Positions 1-64,000 of a stretch of DNA of 64,000 nucleotides are shown here, one piece after another (position 1 is the first letter of the stretch; each line of letters begins with the position of its first letter). The stretch covers positions 1 through 64,000 of IMG/VR virus record IMGVR_UViG_2595698760_000001; one strand, given 5' to 3'. The DNA is from a virus. Its lineage: Duplodnaviria > Heunggongvirae > Uroviricota > Caudoviricetes > Schitoviridae. The notes beneath the pieces were generated by a model. That model made no database searches, was not told where the DNA came from, and was given only the letters and a program-made list of their open reading frames with translations. A program made the position numbers and the translations under genes.

Positions 1-29
1 GGGGCGCTACACTCTCAAAGTGGAGACTA

Positions 30-38
30 CCCCCCCCC
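30..38. repeat. Homopolymeric C9 tract near the left end of the window
   Basis: Nine consecutive C at 30-38, directly upstream of the first TAAC hairpin. Confidence 0.6.
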
Positions 39-49
39 ATGTTCTACAC

Positions 50-59
50 GCCTAACGGC
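50..59 (+). promoter_or_regulatory. Stem-TAAC-stem hairpin #1 (GCC-TAAC-GGC); candidate hairpin promoter for the virion RNAP
   Basis: Inverted repeat with a TAAC loop about 46 nt upstream of the ATG at 101. The same C-TAAC-G hairpin recurs at 502, 1075 and 5397. The stem here is only 3 bp. Confidence 0.3.
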
Positions 60-100
60 TATTGTGGCACTCATGCCCACTTAACCTTAGGAGTATTATC

Positions 101-430
101 ATGGCTCGTCGTACAACAGTTGGCTCAGTAACTGGCGCACTCATTGACTCAATGGAAGTAGTCAGCAATGTAGCTGGCACTCTCTCTGATTCAGTAGCAC
201 ATGTGCGTACAGCAGTAGAAGGCTTAGGCTATAAGGCTCATGTATTCCGTGAGTCAGCAAAGCTGGATGCACAAATCGAACTAGGCAAGATGAAGTCTGA
301 CAAGACTCTCGCTGCCAAAGTTGACTTAGCTAAGCAGAAAGCTGAAGTACAACGCTTAATGCAAACAGACAAAGAACTTGCTGCTGTCTGGAATGAAGTT
401 GACGCTGAAGTTAACAAGTGGTTTGAGTAA
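101..430 (+). CDS. Hypothetical early protein (coiled-coil-like, 109 aa)
   Basis: AGGAG Shine-Dalgarno then ATG at 101 inside track ORF 62..430. Charged K/E/A-rich sequence. Confidence 0.6.
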   Translation: MARRTTVGSVTGALIDSMEVVSNVAGTLSDSVAHVRTAVEGLGYKAHVFRESAKLDAQIELGKMKSDKTLAAKVDLAKQKAEVQRLMQTDKELAAVWNEVDAEVNKWFE

Positions 431-435
431 CCTAT

Positions 436-453
436 GGCTCCCTAAAGGGAGCC
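436..453 (+). terminator. GGCTCCC-TAAA-GGGAGCC hairpin immediately after the stop codon (no U-tract)
   Basis: Perfect 7-bp stem with a 4-nt loop starting 6 nt after the stop at 430. No T-run follows, so it may be a terminator or an RNA stability element. Confidence 0.35.
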
Positions 454-501
454 TAAACCCTATCTACACAACTACACAAAACATTGGATAGTTCGGTAGT
501 G

Positions 502-515
502 TGACCTAACGGTCA
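502..515 (+). promoter_or_regulatory. Stem-TAAC-stem hairpin #2 (TGACC-TAAC-GGTCA)
   Basis: 5-bp perfect stem with a TAAC loop. Its 3' arm overlaps the ATG at 515, and the next in-frame ATG at 545 lies 37 nt from the loop centre. Confidence 0.4.
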
Positions 516-781
516 TGTTAGTTAACTCTAACAGGACATCTCCAATGCTCGCCTTTGAACTCACTCAAGTAGAAATCCGTACTGAATTCGACTTCATCAC
601 TTTGCAGCTTGACCTGCAAATCATTCAAAGAAAGCTCACTGCCCTAAATAAACAAGTGGACTATTGCCTAATAGAACACGACAAAACAGGTGCTGCCAAA
701 GTCATGAGAGTAATCGAAGAATGGCAATTCACCTATGAAGAACAAATCGTCATCCTAAATAACCTGTATGGGAATATCTAA
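515..781 (+). CDS. Hypothetical early protein (88 aa; alternative start at 545 gives 78 aa)
   Basis: Track ORF. If the hairpin at 502-515 is a promoter, the ATG at 545 in the same frame is the likelier start. Confidence 0.5.
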   Translation: MLVNSNRTSPMLAFELTQVEIRTEFDFITLQLDLQIIQRKLTALNKQVDYCLIEHDKTGAAKVMRVIEEWQFTYEEQIVILNNLYGNI

Positions 782-782
782 A

Positions 783-938
783 ATGCTCTATCCATTGAAC
801 CAAGCACAGAAATACACTCCTCGTTATGACCTCATCAAACAAGTTGCAGAGAAGCTAGATGCTGAACGTGCTCGCTCTGAACAAGAAGACAAAACCATTG
901 AAGTCCTCAGGACTACGGAGCAAGTATGGCTACGTTAA
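783..938 (+). CDS. Small hypothetical protein (51 aa)
   Basis: ATG at 783 two nt after the preceding stop. Below the 60-aa threshold of the ORF track. Protein-like composition. Confidence 0.35.
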   Translation: MLYPLNQAQKYTPRYDLIKQVAEKLDAERARSEQEDKTIEVLRTTEQVWLR

Positions 939-1033
939 ATAAAGACATTCGTGAAGCTAAAATAAACAAAGTCCTCATTGGACTGTTTATTCTGGTTGCC
1001 ACAGTTGGCCCTTCAGTGGTCAACATGCTCTAA
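926..1033 (+). CDS. Small hydrophobic peptide (35 aa, single predicted TM)
   Basis: GGAG Shine-Dalgarno 8 nt upstream of the ATG at 926. Hydrophobic core LIGLFILVATVG. Confidence 0.3.
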   Translation: MATLNKDIREAKINKVLIGLFILVATVGPSVVNML

Positions 1034-1038
1034 ATCCT

Positions 1039-1058
1039 GGTGCTGCTTCGGCGGCACC
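1039..1058 (+). terminator. UUCG-tetraloop hairpin (GGTGCTGC-TTCG-GCGGCACC) in the intergenic region
   Basis: 8-bp stem with one G·U pair and a TTCG loop, followed by T-rich tctgctcatttgtt. It sits just upstream of TAAC hairpin #3, giving a terminator-promoter tandem. Confidence 0.4.
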
Positions 1059-1074
1059 TCTGCTCATTTGTTAT

Positions 1075-1088
1075 GGCCCTAACGGGCC
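1075..1088 (+). promoter_or_regulatory. Stem-TAAC-stem hairpin #3 (GGCCC-TAAC-GGGCC)
   Basis: 5-bp GC stem with a TAAC loop, about 50 nt upstream of the ATG at 1132. Confidence 0.45.
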
Positions 1089-1131
1089 TTCTGGCAATAA
1101 TGCCAAACCTTTTAAATTCGGAGAATTAAAT

Positions 1132-1518
1132 ATGTCTATCTTAAACGCTGTTGCTCAGGCTGCTACTTCAACTCCTGCTACCACCTCTACCAAATCACAG
1201 CGTAAGCCTGCTGAATTGTGGGTGAACATCGGTATCGAACTGCCGAATGGCCAGTTCATCAAGCTGCCTTACAACCTGCCGCTCGACGATATGAACAAGC
1301 TGGAAATGCGTGGTCAGAATCAGGAGTGGTTGCAGGAAGCACAGGCACGTAACATGCTTCTGGACGTGCTGAAACAGCAGGCCAGCTCACTGCCTCAGGG
1401 CGAGTCTCAGGTGTTGGGTGAACTCAAAGTTCAACTGTTCCGCCGCTCAGCAGATGCGTCTGTTGACGAAGGCGAGAACCCACTGATGGCTGCTCTGATG
1501 CAGGCACTCAACAAATAA
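1132..1518 (+). CDS. Hypothetical early protein (128 aa)
   Basis: GGAGA Shine-Dalgarno. The leader and first codons (CGGAGAATTAAATATGTCTATC) are nearly identical to those of the gene at 5444. Followed by an intrinsic terminator. Confidence 0.65.
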   Translation: MSILNAVAQAATSTPATTSTKSQRKPAELWVNIGIELPNGQFIKLPYNLPLDDMNKLEMRGQNQEWLQEAQARNMLLDVLKQQASSLPQGESQVLGELKVQLFRRSADASVDEGENPLMAALMQALNK

Positions 1519-1525
1519 TCTCATT

Positions 1526-1558
1526 GCTCACTCCTTCGGGAGTGGGCGTTATTTTTTC
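1526..1558 (+). terminator. Rho-independent terminator (GCTCACTCC-TTCG-GGAGTGGGC followed by a T6 run)
   Basis: 9-bp stem with a UUCG tetraloop followed by ttattttttc. Confidence 0.8.
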
Positions 1559-1717
1559 ACTGGTGATAGTCCATGGAAATATTGCGTATCATCGACCTCA
1601 TTCATGTTGCACTCGTAATTGATTATGGTGCTATGAGCCATCACTTAGAAATGAAGGAATACATCGAATATGTCGGTGTAGATATTACAGTCCTGGGCCA
1701 ATGCACAGAGGTATGCA

Positions 1718-1894
1718 ATGGGATACACCTCAATCACTGCGATACTTAATCTCCTAAATGATGCGTTAGCTGAATGGGCTGAAGATAATCCTGATGCTTA
1801 TAAAGCAGTAAGAGATTGTCCTGTTCTGAAAGTAATAGATGACCAGCTTGAGCATCTAACTAATGTTAAGACTGGTAAGCTATGGCTAACATAA
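1718..1894 (+). CDS. Small hypothetical protein (58 aa)
   Basis: AGAGG Shine-Dalgarno 9 nt upstream of the ATG at 1718. Clean 58-codon ORF missed by the 60-aa track threshold. Confidence 0.4.
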   Translation: MGYTSITAILNLLNDALAEWAEDNPDAYKAVRDCPVLKVIDDQLEHLTNVKTGKLWLT

Positions 1895-2050
1895 TGTTTA
1901 TTCTGGTGTGTCTTGATGACTGTTTAGAAGCAACACATAGCAGAACCAAACATACCAAATATAAATACTGGGTAATAGATAACGGCTTAACTCTCATTAA
2001 TGATGGGACGTGTAAAGCAACATCCTTACTGGATAAGTGGAGAACAAGTT

Positions 2051-2233
2051 ATGCAATTGTCAGAGCTGATAAGAGTCTTTACTGAGCACTGTCACATGGA
2101 GTGGGCATTCGGTATGTCCATGGCAGAAATGGCATTGCCACCTGCCTGCTATGAGGCAGAGAAAAACCTGCAACTCATCAACCTGTTGAACAGTCGTGAG
2201 CAGGTAGGTGAATTTTATAAACCTAAATGGTAA
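2051..2233 (+). CDS. Small hypothetical protein (60 aa)
   Basis: GGAGAA Shine-Dalgarno 6 nt upstream of the ATG at 2051, inside track ORF 2000..2233. Confidence 0.35.
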   Translation: MQLSELIRVFTEHCHMEWAFGMSMAEMALPPACYEAEKNLQLINLLNSREQVGEFYKPKW

Positions 2234-2421
2234 AAACCAAAAACCGAGCCATGTCGGCTAAAGGGTGCCTAAATGCTAAGGTATGAAATGCCCAGGCTGG
2301 ATTTACTGGGAATCCTGGATAATCTGTTCATCTTTCGGGAGTTCATTGATGGCACTCCAGAGGGTGGCACCAGCCTCATGTATCGGATGATGGAGTACCA
2401 TCTTGACCCGGAGTTAGACCA

Positions 2422-2586
2422 ATGAACATTCATGAAATCATCCGGTATTACCTTCCCTATTTCGATTCCCATAATCGAAAGAGCTTTGACCAGAGGTTAT
2501 ACCTAACCTCTCGTACAATCTCTCGTCGTCAGTATGCGAGGATGTGGGAACCCTGCTTACTGGAGCATCTGCATGGCAATAGATAA
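2422..2586 (+). CDS. Small hypothetical protein (54 aa)
   Basis: ATGA start/stop overlap with the upstream 50-aa ORF 2273..2425. Protein-like sequence MNIHEIIRYYLPYFDSHNRK. Confidence 0.35.
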   Translation: MNIHEIIRYYLPYFDSHNRKSFDQRLYLTSRTISRRQYARMWEPCLLEHLHGNR

Positions 2587-2899
2587 ACCACCATTGAGCC
2601 GGCTGGTATGGGTTGTCTACAACACCCTGGGAGGCAGAAAGCCTCATCCTGTACCTCTGGGCAGGGAAGCAAATGAGCTTCTCAGAACGCTCCAGACACC
2701 GTACTGGAGAGCCTATCGAATGAGGAAATATGGCCATTGAGTATCAGTGAATTATTACTGCAGCGTGTGCCTGGTCAGGGAATACGAACTGTATTATCTG
2801 AGATTAGCTCACACGGAGTTATTCCAAAATGGTGGCCGGCTCACCTAATGGCAGCACGACTATGCACCTATCAGAAATAGTTAATCTGTTTATTAACCG

Positions 2900-3145
2900 G
2901 TGGCCAAAGAGAATGCCAACAGGAATTATGTCTCACACTTTCATTATGCAAATAGTGGCTGTCAAAGACCGTCCTCAATTAATAAGGATACTGACGTGAA
3001 CCATCAACTGCTGCTTATATTGGAACAGAACTGGGCCACCATGGAAGGCACCATCCTCAGGGGTGGAAGGAACAATGGCTGGAAGCTGATGCGTACTCTG
3101 CTTGACCTGTCAGGCAAGAGAACCAAAGCACGCTGGAACTGCTAA
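2900..3145 (+). CDS. Hypothetical small protein (81 aa)
   Basis: Track ORF with a GTG start. Its stop is adjacent to the start of the 3145 ORF. Confidence 0.25.
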   Translation: MAKENANRNYVSHFHYANSGCQRPSSINKDTDVNHQLLLILEQNWATMEGTILRGGRNNGWKLMRTLLDLSGKRTKARWNC

Positions 3146-3484
3146 TGGGCACCGGCAGTATCATCCACCTGTATGTGCTTGCCACCATGGATGTACAGCC
3201 TACGGCGCCAGGCTACGATGCAGTGATGGGCTACACCAATCTGGTATGGAACAATTTCCCAAATGACCCAGAACTCTCAACCCTCCTGCACGATACCGCT
3301 CAGCAGAGTGCTATTCGCTGCACTGTACTGGCAATGCCAACCGACTGAGTGGACAGACTGGGAATCCGTCCCAGACTGCATGAACGGGAGCCTATATTTC
3401 CATGGCGACAAGTGCCTCATCTCCACCCTGGTCAGAGCCTGGCAACAAGACAGACTCGACTCCCTATTTACTTAGCCGCTTGCT

Positions 3485-3781
3485 GTGGCTCTATTACGAG
3501 AGGTCGTCATGCGACGAAACAATCAGTACGGATTTTACGGACGCAGCAGTAAACAAATACTGCTCGATGAAGTGTCTCGACCGGATTCACCTATTAACCC
3601 TGCTTCGATTCAGTTCGTCATAGCGGCTGCACACCTGGCATTGAAAGATGCCTATAACTTTGGGACGACACCGCGGCAACGTAAGCGTCAGACCAAATTC
3701 GCTAACCGCTTCAAAACCCATCTGTCAGTGACGAGGCACATGTATGAGTTATTCGGGTGTAACGGTATCGAGTATCGTTAG
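3485..3781 (+). CDS. Hypothetical small protein (98 aa), the longest ORF in the block
   Basis: Track ORF. Basic protein. Confidence 0.3.
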   Translation: MALLREVVMRRNNQYGFYGRSSKQILLDEVSRPDSPINPASIQFVIAAAHLALKDAYNFGTTPRQRKRQTKFANRFKTHLSVTRHMYELFGCNGIEYR

Positions 3782-4477
3782 GCTGTTCCTGCCTATTGCA
3801 CGAGACCCCAAATATCATCGTATTCCTGCCGGCCGTAAACGTGGGTGGATATGTCGAATTGGCAGAGCCAAAATCGGCATGACACTCATGAAGTTCAACC
3901 GCATGAACCATCAAGACAGAGAGGAATATAATGCCTGGTTCATACACAACGATTACCGCCGTTATGAGGCCACTCATACGGATGATGCACTACGAGTCCT
4001 TCCATCTGGATGACCCCAGAGTAAAAGAGCTTGTAATGGCTCTCAGCCGTGCTGACGGCAGAACCGTCCAACTGTGTATTCACCTTGCAAGGCTGGGCTA
4101 TGCAGATAACTGAAATCATTTACATCATGTATGCCACCAACCATAACGGCTGGGCACTCAATAAAGAGTTTGCCCTGCGGTCACCACTGACCATAAGTCG
4201 TGGCTGGTGGATACTGCAGGCGAACCACTATGAGCTGCTTGAACGTGTTGTTGGCAATAAGGTGGTGCCTGATTAACCGGTATCTGGGGGAGGACTTCGA
4301 CCGAACCATGGACAAATACCTGCGCCAGGAGTTTGGCTGTCAGTTCATACCAGAGCAATATCCACCAAGTCTCTCTATGAGACTGTCTTCTTCGGTTTCC
4401 AGAAATGCGCACAATTAACCTGCTGCGGATAATGATGCGGTTGCACAGCCGAACGCATCTAATCACAACAGCCTGCA

Positions 4478-4729
4478 TTGGTCGTGGCTATGACCAAAAA
4501 CGTGGGCTGCTTCAATACCAATTCATCAAACAACTGGGAGCTGCCTATGGAGATGAGTCAAATAGTTTGCTTATTCCTGAAGAGAACAAACCGACGCTCT
4601 AAGCGTTCTTTGAAGGGATGGGTATCAAGCCAGCGTCTCAAGGAGATAACGTCTCAGGTAGCCATACAGCGCTTCTGTGACCGTATGGAGAAGCTCTATG
4701 CTCATATCCATAATCTGCAAGATAGCTGA
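4478..4729 (+). CDS. Hypothetical small protein (83 aa; internal GGGAG Shine-Dalgarno with ATG at 4547)
   Basis: Track ORF. An internal ATG preceded by GGGAG suggests a shorter product. Confidence 0.25.
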   Translation: MVVAMTKNVGCFNTNSSNNWELPMEMSQIVCLFLKRTNRRSKRSLKGWVSSQRLKEITSQVAIQRFCDRMEKLYAHIHNLQDS

Positions 4730-5136
4730 ATCTGCCATCCGTACTGACGACGTTAACTTCGAGCTGTACTGGTGGGCCTGCCAATGGCACAACGCCAGAG
4801 CCGGCTATGTGGAAAACAGCCTGACCCTCAAATTGCTTCTTCTGGAGCAAGACAATGAACATCACCACCATCCTGTATCTGTACCTGCTGCAGCAAAACC
4901 GGGTAGCAACATTCCTCATCCCTGAGGAGCTGGTGTACCTGGGGAACGACTGCCGTAAGTCAGGAGCCACCAACAACCTATGGCTAATAAACGAACGGTA
5001 TCTTACATCCTTGCGAGATACCTTAAAGGCTGCGACAAGCAAGCCGACCTGAGCTATGCACTGTGCCGTGACTGGCATGAGTACATGGACTTCTCAATCA
5101 CCAAGCGATACCGACTAAGAGGAATGGCCCTGGCCA

Positions 5137-5367
5137 TTGTGGAAGCGTATGGCCCAATCCCACCAGAGGTTTATTGACTTCGCTGGCTCAGCACTATTGG
5201 GCTGGGAGCCAGACGAAGCTGTACTGGTATGCGAAATCGTGTACCTGATTTATTGGACAACACCTGGCAATGAGCAATTCGGGCACCGTGCTGAATTTGA
5301 TGTTATGGGCAGCGGTGGCCTGATGAATCAGCTCTGCCGAATCAATGAGGAGGACATTCCGTTCTGA
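5137..5367 (+). CDS. Hypothetical small protein (76 aa)
   Basis: Track ORF, the last one before TAAC hairpin #4. Confidence 0.3.
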   Translation: MWKRMAQSHQRFIDFAGSALLGWEPDEAVLVCEIVYLIYWTTPGNEQFGHRAEFDVMGSGGLMNQLCRINEEDIPF

Positions 5368-5396
5368 CCTCTCTTTTCTTTGTTGCTCCGCTGCGT

Positions 5397-5410
5397 CGGC
5401 CTAACGGCCG
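5397..5410 (+). promoter_or_regulatory. Stem-TAAC-stem hairpin #4 (CGGCC-TAAC-GGCCG) heading the DUF2493-RNAPII operon
   Basis: 5-bp GC stem with a TAAC loop, about 41 nt upstream of the ATG at 5444. The downstream leader duplicates that of the 1132 gene. Confidence 0.45.
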
Positions 5411-5443
5411 TGTCGGTTTCTATCTATCAATCGGAGAATAAAT

Positions 5444-5638
5444 ATGTCTATCAAACCAATCGTTCATGAATACAAGGTGCATTACTCACGAGCTGAACGT
5501 GTGTGGTCTGTCAGTACCAAAAAGGGACTGACGCATCTGATTCGCCTGAACACCAAGTTCTATTACGTGGACAAGAAGCCTTATCGCTATCTGCGTGATG
5601 CAATCATGGCTGTCCTGTTACGGGATGAGGTCGTATGA
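5444..5638 (+). CDS. Hypothetical protein (64 aa), first gene of the operon
   Basis: GGAGA Shine-Dalgarno. The start context CGGAGAATAAATATGTCTATC is shared with the ORF at 1132. ATGA overlap with the next gene. Confidence 0.6.
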   Translation: MSIKPIVHEYKVHYSRAERVWSVSTKKGLTHLIRLNTKFYYVDKKPYRYLRDAIMAVLLRDEVV

Positions 5639-5991
5639 ATGTCATCGTTGCTGGAGGCCGGGACTTCACTGATACGGAGCGTATGCACCGTGAACTCATC
5701 ATCCTTTGTAAAGCTGGCCACGTTGATGCCGATGCCACCCTCGTATGTGGTATGGCTCGTGGTGCAGACATTACTGCATTCCGTCTATGGAAGCAGTTTG
5801 GCAATCCGATAATCGAGATGCCGGCTGACTGGGATAGCTGGGGCAAGCGAGCTGGCTATATCCGTAACACGGAGATGGCCCGCAAAGCTGATGTGCTGGT
5901 GGCATTCTGGGACGGTGAGTCCCGTGGCACCGGCCACATGATTAGCACCATGGCTGCGATGAACAAGCCTGTCTATGTCGTGAGGTACTGA
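5635..5991 (+). CDS. DUF2493/SLOG-family Rossmann-fold protein (YspA/DprA-LOG-like)
   Basis: Motifs VIVAGGRDF, GMARGAD, PADWDSWGKRAGYIRN, FWDGESRGTGHMI and KPVYVV are typical of the DUF2493 family. Confidence 0.6.
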   Translation: MNVIVAGGRDFTDTERMHRELIILCKAGHVDADATLVCGMARGADITAFRLWKQFGNPIIEMPADWDSWGKRAGYIRNTEMARKADVLVAFWDGESRGTGHMISTMAAMNKPVYVVRY

Positions 5992-6182
5992 TGAGCCAAC
6001 TCATTAATAAGCTGCGCCGAGCCATCAAACACCATGTGGCTGCTCAGGCTGAACTGGACTGGAAGGGTAGTCGTCATCCCGACGACTGGCCGGCCATTGA
6101 CCGGGAGGCTGCTCGTGCAAAGAAACGCCTCGACGAGGTGATTGCGTCTATTCAACTGAAACTGGAGTTCCCTGATTCATGA
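5991..6182 (+). CDS. Hypothetical protein (63 aa)
   Basis: Overlapping junctions with both neighbours. Confidence 0.5.
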   Translation: MSQLINKLRRAIKHHVAAQAELDWKGSRHPDDWPAIDREAARAKKRLDEVIASIQLKLEFPDS

Positions 6183-6985
6183 AAGCTGATACCCAACGTC
6201 TCATTGAGACCATGTATAGCAAGCACCAGACCATGGACTTGCTGATGAGTGAGTTCAAGAACGAACCATTCATAACCAACCTCGTTGACCAGTCTGGCCT
6301 GGAGGCTGACTTCTGTTATGCCCTGTTATGCCAGATGGCGCTGCACAAGCGTGCCAAGGTGGATGTGCTGGTAGGTGTAATGGCTCGCCACGGTGAGACG
6401 TTGCAACAGGTAACAGACATGCTTGTTTCGGCTGCAGAGGCTGACCTCGTAGATTTTAATCCTGCGATTCACCAGTTCATCATTAAGTGGCAACCCGAGC
6501 AAAAGGTGTATGACCTGATTGATAAATATCAGTTCCTGCCACCGATGATTGTGCCGCCGCTGCCGGTAACCGGTAACAAAGGCCGTGGCCACCTGACCTG
6601 TAAGGACAGTCTGATTCTGAAGAACAACCACCATGACGGAGACATCTGTCTGGATGTGGTGAACCTGAAGAACCAGATTCCCCTTCAGATAAACGTGGAT
6701 GTCGTAATGGGCATCCGCAACAAGTGGAAGAACCTCAATCGCTGTAAGCCTGGCGAAACCTTCGAGGACTTCCAGAAGCGTGTCGAAGCGTTTGAACGTT
6801 TCGAGAAGCTCACCATGAAAGACATGGCGCTCATGGTCAATAACGACAATGAGTTCTACTTCACTCATGCGTATGACAAGCGTGGCCGCAGCTACTGCAG
6901 CGGTTACACCATCAACTATCAGGGCAATGACTACCAGAAGGCAGTCGTTGAATTCAAAGACGAAGAAATCGTAGAGGGCTTCTAA
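6179..6985 (+). CDS. RNA polymerase II small subunit (N4 gp15-like, 268 aa)
   Basis: Size and position immediately upstream of the catalytic subunit, as in N4 where gp15 is 269 aa. No catalytic motifs are expected in this subunit. Confidence 0.55.
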   Translation: MKADTQRLIETMYSKHQTMDLLMSEFKNEPFITNLVDQSGLEADFCYALLCQMALHKRAKVDVLVGVMARHGETLQQVTDMLVSAAEADLVDFNPAIHQFIIKWQPEQKVYDLIDKYQFLPPMIVPPLPVTGNKGRGHLTCKDSLILKNNHHDGDICLDVVNLKNQIPLQINVDVVMGIRNKWKNLNRCKPGETFEDFQKRVEAFERFEKLTMKDMALMVNNDNEFYFTHAYDKRGRSYCSGYTINYQGNDYQKAVVEFKDEEIVEGF

Positions 6986-7237
6986 ATGGCTAATATGCAG
7001 CAGCAACTGACCGAACTGAAAGAAGTGGCAGTAGCAATGAAGAACAACCGTATCCGCATCCGTGAAATCTTCTGTGACAAGAACCCAGAGTGCAAAGCAG
7101 CCTGCGGCTGTCAGCCTGATGGGAAGAACTACGACGACTCCAAGTGTCCGTTGTTCAAACATGATGCCAAGGGCATCGAAGACGAACTCGACTTCGAGTA
7201 CAACCAGGCAATCATTCTGGGGAACATTACCGAATGA
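6986..7237 (+). CDS. Cys-rich small protein (83 aa)
   Basis: Motif CDKNPECKAACGC...C. Inserted between the two RNAPII subunit genes. Confidence 0.5.
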   Translation: MANMQQQLTELKEVAVAMKNNRIRIREIFCDKNPECKAACGCQPDGKNYDDSKCPLFKHDAKGIEDELDFEYNQAIILGNITE

Positions 7238-7419
7238 CATTCGTCTGCGCATTTCTCACTATCGTCCACCTGGCGATGACCGGCGCATTAGTCTGGCTCT
7301 CTGGTGTCTGCTATAGAGAGAAGCGGATTAGTAACGCCAAGTTTTACGCAGTGGGTGCAGCATTTCTCGCGGTGCCCACAGCTATCTGGGCAGCAAATTT
7401 AATCCTTCGTATTTCATAG
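7234..7419 (+). CDS. Small membrane protein (61 aa, 2 predicted TM)
   Basis: Two hydrophobic helices. ATGA overlap with the upstream gene. Confidence 0.5.
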   Translation: MTFVCAFLTIVHLAMTGALVWLSGVCYREKRISNAKFYAVGAAFLAVPTAIWAANLILRIS

Positions 7420-7428
7420 GAACCAATC

Positions 7429-8631
7429 ATGCAACAATTCAATGGCGCACAGTATCTGAAGATGGACATCGCTTCAAAGTTTGGTCTGGACAAAGAGAAC
7501 TGGGATGTTCGCCTGGATTGGGTCCGGGAGAACGAGCACCGTCTCGAAGAACTGGTATCGCAGGCTGACGAGTCAGCCGGCTTCCTCGCTGGCGTTATGG
7601 CCTTACGGAAAGCTCAATCCGGCAAAGCGACTGGCTATACCATTTCTCTGGATGCGACAGCATCCGGTGTTCAGATTCTGGCTGCACTGTCCGGGTGTGA
7701 GAAATCAGCCCGGGCCTGCAACCTGATTGATACGGGTAACCGTGAAGATGCGTACACCATCGTCTACAAGGCGATGAATGAGCGTCTGGGCGCAGTAGGC
7801 TATGCACCTCGCAGTAACGTGAAGACGGCAGTGATGACGTCTCTGTATGGCTCAAAGGCTGAACCACGCAAGGTATTCGGTGAAGGCTCCAAGGAGCTGG
7901 CCGAGTTCTATAACACCATGCCAGTGGAACTGCCTGGTGCCTGGGCACTGAACGAAGACCTGATTAACCTCTGGCGCTCTGACGTGTACAAGCACCAGTA
8001 CACCCTGGCCGACGGCTATGAGGTGTCACTGAAGGTGATGGACGGCGTAGTCGAGTCAGTGTACATCGCTGGCATGGAGTACGAAGTCATCCGCCATGTG
8101 AACCAGCCTAAGCAGCATGAGGTATCTCTGGCTGCGAACATCGTGCATAGCATCGATGGCCTGGTGGTACGTGAGATGCAGCGCCGCTGTCAGTATGACG
8201 TGGAGTTGGTGAAGCAGGTGATGGCCATTAGCACTACCGGCCTGAGCACCTCTCGCAAGAAGGATACTGAGCTGCTGCGTCTGCTGACGCTGTATCGTGA
8301 ATCCAAATTCATGAGTGCTCGTATCTTCCAGTACCTGGATGAGCTGAATGCCGGCCACCTGAAGGCCGACGAGAAGCGTGAAATCAACATCCTGGCACAG
8401 GGTATGCTGAACCATAAATCATTCCCGCTGCTGACTATCCATGACTGCTTCCGCTGCAGTCCGAACCATGGTGACCACATGCGTTACCACTATGCCGAAA
8501 TCATGAGCCAGTTGGCTCGTAGCGAGATGCTGTCACATATCGCTTCACAGATTACCGGCACCAAAATGGCTGTGACCAAGAAGGGCAACATTGCTGCTGC
8601 CATCCTTGAGTCCGAATACGCTATCTGCTGA
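7429..8631 (+). CDS. RNA polymerase II catalytic subunit (T7-like single-subunit RNAP, N4 gp16-like)
   Basis: Motif A LDATASGVQILAA resembles T7 DGSCSGIQHF. Motif B RSNVKTAVMTSLYGS resembles T7 RSVTKRSVMTLAYGS. Motif C IHDCFRC resembles T7 HDSFGT. Confidence 0.85.
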   Translation: MQQFNGAQYLKMDIASKFGLDKENWDVRLDWVRENEHRLEELVSQADESAGFLAGVMALRKAQSGKATGYTISLDATASGVQILAALSGCEKSARACNLIDTGNREDAYTIVYKAMNERLGAVGYAPRSNVKTAVMTSLYGSKAEPRKVFGEGSKELAEFYNTMPVELPGAWALNEDLINLWRSDVYKHQYTLADGYEVSLKVMDGVVESVYIAGMEYEVIRHVNQPKQHEVSLAANIVHSIDGLVVREMQRRCQYDVELVKQVMAISTTGLSTSRKKDTELLRLLTLYRESKFMSARIFQYLDELNAGHLKADEKREINILAQGMLNHKSFPLLTIHDCFRCSPNHGDHMRYHYAEIMSQLARSEMLSHIASQITGTKMAVTKKGNIAAAILESEYAIC

Positions 8632-8637
8632 GAGACT

Positions 8638-8670
8638 GAGCTATCCCTTCGGGGGTAGCTCTTTTTTTTC
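8638..8670 (+). terminator. Rho-independent terminator (GAGCTATCCC-TTCG-GGGGTAGCTC followed by a T8 run)
   Basis: 10-bp stem with a UUCG loop and a T8 run directly after the RNAPII stop codon. Confidence 0.85.
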
Positions 8671-8671
8671 A

Positions 8672-8842
8672 ATGAGTCTCCAGGAAGTGCTCTACCTCAT
8701 GGCAGGGGAGCCAAAGATATTCCATGCCTTGATGGATGACCTGTGGGCAGACGGGGCATTGCGCACACTAAGTGAGGCGCGAATCATGCTGATAGGCACT
8801 GACAAAACACTGGCCAGCCTCTGTAAGAATTACCGGGGCTGA
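8672..8842 (+). CDS. Small hypothetical protein (about 56 aa)
   Basis: ATG at 8672 just after the terminator. No clear Shine-Dalgarno. The longer track ORF 8591..8842 overlaps the RNAPII gene. Confidence 0.25.
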   Translation: MSLQEVLYLMAGEPKIFHALMDDLWADGALRTLSEARIMLIGTDKTLASLCKNYRG

Positions 8843-8872
8843 CTCCTTTTTTCGGTTTGTTTCTTGTAAGGA

Positions 8873-9178
8873 ATGAAGATGGCAAAGGTTCATCTGGTAC
8901 GTGCTGAGTGGGCATTAGACGAATGTCGCGCCACTCGTAAAGAGTTATTCGCAGACCTGATAGGCAAGGTTCCCTTTGTGATTGAGCAGCTCAACGAGCG
9001 CATCAACAAAGCCTGTCAGGAAGGCAAAATGTACATCGAGCTGACTCGTGAAGAAATCGAGACAGTCCCTGATGTGAAAGCTGACGTGTTCGTAGCTTAC
9101 CTGCAGGAGCAGGGCTACACACTCATTTCCCCGGCGCCAAATAAGTATCTGGCGTATTTTATTGACCCACAGAAATAG
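8873..9178 (+). CDS. Hypothetical protein (101 aa)
   Basis: AAGGAATGAAGATG start context. Confidence 0.55.
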   Translation: MKMAKVHLVRAEWALDECRATRKELFADLIGKVPFVIEQLNERINKACQEGKMYIELTREEIETVPDVKADVFVAYLQEQGYTLISPAPNKYLAYFIDPQK

Positions 9179-9190
9179 GATTAGTCATCC

Positions 9191-9568
9191 ATGAATATCA
9201 TCGCACTTAAAGGTTACCTCGACCGTTTCCAGGCAAAGCTGGCTGAGCAGGAAGTCCTGAAGAAAGAAATCCAGGCTCAGACTGAAAAGCTGGGAGCCAT
9301 GGTCTCTGAATCTGATGGCCTGAAAAAGCTGATGCTGGGCGAAGTCCAGTCGTCTGGTGAGAAGACCGTCAAAATCGGTGCTGTTAACCTGAGCGTTACT
9401 CCAGGCAAAGACAGCCTGAAAATCACTGACGACAGCAAGCTGCCTGCGAAATACACGCAGACCAAAGTCGTTCCGAACAATGCTGCTATCAAAGCTGCGC
9501 TGTTGAATGGTTCAGAAGTCCCGGGTGCCGAAATCGTTACCGGTGCTCCGTACCTGACCATTAAGTAA
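9191..9568 (+). CDS. Hypothetical protein (125 aa)
   Basis: Followed by an intrinsic terminator. Confidence 0.55.
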   Translation: MNIIALKGYLDRFQAKLAEQEVLKKEIQAQTEKLGAMVSESDGLKKLMLGEVQSSGEKTVKIGAVNLSVTPGKDSLKITDDSKLPAKYTQTKVVPNNAAIKAALLNGSEVPGAEIVTGAPYLTIK

Positions 9569-9576
9569 GTCTGGGT

Positions 9577-9605
9577 GGGCCGGAAGCGGCCCTCTTTTTT
9601 CGCTT
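9577..9605 (+). terminator. Rho-independent terminator (GGGCCG-GAAG-CGGCCC followed by a T-run)
   Basis: 6-bp GC stem followed by tctttttt cgctttttcg. Confidence 0.8.
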
Positions 9606-9643
9606 TTTCGTTTCCTTTTAATTAATTCCCCTCGGAGATAGTC

Positions 9644-10678
9644 ATGAAAATTAGTGAACTGAGTGTTGCTGTAGAGCGTTTCATCCGTGCCGGTGTTGTG
9701 CCGTTTATCCAGGCATCACCTGGCGTTGGCAAGTCATCCATCATCCATCAGGTAGCTGAGAAGTTTAACCTGAAGCTGATTGACCTGCGCCTGGCATCAT
9801 CTGACCCGACTGACCTGTCCGGTCTGCCACACTTTTACACGGACGCCGCCGGCCACAATAAGGCTGAGTATGCGACGTTCGATACCTTCCCACTGGAAGG
9901 TGACCCGCTGCCGAAAGACGCCAATGGTGTCGAAATGGCTGGCTGGCTCCTGTTCCTGGATGAGTTCAGCTCTGCGCCTAAATCTGTACAGGCTCCGGCA
10001 TATAAGCTGGTTCTGGACAAGATGGTTGGCCAGCGTAAGCTGCACCCGAAAGTAGCCATGGTTGCCGCGGGCAACAAATCCACCGATAACGCCATCGTTA
10101 TCAAGCTGTCTACTGCGCTGCAGAGCCGTGTAGGCCATCTGTTCCTGGACGTTGATAAGAAGGAATGGATTGACTGGGCAATTGCCAATGGCATCGACAG
10201 CCGTATTATCGGTCTGATTGAATTCCGCCCGGGCCTGCTGCATAACTTCGACCCTGACCACACCGACAACACCTTCAGTTGCCCACGCACACTGGAGATG
10301 TTGAGCAAGCTGGTGAAGGGTACTCAGGTGACCGTCGATGATATTGAACTCATCGAAGGTTTAATCGGTAAAGGCGCATCCACTGAGTTCGTGTCATTCT
10401 GTGACATCTACCAGAACCTGCCTGCAATCGCTGATATTATCCGTGACCCGAAAGGTACTGCGGTGCCGGGCGAAGACAGCCTGCGCTATGCACTGGCCAC
10501 TTATCTGGCCGACCACATGGACAAGCAGAATGCTGGCCCGCTGGTAGAATACCTCGGCCGCATTCCGGTTGACTTCCGTGTTGTTGCCATCCGTATGGCG
10601 AATGCTCGTGTACCGGGCATCAACAGCCACCCTGACGTTAACAAGATGATTCGTGACCTCGTTAACTACATGAAATAA
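9644..10678 (+). CDS. MoxR-like AAA+ ATPase (AAA_5 type)
   Basis: Walker A SPGVGKSS and Walker B LLFLDEF. 344 aa. Immediately followed by a vWA partner gene. Confidence 0.75.
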   Translation: MKISELSVAVERFIRAGVVPFIQASPGVGKSSIIHQVAEKFNLKLIDLRLASSDPTDLSGLPHFYTDAAGHNKAEYATFDTFPLEGDPLPKDANGVEMAGWLLFLDEFSSAPKSVQAPAYKLVLDKMVGQRKLHPKVAMVAAGNKSTDNAIVIKLSTALQSRVGHLFLDVDKKEWIDWAIANGIDSRIIGLIEFRPGLLHNFDPDHTDNTFSCPRTLEMLSKLVKGTQVTVDDIELIEGLIGKGASTEFVSFCDIYQNLPAIADIIRDPKGTAVPGEDSLRYALATYLADHMDKQNAGPLVEYLGRIPVDFRVVAIRMANARVPGINSHPDVNKMIRDLVNYMK

Positions 10679-10689
10679 GGAGCTGGGCC

Positions 10690-11832
10690 ATGAGCCAAGC
10701 AAGAGATGATGCACTGGCATCAGCACGTCTGCAGTTGTTCCGTAAGAAGGGAGCTGCGTTCATTGCCAGCCTGTATTATGGGCTGGAATTCAGTTGGGAT
10801 AGTTCTATCCCGACCGCCTGCACCAATGGGCTGAACCTGAAAATCAATGAAGAATTCTTCATGGGCCTGCCGTCGAAAGACGAGCGTGCAACTCTGCTGG
10901 CTCATGAGGTCTGGCATGTTGGTTTGCTGCACCCTATTCGTATCGGCAACCGTAAGCCTGGCCGCTGGAATAAAGCCTGCGACTACGCCATCAACATCAT
11001 GTTGGAGAATGCCGGTTATGCGCCGTTGAAGAACTGGCTGTGTGACCGCAAATTCGACGGCATGTCTGCTGAGCAGATTTATGCCCTGCTGCCGGATGAG
11101 CCTGATGACGACGACAACACCGGTGGTGATGTAGTTGCCCAAGACCCAAATGGACAGCCGTCCGGCGGTAATGGCAACAGCGCACCACTCACGTCGAGCC
11201 AGCAAAAGCAGTTGGTGAACAACGTAGTGCGTGCAACACAGTCCCAGAATATGTCATCGAAAGGTGACCCAGGCTGGGCACCGGGCTATATGCAGACTCA
11301 GATTGATGAGCTGCTGCGCCCGAAACTGCCGTGGGATGTGCTGACAAAGAACTGGCTGTCAGAAGTGTCTCGTAACGAGTACACCTGGCGCCGGCCGAGT
11401 CGTCGATTCCACGACATGTATCTCCCATCACTGGGCGGCGAAGAAGGGCTGGAGCATTTATGCTGGCTCATCGATGCTTCTGGTTCTGTAACGGACGAGC
11501 AGCTCACTCGCTTCAACTCTGAAGTGAAGGCTGCAAAAGACCTCTACAATCCGAAGCGCATGACCATCATCGTGTACGACACAGACGTCCGTGACGTATA
11601 CGAGTTCAGCGACGATGACGATTTCAGTGGCCTGGTATTCACCGGCCGTGGCGGCACTAACATGCAGCCTGCTTTCGACATTGCAATGAAGATGCACCCG
11701 ACTGCCATCGTCTCGTTCAGTGATAACGAATGCCGGGAACCAAAGAACCCTGGTATTCCTGTACTATTCATCTGCGTGGATAACCCTGGCGGAGCCTTTG
11801 GCTTCGGCAAGACAGTTCACGTAACCACCTAA
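10690..11832 (+). CDS. vWA-domain protein with N-terminal HExxH putative metallopeptidase domain (DUF2201-like)
   Basis: HEVWH motif at the N-terminus. MIDAS-type motif IDASGSV. Continues as TGRGGTNMQPAF. Paired with the upstream AAA+ ATPase. Confidence 0.65.
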   Translation: MSQARDDALASARLQLFRKKGAAFIASLYYGLEFSWDSSIPTACTNGLNLKINEEFFMGLPSKDERATLLAHEVWHVGLLHPIRIGNRKPGRWNKACDYAINIMLENAGYAPLKNWLCDRKFDGMSAEQIYALLPDEPDDDDNTGGDVVAQDPNGQPSGGNGNSAPLTSSQQKQLVNNVVRATQSQNMSSKGDPGWAPGYMQTQIDELLRPKLPWDVLTKNWLSEVSRNEYTWRRPSRRFHDMYLPSLGGEEGLEHLCWLIDASGSVTDEQLTRFNSEVKAAKDLYNPKRMTIIVYDTDVRDVYEFSDDDDFSGLVFTGRGGTNMQPAFDIAMKMHPTAIVSFSDNECREPKNPGIPVLFICVDNPGGAFGFGKTVHVTT

Positions 11833-11857
11833 CTAAAACAACTATTCTCCGAATTTT

Positions 11858-11886
11858 GCCCTGGCCTATGCCGGGGCTTTTTTTAT
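11858..11886 (+). terminator. Rho-independent terminator (GCCCTGGC-CTAT-GCCGGGGC followed by a T8 run)
   Basis: Stem with one G·U pair followed by ttttttta. Confidence 0.7.
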
Positions 11887-11903
11887 GGAGAAGGAGCCAT
11901 TAA

Positions 11904-12107
11904 ATGCCATCTGTTAAGCACGCTGTAATCGTGATTCAACTGGATGACGGCAACATCGTGCAACGCCCGATGGTAGCTGTCGAGACTGAGATTGTGACCG
12001 CCATGCTGGCCGAGCACGATACCGGTATCCTCAAAACGATTCCCCTGAAGGGAATGTCTTTCAAGAAGTCAGGAGAACTGGTTCATGAAGGTATTCACCA
12101 ACAATAA
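11904..12107 (+). CDS. Hypothetical protein (67 aa)
   Basis: GGAGAAGGAG Shine-Dalgarno upstream. Confidence 0.55.
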   Translation: MPSVKHAVIVIQLDDGNIVQRPMVAVETEIVTAMLAEHDTGILKTIPLKGMSFKKSGELVHEGIHQQ

Positions 12108-12294
12108 ATTTACCGGCCGCTGGCCTGTAGGTACTGCCGCGGTAGTCGTGGCACCAGACCAGGAAGCTGCAGCCATCATGATGATGCAGTGCCTGGAAAA
12201 AATGGGGATGCCTCAGACTATCCCCGAAGCGGATATGGTCGAGTTAAACACCGACATCCGTACTGTTTTAATCCTGGCCGACGGTGAGTATTAA
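12085..12294 (+). CDS. Hypothetical protein (69 aa)
   Basis: Overlapping junction with the upstream gene. TAATG junction with the downstream gene. Confidence 0.5.
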   Translation: MKVFTNNKFTGRWPVGTAAVVVAPDQEAAAIMMMQCLEKMGMPQTIPEADMVELNTDIRTVLILADGEY

Positions 12295-12524
12295 TGCCGT
12301 TGATTGCAGCGTTCGCTGCCACGTTCCTGATGTTCATGTCCGGTTATGTTTATGACCAGACGCACACGGACACCGCATTCCTGGTGACCAACCTGTACAT
12401 CATGACCGCACTCATTCTCTGTGGGATGGTTCGTAAAAATGCAAAGCGTCGTAAGACCAAAGCTGAGCCAAGCAGCTCAAGCAGCGTTTCCCCGGGCACT
12501 AAAGATGAGTCTTCCAAAGACTGA
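12294..12524 (+). CDS. Small membrane protein (76 aa, 2 predicted TM, Ser-rich tail)
   Basis: Two hydrophobic helices. Confidence 0.5.
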   Translation: MPLIAAFAATFLMFMSGYVYDQTHTDTAFLVTNLYIMTALILCGMVRKNAKRRKTKAEPSSSSSVSPGTKDESSKD

Positions 12525-12849
12525 GCATCTGCCCCTGGCAAACCAGCGCTGCCATTACAACGCAGTCCAGGCTGTCAAAACCGGCCTGGCAGTTGGAGTG
12601 GTAGAAGTGGTTGTCGTGTACTCCGATTCCTGCTCTGCACATTACGTCAATCTGATGGCCGATGGTTCCTACGTGGATTTCACGCTAGGCCAGATGTGCA
12701 TCAATGACAGCTACCGCTTTGTGCGGCATGTGTCGCCCAATGAGTACGAGACCATCAATGACTCACTGATGAATCTCAAGCGCCGCCTGGTAGCCATGCT
12801 GCCGTGGCAATTCCGTTTAATCGTTCGTGAAGCAAACAACTGGTGCTGA
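12505..12849 (+). CDS. Hypothetical protein (about 114 aa; track ORF begins at 12421)
   Basis: The internal ATG (MSLPKTEH...) avoids a 100-bp overlap with the upstream membrane gene. The coordinate is uncertain by ±1. Confidence 0.45.
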   Translation: MSLPKTEHLPLANQRCHYNAVQAVKTGLAVGVVEVVVVYSDSCSAHYVNLMADGSYVDFTLGQMCINDSYRFVRHVSPNEYETINDSLMNLKRRLVAMLPWQFRLIVREANNWC

Positions 12850-12850
12850 A

Positions 12851-13600
12851 ATGAAAGAACAAGAATTTATCCATGGAGTGATGTCCCGCACCTTCGGCGT
12901 CTTCAAAGAGAGCCAATGTGCAATACGTCCTCACTTCGTATTAACCGGCCCATCCGGCTCAGGCAAATCACATCTCGTGCAACTCGTCGCTAAAGAGTTA
13001 GACCTGGCCCTGCTGACCATCAATGCTGCTTCGCTGACCAAAGAAGGCGTAAGCGGTAACTCCCTGTCGAAAGCCCTGGCGCCACTGCGCAACATCGGTG
13101 ATGCACCGGCCATCGTCTTCTGCGATGAATTCGACAAGCTGTTCGTGTCTGGCCAGGCTGGCAGCGACAATACCCACGAATCTCTGGCCGGCGTACAGAA
13201 CGAGTTTCTGACCGTGCTGGAGAACGACCAGGCCGCAGTGTTTGGTGACTATGGCAAGTATGTGAACGTGCCTGTCAGCAACTGCCTGTTCGTATTCGCT
13301 GGCGCTTTCAACGGTGAGAAGGACATGTCCATCGAACGTCTGAAAGAGCTGGGTATCCGCAATGAATTCCTGGGCCGTGTGTCTCTGTGCTTCAGCACTG
13401 AGAAGCCGAGCCTTGATAGTCTGCTTGAGTTCCTGAACCAATCAGACTTGCTGGATAAGTACCTCGCGCTGTTCAAGTCACAACGCCGAGCCAGTGTCAT
13501 CAAGAAGATTGCTGCACTGGTTGAAGTGGGCTATGCCAAAAATACCCTGGGTGTCCGTGGAGTGAACAGTCTCATTCACCAACACTTTTTGCAGGCATAA
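12851..13600 (+). CDS. AAA+ ATPase
   Basis: Walker A GPSGSGKS and Walker B IVFCDEFDK. The ATG at 12851 follows the upstream stop. Confidence 0.7.
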   Translation: MKEQEFIHGVMSRTFGVFKESQCAIRPHFVLTGPSGSGKSHLVQLVAKELDLALLTINAASLTKEGVSGNSLSKALAPLRNIGDAPAIVFCDEFDKLFVSGQAGSDNTHESLAGVQNEFLTVLENDQAAVFGDYGKYVNVPVSNCLFVFAGAFNGEKDMSIERLKELGIRNEFLGRVSLCFSTEKPSLDSLLEFLNQSDLLDKYLALFKSQRRASVIKKIAALVEVGYAKNTLGVRGVNSLIHQHFLQA

Positions 13601-13602
13601 CA

Positions 13603-14094
13603 ATGGGATGCGATATACATCTTTATCGTGAACGCCGTATTAACGGCGAATGGGAAACTGACACCACTCGTGAGTGTGAATCAGAGGAGGCTGAAGCCGA
13701 AGACCCGTACTACTCGTATGAGTCAGGTATGGGTTATTACGGCCGCAGCTATGTGCTGTTTGCCGCTCTGTCTGGTGTCCGTTCCTATTCTGCAATGGCC
13801 ATTGCTCCGCCGGCTGAAGACCGGGGATTCCCTGAAGACGCTTGTGACATTCACAAATGGTGCAGCGAGCAGTGGGATGCCGACGGCCACAGTCATGGCT
13901 GGCTCGATATGGCTGAACTGGACACGCTCATTGAGCAGTATTTCCAGGCACCGGTATTACATGATGGTGACGCTCAACGCTTTGAGCACGCCCATGCAAA
14001 TCTGGTAGAGCTGCGAGACCAGGCAAACACCGGCGACTATTTCAAAGGGCTTGAACCTGAAGACTGTCGCATTCTGTTTTTCTACGATAACTGA
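13603..14094 (+). CDS. Hypothetical acidic protein (163 aa)
   Basis: Track ORF, tightly spaced with its neighbours. Confidence 0.55.
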   Translation: MGCDIHLYRERRINGEWETDTTRECESEEAEAEDPYYSYESGMGYYGRSYVLFAALSGVRSYSAMAIAPPAEDRGFPEDACDIHKWCSEQWDADGHSHGWLDMAELDTLIEQYFQAPVLHDGDAQRFEHAHANLVELRDQANTGDYFKGLEPEDCRILFFYDN

Positions 14095-14101
14095 GGCACC
14101 C

Positions 14102-14665
14102 ATGGCGCTGTTCAAACTAAAGTCGGCCAAAGACGAATTCCTGATGAAGGCTCTGGTCGATGGCCGGCTCGTGATTAAGCAGCGTTTTGCTCAGCCGTGC
14201 TCCAACCGGATGCCGCTGGCAATGCTGCACAAAATCATGGCTGACGGCTTCCTGTTTTATGACAAAGAGGAAGTCCCTGTTGTCGAGGCAAAGCCTCAGA
14301 AAACTGAGTTTTCTCCTCGGGATTTAATTGCTCATAGTCACTATGGGGAATTCCCGGATGCCGTGGTAACTCTAAAGTTAGCCCGGCGCCAGGCTGTGTT
14401 AGATGGACGCTCACCAGAAGAAGCCATGCGCACCTGCGCTGGCCTGATGTCAAAGCGTATCTCTAACCAGAAGCTACGCCATACCCTGCTTGAAATGGTC
14501 GTCATGAAGTACCCGGACAATGGTCTGGTGGCTGTCGAGAAGACCATTAAGCTGATGGCGAAACACCTGACTGCTGAACTCGGCCGAACCATCCATGCTC
14601 CCAATGAGGAAGCATTGGTTCAGGCTTTGTTTAAACCCCGCAAACTTCCAATACCGGTGAAATAA
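14102..14665 (+). CDS. Hypothetical protein (187 aa)
   Basis: The ATG at 14102 follows the upstream stop. The track ORF begins at a TTG at 14051. Confidence 0.55.
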   Translation: MALFKLKSAKDEFLMKALVDGRLVIKQRFAQPCSNRMPLAMLHKIMADGFLFYDKEEVPVVEAKPQKTEFSPRDLIAHSHYGEFPDAVVTLKLARRQAVLDGRSPEEAMRTCAGLMSKRISNQKLRHTLLEMVVMKYPDNGLVAVEKTIKLMAKHLTAELGRTIHAPNEEALVQALFKPRKLPIPVK

Positions 14666-14667
14666 CT

Positions 14668-14871
14668 ATGTGGTTACGTGTCTATCTGCAGGCTGTGCTT
14701 GCAGTAATTATCTCCTTGTTTCTGTACGGCTATGTCTTCCCTCGTATGGTGTCTGCACCTGATACCTTGCTTGTTATGGGTGGCATCGCTGGTGCTCTGA
14801 TTTGGCCAGCACTGCTGGTTTGGTTCTTCCGCAAACGTGTAAGGAAAATGCTGTCATGCGTAAAATTCTGA
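14668..14871 (+). CDS. Small inner-membrane protein (67 aa, 2 predicted TM), first gene of the envelope cassette
   Basis: Two hydrophobic helices and a basic C-terminus. Confidence 0.5.
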   Translation: MWLRVYLQAVLAVIISLFLYGYVFPRMVSAPDTLLVMGGIAGALIWPALLVWFFRKRVRKMLSCVKF

Positions 14872-15689
14872 TTGCCGCGGCAATCCTCGGTGCTGTCACC
14901 ACTCTGACCGGCTGCTATGAGCGTGTCGAACCAGGTAACGCTGGTGTACTGGTAAACCGTCTCGGTGACGAAAAGGGTGTTGATGCTCAACCTCTGGGCG
15001 TCGGCCGCTACTGGGTAGGCTGGAACGAAGACCTGTATACGTTCCCAACCTTCAAGCAGATGAAATCGTATCCAGACCCGTTCATCTTCCAGATGAGCGA
15101 CGGTACGACCATCGGCTACTCAATCGGTATCGCATATCGTGTGACGCCGGCAAAAGTGACCACTGTGTTCCAGACGTACCGTAAGGGCGTTGACGACATC
15201 ACGGACACTGACCTGCGTCAGAAAATCAGTGACTCACTGAATCGCCGCAGCAGCATGATGAACACTGATAAGTTCATTGATGGCGGCAAAGGCGACATCC
15301 TGACCGGTGTACTGTCTGACCTGCAGAAAGAGATGGGGCCGGTAGGCATCGAAGTCCTCAGCGTGAGCTGGATGGGCAAGCCTGACTACCCGCCGACTGT
15401 TATCGAAAGCATTAATGCCAAGGTAACGGCAAACCAGAAAACTCTGCAGCGTGAGCAGGAAGTAAAACAGCGTGACGCCGAAGCAAACATGCTGCGTGCA
15501 GAAGCTGCCGGTCAGGCTGATGCAAAACTGGCGCTGGCGAATGCCGAAGCCAAGTCCATCGAAATCCGTGGTAAAGCTCTGCGTGAAAACCCAGAGATTA
15601 TGAACCTGGAAGCCATCAATAAGTGGAACGGCACTCTGCCTACCACAATGGTTCCCGGCGCAGCCACTCCGTTCATCTCCATCAAATAA
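14856..15689 (+). CDS. SPFH/band-7 (prohibitin/HflKC-like) domain lipoprotein
   Basis: AAGGAAA Shine-Dalgarno. Signal peptide with lipobox LTGC (MRKILIAAAILGAVTTLTGC). SPFH-like core followed by a C-terminal coiled-coil rich in A, E and Q. Confidence 0.55.
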   Translation: MRKILIAAAILGAVTTLTGCYERVEPGNAGVLVNRLGDEKGVDAQPLGVGRYWVGWNEDLYTFPTFKQMKSYPDPFIFQMSDGTTIGYSIGIAYRVTPAKVTTVFQTYRKGVDDITDTDLRQKISDSLNRRSSMMNTDKFIDGGKGDILTGVLSDLQKEMGPVGIEVLSVSWMGKPDYPPTVIESINAKVTANQKTLQREQEVKQRDAEANMLRAEAAGQADAKLALANAEAKSIEIRGKALRENPEIMNLEAINKWNGTLPTTMVPGAATPFISIK

Positions 15690-15714
15690 GCGTCCGTCAG
15701 GGCGAGGATAACCA

Positions 15715-24304: not shown

Positions 24305-26886
24305 ACCTGAGATATATGGTGTTTGACGAAAGTCAGACAGTATTCCCAGTTTGTTTCTTGACCAAAACCCTCAGTCGCAAAGACCAGTTTGAAACCTATG
24401 TAGAGCCGTATGGCCTGCAGAGTCAGTCTGTGGTTTATCAACTACACCTGACCGGTAAGAACACGCCAGTGAAAGTGCAGAAGGAGTTCCTCGACCTACT
24501 GCTACCTGAACTGGCAGCTTTGCAAACTGACTACATTGTGGTCACGGACTCGGGGTACTTTAAAACGTTGACGAAGCTGAAGAAGGCAGATGCCAGTTAT
24601 GGCTATGTTCTTCCCTGCGCCATTACGGGCTATGAGCACATCAATGTGGTTATCGTCCCAAGCAGTCAGCTACTGTTTTATCAGCCACAACTGAAAACCA
24701 AGATTGCTCAGGGCATGGAAGCACTCGTTGCTCACCAGGCCGGCCAGTATCAGCCGCCGGGTATCGACATCATTCACTTTGCCGACTATCCCGAAACTCC
24801 CACAGAGATTCAGGCATGGCTCGACAAGCTGATTGACACCCCGCTGGCCATGGATATTGAGGCGTTCAGCCTGAAGCACTGGTCTGCAGGCATCGGAACC
24901 ATCACGCTCTGCTGGTCACAGCATGAGGGCATTGCCTTCACGGTGGACTATCAACGTGACCCGGTGGAAGCCCAAATCATCCGTGGGATGTTGAGGGATT
25001 GGTTCACCCGTAGGGTTGCCAGAACCATGTGGCACCGGATTGCGTATGACGGTTATGTGCTGGTGTACCAGTTGTTCATGAAGCACCTGCTCGACACGGA
25101 AGGTTTACTGACCGGTCTGCGGATAATGCTCAGGAACTTCGATGACACCCTGCTCATCACGTATCTGGCCACCAACAACTGTGGTGGTAATGAACTGGGC
25201 CTCAAAGCTCAGAGTCAGGAGTTCACCGGCAACTATGCGGTGGAGGACATCGACGACATTACCAAAATCCCCAAAAAGGATTTGCTGCAGTACAACCTCA
25301 TTGATGGCCTGGCCACCTGGTACGTGTACAACAAGAACTGGCCGAAGATGGTCGAGGATAACCAACTCGATATTTATCAGACGCTGTTCAAGCCATCCAT
25401 GTATGACATTATCCAGATGCAGCTCACAGGGCTTCCTGTGGACATGGAGGAGGTTGCACGGGGTAAAGAGATACTTCGCCAGGATTGGCAGTCTGCGCTC
25501 GACAGAATGGCTGCTACGGAGCCTGTGCAGGACTTCATCAAACAGATGAACCTGGACTGGGTGGACTGGAAGAACTCCACTCTGAAGAAGAAGCAGGTCA
25601 CCCTGCTGGATGCGACAGAGACATTCAACCCGAACTCTGGGCCTCAACTGCAGAAGCTGCTGTATGAGCAACTGAAACTGCCTGTACTGGACTTCACCGA
25701 TTCCAAGCTCCCTGCCACCGGCGGGAAGACGCTGAAGAAGCTGGTGAACCATACGGAAGACCCTGACACTCTGGCACTGCTGGAGGCGCTCATCGACTTC
25801 AAGGCGGTGGACAAGATACTGGTGGCTTTCATCCCGGCATTTGAGGCAGCGCCTCAGGGGCCAGATGGCTGGCATTATCTGTTCGGCAACTTCAACCTGG
25901 GTGGCACGGTCTCGGGCCGGCTCAGCAGTAATGGGCCAAACCTGCAGAACCTGCCGGCCACCGGCAGCAAGTATGCCAAGGTCATCAAACAGATGTTTAA
26001 GGCTCCGCCTGGATGGTTGTTTATCGGTCTGGATTATTCCTCTCTGGAGGACAGAATCTCAGCCCTAACAACCAAAGACCCGAACAAGCTGAAGGTGTAT
26101 ACCGATGGCTATGACGGTCACTGCCTGCGGGCACATGCTTACTTCGGTGAGCACATGCCGGACATCGACTTTGAGTCAGTGGATAGCATCAACTCCATCG
26201 ACAAACTGTATAAGGACTGGCGCCAGAAGTCGAAGGCACCAACCTTTGCACTGACCTACCAGGGAACCTACTCCACGCTGATGAACAACTGTGGCTTCAG
26301 CAAAGAGTTGGCCATGCAGGTTGAGGCCAGGTATCACGAGCTTTATGTCGTGAGTACCCAGTGGGTGAAAGACAAGCTGGAGCAAGCCTGCAAAGACGGT
26401 TACGTCACTGCGGCGTTCGGTCTGCGAGTCAGAACCCCAATGCTGGGTCAGACTGTGCTGGGCGTGAAGTGTACTCCCCGGGAAGCAGCCGCCGAAGGCA
26501 GGACTGCCGGCAACGCTCTGGGACAGAGCTGGGGTCTGTTAAATACACGAGCTGTAATGGCATTCATGAAGAATGTGCGGGTGTCCGAACACCGCCTGAC
26601 TATCAGGCCATGTGCGCAGATTCATGATGCAAACTATTACATCGTGAAGGACGACATTGATGTTGTGCAGTGGCTCAACGAAAAGCTCGTCGAGGAAGTG
26701 AAGTGGCAGGAGCATCCTGACATTGCACACGACGAAGTGAAACTGGGCGGAGAGGTGTCTATCTTCTATCCGAACTGGGCTAACGACATCACTATCCCCA
26801 ATGGCGCCAGCCAGGCAGAGATTAAATCTATCTCGGCACTTGGACTGGATAAATATTTGCATCCAGAGAAGTACCCTAAAAAATGA
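24301..26886 (+). CDS. Family-A DNA polymerase with N-terminal 3'-5' proofreading exonuclease
   Basis: Exo I motif AMDIEAF. Pol motif A LDYSSLEDRI and motif B RQKSKAPTFALTYQG. 861 aa. N4 gp39-like position. Confidence 0.9.
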   Translation: MNLRYMVFDESQTVFPVCFLTKTLSRKDQFETYVEPYGLQSQSVVYQLHLTGKNTPVKVQKEFLDLLLPELAALQTDYIVVTDSGYFKTLTKLKKADASYGYVLPCAITGYEHINVVIVPSSQLLFYQPQLKTKIAQGMEALVAHQAGQYQPPGIDIIHFADYPETPTEIQAWLDKLIDTPLAMDIEAFSLKHWSAGIGTITLCWSQHEGIAFTVDYQRDPVEAQIIRGMLRDWFTRRVARTMWHRIAYDGYVLVYQLFMKHLLDTEGLLTGLRIMLRNFDDTLLITYLATNNCGGNELGLKAQSQEFTGNYAVEDIDDITKIPKKDLLQYNLIDGLATWYVYNKNWPKMVEDNQLDIYQTLFKPSMYDIIQMQLTGLPVDMEEVARGKEILRQDWQSALDRMAATEPVQDFIKQMNLDWVDWKNSTLKKKQVTLLDATETFNPNSGPQLQKLLYEQLKLPVLDFTDSKLPATGGKTLKKLVNHTEDPDTLALLEALIDFKAVDKILVAFIPAFEAAPQGPDGWHYLFGNFNLGGTVSGRLSSNGPNLQNLPATGSKYAKVIKQMFKAPPGWLFIGLDYSSLEDRISALTTKDPNKLKVYTDGYDGHCLRAHAYFGEHMPDIDFESVDSINSIDKLYKDWRQKSKAPTFALTYQGTYSTLMNNCGFSKELAMQVEARYHELYVVSTQWVKDKLEQACKDGYVTAAFGLRVRTPMLGQTVLGVKCTPREAAAEGRTAGNALGQSWGLLNTRAVMAFMKNVRVSEHRLTIRPCAQIHDANYYIVKDDIDVVQWLNEKLVEEVKWQEHPDIAHDEVKLGGEVSIFYPNWANDITIPNGASQAEIKSISALGLDKYLHPEKYPKK

Positions 26887-27194
26887 CCGATGTACTGAAG
26901 GAAGTGACGGCGGCAGTTGCCGCCCCGGAGCTGACCGGTGGCCGGGTAAATTATTACCTGGTTCAGGTCGAAGACCCGCAGCGTGAAGACCAGGAGCCTT
27001 ACCAGGCAGAGTGTGAGGATATTATCCTGGCACTGGGCCTGACCTTCGATGAAGGCTGTCTGTTCAAAGCGCTGTGGCGCCGAGCCAATGCACGGAAAGG
27101 GAATGGCAAGCCTGGTGCGAAGGATGTATACGACGCAGAAAAGATTGCCCATTACGCCGGCCGCATCCTGCGGTCAGCAAAACATCATGGTTAA
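26883..27194 (+). CDS. Hypothetical protein (103 aa)
   Basis: ATGA junction. Confidence 0.55.
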   Translation: MTDVLKEVTAAVAAPELTGGRVNYYLVQVEDPQREDQEPYQAECEDIILALGLTFDEGCLFKALWRRANARKGNGKPGAKDVYDAEKIAHYAGRILRSAKHHG

Positions 27195-27267
27195 ATCAGC
27201 CTGGCACTTATAAGATATTGGCGGGAGAGGTACACTTCCCGCCTACATCCAACTAAGTGAGACTGAC

Positions 27268-27594
27268 ATGACTCAAATTGCTTTCAAGCGTGGTGCAACC
27301 TTCGCTTATCAAATTGAGATTCCTGCCGATTACAAAGATGGATATTTCGCGTCCTGGTCAGCACATGCGCAACTGCGTAAACGTGGTTCTGACCAAGACA
27401 ATGGTTTGATTGCTAATCTGACAGCAGAGTGGGATTCGTTGAAGAAAACTCGCCACGTCCTGATTGGCCATCCCATTACCGAGCACTGGCCATTGGGTGA
27501 AGCTGAACTGGACATCTTGTTCGTCTCATCATCTGGCTTTCGTATTCGGAGCGAAACTATCCGTGTAACGATTGAGCGAGGAATCACACGATGA
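27268..27594 (+). CDS. Hypothetical protein (108 aa)
   Basis: ATGA junction with the fibre-like gene. Confidence 0.55.
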   Translation: MTQIAFKRGATFAYQIEIPADYKDGYFASWSAHAQLRKRGSDQDNGLIANLTAEWDSLKKTRHVLIGHPITEHWPLGEAELDILFVSSSGFRIRSETIRVTIERGITR

Positions 27595-29927
27595 GCACTT
27601 CTGTTTCCAATCCATCCAGCGTCATTAAGCTGGGGCCGGTGACGGCTCTGGTAGAAGGCCCGCCGGGTACACCAGGTAGCCCAGGCAATCCTGGCCCAGA
27701 GGGCAAATCCTCGTTTGAACTGTGGCTGGCACAGTCCGGCAATTCAGGTAAAACGCTGGATGACTTCTTTGAAGCCTACCGCGGCAACGGTTTAAATAAC
27801 CGGGGCCAGTTCGTCATGGGCCAAAGCTACAAGATGAATGACTATGTTGTGGCCGCTGGCTCCAACACTGACTCTGCCATCTTCTTCTGCAAATCTCCTG
27901 ATTCGTTTGTGTCTACAGCACAGCCTCGAAGTGACTCTGGTCACTGGACTGAGCTTGTGGCGCCAGCCGGAGCCAATGGCAAATCCGTTGAGCTGCGTAA
28001 ATCGGATACCCACCTGCAATGGCGGGTGCAGGATGAAGCTGAATGGAATGACCTGATTGCGCTCAGTGAGCTGAAAGTCAAAGGTGACCCTGGGGCCGAC
28101 GGTAAGTCGTTCTCTGTGGATGCCTCTGGCCCGACAGCAAACCGGAGCCAATATGACAACCAGGCATTGGGCTTCTCATTCCTCGATACCACTACCGGCT
28201 ACCTGTATATCCATGGTGAAGGTGATGGTGTCTGGTCTGACCCTATCCCATTCAAAGGTGATAAGGGTGATGACGGTGCAAACATCGAGTTTCAGAAAAC
28301 AGCCACTTATATTCAGTGGCGTCCTGTTGGCTCGACTCAGTGGTTCAATCTGGTTCCGCTCAGCGAACTTGCTGGCGCTACCGGTAAAAACATTGAGCTG
28401 CAGGCTACCACGGATTATATCCAGTGGCGGGTTGCAGGCAGCACAACATGGACTAACCTTGTTCAGTTGGCCAGCTTGCAAGGCAAAGCAGGTACTGACG
28501 GAGCGACATGGTTATCAGGTAACACTGGGCCAAGCAACTCTGCCGGTAAAGTAGGAGACTTCTGGCTCAACACTGCTACCGGTGAAATCAGTAAGAAGAC
28601 AGGCACCTCAGCCTGGACTATCCAACTGACCCTACCAACCGGGCCTTCTTCTGGTGGTTCCACCTGGCTGTTAACGACTACTGACCCGACGACCTCTCAA
28701 GGTAGTGATGGGCAGTGGGCACTGAACAGTGCGAAGGGAACCATCTGGAACAAAGGTGGCAGCACCTGGAACAAGGTGATGGGCATCCCAGCATTTGCCA
28801 CATTGGATGATGCTGTGGCCGCTACCGATTACACCCTGGCAATGTCGCCGGCCCGAGTCCGTGAGTACATGGAATCGTTTGGCCTGACGGCAAAGTTCAC
28901 CACCACCCTTGCTGACCTTAATACGTCAGTTCGCGGTGAATTCTTCAACTATAACGCTGACACCTTGCACCATCCGGGCACTGGTGGTTATGGACGAGGA
29001 ATCACTATTCCGTCTGGCGATGGGTATTCAACTCAGTTGGCTATCGAAAACGACAGCAATCTGATGTATGTCCGATACCAGACGGCAGGTGCATGGGGAA
29101 CCTGGGCAGCAATCGGTGGCGGCGGTGGCTCAACCACGTTTGCGACTAATCCAGAAGCGCTGGCCGGTCAGTCACTGACCGTAGCAATGTCGCCTGGCAG
29201 AACCAGAGAATATCTGGAGAGCCTGGGCCTCGGCGCTAAGTTCACAACTGCACTGGCCAACCTGAATACCGCAGTGCGGTTCCAGCCATGGTCATGGAAT
29301 GACACCACTACTAATACTCCGGCAGCGGGGTCTTACGGACGTGGTTTCACGCTTCCTTCTGGTGACGGGTATGTCACTCAAATCGGTATCGTCAACGACA
29401 CCGGTAAGATGTATATCCGTTATCAGAGCGGCGCTTCCACCTGGTCAACGTGGACTGCACTCGGCGGCTCGTCTGGTGGCGGGGCAAGCATCCCTGCAGC
29501 CACAATGCCAGCGGATAAAACCCTGAACGCTTCTTCTGCTACAGCCATGGGCTTCACTGGTTCAGTGCTGCCTGTGGTCGGTAAGCTGTATTCGTTCAAG
29601 GCAATCCTGTTAACCCAGGGGCCGGCAGGCGCTACCTTCAGCATTAAGATGGTGAAGCTGGGTGCTCAGTTCTATCGTATCGATGTGCGGTCACCAAACG
29701 CTTCAGGAGCCATCACAAGCTCCGTATCTACCCAATCGGGTGTAGCGGCCACCGGTTGTACCGGCGCTGTCCAGGATGGCATTACAGTCATCGAAGGGCT
29801 TATCCACTTCAACTATGTTGATACGGCTATGCCTGACCTGACTATCCAGCTCGCCACCGGCGACTGGGCAACCATCCTGAAAAACAGCTCGTACACTTTG
29901 ACCCCAATCGGTGACGTTGCTTTGTAA
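27591..29927 (+). CDS. Tail-fibre-like protein (778 aa) with collagen-like Gly-X-Y stretch, three ~35-aa QWR repeats and two ~110-aa tandem repeats
   Basis: GPPGTPGSPGNPGPEG followed by KSSFELWLAQSGNSGKTLDDFFEAYRG, which resembles the SAYEIA...EWLASLKG fibre motif. Repeats of the form xELxxTxT[HY][IL]QWRxxxxxxWxxLxxLSEL. Duplicated block AMSPxRxREY[LM]ESxGLxAKFTTxLAxLNTxVR...GYGRGxTxPSGDGY. Confidence 0.55.
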   Translation: MSTSVSNPSSVIKLGPVTALVEGPPGTPGSPGNPGPEGKSSFELWLAQSGNSGKTLDDFFEAYRGNGLNNRGQFVMGQSYKMNDYVVAAGSNTDSAIFFCKSPDSFVSTAQPRSDSGHWTELVAPAGANGKSVELRKSDTHLQWRVQDEAEWNDLIALSELKVKGDPGADGKSFSVDASGPTANRSQYDNQALGFSFLDTTTGYLYIHGEGDGVWSDPIPFKGDKGDDGANIEFQKTATYIQWRPVGSTQWFNLVPLSELAGATGKNIELQATTDYIQWRVAGSTTWTNLVQLASLQGKAGTDGATWLSGNTGPSNSAGKVGDFWLNTATGEISKKTGTSAWTIQLTLPTGPSSGGSTWLLTTTDPTTSQGSDGQWALNSAKGTIWNKGGSTWNKVMGIPAFATLDDAVAATDYTLAMSPARVREYMESFGLTAKFTTTLADLNTSVRGEFFNYNADTLHHPGTGGYGRGITIPSGDGYSTQLAIENDSNLMYVRYQTAGAWGTWAAIGGGGGSTTFATNPEALAGQSLTVAMSPGRTREYLESLGLGAKFTTALANLNTAVRFQPWSWNDTTTNTPAAGSYGRGFTLPSGDGYVTQIGIVNDTGKMYIRYQSGASTWSTWTALGGSSGGGASIPAATMPADKTLNASSATAMGFTGSVLPVVGKLYSFKAILLTQGPAGATFSIKMVKLGAQFYRIDVRSPNASGAITSSVSTQSGVAATGCTGAVQDGITVIEGLIHFNYVDTAMPDLTIQLATGDWATILKNSSYTLTPIGDVAL

Positions 29928-29949
29928 ACCCGCTTTTATTTCTAACCAT

Positions 29950-29977
29950 AAAAGGTCACAATTCGTGGCCTTTTTTT
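29950..29977 (+). terminator. Rho-independent terminator (AAAGGTCAC-AATTC-GTGGCCTTT followed by a T7 run)
   Basis: 10-bp stem with one G·U pair followed by ttttttt. Confidence 0.8.
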
Positions 29978-29996
29978 ATGCCCAACCGGAGCAATC

Positions 29997-30353
29997 ATGT
30001 CTAAGAAAACCACTGCACCTCAGCCTACTGAAGTCCCAATGTCCAACTTCTGGATGGTCGTTGGTGTGCTGTCATTTAAGGTTGCAGGCCAGACTGAACC
30101 AATGTTCATCAAGGCCAACGTGCTGACTTCTACTCCTGAGCAGAAGTTCAACCACATGGCAATGGACTCGGTGCATCGTCAGTTCGCACGTCGTCTGCAT
30201 GAGCAGCAGAACGTGAACCCGAACGACATCACCAGCATCACCATTGAAAACATCTGCTACCTCGGTTACATGACCGACGAAGAGATGTTCGGCCCGCAGA
30301 AAGCTGACGAGGCGCCAAAGGCTGATGAAGCTCCAACAGCTCATCACGGCTAA
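29997..30353 (+). CDS. Hypothetical protein (118 aa)
   Basis: GGAGCAATCATG start context. Confidence 0.55.
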   Translation: MSKKTTAPQPTEVPMSNFWMVVGVLSFKVAGQTEPMFIKANVLTSTPEQKFNHMAMDSVHRQFARRLHEQQNVNPNDITSITIENICYLGYMTDEEMFGPQKADEAPKADEAPTAHHG

Positions 30354-30597
30354 TGGCAAGGTTCAGTCCGTACAGGACTGGGCCACCGAGTTAGGTATTG
30401 AGCCAGGCACTCTCCTGAAAAGGTTAGAGGTAATGGCTCCAGAAAAGGCACTGGTATCCGGTCGGTTGAACGAATGGAAGCACGGTACTCGTACCGGCTA
30501 CGAGATGCACAAATGCAGGTGTGATGCCTGCAGGCGAGCCAACTCAGTTCACCACCGGAAGTTATATGCACAGCGCAAGCGGGCAAAAAATCCATGA
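30325..30597 (+). CDS. Hypothetical basic protein (90 aa) with a CRCDAC motif
   Basis: Track ORF. ATGA junction with thyX. Confidence 0.45.
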   Translation: MKLQQLITANGKVQSVQDWATELGIEPGTLLKRLEVMAPEKALVSGRLNEWKHGTRTGYEMHKCRCDACRRANSVHHRKLYAQRKRAKNP

Positions 30598-31268
30598 AAG
30601 CAACTCTGGTTTCATCTCCAAAGTTCCACCTGCCATTCCTGGCGGGTAAATCAGTAGCAGAAGGCATCATCTATCTGGCTCGTATTACCAGCGAGCAGCA
30701 GGAAAACGAGTCCTACAAAGGGCTGTTAAAGTACCTCATGCGTGAAGGCCACTGGTCTCCATTCGACATGCTTAACCTGGTCATTGAAGTGGAATGTGAA
30801 CGTGACGTGTCACGTCAGATTCTGCGCCACCCATTCCTGCCTCAGGAGTGGTCACAGCGTTACGGCGATGCGTCGGACATGCTGGTGAGCAAAGCCCGGG
30901 AAACCCGTATCCAGGACGTCCACAACCGTCAGAACAGCTTTAAGTGTGATGACCCGGCACTGGATAACTGGTGGCAGACCAAGCAGGTAGAGCTGCTGGA
31001 TTTGGTCGGCGACACTTATAAGCAGGCCATCAACAAAGGCATTGCCAAAGAAGTGGCCCGAGCCATCCTGCCAGAAGGGTTGACCACAACCCGCATGTAC
31101 CTGAATGGTTCCGTCCGTACCTGGCTGTTTTACCTGAAAGCCCGTATGCACAGCTCGACTCAAAAAGAGCATCGTGTTCTGGCGTTCCAGGTGAAAACCA
31201 TCCTTGAGAGTCTGTCTCCTGAGCTGTGGGCTGCGTTCAAAGAATTGCACATCGACGCCCAGAGCTAA
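30594..31268 (+). CDS. thyX: Flavin-dependent thymidylate synthase ThyX
   Basis: ThyX signature LRHPFLPQEWSQRY resembling RHR-x7-S-x-RY. Segment GSVRTWLFYLKARMHSSTQKEHRVLAFQV resembles ThyX R...W...R...AQ.EIR. Confidence 0.65.
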   Translation: MKATLVSSPKFHLPFLAGKSVAEGIIYLARITSEQQENESYKGLLKYLMREGHWSPFDMLNLVIEVECERDVSRQILRHPFLPQEWSQRYGDASDMLVSKARETRIQDVHNRQNSFKCDDPALDNWWQTKQVELLDLVGDTYKQAINKGIAKEVARAILPEGLTTTRMYLNGSVRTWLFYLKARMHSSTQKEHRVLAFQVKTILESLSPELWAAFKELHIDAQS

Positions 31269-31319
31269 TTGGTTAGGGAGGTGGTATTCTTCTGCCACTT
31301 CCCCAACTCAGGAGTCCTG

Positions 31320-32300
31320 ATGAAATTAACCAATAACACTGGGCTATCTCTGCCCATTGCCGTCTGGCTTGCCACCGATGAATATGATTCGGTGCCGCTG
31401 CCCAATTACATCTCCGCTACCAGTTTGCTGAAACCATTACGTGTCATCGTACTGGCCCGCCGGCTTGCCGCGGCAGGAGCTGTAAAAGGCGGTGACGTGT
31501 CTGCATTGATTGCTCCCCGCTTCGGGACAGCGATGCACGACAGCATTGAAAAAGCATGGACAGGCAATCATCAGAAGGCTCTGAAGACCTTGGGCTTCCC
31601 AGACAAGGTAGCTGAAAGCATCCGCATCAACCCTGAGGTTGAGGAGCCAGGCACCGTACCGGTATACCTGGAGCTGCGGGTACAGAAGCCAATTGCCGGG
31701 TTTATCGTGGGTGGCAAGTTTGACATGGTGGCCGACGGCCGACTGTACGACTTCAAGACCACATCCACCTACACCTACATGTACAACACCAACGAGAATG
31801 ACTACCGGATGCAAGGTAGCATTTATCGCTGGCTCAACCCTGAGAAGGTGAAAGATGACCACATTTACATCCAGTATATTTTTACGGACTGGAGTCTCGC
31901 TAATGGTCGGGGAAATCCTGGCTATCCTGGGTCTCGGATTCTTGAGTTTCCTGTTTCCCTTTTAAGCGTACAGGAAACTGAATCCTTCATCCGTCGAAAA
32001 CTTGGGCAGGTAGCGAAGCTCGCCAACGTACCCGAGTCTCAGCTTCCCGAATGTAATGACGAAGAACTCTGGCGGTCACCGGCAAAATTCAAATACTATT
32101 CCGACCCTGCGAAGGTAGGTGGCAAAGCCTCAAAGGTATTCGACGACCAGGCGGAAGCCAATCGTTGGAGAGCCATGAAGGGCAAAGGCATCGTTATCTA
32201 CGTGGGCGGAGAAGTTAAAGCCTGCCGTTACTGTCCGGTGTTCGGGGCTTGTACCCAGAAGGACAAGTACATTGCAGACGGGTCATTGAAACTTGATTGA
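31320..32300 (+). CDS. PD-(D/E)XK nuclease of the Cas4/RecB family with C-terminal Fe-S cysteine cluster
   Basis: AGGAG Shine-Dalgarno with ATG at 31320. Nuclease core FDMVADGRLYDFKT (D...D/E-x-K). C-terminal CRYCPVFGAC (C-x2-C-x5-C). Confidence 0.55.
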   Translation: MKLTNNTGLSLPIAVWLATDEYDSVPLPNYISATSLLKPLRVIVLARRLAAAGAVKGGDVSALIAPRFGTAMHDSIEKAWTGNHQKALKTLGFPDKVAESIRINPEVEEPGTVPVYLELRVQKPIAGFIVGGKFDMVADGRLYDFKTTSTYTYMYNTNENDYRMQGSIYRWLNPEKVKDDHIYIQYIFTDWSLANGRGNPGYPGSRILEFPVSLLSVQETESFIRRKLGQVAKLANVPESQLPECNDEELWRSPAKFKYYSDPAKVGGKASKVFDDQAEANRWRAMKGKGIVIYVGGEVKACRYCPVFGACTQKDKYIADGSLKLD

Positions 32301-34471
32301 GAATGTCTATGAGAGATTTATCAGCGGTCAATCCACACCCCGCCATTGAGGAAATCGTGGACGTACTCTGCAACAAAATTCAGAACAACGACCGACCGTT
32401 GTTCCGGGTGGTAGTAGCGTACTTCCTGGCCAAGATGGCTTCATCGATGCGTACCGTTGTCTTGACGAAAGACCGCGGCGAAGTACCCGTTAACTGCTAT
32501 GCCCTGCTCACAGCCGTCTCAGGCTCAGGAAAGGGGTATGGCATTAACATCATGGAGGACGAGTTCCTGAAAGGATTCAAAGACCGTTTCATGGCCGACA
32601 CGTTCCCCATCATCTCTGAAACCAGCCTGGTGAAACTGGCTGATGAACGAGCACTCCGCTCCGGCAAAACACCGGATGAGGAACTGGACAAAGCGCAGCG
32701 TGAGTTCAAAGCGCTGGGTGCATTGGCTTTCACATTCGACTCCGGTACTCCGGCGGCGATTAAGCAGATGCGCCAGAAGCTGTTAATGGGTGAGATTGGT
32801 TCCATCAACCTACAGATTGATGAAATCGGCTCCAACCTGATTAACTCGACCGATGTGCTGAACGTCTTCCTGGAGCTGTATGACCAGGGCCAGACCAAGC
32901 AGAAGCTGACGAAGAATACTGCGGAGAACCAACGAGCTGAAGAACTCGATGGTAAGACGCCGGCCAACATGCTGCTGTTCGGTACTCCGAGCAAGCTGCT
33001 GGATGGCGCCAAGACCGAAGACGAGTTCTACTCGTTCCTCGAAACTGGCTATGCACGTCGCTGTCTGTTTGCAAATGGTTCCCGTAAGCGGGCTGCTGAA
33101 ACGCTGACCCCGGCGGAGATTTATCATCGCCTGAGCCATTCAACTAACCAGGGCACCATTGATAAGTGGGCAGACCATTTCCGTCTGCTGGCTGACCCCA
33201 CGAAGTATAAGTGGGAAGTGGTGCAGGACGATTTAGTCGGCATTGAAATGCTGACGTACAAAATCGAATGTGAAGCTGCTGCCGACCTGCTGCCTGAACA
33301 CGAAGATGTGAAGAAGGCAGAACTCAGCCACCGCTATATGAAGGCGCTTAAACTGGCTGGTGCGCTGGCGTTCATTGACGAGTCAACTGACCTGACAATG
33401 ACCCATGCGCTCCAGGCTATCAAAATGGTTGAGGAGTCTGGCGCAGCTTTCCAGCAATTGCTGAACCGCGAGAAGTCCTACGTCAAGTTGGCCAAGTATC
33501 TGGCCGGCGCAGGACAGGAAGTAACTCACGCTGACCTGAACATTGCGCTGCCGTTCTATAAGACCGGTGCCGGTGCTCGAAACGAGCAGATGAGTCTGGC
33601 AATGGCCTGGGGCTATAAGAACAACATCATCATCAAGAAATCCTATGTCGAAGGCATTGAATTTTTTGCCGGGGAAACGCTCAAAGAGACTGACCTCGAC
33701 AAAATGGTGATTAGCTATTCCAACCATGTGGCCTACCGCTATCTCAGCGAAGAAGCCCCATTCAGTAAGATGGCTCAGTTGTTCGGCGCCCCGGGGTATC
33801 ATTGGGTGAACCATGGACTGGTACGTGGCAAGAACGGTGAAGGTCACCGTGATGGAACCAATGTGCTGCCAGGCTTCAACATGCTCGTGCTGGACATTGA
33901 TAGTGGTATCCCGCTGGCCACTGCACAGGAACTCATGAAGGAGTTTACCTTCATCACCTATACCACCAAGCGGCATCAGCAGCCTGGCTACGGTGACCGG
34001 TTCCGTATGGTGCTGCCAATGAAGTACACCCTCAAGCTCGACGAAGATGAGTTCAGTGAATTCATGCAGAACGTGTTCTCGTGGCTTCCGTTCGAGGTAG
34101 ACGATGAGACTGCTCAGCGCTGTCGCAAATGGGAATCCAACCCGGGAACCATCGACAGCAATGAGGGCGTGCTGTTCGACCCGTTACGCTTCATTCCGAA
34201 GACCTCGAAGAATGAGGAGTTCAAACGGAGCCGGACTGAGCTGGAAAGCCTCGACAATATCGAGCGTTGGTTTGCAGAGCGCATGGTCAGCGGTAGCCGC
34301 AATAACCATCTGCTGAAGTTTGCCATGATGTTGAAAGACGCAGGGCAACAGTATGCAGAGGTGGAGCAGCGTGTGCGTGAGTTTAACGCGAAGCTGTCCA
34401 ACCGTTTGCCTGAGGACGAAATCGAGAGAACGATTATCCGTTCACTGGCTAAAGCCTACTCCAACCCGTGA
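32297..34471 (+). CDS. Putative DNA primase (AEP/PrimPol-type DxD motif) with N-terminal ATPase-like region (N4 gp43-like position)
   Basis: 724 aa. MLVLDIDSG fits the hhhDhD motif I of archaeo-eukaryotic primases. N-terminal SGSGKG. Lies between the nuclease gene and the ATPase and SSB genes. Confidence 0.45.
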   Translation: MRMSMRDLSAVNPHPAIEEIVDVLCNKIQNNDRPLFRVVVAYFLAKMASSMRTVVLTKDRGEVPVNCYALLTAVSGSGKGYGINIMEDEFLKGFKDRFMADTFPIISETSLVKLADERALRSGKTPDEELDKAQREFKALGALAFTFDSGTPAAIKQMRQKLLMGEIGSINLQIDEIGSNLINSTDVLNVFLELYDQGQTKQKLTKNTAENQRAEELDGKTPANMLLFGTPSKLLDGAKTEDEFYSFLETGYARRCLFANGSRKRAAETLTPAEIYHRLSHSTNQGTIDKWADHFRLLADPTKYKWEVVQDDLVGIEMLTYKIECEAAADLLPEHEDVKKAELSHRYMKALKLAGALAFIDESTDLTMTHALQAIKMVEESGAAFQQLLNREKSYVKLAKYLAGAGQEVTHADLNIALPFYKTGAGARNEQMSLAMAWGYKNNIIIKKSYVEGIEFFAGETLKETDLDKMVISYSNHVAYRYLSEEAPFSKMAQLFGAPGYHWVNHGLVRGKNGEGHRDGTNVLPGFNMLVLDIDSGIPLATAQELMKEFTFITYTTKRHQQPGYGDRFRMVLPMKYTLKLDEDEFSEFMQNVFSWLPFEVDDETAQRCRKWESNPGTIDSNEGVLFDPLRFIPKTSKNEEFKRSRTELESLDNIERWFAERMVSGSRNNHLLKFAMMLKDAGQQYAEVEQRVREFNAKLSNRLPEDEIERTIIRSLAKAYSNP

Positions 34472-34478
34472 GGAACCA

Positions 34479-35207
34479 ATGAGCACTAACGACAACCTAC
34501 TCCTGATTTCCGGTGAATCATCAACCGGTAAAAGTGCGTCTCTGAAAGACATGCGTGACCAGGAAGGTGTGCTCTATCTGAACTGTGAAGCGGGCAAGAA
34601 ATTGCCCTTTAAAAACAAGTTCCAGAGCCATACCATCACCGACCCGTACCAAATCTTCGAGGCGTTTAACTACGCTGCCGGGAAAGGTGCGGGCACCATT
34701 CACACCATCGGGTTGGACACACTGACCTTCCTGATGGACATGTATGAGTCAGTGCATGTAGTGCCGGCCACCAACACGATGAAGGCATGGGGTAATTACA
34801 ACCAGTTCTTCAAAGAGTTGATGCAGCAGTACGTTGCCAACTCGACAGTGAATGTCATTTTCATGGGCCACACTCTGTCCAAGCTGAATGAGCAGACTGG
34901 CATCATTGAAACCAGCGTACCGGTAAAAGGTGCGTTGAAAAACCAGGGTGCAGAAGCCTACTTCTCTACCGTGGTGAGTACCAAGAAAGTCCCACTCCGC
35001 ATTCTGGAAAGCTACCAGAATGACATGCTGAATATCACTGAAGACGACCAGCTCGTCGGATATAAGCATGTGTTCCAGACTCGTCTGACGAAGGAAACTG
35101 TGGGTGAGCGTATTCGCTCTCCAATGGGCCTGTTCACCCGTGACCAGACCTTTATCGATAACAACGCTCAGGCGCTGTTAGACCATCTCCATAAATATTA
35201 CGCGTAA
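34479..35207 (+). CDS. P-loop ATPase (Sak4/RecA-like; N4 gp44-like position)
   Basis: GAGGAA Shine-Dalgarno with ATG at 34479. Walker A GESSTGKS at the N-terminus. 242 aa. Confidence 0.5.
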   Translation: MSTNDNLLLISGESSTGKSASLKDMRDQEGVLYLNCEAGKKLPFKNKFQSHTITDPYQIFEAFNYAAGKGAGTIHTIGLDTLTFLMDMYESVHVVPATNTMKAWGNYNQFFKELMQQYVANSTVNVIFMGHTLSKLNEQTGIIETSVPVKGALKNQGAEAYFSTVVSTKKVPLRILESYQNDMLNITEDDQLVGYKHVFQTRLTKETVGERIRSPMGLFTRDQTFIDNNAQALLDHLHKYYA

Positions 35208-35223
35208 TAGAAGGATATAAATA

Positions 35224-35940
35224 ATGAGCAACCCATTTGCTAATCTGAGCAACGACGGCCTGGAAGAACAGAAAGACACCCTGGGTGGCTTTGCCAGCCT
35301 CGACTCGGATGTGTACCCGGGCATCATTAAAATTGCATTCGCTGGCAAGTCTGCCAAGGGTGCGCATAACGTGACCTTCCACTTCGACCTCGACGGTCGT
35401 GAGCATCGTGAAACCATCTACGTCACCAACCGTGACGGTCAGAACTGGTATCCGAATAAGAAGGATGCGTCCAAGAAAATGCCTTTACCGGGCTTCACCA
35501 CTGCGAACAACATCGCACTGCTGGCAACCGGCTTTGCCCTGGCTGACCTGGCCGTTGAAGAACGTGTCATCAAGCTGTGGGACAAAGACGCTGGCGCCGA
35601 AGTGAACACCAAGGTTAATGCCTTCGTGGACATGGCAGGCAAGCCAATCAAGCTGGGCATCCTGAAGCAAATCGTCGATAAGAATGTCGATGATGGCACC
35701 GGCAACTATGTACCGTCTGGCGAAACTCGTGAAGAAAACGTTATTGACCAGGTGTTCCATGGTGAAACTGGCCGTACCGTTAACGAAGTGAAAGGCGGTC
35801 AGGTGCAGACTGGCGAGTTCATTGAAAAATGGCTGGCGAAGAACAAAGGTGAAACCCGTGACCGCTCCACCAAAGACGCTGGCAAGACCGGCCGTCCAGG
35901 TGCTGGCGCCGCAGGTGCTCCGAAGTCAATGTTCGGCTAA
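35224..35940 (+). CDS. Putative ssDNA-binding protein (N4 gp45-like position), Gly-rich tail ending KSMFG
   Basis: Position after the primase and ATPase genes. Size 238 aa. Flexible Gly/Ala/Pro C-terminal tail. Assigned by synteny rather than motif. Confidence 0.4.
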   Translation: MSNPFANLSNDGLEEQKDTLGGFASLDSDVYPGIIKIAFAGKSAKGAHNVTFHFDLDGREHRETIYVTNRDGQNWYPNKKDASKKMPLPGFTTANNIALLATGFALADLAVEERVIKLWDKDAGAEVNTKVNAFVDMAGKPIKLGILKQIVDKNVDDGTGNYVPSGETREENVIDQVFHGETGRTVNEVKGGQVQTGEFIEKWLAKNKGETRDRSTKDAGKTGRPGAGAAGAPKSMFG

Positions 35941-35947
35941 CTGATTT

Positions 35948-35965
35948 GGCCCGGGCAACCGGGCC
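35948..35965 (+). terminator. GNRA hairpin (GGCCCGG-GCAA-CCGGGCC) after the SSB-like gene, without a U-tract
   Basis: Perfect 7-bp GC stem with a GCAA loop. No T-run, so it may be a weak terminator or a processing/stability element. Confidence 0.35.
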
Positions 35966-35980
35966 ATTGGAGAATCCCTG

Positions 35981-36211
35981 ATGCTCAATGTGAACCACAA
36001 GCAGGATGTGTCTGGCTCTGCTTACCAGAAACTTTCTGCCAAGATTATTTCTGCCATCCAGCAGAACCCAGGCTCAACCCAGGTGTGTGTCACATTGGAC
36101 ATGCCACCTGAACTGATTACTGATGCGGTGAAGCACCATATCAGTGAGCAGGTACGCTTCTTCAATTCGATGGGCTATCAGGTACAGGTGTACTCCGCTG
36201 TTCCGTTATGA
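35981..36211 (+). CDS. Hypothetical protein (76 aa)
   Basis: ATGA junction with the RusA-like gene. Confidence 0.5.
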   Translation: MLNVNHKQDVSGSAYQKLSAKIISAIQQNPGSTQVCVTLDMPPELITDAVKHHISEQVRFFNSMGYQVQVYSAVPL

Positions 36212-36585
36212 TTACGGCCCCCATCTCAGTCCCTATCAGTAAAAACAAATCACTGGCCCTCAATCTGAACATCTACCGCAATGCGCACTACCAAAGCCTG
36301 AACAAGGCAAAGGTTAATTTCAAAGAAGCGATGCGTGAACAGATTGAGCCACTCACAGCCATGACGACTATCACAGTCCGGTATGTGCTGTTTGTTGGTT
36401 CCCGTCGGCTGACGGACGTGGCGAACGTTTGCACTGTAGTGGACAAGTTTTTCATGGATGCCCTGGTTGAGTTCGGCAAGCTGCCGGACGACAACTATGT
36501 GCATCTCCCAAAAGTCATTTATGAGTTCGGTGGGTACGACAAAGAAAACCCCCGAGTCGAAATTTATATCGAGGAAACACAATGA
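36208..36585 (+). CDS. RusA-like Holliday-junction resolvase
   Basis: DKFFMDALVEFGKLPDDNYV resembles RusA [23 protein letters not shown]. Size of about 125 aa. Confidence 0.55.
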   Translation: MITAPISVPISKNKSLALNLNIYRNAHYQSLNKAKVNFKEAMREQIEPLTAMTTITVRYVLFVGSRRLTDVANVCTVVDKFFMDALVEFGKLPDDNYVHLPKVIYEFGGYDKENPRVEIYIEETQ

Positions 36586-37001
36586 AATTTGTTCTGGTCG
36601 AAGCAGAAATCAAACAGGCGATTCAGGAATACGCAGCGAAGCTGATTACCCTGGCGCCAGGCACCACTATCGAAGTGGAAGTGAAAGCGACTCGTGGCAC
36701 CGACGGTGTTACCGCTGAAATCGATGTGGCGCTGACCGGTGCTCTGCAGGTAGCTGCGCCAGCAGCCCCAGTGCAGACTCCACGCACTGCAGAAGTAAAG
36801 CCAGCCGCTGAGAAACCAGCGCCGGCCCCGGCACCAACTCCAGCTCCAACCCCAGCTCCAGCAGCATCTGCTGCACCCCAGGAGCCGAAGGCAGAAGTCA
36901 TTGGCCAATCTGCACCGGTGGATGAACCAACCATCCCTGATGAAGAAGAAGCCCTGAACGAAGACCCAACTCCTGCGGCAGGTAAATCCATCTTCGGTTA
37001 A
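36582..37001 (+). CDS. Pro/Ala-rich hypothetical protein (139 aa) ending KSIFG
   Basis: (PAPT)n low-complexity tract. C-terminal KSIFG parallels the KSMFG terminus of the SSB-like protein. Confidence 0.5.
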   Translation: MKFVLVEAEIKQAIQEYAAKLITLAPGTTIEVEVKATRGTDGVTAEIDVALTGALQVAAPAAPVQTPRTAEVKPAAEKPAPAPAPTPAPTPAPAASAAPQEPKAEVIGQSAPVDEPTIPDEEEALNEDPTPAAGKSIFG

Positions 37002-37006
37002 TCGCT

Positions 37007-37159
37007 ATGTGGCGCTACGTTAAAGCAGCATTCACTGCTGGTCTCGTTGTCGCCATCATTACGTGCTTCTACCTGTTCTCATGGGTTCTGATACCCCTGG
37101 GGATAGGTGGATTAGTATTCGTGGCGATACTCGAAGACAGCAGAAAAAAGCCCCCGTGA
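37007..37159 (+). CDS. Small membrane protein (50 aa, 2 predicted TM)
   Basis: ATG at 37007. Hydrophobic. The stop codon lies inside the terminator hairpin. Under the track threshold. Confidence 0.3.
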   Translation: MWRYVKAAFTAGLVVAIITCFYLFSWVLIPLGIGGLVFVAILEDSRKKPP

Positions 37160-37173
37160 GGGGGCTTTGTTTT
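37144..37173. terminator. Bidirectional rho-independent terminator (A6-GCCCCC-GTGA-GGGGGC-TTTGTTTT) between convergent transcription units
   Basis: Hairpin flanked by an A-run and a T-run. It ends the + strand early/middle genes and the − strand virion RNAP gene, whose stop is at 37172-37174. Confidence 0.8.
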
Positions 37174-40100
37174 AACGGAGCATCTGGGCTACCGGATGAA
37201 GTGTCGGAGCATCCAATGCTCGAAGCGGCGTGTCGATGGAATACCAGAAGTTATCTCCAGCCAGGTTTGCCTCGAATGGAGAGTCAATGCCCAAGCCATC
37301 TGCAGCCCCCTGATAGACCAGTGTCGAGAGGGGGTTGTCACGCATACGGCGCAGCAGGATTTTCTGGATTTTCAGCTTGTACGTCAGGAACCAAGTGAAG
37401 CCCATGGATTCCAGATAAGTACGGGTACGGCCAGGGTTGTTGTCATAGTTGATGAACTCCTCCTGAATATACCGCAGAGCTTCTTCTGCTGATTTGCCAT
37501 CCTGTTTTGTCAGCTTGTCGAACAGCACCGCTTTGGCCACAAAGTCACCGTAGGTCATCATGCGGTTCAAACCGTTATGCAGCGGAGTCCCTTTCGCAAT
37601 CATCGCCAGTTTTACCGTGTCCGATACACCCTTCGGCACTTTATCAGTGATGCGCTCAATCCAGTTCAGTGCGCCACCACGAATTGCATTATCGTCTTCA
37701 ATGGTGAGACCTTCAGCTACCGTCGGCAGTTCGCCGGCCGCAATCAGAGGAGCAATGCTCATCCGTTTGTTGGCTTCTGCCAGACGCTGGATGTGACGCT
37801 TGTTCCGAGCAATCGTCGCAGCATCCGTTGTGCCCAGGTTATCTGAGTACAGTTGGTTCTGCTTATTGACGTTGCGCAGGTAGGCATCCACTTCCTGCAT
37901 CTTAGCGGCCTGACCTTTGAAGATGGCTTTCAAGCCAACACCGTTCTGCCCCAACTGAATGAAGTTACCCATCAGGTTCATTGTGAACACTGAGACGGAA
38001 CGAACGATTACCCAGTCTTTAGCCATGCTCACTGCATCCTGAGTGTAACGCTCACCTTTGCGCAGATAGCGTGCAGCTTTGGCACCCATGATAGCGGTGG
38101 CCAAGTCCACCAGCCCATCAGTCACCGGCTTCGGCAGGTCTGTCTGGTTGGTGAAAGCAGACGTCACTGAGAAGTTACGGTAACCGAATGCGTTGTTCAG
38201 CATGTCCCGGCGCACCATAACAGGCTTGCCTTTGAAGGCAGACTTCAGTGATTCCTGCATTGCACGAGGAATAGCGTTCCAGGTTTCAGCATCAGCCTTG
38301 TTGGTCTCTGCTGATTTAGCCAGGTCGATATACTCCTCTTTGCGAATAGTCCCTTTCTCTGAATCCCACACGCTGGCCAGCTTCTGCGCCAACACATCAT
38401 TAAAGCCCTGAGCCAATGTTTCCTCAGTCTGACGGCCCTGCCATACGCCGAGCAGTTCAGACAGATTAGTATTGGCTCCCAGGCGCTCCTGACGAATGGC
38501 ATCCGGCATCGGTGCTTCATACCCCGTCACTTCCCCATTTTTGTTAAACACCGGCATCAGTTTGCCACCAGTGGTTCCCAGCTTTGGCGTCACAATACGA
38601 GAGTTCTTCTGACGTGCCATGGCTGTCGCCGCATTCTTCCGCAGGCTGAATGAACCACGCAAGTCAGTAGACTGGCCAGTGATTGGGTCAACACCATAAA
38701 CCAATGGTTCAACAGTCTGCATCGCACCCTGGGTGTAGCCGGCCTGCAGATTCTCGTTGGTGAAGTAATAACTCAGCGCATTCTTGCCGAGGTCAGCATC
38801 ACCAACATAGCCATCGACTTTGACGTAGCCATAGTTCTTCACCAGGCTGGCGCCAGTCTTGGCATCCGCCACCACCATGTTCATGTGGTGAGAAGTTACC
38901 GACGGCAGATGGCCTTTGTAGCCATTGAGTGAATCGTAGCCCTGCATTTTGCGCAGTTCAGTGCTGTTCAGGGCAGTCATGTAGTTACCCACGAAATCCA
39001 GCCCAGAACGCTCTGTATCGAACAGAGAACCCATAGTGGTACGTTCACCCTCTGAGAGCATTTGCAGAGCGTACAGGCTCACCAGGTTGTCGATAGCGCT
39101 AACGTTCTGCTCTGCGTTGGTCACAGTCTTACCCGTGCCAGTCAGTTCAGCAATAGCCGTGGCATTGCGCAGCAGATGGTCAGAGATATTGTCTCCGGTC
39201 ATCATAAAGTGAGCCAACTCTTTGGAGCGCACCACATAGTCAGCGCCATGGGTCATGCCGGCAACGTTACGTTCCTCAGCCTGTACAGCCTTCTGCAGCG
39301 CTTTCGGGTCTTTGAGCCACGTCTGCACATCATCCATGGAATAATCCTGCAGAAGCGATTGCACGTCGGTTTTACCGAATGCCCGGGTGACTGCCGCCCA
39401 CTCAGCCTTGGTGAGTTCACGAGTGAACTTTGACTGGATGTTCTTCGGTACACCCTCACGGATTTTCTGACGTACAGCCGAGACCTGGTTCTTGGCCTGC
39501 TGCAGCATTTTGTTCACCATCACGCTGGACTTGCTGGTGCCGAGCATCTCAGTGAATAGCTCCTGCACCGGGCGCCACAGCTTGCTGGAGTTCACAGCAT
39601 TCTGCAGGGCATCCTGAGAACCGGAGTTTTTATCCAGGGCACCAACAGCACTCAGCAGGGTGTTGACCGCTGTATCCACTCCAGACTGTGCGCCAGCAGA
39701 AACACGAGCATCTCGCAGGTCAGCCGCCGCTGTACCCAGACGCTGCAACTGAGCAGACAGGAAACTGTCAGCACGGTTCATGCCAGAGGTCGGTGCATCC
39801 AGTACCGAGGTCTTGGTGGCATAGTTGATGTCAGCAATCTTATCCGACAGGATGTCCAGAGCCTGGGCAGCATTCGCTGCTTTGCGAGTACCGTTGCCGA
39901 GGTCGGCAATGTAATCAATCAGGTCTTTGGTGCCATTCGACAGACGAGCCATCACATCTCCAGCCGGTGCATTACGGCGGGGAATGTCGTGCTTAGCCAG
40001 TGCCTGACGGAACTCCTCATTGGTGTTGGCCAGCGCCACGAAGTTAGCCAACTGAGTTGTCTTATCGTTGTTGCGCAGTGCATTCAGTTTGGCATCACCA

Positions 40101-43100
40101 TTGGTGGCAAAGTCAGTTGCTTCCAGCTTCGGCATCACTGAATCGTACAGACGCTGCATTGCATTCAGCGCAGTCGGGTTCAGTTGCAGGCCGGAGGCCA
40201 GTAACACCTGAGTCAGATTGAAGGCATGTTCCTCTTTCGGAGACATGTTCCATCCTGCCGCCTGGAACTCTTTCAGGGTGGCATTGATGTTCGGTGCCTG
40301 GCCATTGATGATTGCACGGCTACGAGCATTCTGTGCCAGCAGTTCACCAGTCTGTTTCACCGTCTGCTTAGTGGCGGCGTCGAGACGCTGAACCAATGAG
40401 TCCAAACGGTTAACGTGGTCTGGTAGTGAGGTGTCATGGTCGAGAGCCTGGTTCAGGTCTGTCATGGACATCTCATTCAGATTACCCCGGGCAATGGTCT
40501 GCACCATGTTGTCAAAGTTACCGGCCAGCGCTTCCAGCACTGATTGACCTGAGGTAGTTGGGAAGCCCAGCAACCGGAGGACAGCAGTCTTCAGTTTCTG
40601 CATGATGCGTACGAGCGGGCCATCTACCTGAGCAGAAGCGTCAGCAGTTACTGTGCTGGTCAGCGCCTGCAGGTTCTGGTTAGCCAGAGTCCAGGCCACA
40701 AACTCATTCAGTGCGCTGGCAGTATCACCGTTGGTGATGTGCCGGTTAATTGCCGTCTGCGCATACTTCAGTGAACGCATGGTAGCGAAGTCAGAGTTCT
40801 GTCCAGTCAGGTTCATGAACTGACGCATCAGCACCTGCATGTTATTTACCGCGGCAACCTGTTCAGCAGACGCAGTGTCTGGTGAGTAGATGGCCTGGTT
40901 AATCCCGTTCTGGATGCCGGCATGAATTGCTTCATGGAACAGCGTCTCGTTGTTGGCCACTCGCAGGAAGATGGCATTGCCGTAGGTAGAGGCATTGGCA
41001 TCAGCATTGAAGCGCACATCCGGGAACATTGCCTGCTGCATTGCAGTCACCTGGTCAGGCGTACCGAAGTAGACCTGCAGGTTCGACGACAGCGCTGGCG
41101 CCAGGCGAGTGAATAGTGCTTTGGTCACTCTGTCCATTGGGTGAGTTGCCAGAGCATTCATCAACTGGTCTTTGGTCAGAGAGTACGCACCCTCAGCAAC
41201 CTCAGAACCATACTGCTTGAATTTCTCAACCAGAGCTTTGTCATGCGTCGGAGCTTTAGCCGACAGGTTCTCTTTCAGGATTGCATCTGCACGGGCCTGC
41301 ATAGCAGCAATCTGCTCCTGGCGAGTACCGGTGTAAACCTGGTCACCATGGTTGTACGCTTTATCCACACCACCCATGTGAGAGATGGTGGACTTAGTTT
41401 CCAGCAGCGCCTGACGGACAGCAGCATTTCGCGCTGACATCTGTTTGTGAGATTGCAGCATTGACTGGATTTCACCGGTCAGCGCAGCGTAGGTTTTAGC
41501 GTTACGCATTGCCTTCACTTTGTCAGCCGACACAAACTTGTTGGTGACAGAGCGAACCACCTGAGCAAAATCAGCATCTGACATTGCGGCCAGGTCGAGA
41601 TTCTCCAGAGCCTTCGAGGTGCCTGCAATGATGTTGGCATACAGGTTGGTTCCCCAGCCTTCCGCCACTGACTGGTTGATAGCATCAGAGGCCGCTTCCA
41701 TATCACCGACACGAGTATCCAGACCGTCATAGACGTTCTGTGCAACCAGGCCCAGCTTCTTAATCATGTTGAAGAAGCGAGTCATCATCGTAGCGTCACC
41801 GCCAGAGATAGTGGCCAGCGCAACAGTACGCACACCAGGGGAACCAATCTCAGTCCCATTGGAATTGGAGGCCAGGCCACCAGTCAGGTCAGTGACACGA
41901 GACTTATTGCGGGTGCCGTCAGTCATGTAGTCAGCCACACCATTTGGTGACATGGTTCCCATGTTGAAGCCATTGGCTCGGTCATTACCGGTGACACCGT
42001 TCTGGTAAATCGGTGCCAGGTGCTCCAGCTCTTTGGTGATGGAATCCTCGTCAGATTGAGACAGCATTTCGTTTGGCGCCAGGGTGCCTTCAGAAACACG
42101 CTTAGCCTGCAGCTCGTTGTAGGCTTTCTCCCAGGCAGACTTGAACATCAGCCCCTGAATGTTAGTCAGCGCAGCCATCTCTTTGTTACGAGCCAGTGCG
42201 CCGCCGACAGTATCATCAATGCCTTTGTACATCAGCTCACCCACTGACTCATTCAGAGCAGCGTAGGTGTTCTTCAGCACGCCTTCCGGTACACGGAACT
42301 GACGACGCTGTTTGTCAGAGGCATTGGCCAGAGCAGAGAACATGCCGGTGCCGGTCAGGTCATCGAGTGCTGCAGCCATACCAGTATTGAACTGGTCACG
42401 GCCGGCCAGTACATCAGTCAGGTGCGAGTAGAAGTTATTCACAACTTCATTCACAACGGTAGCCGACATAGCACGGGAACCGGAGCCATAAGTCGCTGGA
42501 GTTACTAACAGCTTGGCAAAGTTACGGGTCAGCCCAGTAGTCTTGTTCTCATCATCCTGAGACGTCATGCCAGCGTAAGTCAGCAGTGACATCAGAGACT
42601 GAGCCATTGGGTCTGTAGCAGACTTCAGGTAGCCATAAATATTGCTGGCAGTCGTGACGTACATATCCGGGTTATTCACCGGGTCATACGTCATGTTCGA
42701 CGGCATATCTGGCTGGCCAACGTTCCAACCCACTTTCCCCAGGATGCCCAGAGCAAACTCGTTCACGGTAGTCATACCGTAATGCACGAATGAGTTAGCC
42801 GGGCCATCGGTCACACCATCCACCTCGAACGTCACAGCATGTTCAAAGGTAGGATTGCCTTCCGCCAGCGCTACATTGTGCGCCGCCGCCGACAGCATAG
42901 TGTGCAGATACTTGTTATCTTTGCCGGCCGCTGCCGCATTGATAGTATCTGCCTCTGCCTTCGTCAGAGAATCCCAACCATCAGTCAGACCTTTTTCCAT
43001 AGCCGATACACCGGCCTGCAGTTGCAGGTCAGTATTCAGCAGATTGTTCACCGCTTCGATAGCCGCATTGTTGGCCATCTTGTCCACCTTGATGCCCAGA

Positions 43101-46100
43101 CCTTGAGCCAAGTGCAACTGGAACTCACGCATGTGCTGTGGGTTATCCAGAGACACTTCCACATTGGTGGCGCTGAACAGTTCACGCATCACTTTGTTGG
43201 ACTGTGGGTTAAACGCTGCAGTCATACGGGTACGACCGTTCGTGTCCATTGCATATTCCCAATGGATTGGAACCTGGTTCGCCGGAGTATCGTCGGTAGC
43301 CCGGGCATCCAGTGCTGCCAACAGATTACCTGCCGCATTCATGGCATTGATGAGACCTTTATTTTTGCTCTCAATAGAAGCACGGTGTTCATCGTTCATC
43401 TCGTCAGAGGTGTTCTGGTAGCCGGCCGCTGTCAGGGCATCTGTACCGGTCAGCTCCGCCAGACGCTCAAACAGACCACGGAAGTTCTGGTTAACGTAGT
43501 ACGGCTGGTTCTGCTGGTTCTCAATGGATGTGCGTACCATTTCTGGCACCTGCTGCCAGGACGCACCATTCACACGCTGAGCGACGTTCAGCTCATTTGA
43601 GCCAATGGTATAGCCGGTCTTGTCATCGGGCAGCAGGAGGCTTTCCAGCGCCTTGGTGTCACCACCCAAGTTCTCACGAATAGCAGTCATGGCATCGGTG
43701 TCGTTGACACGAACCATGTTCACTACTTCCTTACGGCCAGGCATCGGCACCGGAGTGATTGTCACGATACCGGCGTCAGCCATAGAGGCCAGCATCTCAC
43801 GGGCAATGGCATTGGTGATGTTGCGGCCATAAGTTTTGGACGCATCTTTCTTCACCTGAATACCCAGCACTTTCTCTGCCATAGAACTGATTTGGCCAGC
43901 CACGCTGTTCAGGGTGATACCAGCATCATTCAGTTCTTTGAGCTGTGCTGGTGTCACTTCGTCAGAACGAATACCCAGGAGTTCTGCAGCCTGCTCATAG
44001 TCCAGCGCCGTCGGCACCGCATTCAGTGCCCAGTGCATAGAAGACAGGCCAAAGGCTTCCTGAATCTCAGGGACATAGGCAACCTTACCGTTCTCACCGA
44101 GGACAGTAGCGTAGGCTGCTTTACGGTCTTGCACCGCCCATGCAGGGAAGCCAGTGTTGTACTTCTCTGACATCTTGAATCGGGCATCAGCCTGAGCCAG
44201 ACGCTTATTCATAGCCTGAGCCACAGAGCGCACTGCAGACTGGATACCTTTCAGGCCAGCCATCGTTGAATTACCGGCAACACCCAGGGCAGCGGATACT
44301 GCTTCTGGCGTCACCGAGTTCAGGTAGCCCAGTGCATAGCCGGTAGCTGCATTACTGCGCACCTGGAATGAAGCCCGGAGCTGGTTGGTTCGAGCTGATT
44401 TCTCAGCCGGCGTACCTTCTTCAGAATATGCTTCGTTCGTGGCCGGAACTTTATCCAGCACCTGCTGTCCAACTGGTGCAGCCTTTTCAGAATCCACAGG
44501 TTTATCTTCAGTATCAGTTACTTCTTCTTCTACTGATTCTTCACGACGAGTCATTTCATCAGACAGAGTACGGAAGTTATCCTGAGCAGTTTTGTCATAC
44601 CCCTGTTCAGAGATATGGCTCTGGGCTTCAGTCATCAGGTCAGTAATCTGGTCATCAGACAGCTCACGAGCATCCGCTTCTGTCAGTGCAGACTGTCCGT
44701 AGGTGGATGGTTCCACATCAGGTACAGCTTCAGCGCTATCGGCAACAGGTTCGGTGGTATTGGTCTCCGGGGATGACTCTGGAGTTCCATTCGCATCGTC
44801 CTGTACTGGCGCAGTGTTATCTGATTGCTGCTGTACAGGTGCGCCAGTAGCTGGAGCATTACTGGTAGTGGGCGTTCTGGTAATTCCATTCTTGGCTTCA
44901 TAGGCATCGACTTCTTCCGTGGTAGCCGACTGCTGCCAGTTATTAATTGGCGGCTGAATCAGTTCACTCTGCGGAGCATTTGGGATTGAGCGCAGGATTG
45001 CATTGTAGACGTCAGCTACATGAGCAGCGTCTGAGTTAATGGCAGCGATGTTCGCTTCGCCCTTCTGGCCAAGCTGAACAAACTGAGGCTTCTCTTTACC
45101 ACGGGAGCCATCAGCATTGAGCTGGAAGTAGCCGGGCACATTGGTGTACCGGTTATCCTTGTTCATGCCGGAGCCACGGACAATACGCATCTGATTGCTG
45201 TGAGCATTGGCTCGGTCAACCATGCCCTGGGCAAACTTCTGCAATTGGGTAAGACGCTGGAAGGCCAGCTTAGGGTTCTTCTGAGCCATGGCTTCAAAGA
45301 TACCGGCGGCATGTTCACGGGTAGACTTGAAGTCCTGACGGGACTGCGTTTTCACGTTGCCAGACACAGATTCATTGTTGGCTGCAAACTGCTGCGCCGC
45401 TACCTGTTTTGCCTGCAGGACAGTACGCTGCTGCGGTGTCAGGGTAGTGTCGTGGTCGAGCACCTTCTGATACTGGTCAGCAGGAATATCCAGTGGACGG
45501 TACAGCGCCATCTCTTTCAGTTTGGCAAAGCTGTTTTGCACAGCCGGCTCATTGATATTGGAATCAGTGATGGTATCCGGCATTGCAGCAATGACAGAGT
45601 TGAACTCCTCATCAGTCACGTTCTCTGGAGAATAAGTATCCAGGAACTGCTGAGTGCGTGGGGAGCTGACCACAGTGTTAATGGCCTGCATCTGACCGCC
45701 GATAGCTTTCTTAACTTCAGGGTCGGTAGCTGCTTCAAACGCCGGAACCAGATTATCTTCCAGATGAGCAATGAGGTTACCCACACGGTCACTGGCAAAG
45801 ATTTCCAGAGCACGGCGTTGTTCTGCTGGCATGTCAGGGTTCTTCTGAATCATGTCATGCACTGCACCCAACTGCTGAGCGTCATTCATCCCGGTCTGAG
45901 CCAGCGCATCTACGATGGTTCGGCCCTGAGGGTCAAAAATGTTTTCGCTTACCTGTTGAGTAGCAGCATCTCCACCAGTATCAGTAGAAGAAATATCACC
46001 AGGCTGAGTATCAGCCACGTCACCCACGCCTTGGGTTGGCGCTTCCTGAATCGGAGTCTGTTCGGCATTAGTCGGGCGTCCTACGGTTGGGTCATAAGAG

Positions 46101-47797
46101 TTCACCGCATCTGCGAACGCAGTTTCCTGATTGGTTGCATCCTCAGTTGCAGCACGGTTTGCCGCATTGTTAGTGCGACGGTTCTCAGCAATATCAGAGA
46201 TAAGAGTGCGGGACTGTTCCAGCACTTTGGATGAGCCATTCAGCAGCGGCTTGGCAATTACGCCAGGCGCCTGAACAGTAGAGCTTACACCCAATGCGCC
46301 GAGCAGACCTTGAGACGCAGCATTACCTGCCCCTTCCAGAGCATCCTGAGTATTATCGCCTGTGGCTTTAACACCGATATTGCTGGCAATCTGGCCGGTG
46401 GTTGACTGAGGAATTTCTTCCAGCACTTCACGTCCCACGTTTTGGAAGCCAGCCAGCAAACGGCTCTTGGCAGAATCACCTGCCACACCGAATGGATTGG
46501 TTTCAAAGCGTGCGGCCACTTTACCGGTGAGCATTGCTGCCGGCATCTGAATAGCTGCAGCGATATTGCCTGCATCCGCCGCCACAGCATTCTTGGCATC
46601 TTCCTGAGACATGCCCCGGTCAATGTACCCACGATACTGTTCTGAGTTTTTCATCAGGTCTTCGTGCTTCATTGCCAGAACTTGCTGGCCAGCCTGGTCA
46701 GCAGCACCACCTGCTTCCTGCACACCGATGTTCAGAATCTGATACTTCTCTGCCAGGTCATCCACAGCGTCACGAGTAGCGTTTGCTGCACGGCCTTCCA
46801 TTGCACGAGTTGCAGTAGCACGAGCTGCCTGAGCTTCTGCCAGAGTAGCGCCTTTCTTAATGGCTGCAGTTTCTGCAGCATTAGCCGCTTTGCTAATCAG
46901 ATTGGCTCCAACAGATTCACCCAACTGAGCCGTTGCAGCAGCACGAGAGATACCGCCAGTTGCCAGTTGAGGGAACTGCTGAATAACCATGTCCTGTGCA
47001 GAGAGAGGGTTATCAACCATGTTGCCCAGGCCAGATGCAGCATCACGACCGAAACGCTTAGTTTCTTCCCAGGCACCACCACCAGCTTTTTCAGCCTGTG
47101 CTTTAGAGTCAGCCTCATCGAGCTGCTGCTCTGCACCTGCCTGTGCAATATCACGACGAGAAGGCAGAGACATCTGCTCCAGCGCAGTATCCTGGAGAGA
47201 TTTATTCCAGCCAGAGATTTTGGCACGAGCGCTGTTGGTTGGGCCTCTGAGCCACGTTCCCGCTTCATCAAGGGATTGGCCTACCCCATCAGCTCCGAGG
47301 CCGTCAGCGGCCACTCCTGCTAATCTGAGGGCACTACCTGCCAGGGTAGTTGGTACTGCTTCCAGAGCCAATTGGCTAACGCCGGAACCAAGGTTACCAA
47401 TACCGCGCAGCAGAGAGGAGGCCACATCGTTGGTGTAGTCGAAACCGGAGCGCTCTGCTTCAGCCAGGCGGCGCTGTTGCGCTTCCTGATTTTCATAGCC
47501 GGTAATTTGGGAGAGAGTCTGGTCATCACCTGACTTGGAGGCACTGGCATACGCAGCCGCTCTGTCCATCGGACTCATAGCCGCCAGGCTATTTGGGTCA
47601 GCCTGAACTTTCTTCTGAGCCACTTTTTCCTGAACAGCTTGCTTCTTTTGCTCTACCAGTGAGCCAGCGTAATTACTGAATAGCTGAGCACCGACTGCCG
47701 CTTGTGGCACCGGTTGCGCTGCATTCAGATTAGCGAGCGAGTCTGCGAAACTCTGGTTGAGATTAGCTCCCACCAAAGGGTTATTTGGTTCTGCCAT
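37172..47797 (-). CDS. Giant virion-encapsidated RNA polymerase (N4 gp50-like, about 3541 aa)
   Basis: GAGG Shine-Dalgarno 8 nt upstream of the ATG at 47797 (the track begins at a TTG at 47809). Central T7-like motifs: DTNGR (T/DxxGR), DGVTDGPANSF (motif A), RNFAKLLVTPATYG (motif B) and a candidate motif C YDGLD. The size and gene neighbourhood are unique to N4-like phages. Confidence 0.85.
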   Translation of the reverse strand: MAEPNNPLVGANLNQSFADSLANLNAAQPVPQAAVGAQLFSNYAGSLVEQKKQAVQEKVAQKKVQADPNSLAAMSPMDRAAAYASASKSGDDQTLSQITGYENQEAQQRRLAEAERSGFDYTNDVASSLLRGIGNLGSGVSQLALEAVPTTLAGSALRLAGVAADGLGADGVGQSLDEAGTWLRGPTNSARAKISGWNKSLQDTALEQMSLPSRRDIAQAGAEQQLDEADSKAQAEKAGGGAWEETKRFGRDAASGLGNMVDNPLSAQDMVIQQFPQLATGGISRAAATAQLGESVGANLISKAANAAETAAIKKGATLAEAQAARATATRAMEGRAANATRDAVDDLAEKYQILNIGVQEAGGAADQAGQQVLAMKHEDLMKNSEQYRGYIDRGMSQEDAKNAVAADAGNIAAAIQMPAAMLTGKVAARFETNPFGVAGDSAKSRLLAGFQNVGREVLEEIPQSTTGQIASNIGVKATGDNTQDALEGAGNAASQGLLGALGVSSTVQAPGVIAKPLLNGSSKVLEQSRTLISDIAENRRTNNAANRAATEDATNQETAFADAVNSYDPTVGRPTNAEQTPIQEAPTQGVGDVADTQPGDISSTDTGGDAATQQVSENIFDPQGRTIVDALAQTGMNDAQQLGAVHDMIQKNPDMPAEQRRALEIFASDRVGNLIAHLEDNLVPAFEAATDPEVKKAIGGQMQAINTVVSSPRTQQFLDTYSPENVTDEEFNSVIAAMPDTITDSNINEPAVQNSFAKLKEMALYRPLDIPADQYQKVLDHDTTLTPQQRTVLQAKQVAAQQFAANNESVSGNVKTQSRQDFKSTREHAAGIFEAMAQKNPKLAFQRLTQLQKFAQGMVDRANAHSNQMRIVRGSGMNKDNRYTNVPGYFQLNADGSRGKEKPQFVQLGQKGEANIAAINSDAAHVADVYNAILRSIPNAPQSELIQPPINNWQQSATTEEVDAYEAKNGITRTPTTSNAPATGAPVQQQSDNTAPVQDDANGTPESSPETNTTEPVADSAEAVPDVEPSTYGQSALTEADARELSDDQITDLMTEAQSHISEQGYDKTAQDNFRTLSDEMTRREESVEEEVTDTEDKPVDSEKAAPVGQQVLDKVPATNEAYSEEGTPAEKSARTNQLRASFQVRSNAATGYALGYLNSVTPEAVSAALGVAGNSTMAGLKGIQSAVRSVAQAMNKRLAQADARFKMSEKYNTGFPAWAVQDRKAAYATVLGENGKVAYVPEIQEAFGLSSMHWALNAVPTALDYEQAAELLGIRSDEVTPAQLKELNDAGITLNSVAGQISSMAEKVLGIQVKKDASKTYGRNITNAIAREMLASMADAGIVTITPVPMPGRKEVVNMVRVNDTDAMTAIRENLGGDTKALESLLLPDDKTGYTIGSNELNVAQRVNGASWQQVPEMVRTSIENQQNQPYYVNQNFRGLFERLAELTGTDALTAAGYQNTSDEMNDEHRASIESKNKGLINAMNAAGNLLAALDARATDDTPANQVPIHWEYAMDTNGRTRMTAAFNPQSNKVMRELFSATNVEVSLDNPQHMREFQLHLAQGLGIKVDKMANNAAIEAVNNLLNTDLQLQAGVSAMEKGLTDGWDSLTKAEADTINAAAAGKDNKYLHTMLSAAAHNVALAEGNPTFEHAVTFEVDGVTDGPANSFVHYGMTTVNEFALGILGKVGWNVGQPDMPSNMTYDPVNNPDMYVTTASNIYGYLKSATDPMAQSLMSLLTYAGMTSQDDENKTTGLTRNFAKLLVTPATYGSGSRAMSATVVNEVVNNFYSHLTDVLAGRDQFNTGMAAALDDLTGTGMFSALANASDKQRRQFRVPEGVLKNTYAALNESVGELMYKGIDDTVGGALARNKEMAALTNIQGLMFKSAWEKAYNELQAKRVSEGTLAPNEMLSQSDEDSITKELEHLAPIYQNGVTGNDRANGFNMGTMSPNGVADYMTDGTRNKSRVTDLTGGLASNSNGTEIGSPGVRTVALATISGGDATMMTRFFNMIKKLGLVAQNVYDGLDTRVGDMEAASDAINQSVAEGWGTNLYANIIAGTSKALENLDLAAMSDADFAQVVRSVTNKFVSADKVKAMRNAKTYAALTGEIQSMLQSHKQMSARNAAVRQALLETKSTISHMGGVDKAYNHGDQVYTGTRQEQIAAMQARADAILKENLSAKAPTHDKALVEKFKQYGSEVAEGAYSLTKDQLMNALATHPMDRVTKALFTRLAPALSSNLQVYFGTPDQVTAMQQAMFPDVRFNADANASTYGNAIFLRVANNETLFHEAIHAGIQNGINQAIYSPDTASAEQVAAVNNMQVLMRQFMNLTGQNSDFATMRSLKYAQTAINRHITNGDTASALNEFVAWTLANQNLQALTSTVTADASAQVDGPLVRIMQKLKTAVLRLLGFPTTSGQSVLEALAGNFDNMVQTIARGNLNEMSMTDLNQALDHDTSLPDHVNRLDSLVQRLDAATKQTVKQTGELLAQNARSRAIINGQAPNINATLKEFQAAGWNMSPKEEHAFNLTQVLLASGLQLNPTALNAMQRLYDSVMPKLEATDFATNGDAKLNALRNNDKTTQLANFVALANTNEEFRQALAKHDIPRRNAPAGDVMARLSNGTKDLIDYIADLGNGTRKAANAAQALDILSDKIADINYATKTSVLDAPTSGMNRADSFLSAQLQRLGTAAADLRDARVSAGAQSGVDTAVNTLLSAVGALDKNSGSQDALQNAVNSSKLWRPVQELFTEMLGTSKSSVMVNKMLQQAKNQVSAVRQKIREGVPKNIQSKFTRELTKAEWAAVTRAFGKTDVQSLLQDYSMDDVQTWLKDPKALQKAVQAEERNVAGMTHGADYVVRSKELAHFMMTGDNISDHLLRNATAIAELTGTGKTVTNAEQNVSAIDNLVSLYALQMLSEGERTTMGSLFDTERSGLDFVGNYMTALNSTELRKMQGYDSLNGYKGHLPSVTSHHMNMVVADAKTGASLVKNYGYVKVDGYVGDADLGKNALSYYFTNENLQAGYTQGAMQTVEPLVYGVDPITGQSTDLRGSFSLRKNAATAMARQKNSRIVTPKLGTTGGKLMPVFNKNGEVTGYEAPMPDAIRQERLGANTNLSELLGVWQGRQTEETLAQGFNDVLAQKLASVWDSEKGTIRKEEYIDLAKSAETNKADAETWNAIPRAMQESLKSAFKGKPVMVRRDMLNNAFGYRNFSVTSAFTNQTDLPKPVTDGLVDLATAIMGAKAARYLRKGERYTQDAVSMAKDWVIVRSVSVFTMNLMGNFIQLGQNGVGLKAIFKGQAAKMQEVDAYLRNVNKQNQLYSDNLGTTDAATIARNKRHIQRLAEANKRMSIAPLIAAGELPTVAEGLTIEDDNAIRGGALNWIERITDKVPKGVSDTVKLAMIAKGTPLHNGLNRMMTYGDFVAKAVLFDKLTKQDGKSAEEALRYIQEEFINYDNNPGRTRTYLESMGFTWFLTYKLKIQKILLRRMRDNPLSTLVYQGAADGLGIDSPFEANLAGDNFWYSIDTPLRALDAPTLHPVAQMLR

Positions 47798-47812
47798 TAT
47801 GTGCCTCAAAGA

Positions 47813-47836
47813 GAAGGGGGAATCGAAATTCCCCCT
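47813..47836 (-). terminator. Hairpin (GGGGGAAT-CGAA-ATTCCCCC) between the gp51-like gene and the virion RNAP start
   Basis: Perfect 8-bp stem, T-rich on the − strand afterwards (ttctctttg), about 18 nt upstream of the virion RNAP ATG. Could be a partial terminator or a 5'-UTR structure. Confidence 0.4.
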
Positions 47837-47862
47837 ATCTTAGTTGAAAGGCAATCTGGCGA

Positions 47863-49443
47863 CTAGCGTCCTACTTGGGTAATTCCCGCACGTTTCAACT
47901 GGGCTGCATAAATCGCAGCACGTTGCAGGTCTTCATCAGTAGGGTTGCCCCCTTGAAGCGTAGCTTGAGCTGACTGGCTAAAACCCTGGCGCAGATTGGA
48001 CTGTGCGGCAATAGCGTCATTGACGTTCTTGTACGCAGCCTGGGCCTGTGCAGAGTTGGCACCGAAGCGAGTGCTCATCTCTTTGAACAGCGCAGATGCT
48101 GAAGTCACCGCATTGGTGGCTGCAGTCATACGTTGCTCATCAGCAGCACGTTGAGTGTCCAGCGCAGTGAGACGGTTTGTCGCATTCGTATCCTGAATAC
48201 GGCCGGCCTGTTTCAATGCAGCATTCACATCAAACTTCGAGGAGTTGTCACTTACACCCGGGAGCCATCCAGTAGCAGCACCCCATTTGGTGGATTCAGT
48301 GTTGTTCTTCGCCGCGGCAACCAGCAGGCCCAAAGGACGTTGCTGAGACACACCCTGATTCAGGTAATCACGAACGGTTGACCGGTCAGTGTCCGGTACT
48401 GCCTGGAGAATGGCATCCGTCGCTTTATTGATGTCAGTGAACTCCTGCTGACGAGAATCACGCCAGGTACGGTAGTCGGTATCCTTCGACTCGTAGTTGG
48501 CATTGATGGACTCGTTTGCCGCAGACACGTTGCCCTTAACAATCGGGTCAGCCGCTGCCAGAGTTGCATCAGCAACCGGGGCATTCGGACTACCTGAGGT
48601 AGAGATATTGAAGGCTTTGTCCAGCCCACCCACATAGTTGGAAATGTAGTCGTTCGACTTACCTTCCTTCTGCAGGCGCAACACTTCATCCTGCTTGAAC
48701 TGGCTCATCGGTTTATCACCGAGATTACGCAGTGCCGAAGTACCGTCTAACTGAGCCTGTTGGTTATTCAGTGCATTGTCTGTCTGGATACCCTGCAACA
48801 GACGCTGCTTGGCACCGGCATCAAATTCCTGCTGACGCAGGCTGAGGTTGCCACGAGAGATAGCTGTGTTGGCCGCAGCATTCGATTCATCAGCTCGGTG
48901 AGCACGACGAGTCTCTGCATCCTGGCCAGCGGCCCCAAGGTTACCGGCAATCTGCTGGCCATAGTCTGCTGCCACATCACCACGCAGGCCACCTTTGACC
49001 AGCGCATCCCACTGAGCCTGAGCTGTCGGGTCACCATTACGAGCAGCCATCTGAATGGCACCAATCTGGCCACCAAACTGATTCAGGTTGTTGGTCTTGT
49101 CGATACCCTGCTGAGCCACTTCACGTCCCTGCAGAGAAGTCGCCAAATCATTCTGGTAACGTGCGATAGCCGAGGCATCGAAGTTACCGTAGTTCTGGCG
49201 CAGCGCATCCGGGTCAAGAAGTCCCTGCTGAATAGCTGTCTGCAAATCTGTGTTGGTTCCGAACTTCGAGAGAGCCAGTTCGATATTGCCGGTATTGCTG
49301 TCACGAACTCCACGTCCCCAATCTCGCAGAGCCAGCCCGGCACCAGAGAACGCATTCTGCAGTGAGGCATTGGAATCGGACAGCGTGCGGATAGCGCCTG
49401 ACAAGTCAGGGGCATCCACATTACGCCATGTTAGAGCTGCCAT
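47863..49443 (-). CDS. Virion structural protein (N4 gp51-like, 526 aa)
   Basis: Position immediately upstream of the virion RNAP on the late strand. A/Q/N-rich sequence. Confidence 0.55.
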   Translation of the reverse strand: MAALTWRNVDAPDLSGAIRTLSDSNASLQNAFSGAGLALRDWGRGVRDSNTGNIELALSKFGTNTDLQTAIQQGLLDPDALRQNYGNFDASAIARYQNDLATSLQGREVAQQGIDKTNNLNQFGGQIGAIQMAARNGDPTAQAQWDALVKGGLRGDVAADYGQQIAGNLGAAGQDAETRRAHRADESNAAANTAISRGNLSLRQQEFDAGAKQRLLQGIQTDNALNNQQAQLDGTSALRNLGDKPMSQFKQDEVLRLQKEGKSNDYISNYVGGLDKAFNISTSGSPNAPVADATLAAADPIVKGNVSAANESINANYESKDTDYRTWRDSRQQEFTDINKATDAILQAVPDTDRSTVRDYLNQGVSQQRPLGLLVAAAKNNTESTKWGAATGWLPGVSDNSSKFDVNAALKQAGRIQDTNATNRLTALDTQRAADEQRMTAATNAVTSASALFKEMSTRFGANSAQAQAAYKNVNDAIAAQSNLRQGFSQSAQATLQGGNPTDEDLQRAAIYAAQLKRAGITQVGR

Positions 49444-49452
49444 GGTTCCCCC

Positions 49453-49914
49453 TTATTTGGACAGGCGGTTCTTGTTCAGGTAATCCTGAACCTGTGATTC
49501 AGACTGGTCACCAGCGGCATAACGGCCACGGATGCGGTCTTCCAGGTTGGTGTTGTACGTTGAAATCTGATTGCTCAGATTCGTGTTGTACGCTTCCTTC
49601 TGGAAGTTCAGGTTATCCTGGGCCAGCCCAATCTGTTTGTTGGTCGAGAAGATAGAGCTGAGAGCACCAATGCCCTGAAGCAAACTACCTAACCCCTGGG
49701 AGTTATCCCCGAGCCATGACATACCCTGGGAGAACATCCCAGGCTGTACGCCGCCACCGCCGGCAACCCCATTCGATACACCAGCGATAGTTGTGCCTGC
49801 TGTATTAGCAGGTGTCTGCATCAGCCCGGTGTTCTGCAGAGTGTCGAGTTGCTGAATCTGCTGAGCAAGCGGTACATTCGATTGCTGCAGGTATGCTGGA
49901 TTAAATGCTGCCAT
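49453..49914 (-). CDS. Virion protein (N4 gp52-like, about 153 aa)
   Basis: GAGGAA Shine-Dalgarno with ATG at 49914. The track ORF extends to 49962 and overlaps the upstream gene. Gly/Asn/Gln-rich. Confidence 0.5.
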   Translation of the reverse strand: MAAFNPAYLQQSNVPLAQQIQQLDTLQNTGLMQTPANTAGTTIAGVSNGVAGGGGVQPGMFSQGMSWLGDNSQGLGSLLQGIGALSSIFSTNKQIGLAQDNLNFQKEAYNTNLSNQISTYNTNLEDRIRGRYAAGDQSESQVQDYLNKNRLSK

Positions 49915-49921
49915 GTATTCC

Positions 49922-52657
49922 TCACAAAGTTTTAATCGTATCCAAGTCATTGGACAGGTCAACGAAATCAGAAATCATCTGATGCGTCAGTGCTGCAATA
50001 TCGGAACCCGTCATGAGGGTACGCCCCAGGAATCTTTCCGCAGATTCGTTGGTGAAGTTCTGGGCATCGGTAAACATCATTGGGTCGATAACGGCGCCAG
50101 TATATCCCATCAACTCTGCAGCCATAGAGTCAATCTCCTCCTTGCGAGAATAGTAGTTATCCTCGGCTTCCTGGGCCTGCTGCTGCATATCTTTCAGCTT
50201 ATCCGTAGCGTGAGCAGTATAAGCCGTCTGAACCGCCTGAGTGGCTTGTAGGAGGTTTGTCGCTGATGCCATATCACCCCAGCTTACCGCCATCGTACCG
50301 GTGGCCTGATAACTAGCCGCTACGTTGATGGCTACCATTGAGGCAATCGCACCCACGACAGCGCCGACTTCAGCACCAAATACGCTGGTAGACACACGCA
50401 TCAGCACGGCTGAAATGGCCATTGCTGCCAGGGCATTCAATGCGGCGCCAGCCACAATTGCCGCTGTACCTGCCAGACCGATTGCAGCACCTACCGCAGC
50501 ATTCGTTCCCAGCACACCCACCGAACCGGCCGCTGCACCACCTGTCCAGATGGAGATGACGATGATGATAATCACCAACACAATCTTGAACCATCCAGTC
50601 TGATACCAGCGGGTCTTCACTACCTGGTAACAGTTGAAGGTGATGTACCCGGCTTCGGCCGTTAACTGTGTTGCCGGCACCAGCGGGGTATCCGCCAGAA
50701 TGCCGTAATGCAGAGGCACAATAAAACCGGACTCGTCTTTGTCGTTCAGCGCATCCTTGGCACTGGTGCCTACTGACTTGCCTTTGTACACCACGTTCTT
50801 GTGGTAGGCGCCAGAGATGTCGAGTCGGCGGTATGAGCTGTCATCCACCTGCCAGAAAATAGACAGGGTATCGTCAGACAGGTCACTGACGTCACTGCTG
50901 TCGGAGCCAATACCTGCCAGATAACTGTCCACCAGAATCGGGTCACCCTGAGTGACTACCAGCTTCAGTTCCCCAGATTTAGCACCGGCCCAGGCTTGGC
51001 CAGCATGTGCCGTCTCCGCAACATAGTTCCAGGAGATGACAATGTTGTACCAGGAGTTCCATGCCTGGTTGGCCTGAATACGGATAGACGAACTGTTCGG
51101 ACGAGTCACCGTTGCACGCAATGGTTCGGCGGTGCCAAACAGAGGGTCAGCCGGATTATCCTGAGCTGCCTTCCAGGTATTCCATCTGTTCTGGAAAGAG
51201 GCTGCTGCCAGTGCCTGAGTTTTCCAGGTCAGGTAGTCAGACTGGCTTGAAGATTGGTAGTCAATCATCTGCTTCCAGAACTGGTACAGATAACGCTTAC
51301 AGGCATCGGTCTTAGTATTGAGTGCAACACCAAAGTTAATGGCGGCATAGTCAATATCATCGATGTTGTCATTGTCTTCTACTGACTTAACGATGTCTGC
51401 AAAGTCAGAGCCAATCAGCTTCTTGTATGCCTTGGCAATAGCAGCATAGTAGGCATTCTCTTTACCTCCCCAGAATTCAGACCAGTTTTGGCCGTACCTG
51501 GTGATGGATGTATTGTTGATGCGGATTGGCAGAATAGGGAAGAAGTTCCCGAAGTCAGACTGCTGGCTGACGTACTTATCCAGTGAGCCACCGCTGCCCA
51601 GCTTATAGATAAACACCTGGCTGTCTTTCAGCGCCAGACTGGTAATGGTCTGGGTATCCGTCCGAGTGTCATACAGGTACAGAGTATTCTCTGTCGTGGT
51701 GGTCGTGGTAGTTGTGACTTCCACCGACTCCCCATTGATGACCTCTGCACTGGTGACCGTCTGGGTATCCACTGTGGTGCCGACCGTCGGCCGCTTCGTG
51801 ATATTCAGGATGGTCTTCAGTGACTCCAGGGAATCCGACTCTGTTGCCTGGCCCTTGTACTCCGTCTTCGAGTACACCGATTGGTTCCCGGTAGCGGTAA
51901 CCGTCCGGTTCGAGCTGGTCTCATTCACATAGTCCGGGTCACCGTTGGCATACTTCTTCCGAACGTTGACCGTCGTATTCAGGGTTTGCGAGACGGGACT
52001 ATTAACGGAAGACACCGGGTCATATCCAGAGTGGGATGGTTCCGCCTCTGAAGTTTGCACAGTCCCTTCCTGCACCGGGCCGGCCTGGTCATTGGCTGTA
52101 AGCGTGTATAGGGCGTAAATGTAATGGGCATTATTATCGTACCCCTCTGCAGTGAAACGCACCGTAGTGCCGCTGGCCATGGTGATAACAACCGTATTAG
52201 TGGCGGAGTCAAAGTCAGCCGCCCAGGCTGTATTGAACAGGTCAGGGTAGTGCTCCAGCATGTAGCCCTGCGCCCACCACATATAGTCAGCATCGTCTTT
52301 GATGGCCGACTGCACCCATGCAGTATTGCCTTCGGGCACATTGATAGCTGCGAGAACATCTGCCGCGGAAACGCTGCTGCTTGAGCCAATCACTGCTGAT
52401 GGCAGGGCAATGTAATCAGCCATGTTGTTTTTGACGTAGCGATACCATGACCGGTATTTGATAGCCGGGCCTTTGATATAGCTGTTCTGAATGCTCTGGC
52501 TGATTGTCTTGCCGGTATTCTCCTGGCCCATGACTGCGCCGAAGATAGTTGAGCGCAAATAGTTCGGCCGGCCAGCGTAATCCCCGGCGAGGTTGTACAC
52601 CACCGAGGAGACATAGATTTTCTTCTTACTCTTGAACGGATTAAAACCCATAAACAA
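49922..52657 (-). CDS. Large virion protein (911 aa) with long Gly/Ala-rich hydrophobic segments (N4 gp53-like)
   Basis: About 130-aa hydrophobic tract of the form IVLVIIIIVISIWTGGAAAGSVGVLG...AINVAASY. Synteny with the N4 gp53 position. Confidence 0.5.
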   Translation of the reverse strand: MFMGFNPFKSKKKIYVSSVVYNLAGDYAGRPNYLRSTIFGAVMGQENTGKTISQSIQNSYIKGPAIKYRSWYRYVKNNMADYIALPSAVIGSSSSVSAADVLAAINVPEGNTAWVQSAIKDDADYMWWAQGYMLEHYPDLFNTAWAADFDSATNTVVITMASGTTVRFTAEGYDNNAHYIYALYTLTANDQAGPVQEGTVQTSEAEPSHSGYDPVSSVNSPVSQTLNTTVNVRKKYANGDPDYVNETSSNRTVTATGNQSVYSKTEYKGQATESDSLESLKTILNITKRPTVGTTVDTQTVTSAEVINGESVEVTTTTTTTTENTLYLYDTRTDTQTITSLALKDSQVFIYKLGSGGSLDKYVSQQSDFGNFFPILPIRINNTSITRYGQNWSEFWGGKENAYYAAIAKAYKKLIGSDFADIVKSVEDNDNIDDIDYAAINFGVALNTKTDACKRYLYQFWKQMIDYQSSSQSDYLTWKTQALAAASFQNRWNTWKAAQDNPADPLFGTAEPLRATVTRPNSSSIRIQANQAWNSWYNIVISWNYVAETAHAGQAWAGAKSGELKLVVTQGDPILVDSYLAGIGSDSSDVSDLSDDTLSIFWQVDDSSYRRLDISGAYHKNVVYKGKSVGTSAKDALNDKDESGFIVPLHYGILADTPLVPATQLTAEAGYITFNCYQVVKTRWYQTGWFKIVLVIIIIVISIWTGGAAAGSVGVLGTNAAVGAAIGLAGTAAIVAGAALNALAAMAISAVLMRVSTSVFGAEVGAVVGAIASMVAINVAASYQATGTMAVSWGDMASATNLLQATQAVQTAYTAHATDKLKDMQQQAQEAEDNYYSRKEEIDSMAAELMGYTGAVIDPMMFTDAQNFTNESAERFLGRTLMTGSDIAALTHQMISDFVDLSNDLDTIKTL

Positions 52658-52684
52658 TTAGGGAGGCTTTCGCCTCCCCCTCCA

Positions 52685-53791
52685 TCAGAATCCCACTTTT
52701 GTTCGTAGCCCGTTGAGCACGCTGTCGTAGTTGGCATCTGCCATCGACGGAGGTGGCGTAAGCCCCTCATCCAGCGTCTTACGGGTAATCCACATATCGG
52801 CAAAGATACGTGCAACCTTGGCCTCAGCATCACGCTCATACGAGGTGATTTGCTGCTCATACAGGTCACGCTGCTTGCCCTTCGTACCGGTGATGAGAGC
52901 ACCGTCAGACAGACGAGAGGTGAGCGTATCAGCACGAGCTGATTCCGTCTGCTCCACCAACAGGTTCTTCTGCTGAGGCAGAATGTTGCTGAGGGAGTAG
53001 CTCTTAGTCTGCGAGTCCACCAGCACGTTGGCGTTCTGGGAACCAAGCAATGTTGTCTGAGCTTTAGACTGAGACAACTGCGCCGGCAGCAGAGAGTTGA
53101 GGTTGTACGTCTTGATGTCTTTATCTACCGCAGCGCTGGCCAGGTTTAGCTTAGCGATGTCGGTAGCAATCGGCATATCGGTGCCCAGGGTGTAGACACG
53201 AATGTCATGGTCAACCTTGGCATTTTCAGTCTGCTGATTGGTCAGGGTGTACTGCGCATCAGCATTAGCGATTTGCATCTTCGTCAGAGCGTACTGGGCC
53301 TTGGCGTTGAATGCCTGGTAGCGGGACGCTGCCAGTGCTGCTTTTGCTGTCTCAAGCGCAATGCGGGCTGTGACTGTTTCAATCTCAGCTCGACGTGCCT
53401 GTTGCTGTACCAGGAGAGCTTGCCAGTATGCCTGGTCTTTGCCGAGCAGGTACTGAGTAGCAGTGCCCAGAGCATTGGCCATAACCTGAACATAAGCATC
53501 GGTGTAGTCCTTACCGGTAATGCGGTTCTTCTCGAACTCGACTTTCAAGTGAGCACCTACCGACGCCATCAAGGCGTCGAAGGTTCCGTCACCACCGACA
53601 ACACGGGTCGTCAGGTCTTCGTTCGACAGACTGACAATCTGGTCATAGAGCGGATTGTCTGCTGGGTCTGGGAACTGGAAGTCTGCGTCACCGAGGTTGA
53701 TGTCGGGAAGTAGAAAGTCAGCATCTTCCGAGAGCTGGACGTAGAGGTCTTGCCCTACGTTGCCAGCTTCTTTGTCGGTGGTGTCAGCCAT
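52685..53791 (-). CDS. Virion structural protein (N4 gp54-like, 368 aa)
   Basis: Synteny. A/Q/T-rich. Confidence 0.5.
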   Translation of the reverse strand: MADTTDKEAGNVGQDLYVQLSEDADFLLPDINLGDADFQFPDPADNPLYDQIVSLSNEDLTTRVVGGDGTFDALMASVGAHLKVEFEKNRITGKDYTDAYVQVMANALGTATQYLLGKDQAYWQALLVQQQARRAEIETVTARIALETAKAALAASRYQAFNAKAQYALTKMQIANADAQYTLTNQQTENAKVDHDIRVYTLGTDMPIATDIAKLNLASAAVDKDIKTYNLNSLLPAQLSQSKAQTTLLGSQNANVLVDSQTKSYSLSNILPQQKNLLVEQTESARADTLTSRLSDGALITGTKGKQRDLYEQQITSYERDAEAKVARIFADMWITRKTLDEGLTPPPSMADANYDSVLNGLRTKVGF

Positions 53792-53794
53792 GGA

Positions 53795-54331
53795 TTAGAA
53801 GTCTCCGGTTACGCCAGCCTGCTGTCCAGCAGCCAGCTTATTCAGTTCTTCCTGCGTCAACTGTGGCAGGATTTCGAGTGCGAATTCCGGCGCCCAGCTC
53901 TGCTGCACTTCAGTGTTACCGTCACGGTGCTGAATGACTTTCACCTGCAGGAACTTACGAGCCTTCATCTGCTTGTACAGAATGAACGGTACATGCCAGC
54001 CGTTCTCAGTGCGTTCACCGTAAGGGATGTACTTACGGACGGTGCCCAGGAACTTGTTGGAGACAGTGAAGATTTCGCCTGCCAGGTCTTTCTTGTCAGG
54101 GTTCAGGTTAGCAATGCGGAGACGAACCAGCTTCAGCTCATTCATCTGCATTTCTTTGCGAACCTGGTGCAGAGACTTAACTGGTGCTTCGCCGGCCGAT
54201 TCAGCTTCGTTCTCAGCGGTGCCATTAAGTTTTGCTTCAACCTTGGCTTTCAGTGCATCCAGGCCAATGTTCGGTGAGTATTTCACACCCATGGTGTCGG
54301 CACGTTGTTTAAGCAGTTGTAATTCATCCAT
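53795..54331 (-). CDS. Structural-module protein (N4 gp55-like, 178 aa)
   Basis: Synteny, immediately downstream of the capsid gene. Confidence 0.5.
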   Translation of the reverse strand: MDELQLLKQRADTMGVKYSPNIGLDALKAKVEAKLNGTAENEAESAGEAPVKSLHQVRKEMQMNELKLVRLRIANLNPDKKDLAGEIFTVSNKFLGTVRKYIPYGERTENGWHVPFILYKQMKARKFLQVKVIQHRDGNTEVQQSWAPEFALEILPQLTQEELNKLAAGQQAGVTGDF

Positions 54332-54348
54332 CGTTAATTCCTCGGTAT

Positions 54349-54376
54349 AAAAAAAGGGAGGGCATCAGCCCTCCCG
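54349..54376 (-). terminator. Rho-independent terminator downstream of the capsid gene (GGGAGGGC-ATCA-GCCCTCCC followed by a U7 run on the − strand)
   Basis: 8-bp perfect stem. A7 on the + strand is U7 on the − strand transcript. Sits 17 nt after the capsid gene stop. Confidence 0.8.
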
Positions 54377-54392
54377 GATATTAGCTCAACTG

Positions 54393-55592
54393 TTAAAGCG
54401 GAGCTACGGTTTTCACCAGAGCCAGACGCTCAGGGCGCAGAATCAGAGTACCGTAGTACCACTTGATTGAGCTGAAGCCCATTTCGCCGTATGGGTCATT
54501 ACGGTCGGCAGTTGCTTCGCCAGGCATCTTGGTAGTGACCTTGAACTTCAGGGTCTTACCGTCGGTCTGGAAGCCGATGGTGGTGAACGACTCAGCACCA
54601 ACGCACAGCATTGGGTAGATGTCGTACTTACCATTGGTCTCACGGTAACCAGGGTTGGTTCCCACAGTGGCGCCAGCGCCAGCCCAGTGCAGCATCTCTG
54701 GAACGACTACCAGACGGAACTGGTCAACAGTACCGATTTCGCCGTTCAGGATAGTACCTGCATCTGCATACTGATGAACCGGTACGAAGGCAGCATTGCC
54801 AAACGGGTCAACCAGCTTACGAATCAGAGGAATCAGCTCGGAGCCAATGTACAGAACACGGCCGGCACTGATAGTGCGGGTGTCAATCATACGGCTACCG
54901 GTGATAACTTTGGTCTGCTTCGGAGTGCGGTTTTCGTCCAGCGTGATAGACAGACGCATCAGGTCGTCGTAATCAACAACAGAAGGAGTAGCACCTTCGC
55001 CGGTGATTTCGCTGTCCTGAGTTGCAGCGCCGGTGTAAACGATGGTGCCAGCACCAGCCAACAGGTCTTTCTGCAGAACCGCTTCGGTCAACTGCACTGC
55101 ACCGTTCATCAGCTCGGTAGAGATGTGGCTGAACAGCTCAGAGTCAGAATCGAAGTCCAGGCTTTCCTGAGAGAACTCAGTGAAGAAGCCGAACTTTTGA
55201 ATGCGGCCAACACGAGAGATACGGCTGAAGCCAACACGGTTCACACGGCCACCGGTTTCAGTCAGCGTTGGGATTTTACCAACGATGGTGCCGATGTCTT
55301 TGCTTGAACCATACAGGTTCCCGTTAACGATGGTTGCGCCTGCAGCATCGATACCCTGGTCGTTTACGTTACGGTCATCCAGCAGTGGGATGTAGTGGTA
55401 AACGCGGATTTCTTTGCCGTAGTTCTTAGGCATAGAAACAACGTCTGCCAGCGGCATAAAGTATTGGTCTTTACGCGCTTCAATGAGAGCTTTCTTCCAC
55501 CAGAAGAAAGTGTTCATCTGCTTGCCATCTGGCGCATCAATGCCGGATGGGGTGGTGTTCGGGTCGTTGTACAACATACCTTTAGAGGCCAT
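54393..55592 (-). CDS. Major capsid protein (N4 gp56-like, 399 aa)
   Basis: Size matches the N4 capsid protein (about 400 aa). Position between the scaffold-like and gp55-like genes. A dedicated terminator follows it. Confidence 0.7.
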
Positions 55593-55605
55593 GATTACCT
55601 TCCAC

Positions 55606-56706
55606 TTAGACTGGGATATTATTTAATTTCAGGAAATCATCGTCTGACATTGCCAGATGGTTGAGTTCCTGTTTTACCTTTTGAGGAGCAGATTTCGTAG
55701 GAGATGCTGCCCGAGCTTTATCGCTATTCGCCACAGTCTTAACCGGTGCTGCTTTGGTTTCCAGAACGGTAGTTGCTGGAGCCTGGTTAGGAAGACGGCC
55801 TGCTTTATGCAGCTCCTGGCCCACAATATTGTAAGCCTGGATGAATGGCACATTTGCTAAATTACCCAGCATCTTCTGGCGCTCGACTTCATTCACAATC
55901 GCATCAAAGACGCCTGACTGTTTCTGATTAACCAAGTGCTGAAGGACTGCTGGTTCTTTATATAAAGCCTGCTTGCTTGCGTCATCCCACTGTTTGTCAA
56001 TTGCTACAACAATGTCCTGCCCCTCTTGGGTAGAAGTAACTTCGTCCAAGATGGAACTGAATTGCAGCTCTTGTTCAGAGACAGAGTGATTGCCAGGAAC
56101 ATAGCCAGGGTCTTTACTGGTATCAATCTCCAACGGGTCAATACCACTTTCACGGACTAACTGTTGGATTGCCGCCGGATTACGCTTATGCAAGTCGATA
56201 AGGTTATTCAGCTTGGCTTCTTCGAGCAGCCCCTGATTATCCAGCATTTTAAGAAGTTTCAGGTGTGGTTGCAAACCCTGCATCTTCTTCGTGTAATTGG
56301 CGCCCATCTGCATGAGGCGAATTACATCATCTGGGTTATCGAGTTTGATGTCTTTACCGTTAGCCTTGAACGGAGCCATGATGCGCTCGTACTGGGCTTT
56401 GTAATCGACTTCCTTGGCCGGCTCATCTTTGACAGGTTCCTTTGCAGGTTCCTGAGCAGCAGGCTTAGCAGGGTCTTTGTTCTCCTGACCGGTAGTCGTT
56501 TTGGCAGGCACCTCAGGCTGTTCAGCTTCAGGTTCCTCTACGACTTCAGGTTCCTCAACTTCCGGTTCCTGTGGTTCAGGTTGTTCAGCAGCGGCTTCTG
56601 CAGCAGGCTCACTAGGAGCCTGTGCAACCGGTGCATCACTCATATTCATAATGTCGTCATCCGACATATTCAGAATTTCTTCGTCAGTCATGGCACCGGT
56701 AGTCAT
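55606..56706 (-). CDS. Scaffolding-like acidic protein (N4 gp57-like, 366 aa)
   Basis: Highly acidic PE-rich N-terminus ([19 protein letters not shown]). Lies between the portal and capsid genes. Confidence 0.5.
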
Positions 56707-57032
56707 TATTCTTCCTCATGTAGCTCTTGCAGAGTTTCCTGAGCTGCCGTCAAATCACGCTTGGCCATATCACCCTGGCGGATGATGTTGCGCATATACG
56801 TGTGAAAACAGCCAATGGCCTGAACCATCAGAAGCACTTCGGAGCGTACCTGAGGGTCGAGGGTAAAATCAGCGCTCAGTCGGGCCAGGCGGCTGGCTTC
56901 GTTAACAAGATAACCATCGAGCACCAGCTCTTTGAAATCTTTGTTATCGGCCAACTTGAGTGCCTGCTCACCACGTTTAATGAGAGCCTGAGCTTGTTCA
57001 ATTGACAATTCAACTTCCTGGATTTGAGACAT
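56706..57032 (-). CDS. Hypothetical head-module protein (108 aa)
   Basis: Track ORF. ATGA-type junction. Confidence 0.5.
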   Translation of the reverse strand: MSQIQEVELSIEQAQALIKRGEQALKLADNKDFKELVLDGYLVNEASRLARLSADFTLDPQVRSEVLLMVQAIGCFHTYMRNIIRQGDMAKRDLTAAQETLQELHEEE

Positions 57033-57046
57033 TGATACCTCTATGG

Positions 57047-59209
57047 TTAGACTACACGGTTATTTTGTTCGTTAAGATAGTTGTATCCAACTGCTCTTTC
57101 AACGTTTTCCTGCGGTACGGTCTTATCTTGTGGCGCCAGGAGAGCCTTAGTCACTTCGAGATTCTGGTTACCCTGGGCCTGAGCCTGGTCTTTTTCCATC
57201 TCACGAGCGTGCTTAGTGCCGGTCTCTTGTTCAAGGTAATCCAGGTCTTTCTTATCTGCATCACTCTGAGTCTGACGTGCTTTAGCCTGGTTCAGCTCAA
57301 TATCGGACTGCAGCTTCGCAATCTCCATCTGAGCCTTCTGCAGCTCAAGCTGTTTCATCTGCTCTGCAAACGGGTCAGGCTCAGGCTTAAAGTTACGGAT
57401 GTTTTCTGCCAGCGCCGGCATACGTTTCAGGTCAGCAATCTCACCCAGAATCATATTGGTGATGGAGGCATCCATGTTTGGCCCAATGGTCTGCAGCATA
57501 AAGCCCAGGTCTTGAGCCTTGGCGTTATCAATCTCTGCAGTGGAGATGTCCACTTCCAGGTCGAACTGACCTTTCAGGTCTTCACGCTCAACCGGTACGA
57601 AATCACGGTTAGTGACACGGATGACTTCTTTGTCAGACAGGAAGGCATAGTTCATCGCAATGAGCTTGGCGCCAATGTCTTTCATACCTTTGGCCAGACG
57701 GCGGAGGATTGCCATCTCACGTTTGGACGAGGCATCCAGAGCACCACGAATACCGGCCGCTACGTCACCGTAAGCTGAGCCAGAGATACCACCAGCAAAT
57801 GCCTTCACACCAGTCAGCGATTCAGCCTCTTGGTTCTGGAGCTGCATGATGGTAATAGCCGACTGAGGAATCTCAGGGTACGTGTGATGCACCACACCCA
57901 TACGTGGGTCGATACCCTGGTTGAACTCATAGTCCTGACCATTGTCGAAACGACGACGGTTGGTCACATCCAGCATTCCCTTGGCAATACCGGTTTGACT
58001 GTTCGCACTGCGAGCCATCAAATCGATGGTGCCACGAGTCACTGCACCCAGGATATTCTGGTGTTCTTCCAGCAATTCAGCATCTGCCTCACCATAGAGT
58101 GAGCGCTTGACCGGCAGGTAGTTGACCACGATGAACGGGAGCTTCTGGTCTGGGAACGGGTTCTCCTCCATACGGATGAGGACGTTGCCAATCCAGGTAG
58201 CCACAATCGGTTTCAGCTTGCCGTCACCTTCCACGTCATACCAGCCCCAATACTCATAGGCCACTACACGACGACGAGGTGTGTCTTTGAAGTTGAAGCT
58301 GTCCGGCGTTGAGCTGTCATGGTCAGGCTGGCTGAGCACGCTGGTACTGTCCCAGAGAACTGCATCCAGGTTCTTATACCGGCCATCCTTCAGCAGCTCT
58401 GCTTTAGAGGTTTCAAAACTCACCACCGCAAAGTTGGCTTTATCCACGTCACCCTGGCAGGACGGGTCGAAGTAGATATTCTGGTAGCTCAGAATGTCGA
58501 GGGTCGGTTCGTTAATCAGAACCTTCTCCACTTCCACCTGCTCACTGCCGGCGGCGACTGCACGGACAGGCTGGCCAGATTGCTGGAAATATTCAGCGGC
58601 CGCTTTAATGTCAGGCTGCAGTTCATTCCATCCACGAGGATTAGTGTGCTGCAGTGGCAATACCTGCATCAGCAGTTGAGCCTGCTGTTGCTGAGCCATC
58701 GGGTCATTATCCAGGACGTAGCTCCAGACCGGGACTTCCTCAAAGGCAGTCTCTGTCTCACGGCGCCAGCCCACACGAATTACCGCGGTGCCTTCATCGA
58801 CCACAGTACGAACGTAGTCATCAATGAATTTGATGCGGTTCAGCTTGGTACGGAACTGCCAGTTCAGCAGCAACTCATTCTGCTTCGCAGCATCCTGGTC
58901 TTCAAAGGTTACCGGGTAAACGTTGAACAGCTTGTCACTGGAGAGGAATGGTTCCGACAGTGCAGAGTAACGCCACTCCGCCTGGCGGCGGATTAGCTTA
59001 GGCTGAACAGAGGAGCGCCCTTTAATCTTCTGAGGCTTGGCCTTTCCCTCGATATTCATGAGGTCTTGCCACTTCTTAATCTTGGTCACCTGAGTCTGCT
59101 GGTATGGCTTCGCCGCATCGAGGTCACCCTTCAATGTCAGCAGGTCAGGTTCATTCGCCCAATCCGTGAGTTTCTCCACGGCATTGGCGGTCATGTCAGT
59201 TAATTCCAT
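57047..59209 (-). CDS. Portal protein (N4 gp59-like, 720 aa)
   Basis: Size and position upstream of the scaffold and capsid genes, in N4 order. Confidence 0.65.
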
Positions 59210-59711
59210 TGGCTTCCCCAGTGAGCTTTCTGTCAGCGTCTATTTGATTGCGGAGATTTTGGATTGTTCTGTCACGCTCTGCAAGAGTTGCCCGGAGTTC
59301 TTGAGCCAATTGTCTACCCTCGCTAAGAGTGCTGTCGAGTTTGGCTGCATACTCTGCAAGACGCTTTTGCTCAGCGGCGCTGGCTTGGGACATTGTACGA
59401 TACTTATCGGCTCGGGCCTCTGACTGGCGCACCCGGTCATCAGCACCGGACTGAGCAGCAGCAATATCAGCATCGTATTGCTCTTTACTGACTTGAGCAT
59501 TATCGCTCACCTCATTTGATTGAATGGCATGGTTCTGTTCTTTGCCCCGGTTACTTTCGGAAGCACCGACAGCTTTTTTGGCGTCTTCTGCAACAGCCAT
59601 ATTCCATTTGCTGTATACCACAGCTTTGCCGTGTTTGTACCCACCCAGGGAACCAAGAGATAAGCCGACGAGTAATGCCACCAGTACAATTGACCACAGT
59701 TGAACTTTCAT
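59196..59711 (-). CDS. i-spanin (Rz-like)
   Basis: GGGGTG Shine-Dalgarno with ATG at 59711 (the track begins at a GTG at 59735 inside the hairpin). N-terminal [20 protein letters not shown] followed by a long coiled-coil periplasmic domain. Contains the embedded Rz1-like gene. Confidence 0.65.
59240..59473 (-). CDS. o-spanin (Rz1-like lipoprotein) embedded in the +1 frame of the i-spanin gene
   Basis: [15 protein letters not shown] has a lipobox Cys. Pro-rich mature region. Wholly contained within the Rz-like ORF. Confidence 0.6.
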   Translation of the reverse strand: MLILLLLSPVLMTGCASQRPEPISIVQCPKPAPLSKSVLQSMQPNSTALLARVDNWLKNSGQLLQSVTEQSKISAIK

Positions 59712-59723
59712 ACGCACCCCATT

Positions 59724-59758
59724 AAAAAAGCCCACCGAAGTGGGCTTATTTTCTTATT
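59724..59758. terminator. Bidirectional-looking terminator (A6-AGCCCAC-CGAA-GTGGGCT followed by a T-rich tract)
   Basis: Hairpin flanked by an A-run and T-runs. It lies between the 176-aa gene stop and the Rz start on the − strand. Confidence 0.6.
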
Positions 59759-60284
59759 TGCCCGAGAGCAGTTGGTTGAACTTCTCAGCCAGGCCGTTGA
59801 AGGCTTCGGTCACCTCCTTCACGGTAGCGCCGGATTTCAGCAGCTCAACTGGCTCAATGCTCGACTTGGCAGATGCCTTGCCGTCAGTTTCACCAGAGGT
59901 CTTATCAATCAGCTTGCCCGCTTCAGAGCCGCTACCAGAGCGCAGCAGTTCCAGACCGAACGGAGACACGTAAGCGATACCGCCGGCGTGCAGAGCGATG
60001 GAGTCGAAACCTGCACGGTAGAAGTCATCAGGAGTTACCAGCTTAGGCGCTACTTCGTCTTCGCTGATTACCTGGCCTTCTGCGTCTTCATCCTGCTGGA
60101 CGATTTCACGGGCTTTTTCCTGCACGTCTTCTGCAGTGCCGGCATGTGCAGCATCGGTAGCATTCAGGTCAGAGCCAGTATCGTTTTCCACGATGACTTC
60201 TTTACCCTGAGCTTCCTGTGCATCCTTCACAGCAGCCTGTTGTTCTTCAGTTGATTGTTCAGCACTTACTTTTTTGTCAGCCAT
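59754..60284 (-). CDS. Acidic hypothetical protein (176 aa)
   Basis: Track ORF between the endolysin and spanin genes. Net acidic. Confidence 0.5.
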   Translation of the reverse strand: MADKKVSAEQSTEEQQAAVKDAQEAQGKEVIVENDTGSDLNATDAAHAGTAEDVQEKAREIVQQDEDAEGQVISEDEVAPKLVTPDDFYRAGFDSIALHAGGIAYVSPFGLELLRSGSGSEAGKLIDKTSGETDGKASAKSSIEPVELLKSGATVKEVTEAFNGLAEKFNQLLSGK

Positions 60285-60294
60285 GTGGCCTCCG

Positions 60295-60834
60295 TTATTG
60301 AACGCGTTCTTTTAACCAACCATAACCAAAGGTTTCCTGGTTCTGGTTGGCTTCCATAATATCCAGGTAGCGTGCTCCCTGAGAGCAGTTCAGCGACTTG
60401 ATTAGGACGGATTCGCCCTCAGAGCCACGCTTCGCCAGGAATGCTCGTAAGGCATTAAGGCCACGAGGGCCAATCATGCCATCAACAGCCAGGTCAGGAT
60501 ACAGAGTTCCTTTCAGGTTGAAAGCATTAAGCCATCGCTGCAGGAATTTAACTCCTACCGATGGCCCCATGTTCACCCCGATGTCCATGAGCTTGGCAGC
60601 AATATTAGCAGATACGGCAGACACTTGGTCTAGCCGAGGGCCGAACCAATAATCAGCCTCGAAGATTTCTACAGCCTGTTCCCGGGAGAGGTTACGCATG
60701 TCGCCGGTATAACCGTGGGCACGAGCTACCTTCTGGGTAATGCCCCACTTAGTGGGGCCACCTCTGTCATCCGGGTTATTGACGTAGCCGCCTTCTTTGC
60801 CAATTACTTGGTCAATGATTTGCGTCTTGTTCAT
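60295..60834 (-). CDS. Endolysin: GH108 N-acetylmuramidase-type domain with PG_binding_3 C-terminal domain
   Basis: N-terminal KEGGYVNNPDDRGGPTKWGIT is the GH108 signature. C-terminal DGMIGPRGLNAL matches the PG_binding_3 pattern. N4 gp61-like. Confidence 0.8.
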   Translation of the reverse strand: MNKTQIIDQVIGKEGGYVNNPDDRGGPTKWGITQKVARAHGYTGDMRNLSREQAVEIFEADYWFGPRLDQVSAVSANIAAKLMDIGVNMGPSVGVKFLQRWLNAFNLKGTLYPDLAVDGMIGPRGLNALRAFLAKRGSEGESVLIKSLNCSQGARYLDIMEANQNQETFGYGWLKERVQ

Positions 60835-61066
60835 CGTCTTTCACCACATGTTTTTCGACTGCCTTCTGCCGAACCAATCGGAATGCAATGCCAATGATGG
60901 CCATTCCTCTCAGCCACAACTTGGCCGTCTCGGGTAATTGGTCATGAAGCCCTGCAGCAATGACACCGTTATAAATGTCGGGGAAAACCCCGACAATTAT
61001 GAAGGCCCAAACTGTCGTCAGTTTCCACGCATGTTTCCAGTAGGAGACCAACTCAATCTTTGCCAT
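60812..61066 (-). CDS. Holin (84 aa, 2 predicted TM)
   Basis: Two TM helices and a charged C-terminus. Overlaps the endolysin start. Confidence 0.55.
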   Translation of the reverse strand: MAKIELVSYWKHAWKLTTVWAFIIVGVFPDIYNGVIAAGLHDQLPETAKLWLRGMAIIGIAFRLVRQKAVEKHVVKDDEQDANH

Positions 61067-61328
61067 GGCCTAAGTCCTGCAGACGCTTTTCCATGTTATC
61101 AACACGGTAACCCAACAGAGAAATATCACGCTGAGTATCTGTTGCTGTTTTAGCCAGAATACTAACTGTGCTCCGCAACTCAGTAACCGTGTCTTTCAAT
61201 ACACCTACCGTGAAGTAAAGCTGCACCGCAGCCCACAGAATAGGAATCGAAATAGTGATTAACCAGGTGATTGGTAACCGCATCTCAAAGATACGAGTCG
61301 GCTGCTGTTGAGTATCTCTTGCTTCCAT
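61053..61328 (-). CDS. Membrane protein (91 aa, 1 TM plus coiled-coil); possible antiholin or lysis regulator
   Basis: Single TM followed by an amphipathic coiled-coil. Adjacent to the holin. Confidence 0.4.
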   Translation of the reverse strand: MEARDTQQQPTRIFEMRLPITWLITISIPILWAAVQLYFTVGVLKDTVTELRSTVSILAKTATDTQRDISLLGYRVDNMEKRLQDLGHGKD

Positions 61329-61337
61329 AATTTTCCC

Positions 61338-63767
61338 TTAGACGTTCTGATTCGCTGCGTTGATGTCATCAAAGTAGCGGTACATTGCGGCACAAGAGAT
61401 AGCATATTCCGCCTGCGCCCAGAAGCGATGGTACGTGAATCGTGGCGCCGCAACCGTTGTCGGGTTGTTGATATACGCCTGTACTTCACTCCAACGTGAA
61501 TCTTCTTTCAGGAAGCTGCGGAGACTAATGAAAGTAGAGGACTGGTTGATTGGGTCACCATTTGGCATGGTGCCTGTGAATTCTGTCGGCACATACACAC
61601 TATCCGCATAGCGGGTGTAGTCAGCACGAGCTTCAGAGATTCCGATACCGTGGTCATCCTTATAGTTAGTCCAAATGCGGTCGAGCAATTGCTTGGCCAC
61701 TTTGTACGCATTTCTTGCTGTGAATGATGAGTTCGGAATCACATCATCAAATTTACCCATGAGACGTTTTGCCTGAGCATACGTCGTCAACAGATATGCA
61801 GTCGATGCGGCCACCCCTAAGTCAGGACTGTACGTTGCAACTGTGCAGTGCAGGTTCGGGTTAGGCACACTCGAAGCGTTCCAGAAATTAGCATAACTTC
61901 CAGTGCCATCCCAGTTCGACGAGGGAATATACTCGTAAACACCCTCTGAATTAGGTCGTGTGGTCGTTTGTCCATCAACTGGCGTAGTGCTAGTCCATGA
62001 CAAATCCGACGGCACTGAAAAGCTCCCAGACGTAATGGTGATGTTCTTCAGGAACCATACCACCAGGCGGTCAAGGATAATCTCCAGGTTAGGGCGAATC
62101 TCTACTGCCAGGGCAGTGTTCTTATTGGCCACTTCCAGGAACAGGTCTGCAGTGCGGCCCTGGCCCCATGACTGGAATCCAGCCCATTTGTTTGATGGCG
62201 GGTCATGCCATACCGGCGAGTACGTGTAGACCATGCCATAAAACTTGGCCTTCTCACGGCCATCACTAGGCGTCTCATAACGCGCATTCCATGAGTTGGT
62301 GACACCACCAGCAATGGCACCTTCCGGTGACTGGAGCCAACGAATCATTTCAATCTGACGGTAGAGTGAGCTTTTCCAGATGTCACCTGCTGAGGTACTC
62401 AGTGGTTTCATGCCGCCGCCACCGGTAGCCAGAGCGTATGCCGTGGACAGTCCCTGGTAACCCTGGTGCGATTCAGAGCAGCCAATACGGTAGCCCCAAC
62501 TTGCAGACTCACCGGTAGCAGGAACTTCACCACCCCAGGCGCCGTACCAGTTAATCAGGTAATGGCATGAGGCATACGGGTTCGACTGAGTAGCGCCCAC
62601 CAGGTTATTGCCAATCTGACGGAAGTATTTGTCAAAGAGGTTGTAACGCAGGTAGTCACCCATCTTCATGGCACGGTCAGTCGAGTCAGAGATGACCTCA
62701 TTTTTACCCTGTTCTGTGGCAAACTTCTTGGCCCAGAATGCCCATTGGATAGCGCGTACTTCAGCATCCGGCGCATTGGTATAGCCCCACTTTTTGCCCC
62801 AATCGAATGGTGCATCGGGATACCATTGCTTGCCCTGAGAGAACAGCGGGTCATAGCCATAGATGGAACCACCGTTCTGCCAGTCATTCCAGCATGGGTG
62901 TGTCACCGTCTCAAACGAGGACTCCTGCTTACCGCGCTCATAGGTGTTGATGTACACGTTCTTCTTCGAGCCATCACCATTCTTGAAGCCGTAACCACCT
63001 TCGACGTCGATAATCCAGTGCATGAGGTACATGCGTGGATTGCCATACGTTGCCATCAGTTCACCGTACAGCGGGTCAAATCCTTTGGCTGCAGTTGGTT
63101 CACCCAGTCGTGGGTAGTCAGACGGCAGGTCACCTTCCGCTGTATAGTCAGCAGGAGATTTAGGGTCATAAATACCGACCGGCTGGTTAGTGGCCGACGG
63201 CACATAATACTTCTCAATGACATCCCAGGAATTGTTGTAGCCATCCCAGTTGCCAGAGACATACCCTTTCCAGGCTTCCAGACCAACCCAGAACGATGCT
63301 GTCTCTGATACCGACTCTCCGCCGTAGTCCGGCGCTTCGTTGATAATCAGGCTGTCGATTGCTGCAATATGCAGTGGAATCACATTCAGCTCAGTGGCTC
63401 CGGTCTGTGGGCCGAAGTATTTATTCTCCGGTTTATGCACCGAATCGTAGATGTAGTTGAAGCGAGACAGATACGAGTTCGGGTCACCGGGAATTGTTAC
63501 CTGGCCACGTTCCTGCAGAATGGTGGCATTGGTCGGGGTCTTCAGCTTCAGATAAAAGTTAGCTGTTTCCCGGGCAGTATCGTCATCACGTAGAGTGACG
63601 GTCACTTCTTTAGTGAGTTCCCCTGGTGCAAACGTCAGAGTTCCGGTAACTGAGGTGTAGTCACCGTTGGCAGCTTTAGCTGTGCCGTCAACGGTTTCAT
63701 AACCAACGGTTACCGTCTCACCATACGCTCGGCTGAGGGTTACCTCAAAAGCGGCAAGACGGGCCAT
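61338..63767 (-). CDS. Late protein with N-terminal Calx-β domain and GH48-like (α/α)6 glycoside hydrolase domain (809 aa); candidate virion-associated polysaccharide depolymerase
   Basis: N-terminal ETVTVGYETVDGTAKAANGDYTSVTGTLTFAPGELTKEVTVTLRDDD fits the Calx-β pattern. NEAPDYGGESVSETASFWVGLEA resembles the GH48 catalytic-acid region [22 protein letters not shown]. Aromatic-rich throughout. Confidence 0.5.
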   Translation of the reverse strand: MARLAAFEVTLSRAYGETVTVGYETVDGTAKAANGDYTSVTGTLTFAPGELTKEVTVTLRDDDTARETANFYLKLKTPTNATILQERGQVTIPGDPNSYLSRFNYIYDSVHKPENKYFGPQTGATELNVIPLHIAAIDSLIINEAPDYGGESVSETASFWVGLEAWKGYVSGNWDGYNNSWDVIEKYYVPSATNQPVGIYDPKSPADYTAEGDLPSDYPRLGEPTAAKGFDPLYGELMATYGNPRMYLMHWIIDVEGGYGFKNGDGSKKNVYINTYERGKQESSFETVTHPCWNDWQNGGSIYGYDPLFSQGKQWYPDAPFDWGKKWGYTNAPDAEVRAIQWAFWAKKFATEQGKNEVISDSTDRAMKMGDYLRYNLFDKYFRQIGNNLVGATQSNPYASCHYLINWYGAWGGEVPATGESASWGYRIGCSESHQGYQGLSTAYALATGGGGMKPLSTSAGDIWKSSLYRQIEMIRWLQSPEGAIAGGVTNSWNARYETPSDGREKAKFYGMVYTYSPVWHDPPSNKWAGFQSWGQGRTADLFLEVANKNTALAVEIRPNLEIILDRLVVWFLKNITITSGSFSVPSDLSWTSTTPVDGQTTTRPNSEGVYEYIPSSNWDGTGSYANFWNASSVPNPNLHCTVATYSPDLGVAASTAYLLTTYAQAKRLMGKFDDVIPNSSFTARNAYKVAKQLLDRIWTNYKDDHGIGISEARADYTRYADSVYVPTEFTGTMPNGDPINQSSTFISLRSFLKEDSRWSEVQAYINNPTTVAAPRFTYHRFWAQAEYAISCAAMYRYFDDINAANQNV

Positions 63768-63776
63768 TTGTGCTCC

Positions 63777-64000
63777 TTAAGCAATAAGATTAGTCAGTAG
63801 GTTCAGCTTGACCGTCTGAGGTGTTGTCCAGTCATCCTGCACAAGCCCACCGGTATCACCGCTGTTCGGATTGTAACACCAGTAGGCGAAACTAATCCCC
63901 TGCCAGTTACTGTTCGGTCGTTCTGTTCCAGACACAGTGTTGTCCAGGTTCTTGTCGAAGTTCATGTACTTAATGAGCTGAGCCAACCATTGCCGCTCGT
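63777..64000 (-). CDS. 3' end of a late (probably tail) gene; the N-terminus lies beyond the window
   Basis: ORF open to the window edge. Stop at 63777. Confidence 0.4.
   Translation of the reverse strand, partial: ERQWLAQLIKYMNFDKNLDNTVSGTERPNSNWQGISFAYWCYNPNSGDTGGLVQDDWTTPQTVKLNLLTNLIA

What the first reader, a model, noticed from the sequence alone, without database searches (positions are those of the whole stretch)
50..5410. Four recurrent stem-TAAC-stem hairpins 36-50 nt upstream of early start codons: candidate hairpin promoters for the giant virion RNAP
Four hairpins share the same CTAACG core: GCC-TAAC-GGC at 50-59, TGACC-TAAC-GGTCA at 502-515, GGCCC-TAAC-GGGCC at 1075-1088 and CGGCC-TAAC-GGCCG at 5397-5410. 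Each sits a fixed distance upstream of an ORF, has a T-rich 3' flank, and lacks a U-tract, which separates them from the terminators here (GC stem, UUCG/GNRA loop, T-run). N4-family virion RNAPs recognise small DNA hairpins as early promoters, and this window encodes such a polymerase. The hairpin at 1075 is preceded by a UUCG terminator hairpin at 1039-1058, giving a terminator-promoter tandem. The motif does not match the published N4 P1-P3 loops as I remember them, so this would be the promoter class specific to this phage.
Basis: partly seen in the sequence, partly recalled or inferred. Interest (0 to 1): 0.7.

Follow-up and report, generated by a model that had tools for sequence, protein, structure and literature searches.

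The report
Four-base-loop hairpin promoters, N4-like phage
The four small hairpins at the left end of Erwinia phage S6 are very probably the start signals read by the giant RNA polymerase the phage injects, a four-base-loop version of the known three-base-loop hairpin promoters of coliphage N4.

Summary
The window is bases 1-64000 of Erwinia phage vB_EamP-S6, an N4-like phage (Schitoviridae). The shared octamer CCTAACGG occurs nowhere else in the 74.7-kb genome except in the terminal-repeat copy. All copies are on the + strand and in intergenic DNA.

They mirror the three mapped N4 promoters:
- Site 1 lies in the terminal repeat before the first gene.
- Site 3 precedes the N4 gp2 homologue.
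- Site 4 heads the block containing both RNAPII subunit genes.

Counted from the last loop base, a purine-G dinucleotide sits exactly 10 nt downstream, the same register as N4 +1/+2.

Phage Pastis (vRNAP 57% identical) keeps hairpins at all four orthologous positions. Its stems carry compensatory changes and its loop is TATC.

On the template strand the loop reads 5'-GTTA-3' closed by C:G. This is a GNNA DNA mini-hairpin; N4 has GNA. Four-base loops also occur in Rhizobium phage RHEph22 and in uncultured N4-like contigs.

This is a new variant of a known promoter kind, not a class unique to this phage. Site 1 has only a 3-bp stem and is the weakest call. No transcript mapping exists.

The parts
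1..397 (.). Left copy of the 397-bp direct terminal repeat. It contains hairpin 1, as the N4 terminal repeat contains P1.
   Evidence: Bases 1-397 are identical to 74273-74669 of the full record. N4 P1 at 90-102 lies within its 390-440-bp repeat (PMC3715699).
50..59 (+). Hairpin 1, GCC-TAAC-GGC. Candidate vRNAP promoter equivalent to N4 P1, upstream of gp001 (ATG at 101). Predicted +1 is G66. This is the weakest of the four, with a 3-bp stem.
   Evidence: Conserved as GCC-TAAC-GGC in Fifi011 and GCC-TATC-GGC in Pastis.
66..77 (+). Hairpin GGCA-CTCA-TGCC starting at the predicted +1 of site 1. It would be a 5'-terminal stem-loop of the transcript.
   Evidence: Pastis has GGCA-ATCA-TGCC at the same place. 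N4 P1 has GGACA-TGT-TGTCC starting at +1.
436..453 (+). Stem-loop GGCTCCC-TAAA-GGGAGCC just after the gp001 stop codon. Terminator-like, without a T-run.
   Evidence: Pastis has AAGGTAGCC-GAAA-GGCTACCTT at the equivalent position.
502..515 (+). Hairpin 2, TGACC-TAAC-GGTCA. Candidate vRNAP promoter upstream of gp002 (ATG at 545). Predicted +1 is A520.
   Evidence: -4.2 kcal/mol, z = -3.3. Pastis has CAGAGCC-TATC-GGCTCTG, with three stem pairs changed on both sides.
1039..1058 (+). Stem-loop GGTGCTGC-TTCG-GCGGCACC after gp004. A terminator-like element preceding promoter 3.
   Evidence: Pastis has TGCCC-GTGA-GGGCA at the equivalent position.
1075..1088 (+). Hairpin 3, GGCCC-TAAC-GGGCC. Candidate vRNAP promoter equivalent to N4 P2, upstream of the gp2 homologue gp005 (ATG at 1132). 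Predicted +1 is G1093.
   Evidence: -6.2 kcal/mol, z = -2.8. Pastis has GGCCC-TATC-GGGCC.
1093..1104 (+). Hairpin GGCA-ATAA-TGCC starting at the predicted +1 of site 3.
   Evidence: Identical in Fifi011 and Pastis.
1132..1518 (+). gp005, homologue of N4 gp2, the single-stranded-DNA-binding cofactor of RNAPII.
   Evidence: 31% identity, E = 1e-13.
1525..1548 (+). Classical intrinsic terminator after gp005: a stem with a TTCG loop, followed by TTATTTTTT.
5397..5410 (+). Hairpin 4, CGGCC-TAAC-GGCCG. Candidate vRNAP promoter equivalent to N4 P3. It heads the packed block gp025-gp031, which includes both RNAPII subunits. Predicted +1 is G5415.
   Evidence: -6.6 kcal/mol. Pastis has CGCC-TATC-GGCG.
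6179..6985 (+). gp028, homologue of N4 gp15 (RNAPII subunit).
   Evidence: 40% identity, E = 3e-74.
7429..8631 (+). gp031, homologue of N4 gp16 (RNAPII subunit).
   Evidence: 39% identity, E = 3e-104.
37172..47809 (-). Giant virion RNA polymerase, gp079 (annotated 37172-47797). This is the enzyme proposed to read the hairpins.
   Evidence: 3545-aa ORF. Its central domain matches N4 mini-vRNAP 2PO4 with E = 7e-46. Annotated as virion RNA polymerase.

Best explanation
The four hairpins are the early promoters of phage S6, read by its injected virion RNA polymerase (gp079).

**Inferred mechanism, by analogy with N4**
1. After the left end of the genome enters the cell, negative supercoiling extrudes the inverted repeat.
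2. The template (bottom) strand forms a compact DNA mini-hairpin, 5'-(stem)CC-GTTA-GG(stem)-3'. The loop's G and A form a sheared pair, leaving two T's at the tip.
3. Host single-strand-binding protein melts the less stable top-strand hairpin.
4. The polymerase binds the template-strand hairpin.
5. Transcription starts rightward at a purine 10 nt downstream of the last loop base: G66, A520, G1093 and G5415.

**What the promoters would express**
- the first gene
- gp002
- the gp2-like cofactor
- the two RNAPII subunits needed for the middle phase

**Shown here:** the sequence anatomy, its exclusivity, its conservation and covariation, and its positional and register equivalence to N4.

**Inferred:** hairpin extrusion, polymerase binding and the exact start sites.
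For: **1. Identity.** The window is an N4-like phage. It encodes a gp50-like giant polymerase, both RNAPII subunits and a gp2 homologue.

**2. Exclusivity.** CCTAACGG is found only at these sites, always in the + orientation and always intergenic. It is absent from the 6-37 kb replication region and from the late genes.

**3. Position.** N4 P1, P2 and P3 lie before gp1 (inside the terminal repeat), gp2 and gp15 (PMC13434306). S6 sites 1, 3 and 4 lie before the first gene (inside the terminal repeat), the gp2 homologue and the RNAPII block.

**4. Register.** When sites are anchored on the last loop base, all 12 Waedenswilvirus sites, the three N4 promoters and 12 of the 13 hairpins before gp2 homologues in uncultured contigs have R-G exactly at +1/+2; the exception, L022, has G-T. 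Most have a pyrimidine at -1.

**5. Model specificity.** A model built from these rules recovers exactly P1, P2 and P3 in 9 kb of N4 with no extra hits. With stems of 5 bp or more it recovers only sites 2-4 in the whole S6 genome.

**6. Conservation.**
- Pastis has a vRNAP 57% identical to S6.
- Its intergenic DNA is 41-66% identical.
- It keeps hairpins at all four orthologous places, with stem pairs changed on both sides.
- Across 16 four-base-loop sites, 84.5% of cells are paired against 58% in shuffles, and 5 of 6 pairs carry double changes.

**7. Stability.**
- Template-strand hairpin energies are -2.6 to -6.6 kcal/mol, against -3.7 to -7.3 for N4 P1-P3.
- GCGNNAGC and GCGNAGC DNA mini-hairpins are both exceptionally stable.
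- CC/GG stems and the GTTA loop are acceptable variants.
- The N4 promoter is cited as such a mini-hairpin (PMC13037366).

**8. No rival signal.** There is no sigma-70-like signal near the sites and no Rfam match.
Against: - There are no transcription start data for S6 or any Waedenswilvirus.
- Three defining N4 features differ. The loop is 4 nt rather than 3. The loop tip is two pyrimidines rather than the single purine that stacks on W129 in N4. Template position -8 is C, not the G that N4 vRNAP requires (PMC4496689).
- Site 1 has only three Watson-Crick pairs.
- In LUZ7 the mapped start lies 13-14 nt from the hairpin centre (PMC9163698). The predicted +1 could therefore be off by about 2 nt.
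- The N4 promoter-contact residues could not be mapped reliably onto the S6 enzyme.
- The hairpins from uncultured contigs were found by looking for hairpins, which inflates the covariation statistic.
Confidence: 0.85

Rival explanations
1. They are middle promoters read by the phage's two-subunit RNAPII with the gp2-like cofactor. In Pseudomonas phage LUZ7 the middle promoters are GC-rich hairpins with 3-4-nt loops.
For: LUZ7 middle promoters have stems of 6 bp or more and 3-4-nt loops about 15 bp upstream of a G start (PMC9163698). A 4-nt loop therefore has an experimental precedent only in that class.
Against: - The motif precedes the genes for RNAPII and its cofactor, which must be expressed before RNAPII exists.
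- It is absent from the whole 6-37 kb replication region, where middle promoters are expected.
- Its spacing to R-G equals that of the N4 early promoters.
- The stems are 3-5 bp, shorter than the LUZ7 middle class.
Confidence: 0.06
2. They act at the RNA level on read-through transcripts. Possible roles are processing sites, attenuators or terminators, or an operator bound by a phage protein that recognises the loop.
For: - Sites 2-4 lie downstream of genes and would be present in read-through RNA.
- The loop identity is uniform within a genome (TAAC four times in S6, TATC four times in Pastis). That pattern also fits a single trans-acting RNA-binding factor.
Against: - Site 1 has no upstream gene; it lies 50 nt from the genome end.
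- There is no U-tract, and separate terminator-like hairpins already sit upstream of sites 2 and 3.
- An RNA element gives no reason for the fixed distance to a conserved Y-R-G, or for the match to N4 promoter geometry.
- There is no Rfam match.
Confidence: 0.05
3. They are priming signals for DNA replication: single-strand initiation sites recognised by a primase, as at the complementary-strand origins of phages G4, St-1 and alpha3.
For: St-1 and alpha3 carry a GCGTTAGC mini-hairpin, with the same GTTA loop, at the primase start site (PMC13037366). S6 encodes a primase (gp072).
Against: - There are four copies, all oriented with the early genes.
- Each sits 25-39 nt (predicted +1 to ATG) before a ribosome-binding site and start codon.
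- They are positionally equivalent to the N4 transcription promoters.
- Nothing links them to the replication module.
Confidence: 0.03
4. They are chance inverted repeats with no function.
For: Site 1 alone, with its 3-bp stem, is no better than shuffled sequence. About seven other 3-bp matches to the relaxed model exist on the + strand.
Against: - The octamer is exclusive to these sites (0.03 expected, 4 seen).
- All four sites are conserved at orthologous positions in a phage whose intergenic DNA is only 41-66% identical.
- Stem changes are compensatory.
Confidence: 0.01

Closest known systems
Coliphage N4 early promoters P1, P2 and P3 (vRNAP DNA-hairpin promoters)
   Same: - Left-end location, with one copy inside the terminal repeat.
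- Placement before the first gene, gp2 and the RNAPII genes.
- Short GC-rich inverted repeat.
- On the template strand, a C:G closing pair and a loop that begins with G and ends with A.
- A 9-nt spacer from the loop to a purine start followed by G.
- A T-rich coding-strand spacer.
- A hairpin starting at +1 at some sites.

(PMC4496689.)
   Different: - The loop has 4 bases (template GTTA), not 3 (GGA or GAA).
- The loop tip is two pyrimidines instead of the single purine at -11 that N4 vRNAP contacts.
- Template -8 is C, not G.
- S6 has four sites rather than three.
- One S6 stem is only 3 bp, against 5-7 bp in N4.
Pseudomonas phage LUZ7 early promoters (mapped by ONT-cappable-seq)
   Same: Hairpin promoters of an N4-like phage with stems of 4 bp or more and a preferred G start. 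The strongest drive the gp2-like or Drc-like cofactor gene (PMC9163698).
   Different: - LUZ7 loops are 3 nt.
- The LUZ7 start is 13-14 nt from the hairpin centre, against a predicted 11.5 nt here.
- LUZ7 sites are experimentally mapped; the S6 sites are not.
LUZ7 middle (RNAPII) hairpin promoters
   Same: GC-rich hairpin with a 3-4-nt loop upstream of a G start.
   Different: LUZ7 middle promoters have stems of 6 bp or more, lie about 15 bp from the start and sit in the middle region. The S6 motif is confined to the first 5.4 kb and precedes the RNAPII genes themselves.
DNA mini-hairpins GCGNAGC / GCGNNAGC (Hirao), including GCGTTAGC at the St-1/alpha3 primase origin
   Same: The template-strand core CCGTTAGG has the same form. 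It has two G-C pairs, in the CC/GG combination reported as acceptable, around a G-N-N-A loop with a sheared G-A pair. GTTA is a listed stable variant (PMC13037366).
   Different: That is a structural class, not a functional family. The St-1/alpha3 element serves primase, not an RNA polymerase promoter. The stability of the exact S6 sequence was not measured.

Membership tests
N4-type vRNAP DNA-hairpin early promoter | The phage encodes a giant virion RNA polymerase homologous to N4 gp50 | tested here: met
   3545-aa ORF at 37172-47809 (-). Its central domain matches N4 mini-vRNAP with E = 7e-46.
N4-type vRNAP DNA-hairpin early promoter | Located at the left genome end, oriented with the early genes, upstream of the first gene, gp2 and the RNAPII genes | tested here: met
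   Sites at 50, 502, 1075 and 5397, all on the + strand. gp005 is a gp2 homologue. gp028 and gp031 are gp15 and gp16 homologues. N4 P1, P2 and P3 lie at 90, 557 and 4546.
N4-type vRNAP DNA-hairpin early promoter | Inverted repeat giving a 5-7-bp stem | tested here: inconclusive
   Sites 2, 3 and 4 have 5-bp stems. Site 1 has 3 bp.
N4-type vRNAP DNA-hairpin early promoter | 3-nt loop with a central purine at -11 on the template strand | tested here: not met
   The loop is 4 nt. The template strand reads 5'-GTTA-3', with two pyrimidines at the tip.
N4-type vRNAP DNA-hairpin early promoter | Template-strand loop begins with G (-10), ends with A (-12), and is closed by a C:G pair | tested here: met
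   The template strand reads C-GTTA-G at all four sites and C-GATA-G in Pastis. The sheared G-A pairing itself is inferred from PMC13037366.
N4-type vRNAP DNA-hairpin early promoter | G at template position -8 | tested here: not met
   The coding strand has G at -8, so the template has C, at all four sites. Both states occur elsewhere in the family, even within a single contig (L013).
N4-type vRNAP DNA-hairpin early promoter | Start site (template C, coding G) at a fixed distance, 8 nt downstream of -8 | tested here: met
   Coding-strand R-G lies exactly 10 and 11 nt after the last loop base at all four sites: G, A, G, G followed by G. This is a sequence prediction, not a mapped start.
N4-type vRNAP DNA-hairpin early promoter | vRNAP-dependent, rifampicin-resistant initiation on single-stranded or supercoiled template with SSB | not testable with these tools
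   This needs in vitro transcription or in vivo 5'-end mapping.
LUZ7-type RNAPII middle hairpin promoter | Stem of 6 bp or more, 3-4-nt loop, distributed in the middle (replication) region | tested here: not met
   Stems are 3-5 bp. The motif is absent from 6-37 kb.
Intrinsic (rho-independent) terminator | GC-rich stem followed by a T-run | tested here: not met
   None of the four was called by the terminator scan, and none has a T-run.

The most novel reading that the evidence does not exclude
Virion-polymerase promoters across the N4-like phages may share a single structural rule: a template-strand DNA mini-hairpin, C-G(N)1-2A-G, placed 9 nt before a purine-G start.

Loop length, and the loop base next to the A, appear fixed within each lineage:
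- T in S6, Fifi011 and Pastis
- A in RHEph22, L007 and L008
- C in L019
- G in L024

On this reading each lineage's polymerase has co-evolved its loop-reading element. That would give naturally orthogonal polymerase/hairpin-promoter pairs. The uniform TAAC in S6 against the uniform TATC in Pastis would be a recent switch of this kind.
Probability: 0.3. Interest if true: 0.55.

Novelty: new variant of a known kind. Interest (0 to 1): 0.4.

Why it matters
Hairpin promoters read on single-stranded DNA are known in mechanistic detail only for N4, and every structure uses a 3-base loop with a purine tip.

A set of four promoters with a 4-base GNNA loop, a pyrimidine tip and a different -8 base would have three consequences:
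- The polymerase family would be shown to tolerate, or to have re-specified, the very contacts thought essential in N4.
- There would be a simple rule for annotating early promoters in the several hundred N4-like genomes.
- Candidate orthogonal promoter/polymerase pairs would be available for single-stranded-template transcription.

For S6 itself, a fire-blight biocontrol phage, this defines the early transcription units. It remains a prediction that fits expectation for an N4-like phage, so the surprise to a specialist is moderate.

Tried and rejected
- **Original S6 genome paper.** I tried to read Born et al. 2011 (AEM) to see whether these promoters were already described. It is not held. 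The GenBank and RefSeq records carry only CDS features. No held paper that cites S6 discusses its promoters. Prior description therefore cannot be excluded.
- **More relatives in IMG/VR.** I scanned for the conserved site-3 sequence GGCCCTANCGGGCCTTNTGGCAATAATGCC and got 0 hits.
- **N4 promoter-contact residues.** I tried to map W129, K114, R119, K267/268, K849/850, D901 and R904 onto S6 and Pastis. The numbering was verified on N4, but at 24% identity the MAFFT and phmmer alignments disagree. No conclusion was drawn.
- **Rfam scan of the whole window.** No match.
- **Sigma-70 promoter scan of 1-6200.** It found 5 sites against 7.9 expected, none next to the hairpins.
- **Other recurrent loops.** GCCA was the commonest 4-nt loop. 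Its copies are scattered inside genes with no common context, so they were rejected as chance.
- **Concerted loop change as evidence of co-evolution.** I considered treating the A-to-T difference between S6 and Pastis as strong evidence of polymerase co-evolution. I weakened this because the same loop position varies within single genomes elsewhere (L007, L019, L024).

Full report
**What the window is.** Bases 1-6000 are 100% identical to the start of Erwinia phage vB_EamP-S6 (HQ728266 / NC_019514, 74,669 bp, Schitoviridae, genus Waedenswilvirus).
- The record is linear. Its first 397 bases are repeated exactly at 74273-74669, so the phage has N4-style direct terminal repeats.
- The window encodes a 3545-residue protein on the - strand (37172-47809). 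Its central part matches the crystallised N4 mini-vRNAP with E = 7e-46.
- It also encodes homologues of the two N4 RNAPII subunits. gp028 is 40% identical to gp15 and gp031 is 39% identical to gp16.
- gp005 is a homologue of the N4 RNAPII cofactor gp2 (31% identity, E = 1e-13).
- The deposited annotation lists only coding sequences and no promoters.

The full octamer CCTAACGG is common to all four.
- It occurs nowhere else in the 74.7-kb genome on either strand, apart from the terminal-repeat copy at 74323.
- Dinucleotide-preserving shuffles give 0.03 copies on average in the first 5.5 kb of the + strand, against four observed.
- All four fall in the roughly 18% of that stretch that is intergenic (my count).
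- The other TAAC-loop hairpins in the window have 3-4-bp stems. They lack the CC..GG core and lie inside genes or antisense to them.

Two details need correcting. Site 1 has only three base pairs and by itself is no better than shuffled sequence. The distance to the start codon is not fixed, at 30-44 nt from the hairpin's 3' end.

**Comparison with the N4 promoters.**
- In the N4 genome the three promoters are GTTGC-TTC-GCAAC (90-102, before gp1, inside the terminal repeat), AAGAAGC-TCC-GCTTCTT (557-573, before gp2) and AAGCTGC-TCC-GCAGCTT (4546-4562, before gp15).
- This agrees with the literature statement that vRNAP transcribes gp1, gp2, gp15 and gp16 (PMC13434306).
- S6 sites 1, 3 and 4 occupy the same three positions: in the terminal repeat before the first gene, before the gp2 homologue, and at the head of the tightly packed gp025-gp031 block that holds both RNAPII genes. 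Site 2, before gp002, is extra.
- According to the N4 review (PMC4496689), the template strand carries -8G, -9C, -10G, -11R, -12A and -13G. -10G and -12A form a sheared pair, four A's act as a ruler, and the start is at a template C.
- Read on the template strand, the S6 sites are 5'-..CC-GTTA-GG..-3'. The closing C:G pair and the G and A loop ends are kept. One base is added to the loop, the tip is TT rather than a purine, and -8 is C rather than G.

**Register.**
- I anchored each site on the last loop base (-10) and looked 10 nt downstream.
- All four S6 sites, their four Fifi011 and four Pastis counterparts, and the three N4 promoters have purine-G exactly at +1/+2. So do 12 of the 13 hairpins found before gp2 homologues in uncultured N4-like contigs; the exception, L022, has G-T. 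Most have a pyrimidine at -1.
- The predicted S6 starts are G66, A520, G1093 and G5415. These leave 25-39-nt leaders that contain GGAG-type ribosome-binding sites.
- I built a scan model from these rules: stem of 4 bp or more, closing C..G, loop T-N(1-2)-C, and R-G at +1/+2. It returns exactly P1, P2 and P3 in 9 kb of N4 and nothing else.
- With stems of 5 bp or more it returns only sites 2, 3 and 4 in the whole S6 genome on both strands.

**Conservation.**
- Fifi011 (about 85% identical) keeps all four sites, but that is weak evidence at such a short distance.
- Pastis, in the same genus, is much more distant. Its vRNAP is 57% identical and the four intergenic regions are 41-66% identical.
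- It nevertheless has hairpins at all four orthologous positions: GCC-TATC-GGC, CAGAGCC-TATC-GGCTCTG, GGCCC-TATC-GGGCC and CGCC-TATC-GGCG.
- At site 2, three stem pairs are changed on both sides. At site 4, one is.
- Over 16 four-base-loop sites, 84.5% of cells are paired against 58% in shuffles. Five of six pairs show double changes, and sliding the partner by one to three columns collapses pairing to 23-46%.
- That figure is inflated, because the metagenomic sites were found by searching for hairpins. The S6/Pastis comparison does not suffer from this.

**Loop diversity in the family.** Loop length looks like a lineage trait.

| Loop length | Phage or contig | Loops seen |
|---|---|---|
| 3 nt | N4 | TTC, TCC |
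| 3 nt | Pantoea phage G19 | TTC |
| 3 nt | Salmonella FSL SP-058 and Escherichia Pollock | TTC at five sites each, including a tandem pair before the gp2 homologue |
| 3 nt | most uncultured contigs | TCC, TTC, TGC, TAC |
| 4 nt | S6 and Fifi011 | TAAC |
| 4 nt | Pastis | TATC |
| 4 nt | Rhizobium phage RHEph22 | TTAC, before gene 1 and before the gp2 homologue |
| 4 nt | contig L007 | TTGC, TTAC |
| 4 nt | contig L008 | TTAC |
| 4 nt | contig L019 | TGTC, TGAC |
| 4 nt | contig L024 | TCAC, TCGC, TCTC |

- On the template strand nearly every one of these loops is G-N-A or G-N-N-A closed by C:G. The one exception seen is the TTA loop in contig L022.
- A recent review of DNA mini-hairpins states that GCGNAGC and GCGNNAGC are both extraordinarily stable, through two G-C pairs and a sheared G-A pair. 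It also says that CC/GG stems and the GTTA loop are acceptable variants, and that the N4 promoter GCGGAGC is an example (PMC13037366).
- The S6 element is therefore best described as the GNNA form of the same structural device.
- Nearest-neighbour DNA folding puts the S6 template-strand hairpins at -2.6, -4.2, -6.2 and -6.6 kcal/mol, against -3.7, -5.2 and -7.3 for N4 P1-P3. The review notes that such models underestimate mini-hairpins.

**Rivals.**
- *Middle promoters.* This is the most serious rival. LUZ7 middle promoters, read by RNAPII, are GC-rich hairpins with 3-4-nt loops (PMC9163698). Three points argue against it for S6: the motif precedes the RNAPII and cofactor genes themselves, it is absent from the entire replication region, and it has the N4 early-promoter spacing.
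- *RNA-level roles.* A terminator, processing site or operator does not fit. Site 1 has no upstream gene, there are no T-runs, separate terminator-like hairpins sit at 436-453 and 1039-1058, and the distance to Y-R-G is fixed.
- *Primase signal.* The St-1/alpha3 origin has the same GTTA loop, but such a signal does not explain the gene-linked positions.
- *Host promoters.* Host sigma-70 promoters are not enriched and none adjoins a hairpin. Rfam gives nothing.

**Limits.**
- No 5'-end data exist for this genus.
- In LUZ7 the mapped start is 13-14 nt from the hairpin centre, so the predicted +1 carries an uncertainty of about 2 nt.
- Site 1 rests on context rather than on its own strength: the shared octamer, its position, and its conservation in Pastis with the same loop switch.
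- Attempts to see whether the N4 loop-contacting residues are changed in S6 failed, because the alignments are unreliable at 24% identity.
- The uniform TAAC in S6 against the uniform TATC in Pastis suggests that one factor reads the loop. However, the same loop position varies within single genomes elsewhere, so I treat co-evolution as a hypothesis only.
- I could not read the original S6 genome paper, so prior description of these sites cannot be excluded.

**Verdict.** These are very probably the vRNAP early promoters of S6 (confidence 0.85 for sites 2-4, lower for site 1). They are a four-base-loop variant of the N4 hairpin promoter that other lineages share. Interest is moderate. The result is expected in kind for an N4-like phage, but it departs from three of the contacts considered essential in N4 and yields a simple family-wide rule that can be tested directly.

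Noticed in passing
window 66-77 and 1093-1104; also L004 (N4) 107-119 and 576-593: A hairpin whose 5' arm begins at the predicted +1 or +2 of the transcript occurs in 14 of 40 predicted vRNAP promoters across the loci, against 8% at control R-G positions (binomial p about 1e-6). The set includes N4 P1 and P2 and S6 sites 1 and 3. It may be a 5'-terminal stem-loop that stabilises early mRNAs, or it may act in promoter escape.
   Followed up: partly
window 7-12, 44-49, 464-469, 472-477 (+ strand): CTACAC is not enriched genome-wide (20 copies against 26.8 expected). However, four copies cluster in the two leftmost intergenic regions, just upstream of hairpins 1 and 2. They are kept in Pastis, and N4 P1 is preceded by GTACACGTTACACG. 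Function is unknown.
   Followed up: partly
window 31-39: A run of nine C's lies about 12 nt upstream of hairpin 1, inside the terminal repeat. It is conserved in S6, Fifi011 and Pastis.
   Followed up: no
window 1-397 and full record 74273-74669 (L002): There is an exact 397-bp direct terminal repeat. The right-hand copy carries a second copy of hairpin 1 (74322-74331), which points off the genome end into a truncated gp001.
   Followed up: yes
full record 71611-74075 (L002 9612-12076), outside the window: A cluster of 13 small + strand genes (gp103-gp115) lies at the right end, next to the terminal repeat. It has no CCTAACGG-type hairpin upstream, so which polymerase transcribes it is unclear.
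   Followed up: no
L003 5144-5533 (Fifi011), L031 3671-4102 (RHEph22), L005 6348-6527 (Pastis): These look like annotation errors in relatives. The gp2-like single-stranded-DNA-binding cofactor is labelled 'RNAP1 subunit A' in Fifi011 and in the Rhizobium phages. A 59-residue Pastis ORF is labelled 'terminase large subunit'.
   Followed up: no
L032 2885-2952 and L033 1499-1566: Salmonella phage FSL SP-058 and Escherichia phage Pollock each have two predicted hairpin promoters in tandem, 53 nt apart, before the gp2 homologue. This recalls the tandem early promoters mapped before drc in LUZ7.
   Followed up: no
window 48828-48841 (+ strand): CCTGC-TGAC-GCAGG followed by GG at the promoter spacing lies inside gp080 and antisense to it. 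It has A rather than a pyrimidine at -1. It is probably chance, but it is the only other hairpin in the genome with a stem of 5 bp or more that nearly fits the model.
   Followed up: no

What the first reader, a model, noticed from the sequence alone, without database searches (positions are those of the whole stretch)
1560..5380. 3.8-kb early block with no ORF above 98 aa and no hairpin promoter; dense tiny overlapping ORFs biased to the + strand
ORFs of at least 60 aa are about four times more frequent on the + strand than the − strand (about 20 versus 5). Several sub-60-aa ORFs have good Shine-Dalgarno sites and ATGA junctions (1718-1894, 2051-2233, 2273-2425, 2422-2586). That pattern fits an array of 40-100-aa host-takeover mini-proteins typical of N4-like early regions but invisible to standard gene callers. 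A decayed or frameshifted region is the alternative reading, for example 3145..3348 and 3349..3552 are in the same frame and separated only by a TGA. The block lies after a terminator at 1526-1558 and before hairpin #4, so how it is transcribed is unclear.
Basis: partly seen in the sequence, partly recalled or inferred. Interest (0 to 1): 0.55.

Follow-up and report, generated by a model that had tools for sequence, protein, structure and literature searches.

The report
Array of tiny phage early genes
The 3.8-kb block is a tightly packed run of about 23 real but very small, fast-turning-over protein genes in the early region of the N4-like Erwinia phage vB_EamP-S6; most are already annotated in GenBank, and this layout is ordinary for this phage family.

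Summary
The window is bases 1-64000 of Erwinia phage vB_EamP-S6 (Schitoviridae, Waedenswilvirus). There are 19 ORFs of at least 60 aa on + and 5 on -, against 4.4 and 6.4 in shuffles. A strong terminator lies at 1525-1558, and no vRNAP-type hairpin occurs before 5397-5410.

The main interpretation, an array of real mini-genes, is supported:
- In comparisons with eight related genomes or contigs, dN/dS is well below 1 for most + strand mini-ORFs.
- dN/dS is about 1 for the - strand ORFs and for 3349-3552.
- Shine-Dalgarno sites are enriched.
- The period-3 signal is present but weak.

The "decayed/frameshifted" alternative is not supported. "Invisible to gene callers" is wrong, because GenBank already lists 19 CDS here (gp006-gp024). 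Several S6 gene models do look wrong or missing: the gp009 start, and 2737-2880, 3263-3475, 3509-3781, 4200-4418 and 4547-4729.

All block proteins are ORFans. They have no Pfam or PHROG hit and no phage hit outside the genus. The block lies between homologues of N4 gp2 and gp8. Its gene content turns over quickly, and its amino-acid composition is atypical.

Transcription is most likely by read-through of the leaky gp2 terminator. This is inferred, not shown.

Verdict: an ordinary, already annotated feature of low novelty.

The parts
1525..1558 (+). Intrinsic terminator after gp005 (the N4 gp2 homologue). Only about 14 nt, holding a GGTGAT Shine-Dalgarno site, separate it from the gp006 ATG.
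   Evidence: -16.9 kcal/mol. The sequence is conserved in Fifi011, L006 and L009, and Pastis has a perfect 9-bp stem.
1573..1749 (+). gp006, 58 aa
   Evidence: dN/dS 0.20-0.36, p 0.001-0.02. 31% identity in the Pastis lineage.
1718..1894 (+). gp007, 58 aa. Found in the S6/Fifi lineage only.
   Evidence: dN/dS 0.23-0.27, p<=0.002.
1882..2085 (+). gp008, 67 aa
   Evidence: dN/dS 0.09-0.19, p 4e-7 to 1e-4.
2051..2233 (+). gp009, re-modelled as 60 aa (GenBank start is 2114, giving 39 aa). It is the most conserved block gene.
   Evidence: 82-88% identity in all relatives, all called as 60 aa. dN/dS is 0.08-0.10 against the Pastis lineage. It is the only block gene shared with the distant contig L015. 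A profile search of 1.84 billion proteins found only two clusters.
2273..2425 (+). gp010, 50 aa
   Evidence: dN/dS 0.17-0.31.
2422..2586 (+). gp011, 54 aa. ATGA-coupled to gp010. Patchy distribution.
   Evidence: Absent from Fifi011, L006, L009, Pastis and L012. 64% identical over 98% of its length in L013, p=5e-5.
2573..2740 (+). gp012, 55 aa
   Evidence: dN/dS 0.10-0.29, p down to 1e-6.
2737..2880 (+). Unannotated ORF, 47 aa, TTG start overlapping the gp012 stop.
   Evidence: dN/dS 0.28-0.38, p 0.005-0.03. The substitution phase fits this frame.
2829..2999 (+). gp013, 56 aa
   Evidence: dN/dS 0.20-0.31.
2996..3145 (+). gp014, 49 aa
   Evidence: 90-92% identity, dN/dS 0.06-0.08, p<=3e-6.
3145..3348 (+). 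gp015, 67 aa
   Evidence: dN/dS 0.26-0.50, p 0.04-0.09. Codon score +0.31.
3263..3475 (+). Unannotated ORF, 70 aa. The start is uncertain.
   Evidence: Its TAG at 3473-3475 is conserved in six genomes. This frame is annotated in Fifi011 (gp82), Pastis (00101) and L012. In 3401-3472 this frame is the constrained one, not the gp016 frame.
3402..3623 (+). gp016, 73 aa. Probably real only from about 3477 onward. Overlapped on both sides.
   Evidence: dN/dS is 0.30-0.57 in 3510-3620 and 0.12-0.47 in 3477-3509, but about 1.0-1.5 in 3402-3473. The peptide WLY(F/Y)E.SSCD...RF is conserved.
3509..3781 (+).
   Evidence: The ATG at 3509 is conserved in six genomes. dN/dS is 0.2-0.64 in 3623-3778. The frame is annotated in Fifi011 (gp81), Pastis (00102) and L012.
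3744..4013 (+). gp017, 89 aa
   Evidence: Absent from the Fifi lineage. 28-42% identity in Pastis, L012 and L013, dN/dS about 0.4.
3931..4113 (+). gp018, 60 aa
   Evidence: dN/dS 0.41-0.52. p=7e-4 against L007.
4100..4276 (+). gp019, 58 aa
   Evidence: dN/dS 0.30-0.63. Present in Pastis.
4200..4418 (+). Unannotated ORF, 72 aa (GTG start; the true start is uncertain).
   Evidence: dN/dS 0.32-0.54, p about 0.01 in three pairs. Annotated in Pastis as 00105.
4405..4602 (+). gp020, 65 aa. Patchy distribution.
   Evidence: Present in L006, L008 and L007 (dN/dS 0.36-0.69). Absent from Fifi011 and Pastis.
4547..4729 (+). Unannotated ORF, 60 aa
   Evidence: dN/dS 0.15-0.28, p 3e-5 to 9e-3 in six genomes. 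Annotated in Fifi011 (gp78) and Pastis (00107).
4698..4925 (+). gp021, 75 aa. The C-terminal third is not conserved.
   Evidence: dN/dS 0.13-0.58. Coverage is 0.67-0.72 in L006 and L008.
4855..5052 (+). gp022, 65 aa. The weakest call in the block.
   Evidence: dN/dS about 0.63, not significant. Absent from L007 and Pastis. The substitution phase in 4861-4980 favours this frame.
4980..5177 (+). gp023, 65 aa
   Evidence: dN/dS 0.21-0.44, p 5e-4 to 0.04.
5149..5367 (+). gp024, 72 aa
   Evidence: dN/dS 0.03-0.32, p down to 1e-13.
5397..5410 (+). vRNAP-type hairpin CGGCC[TAAC]GGCCG ('hairpin #4'), upstream of gp025 (the N4 gp8 homologue). It marks the right boundary of the promoter-less block.
   Evidence: gp025 matches PF25713 N4_GP8 at E=2e-20.
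1075..1088 (+). vRNAP-type hairpin GGCCC[TAAC]GGGCC upstream of gp005. It is the nearest upstream promoter candidate for read-through into the block.
   Evidence: The position is conserved in all relatives, and the Pastis lineage has a TATC loop.

Best explanation
The block is a promoter-less, tightly packed polycistronic array of about 23 distinct, unrelated mini-genes (47-90 aa). All lie on the + strand, between the homologues of N4 gp2 (gp005) and N4 gp8 (gp025), in the early left arm of the N4-like phage vB_EamP-S6.

Shown here:
- The ORFs are real coding sequences under purifying selection.
- They are ORFans restricted to Waedenswilvirus-like phages.
- The gene set turns over between relatives by gain, loss and replacement, while the architecture is kept.
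- No vRNAP hairpin lies inside the block in any of nine related sequences.
- A conserved intrinsic terminator sits directly in front of the first gene's SD and ATG.

Inferred:
- The injected virion RNA polymerase starts at the hairpins upstream of gp001, gp002 and gp005.
- Most transcripts stop at the gp005 terminator, which would make the gp2 homologue abundant.
- A fraction reads through. It transcribes the whole block at a lower level and continues into gp025 and the RNAPII genes.
- The mini-proteins are accessory early proteins that act on host targets (takeover, anti-defence), as the adjacent gp8 does in N4.
For: Identity and existing annotation.

ORF excess on +.

Coding evidence:
- dN/dS is below 1 with p<0.01 in several independent pairs for gp006, 007, 008, 009, 010, 012, 013, 014, 4547-4729, gp023 and gp024. 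It is below 1 for most of the others.
- The S6/Fifi011 substitution phase follows each gene's third codon position.
- The gene's own frame is the best of six in 18 of 23 genes.
- SD sites are enriched, and period-3 z = 5.

Non-coding controls:
- The - strand ORFs 3940-4119, 4158-4478 and 4638-5078 give dN/dS 0.7-1.4. 2438-2737 gives 0.51-0.88, not significant.
- The + frames 3102-3266 and 3349-3552 give about 0.9-1.5 against Fifi011, L006 and Pastis. 3349-3552 gives 0.54-0.62, not significant, against L012 and L013.

ORFan status:
- No PHROG hits and no Pfam hits.
- tblastn against 50,697 phage records hits only S6, Fifi011 and Pastis.
- gp009 and gp024 have only close relatives among 5.8 billion proteins, and a gp009 profile finds two clusters among 1.84 billion.
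- There are no paralogues within the block.

Architecture conserved, content variable: L006, L012, L013 and L015 all carry 16-23 mini-genes upstream of the gp8 homologue. Presence and absence are patchy.

Promoters and terminator:
- Four hairpins lie at conserved positions and none lies in the block.
- The terminator is conserved.
- No sigma-70 excess: 5 found against 12 expected.

Support for read-through:
- The same terminator-SD-ATG layout occurs at several other S6 sites.
- In N4, gp8-gp14 follow a terminator with no hairpin until about 4555.
- In LUZ7, more than 60% of terminators have efficiency below 50%, and sequential read-through is the rule (PMC9163698).
- N4 vRNAP transcription pulls in the next 10-40 kb of DNA (PMC3715699).

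Functional context: gp025 matches PF25713, 'N4 DNA replication inhibitor'. Early genes of N4-like phages are held to interact with the host (PMC9569702).
Against: - There are no expression data for this phage, so the timing (early vs middle) and the read-through are inferred.
- A codon-usage model trained on long S6 genes scores the block genes near zero (median -0.08, against 0.30 for 25 other small S6 genes, p=1.5e-5). Period-3 power is half that of the flanks. The coding signal is therefore unusually weak.
- A few members rest on thin evidence: gp022 is not significant, and gp015, gp016, gp017 and 3263-3475 are borderline.
- Many predicted overlaps are long (30-86 nt), so some starts are probably wrong.
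- The terminator looks strong (10-bp stem, UUCG loop, U-run), so read-through might be low.
- No function could be assigned. The AlphaFold models of gp009 and gp024 have pLDDT 54-60.
Confidence: 0.72

Rival explanations
1. The block is a middle-class operon. It would be transcribed mainly by the phage RNAPII (gp028+gp031) with the gp2 homologue, from a short AT-rich promoter at or near the terminator T-run, and not by vRNAP read-through.
For: - N4 RNAPII uses a minimal AT-rich promoter spanning -7 to +2, and its transcripts cover the left half of the genome (PMC4496689).
- The LUZ7 cluster of 29 small ORFans is covered by middle transcripts (PMC9163698).
- The T-rich stretch TTATTTTTTCAC lies directly upstream of gp006, and similar T-runs precede many middle genes.
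Against: - The block lies between early hairpins and upstream of the RNAPII genes, on the path vRNAP must travel to bring P4 and the RNAPII genes into the cell under the N4 entry model.
- No S6 middle-promoter motif could be defined. The only shared intergenic words are terminator T-runs.
- The two modes are not exclusive.
Confidence: 0.2
2. The block is a decayed or frameshifted remnant of larger genes, and the mini-ORFs are fragments.
For: - 3145-3348 and 3349-3552 share a frame across a single TGA. 3263-3475 and 3509-3781 share a frame across a single TAG plus 30 nt.
- The codon score and period-3 signal are weak.
Against: - dN/dS for 3349-3552 is 0.93-1.14 against Fifi011 and Pastis, and 0.54-0.62 (not significant) against L012 and L013.
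- ORF boundaries are conserved. The TAG at 3473-3475 and the ATG at 3509 are kept in six genomes that differ at 30-40% of sites.
- Individual mini-ORFs show dN/dS of 0.03-0.4.
- No block protein or concatenate matches any larger protein in Pfam, PHROGs or 50,697 phage records.
- Relatives carry the same number of equally small genes.
Confidence: 0.03
3. Only a minority of the ORFs are genes. Much of the block would be non-coding leader or spacer, or a structured RNA, with chance ORFs.
For: - Block composition is shifted toward what random sequence would encode: Cys 4.6x, His 2.4x, Arg and Trp 1.7x.
- Codon scores are near zero.
- Gene callers disagree between S6, Fifi011 and Pastis.
Against: - The + strand ORF excess is far beyond shuffles.
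- Frame-specific third-position substitution is seen along nearly the whole block.
- At least 11 genes have p<0.01 for purifying selection, and most of the rest have dN/dS below 1.
- SD sites are enriched.
- No Rfam family, tRNA or repeat was found.
Confidence: 0.05

Closest known systems
Early left-arm gene cluster of coliphage N4 (gp3-gp7, between gp2 and gp8; and gp8-gp14)
   Same: - Same genomic position, between the gp2 and gp8 homologues and upstream of the RNAPII subunit genes.
- Same strand, with small tightly packed genes.
- Hairpin promoters for the virion RNA polymerase flank the cluster, and a terminator follows gp2.
- In N4, gp8-gp14 likewise follow a terminator with no hairpin.
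   Different: - There is no detectable sequence similarity to N4 gp3-gp7.
- S6 has about 23 genes in 3.8 kb, against 5 genes in 1.4 kb in N4.
- N4 has a hairpin-like element about 50 nt after the gp2 terminator, and S6 has none.
- The S6 hairpins have a 4-nt loop (TAAC), not the 3-nt loop of N4.
ORFan mini-gene clusters of N4-like Pseudomonas phage LUZ7 (early genes 2-11; right-end cluster gp87-gp115)
   Same: - Runs of tens of small genes with no database similarity, on the strand transcribed early and middle.
- Few promoters, so expression depends on long polycistronic transcripts and leaky terminators (PMC3715699, PMC9163698).
   Different: - Different genus and host, with no sequence similarity.
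- LUZ7 transcription has been mapped experimentally. S6 transcription has not.
Early host-takeover / ORFan regions of other lytic phages (for example T4 and T7 early genes)
   Same: Small, fast-evolving, non-essential-looking early genes of unknown function, with atypical composition (own knowledge).
   Different: Those regions are transcribed by host RNA polymerase from sigma-70 promoters. Here no sigma-70 excess is seen, and the context is a virion-RNAP early region.

Membership tests
Schitoviridae (N4-like) early-region small-gene cluster | Lies in the left arm, on the early strand, between vRNAP hairpin promoters and upstream of the two RNAPII subunit genes. | tested here: met
   The window is S6 1-64000. 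Hairpins are at 50-59, 502-515, 1075-1088 and 5397-5410. The RNAPII genes are at 6179-6985 and 7429-8631. The flanks are gp005 = N4 gp2 family (PF26984 in homologues; phrog_4099) and gp025 = N4_GP8.
Schitoviridae (N4-like) early-region small-gene cluster | The ORFs are real protein-coding genes (conserved, under purifying selection, with translation signals). | tested here: met
   Evidence is weak for gp022 and borderline for gp015, gp016 and gp017.
Schitoviridae (N4-like) early-region small-gene cluster | Transcribed early by the injected virion RNA polymerase. | not testable with these tools
   There are no transcriptome data. No hairpin lies inside the block, and a terminator lies in front of it. 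Read-through is inferred from N4 and LUZ7.
Schitoviridae (N4-like) early-region small-gene cluster | The products act on host processes (takeover or anti-defence). | not testable with these tools
   No family or fold could be assigned. The only support is context: the adjacent gp025 belongs to the N4 gp8 replication-inhibitor family.
Homologues of N4 gp3-gp7 | Detectable sequence similarity to the N4 proteins. | tested here: not met
   tblastn of the concatenated block proteins against 50,697 phage records (a collection that holds N4, NC_008720) hits only S6, Fifi011 and Pastis. There are no PHROG or Pfam hits.
Pseudogenised / frameshifted region | Neutral evolution (dN/dS about 1), ORF boundaries not conserved, and similarity to longer intact genes elsewhere. 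| tested here: not met
Non-coding RNA, tRNA or repeat array | A match to an RNA family, tRNA genes, or tandem or direct repeats. | tested here: not met
   Rfam gives nothing in the block at E<=0.1. There are no tRNAs. Only one trivial 19-nt repeat was found.
Paralogous mini-protein family (duplicated array) | Sequence similarity among the members of the array. | tested here: not met
   All-against-all BLASTP gives a best E of 0.03.

The most novel reading that the evidence does not exclude
The block could be a terminator-gated hot-spot of gene birth and overprinting. Under this reading, its expression is set by regulated read-through of the conserved gp2 terminator. Its proteins have near-random composition because many arose de novo or by overprinting; one example is the gp016 frame at 3477-3620, constrained on top of the N-terminus of 3509-3781. 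Only gp009 would be an old, functionally fixed member.
Probability: 0.15. Interest if true: 0.5.

Novelty: already known. Interest (0 to 1): 0.2.

Why it matters
The practical value is modest.
- The work corrects the S6 gene map. It adds five conserved unannotated mini-ORFs and one corrected start, and flags one probably overprinted gene.
- It shows that the mini-ORFs are selected coding sequences, not noise.
- It identifies gp009, gp012, gp014 and gp024 as the most constrained candidates for functional screens. Toxicity, anti-defence and host-target pull-downs are the obvious assays, in a phage considered for fire-blight biocontrol.
- It does not reveal a new kind of system.

Tried and rejected
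1. A concatenated 1462-aa query against the 5.8-billion-protein index returned nothing, not even the S6 proteins themselves. The exact look-up shows those proteins are in the collection, so I treat as a technical failure of the query form, not as evidence.
2. AlphaFold2 models of gp009 (8 sequences) and gp024 (4 sequences) gave pLDDT 59.5 and 54.3. These are too low for a meaningful fold search, so none was run.
3. Pfam and PHROGs gave no hit for any of 24 block proteins.
4. A search for a shared middle-promoter motif in 13 S6 intergenic regions found only terminator T-runs.
5. Rfam, tRNA and tandem-repeat scans were negative.
6. I first judged gp016 a mis-call, because other genomes annotate the 3263-3475 and 3509-3781 frames and the stop and start are conserved. 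Segment-wise dN/dS then showed that the gp016 frame is the constrained one in 3477-3620. I now keep all three as probable overlapping genes.
7. gp011 first looked S6-specific, but it has a 64%-identical homologue in L013.
8. The global S6/Fifi011 nucleotide alignment is unreliable in 2400-2550, 3300-3450, 3750-4050 and 4350-4650 because segments have been replaced. Protein-guided alignments were used there.

Full report
**What the window is.** Bases 1-8000 are 100% identical to Erwinia phage vB_EamP-S6 (HQ728266/NC_019514; Schitoviridae, Waedenswilvirus), starting at base 1 of the record. The finding therefore lies in the left (early) arm of an N4-like phage. The GenBank record already annotates 19 CDS in 1560-5380 (gp006-gp024), all on + and all 39-89 aa. 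The claim that the mini-ORFs are invisible to standard gene callers is wrong. Callers also annotate equivalent arrays in the relatives Fifi011 and Pastis and in metagenomic contigs.

**The observation.**
- There are 19 ORFs of at least 60 aa on + and 5 on -. 500 dinucleotide-preserving shuffles give 4.4 +/- 1.8 and 6.4 +/- 2.2, and none reaches 19.
- The two strands carry equal numbers of stop triplets (167 vs 172). The asymmetry lies in how the stops are arranged, as expected for tiled coding frames.
- The longest + ORF is 98 aa. The - strand has ORFs of 99, 106 and 146 aa, so the title holds only for the + strand.
- The terminator (1525-1548 plus a T-run; -16.9 kcal/mol) is real.
- 'Hairpin #4' (5397-5410) is real.

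**Are the ORFs genes?** I collected eight related sequences:
- Fifi011 (78-86% nucleotide identity to S6).
- Pastis, much more diverged.
- Logan/NCBI/ENA contigs L006, L007, L008, L009, L012 and L013.

Protein-guided codon alignments and Nei-Gojobori counts give these results:
- dN/dS is 0.03-0.4 with p<0.01 in several pairs for gp006, gp007, gp008, gp009, gp010, gp012, gp013, gp014, 4547-4729, gp023 and gp024.
- dN/dS is below 1 for most of the others.
- The controls mostly behave as non-coding. The - strand ORFs 3940-4119, 4158-4478 and 4638-5078 give 0.7-1.4, and 2438-2737 gives 0.51-0.88 without significance.
- The - strand ORF 2269-2472, antisense to gp010, gives 0.17-0.82 (p=2e-4 against Pastis). 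I read this as a by-product of constraint on gp010.
- The + frames 3102-3266 and 3349-3552 give about 0.9-1.5 against Fifi011, L006 and Pastis. 3349-3552 gives 0.54-0.62, not significant, against L012 and L013.

Other coding signals agree:
- Along the S6/Fifi011 alignment, the most variable codon phase switches exactly where the gene frames switch.
- The gene's own frame is the best of six under a codon model in 18 of 23 genes.
- 15 of 23 starts have a good SD site, against 20% of random positions.
- Period-3 power exceeds shuffles at z = 5.0.

**The 'decay' alternative.** 3349-3552 shows no significant constraint: dN/dS is about 0.9-1.1 against Fifi011 and Pastis, and 0.54-0.62 (not significant) against L012 and L013. 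A six-genome alignment of 3380-3800 shows three things at 30-40% nucleotide divergence:
- The TAG at 3473-3475 is conserved.
- The ATG at 3509 is conserved.
- The stop at 3621-3623 is conserved.

Segment-wise analysis indicates three successive, overlapping genes:
- The 3263-3475 frame is constrained up to its TAG.
- The gp016 frame is constrained only in about 3477-3620.
- The 3509-3781 frame is constrained from about 3623 onward.

This is probable overprinting, not decay. No block protein resembles any larger protein.

**Revised map.** About 23 genes. The differences from GenBank are:
- gp009 should start at 2051 (60 aa), as in every relative.
- Conserved ORFs are missing at 2737-2880, 3263-3475, 3509-3781, 4200-4418 and 4547-4729.
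- gp022 is the weakest call.
- Many predicted overlaps are 30-86 nt. Some reflect lineage-specific C-terminal extensions (gp021), and some probably reflect mis-set starts.

**What the proteins are.** They are ORFans.
- No PHROG or Pfam hit for any of 24 candidates.
- tblastn of the concatenate against 50,697 phage records hits only S6, Fifi011 and Pastis.
- gp024 and gp009 have only close relatives among 5.8 billion proteins.
- An exhaustive profile search with the gp009 family finds two clusters among 1.84 billion representatives.
- There are no paralogues within the block.

Gene content is patchy:
- gp007 and gp013-015 are found only in the S6/Fifi lineage.
- gp017 is found only in S6 and the Pastis lineage.
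- gp020 is present in L006, L007 and L008 but not in Fifi011.
- gp011 is found only in S6 and L013.
- The more distant contig L015 shares only gp009.

The architecture is nevertheless kept. Each relative carries 16-23 mini-genes between the gp2 and gp8 homologues.

Composition is atypical:
- The codon-model median is -0.08, against 0.30 for 25 other small S6 genes (p = 1.5e-5).
- Cys is 4.6x, His 2.4x, and Arg and Trp 1.7x the level in long S6 proteins.
- Period-3 power is about half that of the flanks.

Structure prediction for gp009 and gp024 failed, with pLDDT 54-60.

**Transcription.** Each genome has exactly four C[TAAC]G hairpins, or C[TATC]G in the Pastis lineage. They lie upstream of gp001, gp002, gp005 and gp025, and their stems differ by compensatory changes. 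None lies inside the block in any of nine sequences.

The terminator after gp005 is conserved, including in Pastis. It is followed by only a T-run, a GGTGAT SD site and the gp006 ATG. There is no room for a separate promoter, and sigma-70-like sites are fewer than chance.

This layout is not special to the block:
- Terminator-SD-ATG junctions recur through the S6 middle region.
- In N4, gp8-gp14 follow a terminator with no hairpin until about 4555.
- In LUZ7, more than 60% of mapped terminators have efficiency below 50%, and sequential read-through builds the operons. The gp2 analogue Drc accounts for up to 64% of phage transcripts (PMC9163698).
- N4 vRNAP transcription draws the next 10-40 kb of DNA into the cell (PMC3715699). 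The polymerase must therefore pass such terminators.

The most likely mechanism is partial read-through of the gp005 terminator. This would give high gp2-homologue expression and lower expression of the block, with transcripts continuing into gp025 and the RNAPII genes. This is inference, and a contribution from RNAPII (middle) transcription cannot be excluded.

**Function.** Function can be inferred only from context.
- The gene directly downstream, gp025, belongs to PF25713, the N4 gp8 family described as a DNA replication inhibitor. It is a 64-aa protein.
- Early genes of N4-like phages are thought to target host processes (PMC9569702).
- Host takeover or anti-defence roles are therefore plausible for the block proteins, but untested.

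**Verdict.** This is an already annotated instance of a known feature of N4-like phages. The small additions are a corrected gene map, a probable overprinted gene, and a ranking of the most constrained members.

Noticed in passing
window 50-59, 502-515, 1075-1088, 5397-5410 (plus the equivalents in L005, L006-L009, L003, L012, L013, L015): The putative virion-RNAP promoter hairpins have a 4-nt loop: C[TAAC]G in the S6/Fifi lineage and in L015, and C[TATC]G in the Pastis lineage. They lie at four conserved positions, and their stems differ by compensatory changes. N4 and LUZ7 promoters have 3-nt loops. The loop switch between lineages suggests co-variation with the polymerase.
   Followed up: partly
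window 2051-2233: GenBank gp009 (2114-2233, 39 aa) is probably truncated. All relatives encode a 60-aa protein that is 82-88% identical from the ATG at 2051. It is the only block gene shared with the more distant contig L015 (49% identity).
   Followed up: yes
window 3402-3781: This is probable overprinting. The gp016 frame is constrained only in about 3477-3620, where it overlaps the poorly conserved N-terminus of the unannotated 3509-3781 gene. The TAG at 3473-3475 and the ATG at 3509 are conserved in six genomes. 3263-3475 and 3509-3781 share one frame, interrupted by that single TAG.
   Followed up: partly
window 1573-5367: The block proteins have unusual composition compared with long S6 proteins: Cys 4.6x, His 2.4x, Arg and Trp 1.7x, with Ala, Gly, Lys and Val depleted. 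Their codon-model scores are near zero, unlike 25 other small genes of the same genome. This shifts them toward what random sequence would encode.
   Followed up: partly
window 31-39; L010 (N4) about 32-40; L003 (Pastis) about 1080-1090: A run of 9 C lies near the left genome end, just upstream of the first hairpin. It is present in S6, N4 and Pastis.
   Followed up: no
window 8632-8698, 9569-9643, 11833-11903, 19187-19222, 29928-29996: Intergenic regions of the middle region consist of an intrinsic terminator followed directly by the next gene's SD and ATG. No shared promoter motif was detectable.
   Followed up: partly
window 1132-1518 and 5444-5638: gp005 is the N4 gp2 homologue (RNAPII cofactor; phrog_4099, and PF26984 in close homologues). 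gp025 is the N4 gp8 homologue (PF25713, E=2e-20). Both are unnamed in the S6 record.
   Followed up: yes
L005 (Fifi011) record 70180-73949; L012 1308-4811: A second array of small + strand ORFs lies at the other genome end of the relatives, upstream of the gp001 homologue in rotated assemblies. It resembles the right-end ORFan cluster of LUZ7. It has no similarity to the block proteins.
   Followed up: partly
L002/L005 (Fifi011 gp90); L003 (Pastis 00088, 00090); L004 (Pastis 00001): Some product names in the relatives look doubtful. Fifi011 calls the gp2 homologue 'RNAP1 subunit A'. Pastis calls a 59-aa ORF 'terminase large subunit' and an 82-aa ORF 'ribonucleoside-diphosphate reductase subunit'.
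   Followed up: no
window 8621-8668: There is a weak Rfam match to Listeria sRNA sbrA (27.9 bits against a gathering score of 45). It lies on the terminator after gp031 and is almost certainly just the terminator hairpin.
   Followed up: no

What the first reader, a model, noticed from the sequence alone, without database searches (positions are those of the whole stretch)
61338..63767. Late-strand 809-aa protein combining Calx-β and GH48-like cellulase-family domains
The N-terminal 100 aa fit the Calx-β pattern (VTVGYETVDGTAKAANGDYTSVTGTLTFAPGELTKEVTVTLRDDD). The remainder is aromatic-rich and contains NEAPDYGGESVSETASFWVGLEA, resembling the catalytic-acid region of family-48 glycoside hydrolases (processive cellobiohydrolases or chitinase-like enzymes). 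GH48 domains are rare in phages. In a tail or late-gene context this would be a virion-borne depolymerase. It might target bacterial cellulose or another β-glucan matrix of the host biofilm, or a capsule. Alternatively it could be a lysis-associated enzyme released at burst.
Basis: partly seen in the sequence, partly recalled or inferred. Interest (0 to 1): 0.7.

Follow-up and report, generated by a model that had tools for sequence, protein, structure and literature searches.

The report
Known phage S6 GH48 cellulase gene
The gene is gp094 of the fire-blight phage S6, a family-48 cellulase with a small N-terminal Calx-β domain; this domain layout is already published, and it sits beside the phage's experimentally proven GH5 cellulase, which fits a phage that needs its host's cellulose coat to infect.

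Summary
ORF 61338-63767 (-) encodes 809 aa with a Calx-β domain (aa 8-81, Pfam E=1e-16) and a complete GH48 domain (E=1.5e-198). An AlphaFold model superposes on C. bescii GH48 (TM 0.94). The catalytic acid E155 and base D334 are conserved.

It is not new. The window is bases 1-64000 of Erwinia phage vB_EamP-S6 (HQ728266) and the ORF is gp094. A 2022 commentary (PMC9544554) on Knecht et al. 2022 already describes its Calx-β+GH48 layout. According to that commentary, S6 needs host bacterial cellulose as its first receptor and the neighbouring gp095 (GH5) degrades carboxymethylcellulose. Later papers report cellulase activity for S6 virions. gp094's own activity and its place in the virion remain untested.

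What I add:
- gp094 belongs to a large clade of about 800-aa Calx-β-GH48 proteins without signal peptides, found on phage and prophage contigs.
- In 25 of 25 loci examined a GH5 cellulase gene lies just upstream. These include N4-like, Parlo/SU10-like, Hena1-like, tape-measure-bearing and very large contigs. One phage fuses the two enzymes.
- The Calx-β N-terminus is shared with unrelated tail-module proteins, so it is probably a virion or adaptor docking module.

Verdict: a real feature, correctly interpreted and already known. Interest is low to moderate.

The parts
61338..63767 (-). gp094 of Erwinia phage vB_EamP-S6 (AEJ81613.1), 809 aa: Calx-β plus GH48 glycoside hydrolase
   Evidence: ORF. 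100% identical to HQ728266/NC_019514 at 61341-63767, annotated 'glycoside hydrolase'. Pfam hits.
63483..63767 (-). N-terminal Calx-β β-sandwich (aa 1-95), proposed virion or adaptor docking module. It carries a DDD motif at aa 61-63.
   Evidence: Pfam PF03160, aa 8-81. The model has six β-strands spanning aa 3-92. Foldseek target-normalised TM is about 0.7 to Calx-β/NCX CBD structures. It is 34-47% identical to the N-termini of unrelated tail-module proteins of phage Parlo and of a Novosphingobium prophage.
61341..63482 (-). GH48 (α/α)6-barrel catalytic domain (aa ~96-809), with acid E155 (codon 63303-63305) and base D334 (codon 62766-62768)
   Evidence: PF02011, E=1.5e-198. phmmer against PDB gives 6d5d E=6.5e-148. 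Foldseek to 4l0g gives TM 0.94 and rmsd 2.4 Å. E144, E155 and D334 are invariant in 30 sequences. D334 aligns with N224 of the T. fusca D224N mutant 4JJJ.
63777..64000 (-). 3' end of gp095 (full gene 63777-66125 in the phage record; it runs off the window): two Ig-like domains plus a GH5 cellulase. It is the conserved partner gene of gp094.
   Evidence: Annotation. Pfam Cellulase E=5e-44 plus Ig-like domains. Experimentally degrades carboxymethylcellulose according to PMC9544554. A GH5 gene lies upstream of the GH48 gene in 25 of 25 loci.
59196..61328 (-). Downstream lysis cassette in the same late transcription direction: gp093 (small protein, no family match), gp092 (holin), gp091 (GH108 endolysin), gp090 (unknown), gp089 (Rz spanin with an embedded Rz1-like ORF)
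   Evidence: Pfam. PHROGs. Annotation.

Best explanation
gp094 is a catalytically competent family-48 cellulase, of the inverting, processive, reducing-end cellobiohydrolase type. It is made late in infection together with the GH5 endoglucanase gp095. The two most likely form a two-enzyme endo/exo cellulase set carried on the S6 tail appendages. The set would bind and cut through the bacterial cellulose that Erwinia amylovora secretes through its bcs system, so that the virion can reach the outer membrane. The N-terminal Calx-β β-sandwich is most likely an exchangeable docking module that attaches the barrel to the tail or to an adaptor (gp095 or gp096), rather than a calcium sensor.

Shown here: domain identity, fold, conserved catalytic residues, the conserved GH5-GH48 gene pair, and the shared N-terminal module.
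From the literature: the cellulose requirement of S6, the activity of gp095, and cellulase activity reported for virions.
Inferred: gp094 activity, endo/exo synergy, virion attachment through Calx-β.
For: Domain, fold and active site:
- Pfam GH48 E=1.5e-198 and Calx-β E=1e-16.
- PDB sequence hits to GH48 cellobiohydrolases, E~1e-148.
- AF2 model pLDDT 87 and pTM 0.86, superposing on 4l0g/6d5d at TM 0.94.
- E144, E155 and D334 invariant across phage and classical GH48 sequences. D334 aligns with the mutated base of 4JJJ.

Host cellulose as target:
- S6 needs host bcs cellulose and gp095 is an active cellulase (PMC9544554). Cellulase activity is reported for S6 virions (PMC13220884).

Partnership with GH5:
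- A GH5 gene sits just upstream on the same strand in 25 of 25 loci from very different phages.
- P0060 is a natural GH5-GH48 fusion.

Tail location:
- The cassette follows Baseplate_J and precedes tail-fibre genes in Hena1.
- It follows the SU10 adaptor genes in Parlo-like phages, whose GH5 protein starts with the 'GP4 fiber-tail adaptor gp77' domain.
- It follows the tape measure gene in L104.
- In S6 it lies next to gp096, whose N-terminus matches a PHROG 'appendage' family, and gp097, a virion structural protein.

Calx-β as a docking module:
- The Calx-β N-terminus (aa 1-93) is 34-47% identical to the N-termini of unrelated tail-module proteins.
- The whole clade lacks signal peptides and CBMs, unlike the classical bacterial GH48s sampled.
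- The N4-like phage DEV anchors its long fibre through an N-terminal 91-aa β-barrel collar (PMC10925440).
Against: - No direct activity data exist for gp094. The commentary states that only gp095 was verified and that the location of both proteins on the particle 'remains to be shown'.
- Classical tailspike depolymerases are trimeric β-helices. GH48 barrels are monomeric enzymes, so a structural role in the tail is unusual.
- In S6 the gene also abuts the lysis cassette. In the fusion-bearing phage (L002) the enzyme lacks any anchor domain and sits between the Rz gene and terS. That position fits a soluble, lysis-released enzyme.
- The Calx-β domain retains a DDD acidic motif, so a Ca2+-dependent or carbohydrate-binding role is not excluded.
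Confidence: 0.7

Rival explanations
1. gp094 is a soluble late enzyme, not part of the virion. It accumulates in the cytoplasm and is released at lysis, where it digests the cellulose biofilm matrix so that progeny phage can escape and spread.
For: - The gene is 9 nt upstream of the holin/endolysin/spanin block.
- In L002 the GH5-GH48 fusion has no N-terminal anchor and lies directly after the lysozyme and Rz genes and before terS.
- No signal peptide is present, so release would depend on lysis.
- GH48 enzymes are normally free or cellulosome-bound monomers.
Against: - In Hena1, the Parlo-like phages and the tape-measure-bearing L104 the cassette sits inside the tail module, far from any identified lysis genes.
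- The N-terminal module is shared with other tail-module proteins.
- Cellulase activity is reported for S6 virions.
- In Schitoviridae this locus is the polymorphic receptor-binding and appendage region.
Confidence: 0.2
2. gp094 is mainly a cellulose-binding receptor-binding protein. Its GH48 tunnel grips a glucan chain and hydrolysis is dispensable or vestigial.
For: [quoted passage not shown]
- Only gp095 has demonstrated activity.
Against: - The catalytic acid and base, together with about 80 further columns, are invariant between the phage clade and bona fide cellobiohydrolases. That pattern argues for purifying selection on catalysis.
Confidence: 0.07
3. The substrate is not cellulose but another β-linked polymer, such as chitin-like material or another host exopolysaccharide.
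For: From memory, some insect GH48 members are reported to be chitinases. E. amylovora also makes amylovoran and levan.
Against: - The closest solved relatives are all cellulose-active cellobiohydrolases.
- The obligate partner is a GH5 enzyme that degrades carboxymethylcellulose.
- S6 infection depends on bcs genes and is blocked by Congo red.
Confidence: 0.03

Closest known systems
Erwinia phage vB_EamP-S6 gp094 (AEJ81613.1), as described in Römling 2022 (PMC9544554) commenting on Knecht et al. 2022, Environ Microbiol 24:3436
   Same: It is the same gene, 100% identical. The published description gives an N-terminal Calx-β plus GH48 with predicted acid E155. It suggests the N-terminal domains may attach the proteins to the particle.
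   Different: Nothing differs in the sequence. The paper gives the base as D331; in my numbering residue 331 is Asn and the residue aligned with the proven base is D334. The paper says gp094 homologues are mainly in Streptomyces and Bacillus. I find that the nearest relatives form a large phage and prophage clade.
Bacterial GH48 cellobiohydrolases (C. bescii CelA GH48 module 4L0G/4EL8, C. danielii 6D5D, A. thermocellus CelS 1L1Y, R. cellulolyticum Cel48F 1F9D, T. fusca Cel48A 4JJJ)
   Same: Same (α/α)6 barrel (TM 0.90-0.94 for these entries), 37-40% identity over the structural alignment, and identical catalytic Glu and Asp.
   Different: The actinobacterial GH48s sampled carry signal peptides and CBM2 modules, and cellulosomal ones carry dockerins. 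gp094 has neither. It has an N-terminal Calx-β domain and several short insertions, with low-confidence loops at 312-320 and 426-430. It is phage-encoded and targets the host's own cellulose rather than plant biomass.
S6 gp095 (Ig-like domains plus GH5 endoglucanase), the experimentally verified S6 cellulase
   Same: Adjacent, co-oriented late gene. Same presumed substrate. Conserved as a pair with GH48 in every locus examined.
   Different: A different fold and family (GH5 against GH48). By general knowledge, GH5 enzymes are retaining and this one is annotated as an endoglucanase. Different N-terminal domains (Ig-like, or gp77-adaptor in Parlo-like phages). It has experimental support, which gp094 lacks.
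Branched tail-fibre and appendage systems of N4-like phages (G7C gp63.1/gp66, DEV gp53, N4 gp65/gp66)
   Same: Same polymorphic locus between the terminase and portal genes. An enzymatic domain (SGNH esterase) is carried on appendages. A small N-terminal β-domain is used for attachment.
   Different: Those proteins are trimeric fibres or spikes that deacetylate or bind LPS or other exopolysaccharide. gp094 is a glycoside-hydrolase barrel with no predicted coiled-coil or β-helix.
Erwinia phage L1 DpoL1 amylovoran depolymerase
   Same: A tail-associated exopolysaccharide depolymerase of an E. amylovora podophage that mediates adsorption.
   Different: A different substrate (amylovoran), a different phage family (T7-like), and no sequence relationship detected here.

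Membership tests
Glycoside hydrolase family 48 (CAZy GH48 / Pfam PF02011) | Sequence match to the family profile above the curated threshold over the whole catalytic domain | tested here: met
   661.7 bits against a cut-off of 25, E=1.5e-198, two stretches covering aa 99 to about 800. phmmer to 14 distinct PDB GH48 sequences, E from 1e-107 to 1e-148.
Glycoside hydrolase family 48 (CAZy GH48 / Pfam PF02011) | (α/α)6-barrel fold | tested here: met
   AF2 model pLDDT 87.3. Foldseek target-normalised TM 0.84-0.94 and rmsd 2.3-3.3 Å to 17 GH48 crystal or cryo-EM structures.
Glycoside hydrolase family 48 (CAZy GH48 / Pfam PF02011) | Catalytic acid Glu (CelS Glu87; Cel48F Glu55 from memory) | tested here: met
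   E155 lies in ...GESVSE(155)TASF... and aligns with the Glu of ...[10 protein letters not shown]... in 6d5d and 4l0g. It is invariant in 30 sequences. The identity of the acid is taken from PMC13363691.
Glycoside hydrolase family 48 (CAZy GH48 / Pfam PF02011) | Catalytic base Asp (T. fusca Cel48A D224/D225) | tested here: met
   D334 in YTNAPD(334)AE aligns with N224 of the D224N mutant structure 4JJJ (YTNAPNAD). It is invariant in 30 sequences.
Glycoside hydrolase family 48 (CAZy GH48 / Pfam PF02011) | Inverting, processive release of cellobiose from the reducing end of cellulose | not testable with these tools
   This needs enzyme assays. The literature states that gp094 is only predicted.
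Calx-β domain (Pfam PF03160) | Profile match above threshold and a β-sandwich fold like NCX CBD or integrin β4 Calx-β | tested here: met
   61.4 bits against a cut-off of 27. Target-normalised TM about 0.65-0.74 and rmsd about 2 Å to 3fq4, 3gin, 3ead and 3e9t.
Calx-β domain (Pfam PF03160) | Ca2+-coordinating acidic cluster that actually binds Ca2+ | tested here: inconclusive
   A DDD motif at aa 61-63 followed by E67 is present. Binding cannot be assessed, and the integrin β4 Calx-β structures (3fq4, 3h6a) show the fold outside Na+/Ca2+ exchangers.
Virion-borne (tail-associated) polysaccharide depolymerase | Encoded within the tail or receptor-binding gene module | tested here: met
   S6: between gp096/gp097 (PHROG 'appendage' and virion structural protein) and the lysis block. 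Hena1: after Baseplate_J and before tail-fibre genes. Parlo-like phages: after the SU10 adaptor. L104: after the tape measure.
Virion-borne (tail-associated) polysaccharide depolymerase | N-terminal attachment module shared with other tail proteins, with a variable C-terminal enzymatic domain | tested here: met
   aa 1-93 are 34-47% identical to the N-termini of Parlo gp070 (BNR/sialidase-like) and gp073 and of the Novosphingobium 716-aa and 1034-aa proteins. The remainders of these proteins are unrelated.
Virion-borne (tail-associated) polysaccharide depolymerase | Physical presence in purified virions | not testable with these tools
   Cellulase activity is reported for S6 virions (PMC13220884), but which protein is on the particle 'remains to be shown' (PMC9544554).
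Virion-borne (tail-associated) polysaccharide depolymerase | Trimeric β-helix or fibre architecture (typical of the class, not strictly defining) | tested here: not met
   The model is a β-sandwich plus an α/α barrel, with no β-helix or coiled coil.

The most novel reading that the evidence does not exclude
The obligate GH5-GH48 pair may work as a directional 'reel-in' device. The virion-borne GH5 endoglucanase nicks a nascent cellulose chain. That creates a new reducing end on the fragment still held by the Bcs synthase, because cellulose is elongated at its non-reducing end (established knowledge, from memory, not tested here). The virion-anchored GH48 is processive from the reducing end (PMC5766998). 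It threads that end and chews toward the cell, dragging the phage along the glucan to the BcsC outer-membrane pore, which the commentary proposes as a possible second receptor. The cassette is present in more than 100 protein clusters, on contigs of N4-like, SU10/Parlo-like, Hena1-like, tape-measure-bearing and very large phages. This would be a widespread mechanism for finding the cell surface.
Probability: 0.1. Interest if true: 0.75.

Novelty: already known. Interest (0 to 1): 0.3.

Why it matters
Bacterial cellulose is a common biofilm matrix component, and S6 is the founding case of a phage that uses it as a receptor. Knowing that gp094 is an intact GH48 matters for three reasons. First, it suggests that S6 carries a complete endo/exo cellulase pair rather than a single enzyme. 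Second, the GH5-GH48 cassette could serve as a genomic marker for predicting cellulose-dependent phages in metagenomes. Third, these would be compact cellulases evolved against bacterial cellulose and free of secretion signals, which could be useful as anti-biofilm reagents. The basic finding, however, adds nothing to what is already annotated and published for this phage.

Tried and rejected
- The primary paper (Knecht 2022; DOI and PMID) and Kostylev & Wilson 2011 are not held. I relied on the commentary and on citing papers.
- One literature search was unproductive because 'glycoside hydrolase' swamped it.
- BLASTP of N-terminal segments (first 130 aa) found no similarity between the DEV gp53 N-terminal barrel and S6 gp094, gp095 or gp096. 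The DEV collar analogy is therefore functional only.
- The BFVD fold search returned no GH48 structures, only local Calx-β-like hits, so it added little.
- PHROGs gave no family for gp094.
- I considered that the Calx-β and GH48 parts were split into two ORFs in L014, L015 and L018. This was rejected: Pfam on L014 shows an extra standalone 114-aa Calx-β ORF in front of a complete Calx-β-GH48 protein.
- I considered that the copies in bacterial genomes are ordinary bacterial cellulases. This was rejected for Novosphingobium, whose neighbourhood is a Parlo-like prophage with capsid, SU10 adaptor, S74 fibre chaperone and a giant polyvalent protein. For Azotobacter, Azorhizophilus, Rhodoblastus and the Segnochrobactraceae genome only the GH5 partner and Calx-β tail-module homologues were checked.
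Full report
**1. The observation**

Coordinates 61338-63767 on the minus strand encode an ATG-initiated protein of 809 aa. An AAGGAG ribosome-binding site lies 5 nt upstream, and only 9 nt separate the start from the stop codon of the preceding gene. Pfam gives Glyco_hydro_48 at 661.7 bits (cut-off 25, E=1.5e-198) and Calx-beta at 61.4 bits (cut-off 27, E=1e-16, aa 8-81). This cannot be a chance match.

**2. What the window is**

The window is bases 1-64000 of Erwinia phage vB_EamP-S6 (HQ728266.1 / NC_019514.1). This is a 74,669-bp N4-like podophage (Schitoviridae, Waedenswilvirus), and the match is 100% over 24 kb. The ORF is gp094 (AEJ81613.1), annotated 'glycoside hydrolase'. The gene upstream, gp095, occupies 63777-66125 and runs off the window. 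It carries two Ig-like domains plus a GH5 cellulase domain. Downstream lie gp093, gp092 (holin), gp091 (GH108 endolysin), gp090, gp089 (Rz spanin) and the portal gene. Upstream of gp095 lie gp096 (N-terminus matching a PHROG 'appendage' family), gp097 (virion structural protein) and the terminase.

**3. Fold and active site**

- phmmer against PDB sequences finds all known GH48 structures. The best are the Caldicellulosiruptor GH48 modules 6D5D and 4L0G, at E about 1e-148.
- An AlphaFold2 model built from a 30-sequence alignment has mean pLDDT 87.3 and pTM 0.86. It shows an N-terminal β-sandwich of six strands (aa 3-92) followed by a helix-rich barrel.
- Foldseek against the PDB gives a target-normalised TM of 0.94 and rmsd 2.3-2.4 Å to the C. 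bescii and C. danielii GH48 structures (4L0G, 6D5D, 4EL8). The N-terminal domain matches Calx-β domains at TM about 0.7.
- E144, E155 and D334 are invariant across 26 members of the phage clade and four classical actinobacterial GH48s.
- E155 aligns with the 'TSE' glutamate of the crystal-structure sequences. This is the proton donor, equivalent to CelS Glu87 (PMC13363691).
- D334 aligns with N224 of the T. fusca GH48 D224N mutant 4JJJ, which marks the catalytic base.

**4. What is already known**

- A 2022 commentary (PMC9544554) on Knecht et al. 2022 (Environ Microbiol 24:3436; not held in the library) describes gp094 as an N-terminal Calx-β domain plus GH48, with predicted acid E155.
- According to the same commentary, S6 cannot infect E. 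amylovora mutants lacking cellulose production, Congo red blocks infection, and gp095 (GH5) degrades carboxymethylcellulose. A later paper reports cellulase activity for S6 virions (PMC13220884).
- One small discrepancy: the commentary names D331 as the base. Residue 331 is Asn in my numbering, and the residue aligned with the proven base is D334.

**5. What the tools add**

(a) Relatives. The commentary says gp094 homologues are mainly in Streptomyces and Bacillus. The large protein search shows instead more than 110 clusters (at 90% identity) of about 800-aa Calx-β-GH48 proteins at 38-89% identity. Many lie on contigs of 60-77 kb. Classical CBM2-GH48 enzymes appear only at about 41% identity and below. 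Sampled clade members start at residue 1 with a motif like M-x-R-x-A-x-F-x-V-T-L-S, and none of those sampled has a signal-peptide-like N-terminus. The classical enzymes sampled carry signal peptides and CBM2 modules.

(b) The gene pair. In every locus examined a gp095-like GH5 gene lies upstream on the same strand, usually adjacent. The tally is 25 of 25:
- 15 IMG/VR contigs;
- 6 metagenome or genome contigs fetched by protein identity;
- 4 species-representative bacterial genomes.

These loci cover very different phage types:
- N4-like phages;
- Hena1-like 148-kb myophages, where the pair follows Baseplate_J and precedes tail-fibre genes;
- Parlo/SU10-like 61-64-kb podophages and a Novosphingobium prophage, where the pair follows the SU10 adaptor and the GH5 protein begins with the 'GP4 fiber-tail adaptor gp77' domain;
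- a 112-kb contig where the pair follows the tape-measure gene;
- contigs of 255 kb and 346 kb.

(c) Fusions. One phage carries a natural fusion with the order GH5, GH48, Ig-like domain (P0060, 1326 aa). It lacks the Calx-β domain. Another protein has the order Calx-β, GH48, SGNH esterase (P0097).

(d) The N-terminal module. The Calx-β N-terminus of gp094 (aa 1-93) is 34-47% identical to the N-termini of otherwise unrelated tail-module proteins. These are Parlo gp070 (BNR/sialidase-like) and gp073, and the 716-aa and 1034-aa proteins of the Novosphingobium prophage. A conserved N-terminus joined to a variable C-terminal domain is the usual signature of exchangeable phage tail-fibre and tail-spike proteins.

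(e) Bacterial genomes. Among one genome for each of 185,579 bacterial and archaeal species, the phage-type clade was found only in Azorhizophilus paspali, Azotobacter beijerinckii, Rhodoblastus acidophilus and a Segnochrobactraceae genome. Each of these has the GH5 partner. Only the best 80 of 172 hits were kept, so this is a minimum.

**6. Mechanism**

The best-supported reading has three parts. First, gp094 is an active, processive, reducing-end cellobiohydrolase; the directionality of GH48 enzymes is taken from PMC5766998. Second, it works together with the GH5 endoglucanase gp095 on the host's secreted cellulose, giving the classical endo/exo pairing. Third, both enzymes are carried on the S6 tail appendages, with the Calx-β domain docking the barrel to the tail or to an adaptor.

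The N4-like phage DEV offers a functional precedent. Its long fibre is anchored by an N-terminal 91-aa β-barrel that forms a collar around the tail (PMC10925440). No sequence similarity to that domain was found.

Shown here are identity, fold, catalytic residues, gene-pair conservation and the shared N-terminal module. Taken from the literature are the cellulose dependence of S6, gp095 activity and virion cellulase activity. Inferred are gp094 activity, the synergy and the Calx-β docking role. I put about 0.8 on 'active cellulase acting on host cellulose with gp095' and about 0.6 on 'virion-attached through Calx-β'.

**7. Rivals**

- A soluble enzyme released at lysis. This fits the adjacency to the lysis cassette in S6. 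It also fits the anchor-less fusion placed between the Rz gene and terS in L002. Confidence 0.2.
- A mainly binding, non-catalytic role. The invariant catalytic residues argue against it. Confidence 0.07.
- A substrate other than cellulose. The relatives, the partner enzyme and the host genetics all argue against it. Confidence 0.03.

**8. Novelty and score**

The feature itself is already known: it is annotated in GenBank and its domain architecture and likely role are published. The incremental additions are the large phage clade, the invariant GH5-GH48 cassette across unrelated phage types, the natural fusion, the shared Calx-β N-terminal module, and the D334 correction. I found none of these in the papers available to me. 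They extend an existing story rather than open a new one. Interest is 0.3.

The most novel reading not excluded is a 'nick and reel-in' mechanism. GH5 would create a reducing end on the synthase-tethered glucan, and the virion-anchored GH48 would process toward the cell and BcsC. I give it a probability of about 0.1; it would be interesting if true.

Noticed in passing
window 59240-59500 (-), inside gp089 (59196-59711/59735): An 86-aa ORF in another frame, embedded in the Rz spanin gene. It has a signal-peptide-like stretch ending in a lipobox-like LMTGC, followed by a Pro-rich segment. PHROGs gives weak Rz-like spanin hits (E~1e-3). It looks like an Rz1 o-spanin that is not annotated in HQ728266.
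   Followed up: partly
window 59754-60284 (-), gp090: A 176-aa acidic protein with no Pfam or PHROG family, lying between the endolysin and spanin genes. Function unknown.
   Followed up: no
window 63777-64000 (-): The ORF listed as 69 aa is really the C-terminal end of gp095, the GH5 cellulase. The reading frame stays open to the window edge and the gene continues to 66125 in the phage record.
   Followed up: yes
gp094 residue 331 against 334 (window 62766-62768 for D334): The published commentary names D331 as the catalytic base. Residue 331 is Asn in the deposited sequence. D334 is the residue that aligns with the mutated base of PDB 4JJJ.
   Followed up: yes
L002 6853-10833 (protein P0060): A natural single-chain fusion with the order GH5, GH48, Ig-like domain (1326 aa) and no Calx-β. 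It lies between the lysozyme/Rz genes and the small terminase of a different, lambdoid-looking phage contig.
   Followed up: partly
protein P0097 (1397 aa, metagenomic): A Calx-β-GH48 protein with a C-terminal GDSL/SGNH esterase domain. This could be a combined deacetylase and cellulase aimed at acetylated cellulose.
   Followed up: no
L014/L015 10001-10345, L018 8020-8370, L030 10001-10324, L024 10001-10339; Hena1 L019 14460-14813: Small standalone ORFs next to the GH48 gene. In L014, L015, L018 and L030 a ~110-aa Calx-β ORF lies directly upstream of a complete Calx-β-GH48 gene; Pfam was run on L014 only, the others are homology hits. In L024 the equivalent ORF lies inside the called GH48 ORF, so a frame break there was not ruled out. 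In Hena1 a 117-aa ORF lies directly downstream of the GH48 gene. A 117-aa 'putative tail fiber protein' of the related phage pEp_SNUABM_01 has a Calx-β-like fold, but I did not map it to that Hena1 ORF.
   Followed up: partly
L003, L102, L103, L020 (Parlo-like phages): The GH5 cellulase of these podophages begins with the Pfam 'GP4 fiber-tail adaptor gp77' domain. Several downstream tail-module proteins start with Calx-β domains. This suggests an adaptor with multiple interchangeable Calx-β-anchored appendages.
   Followed up: partly
literature (PMC13101476): The Erwinia myophage M7 is also reported to depend on cellulose. However, no GH48 homologue appears in any M7 record in the phage collection search, so it must deal with cellulose in a different way.
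   Followed up: no
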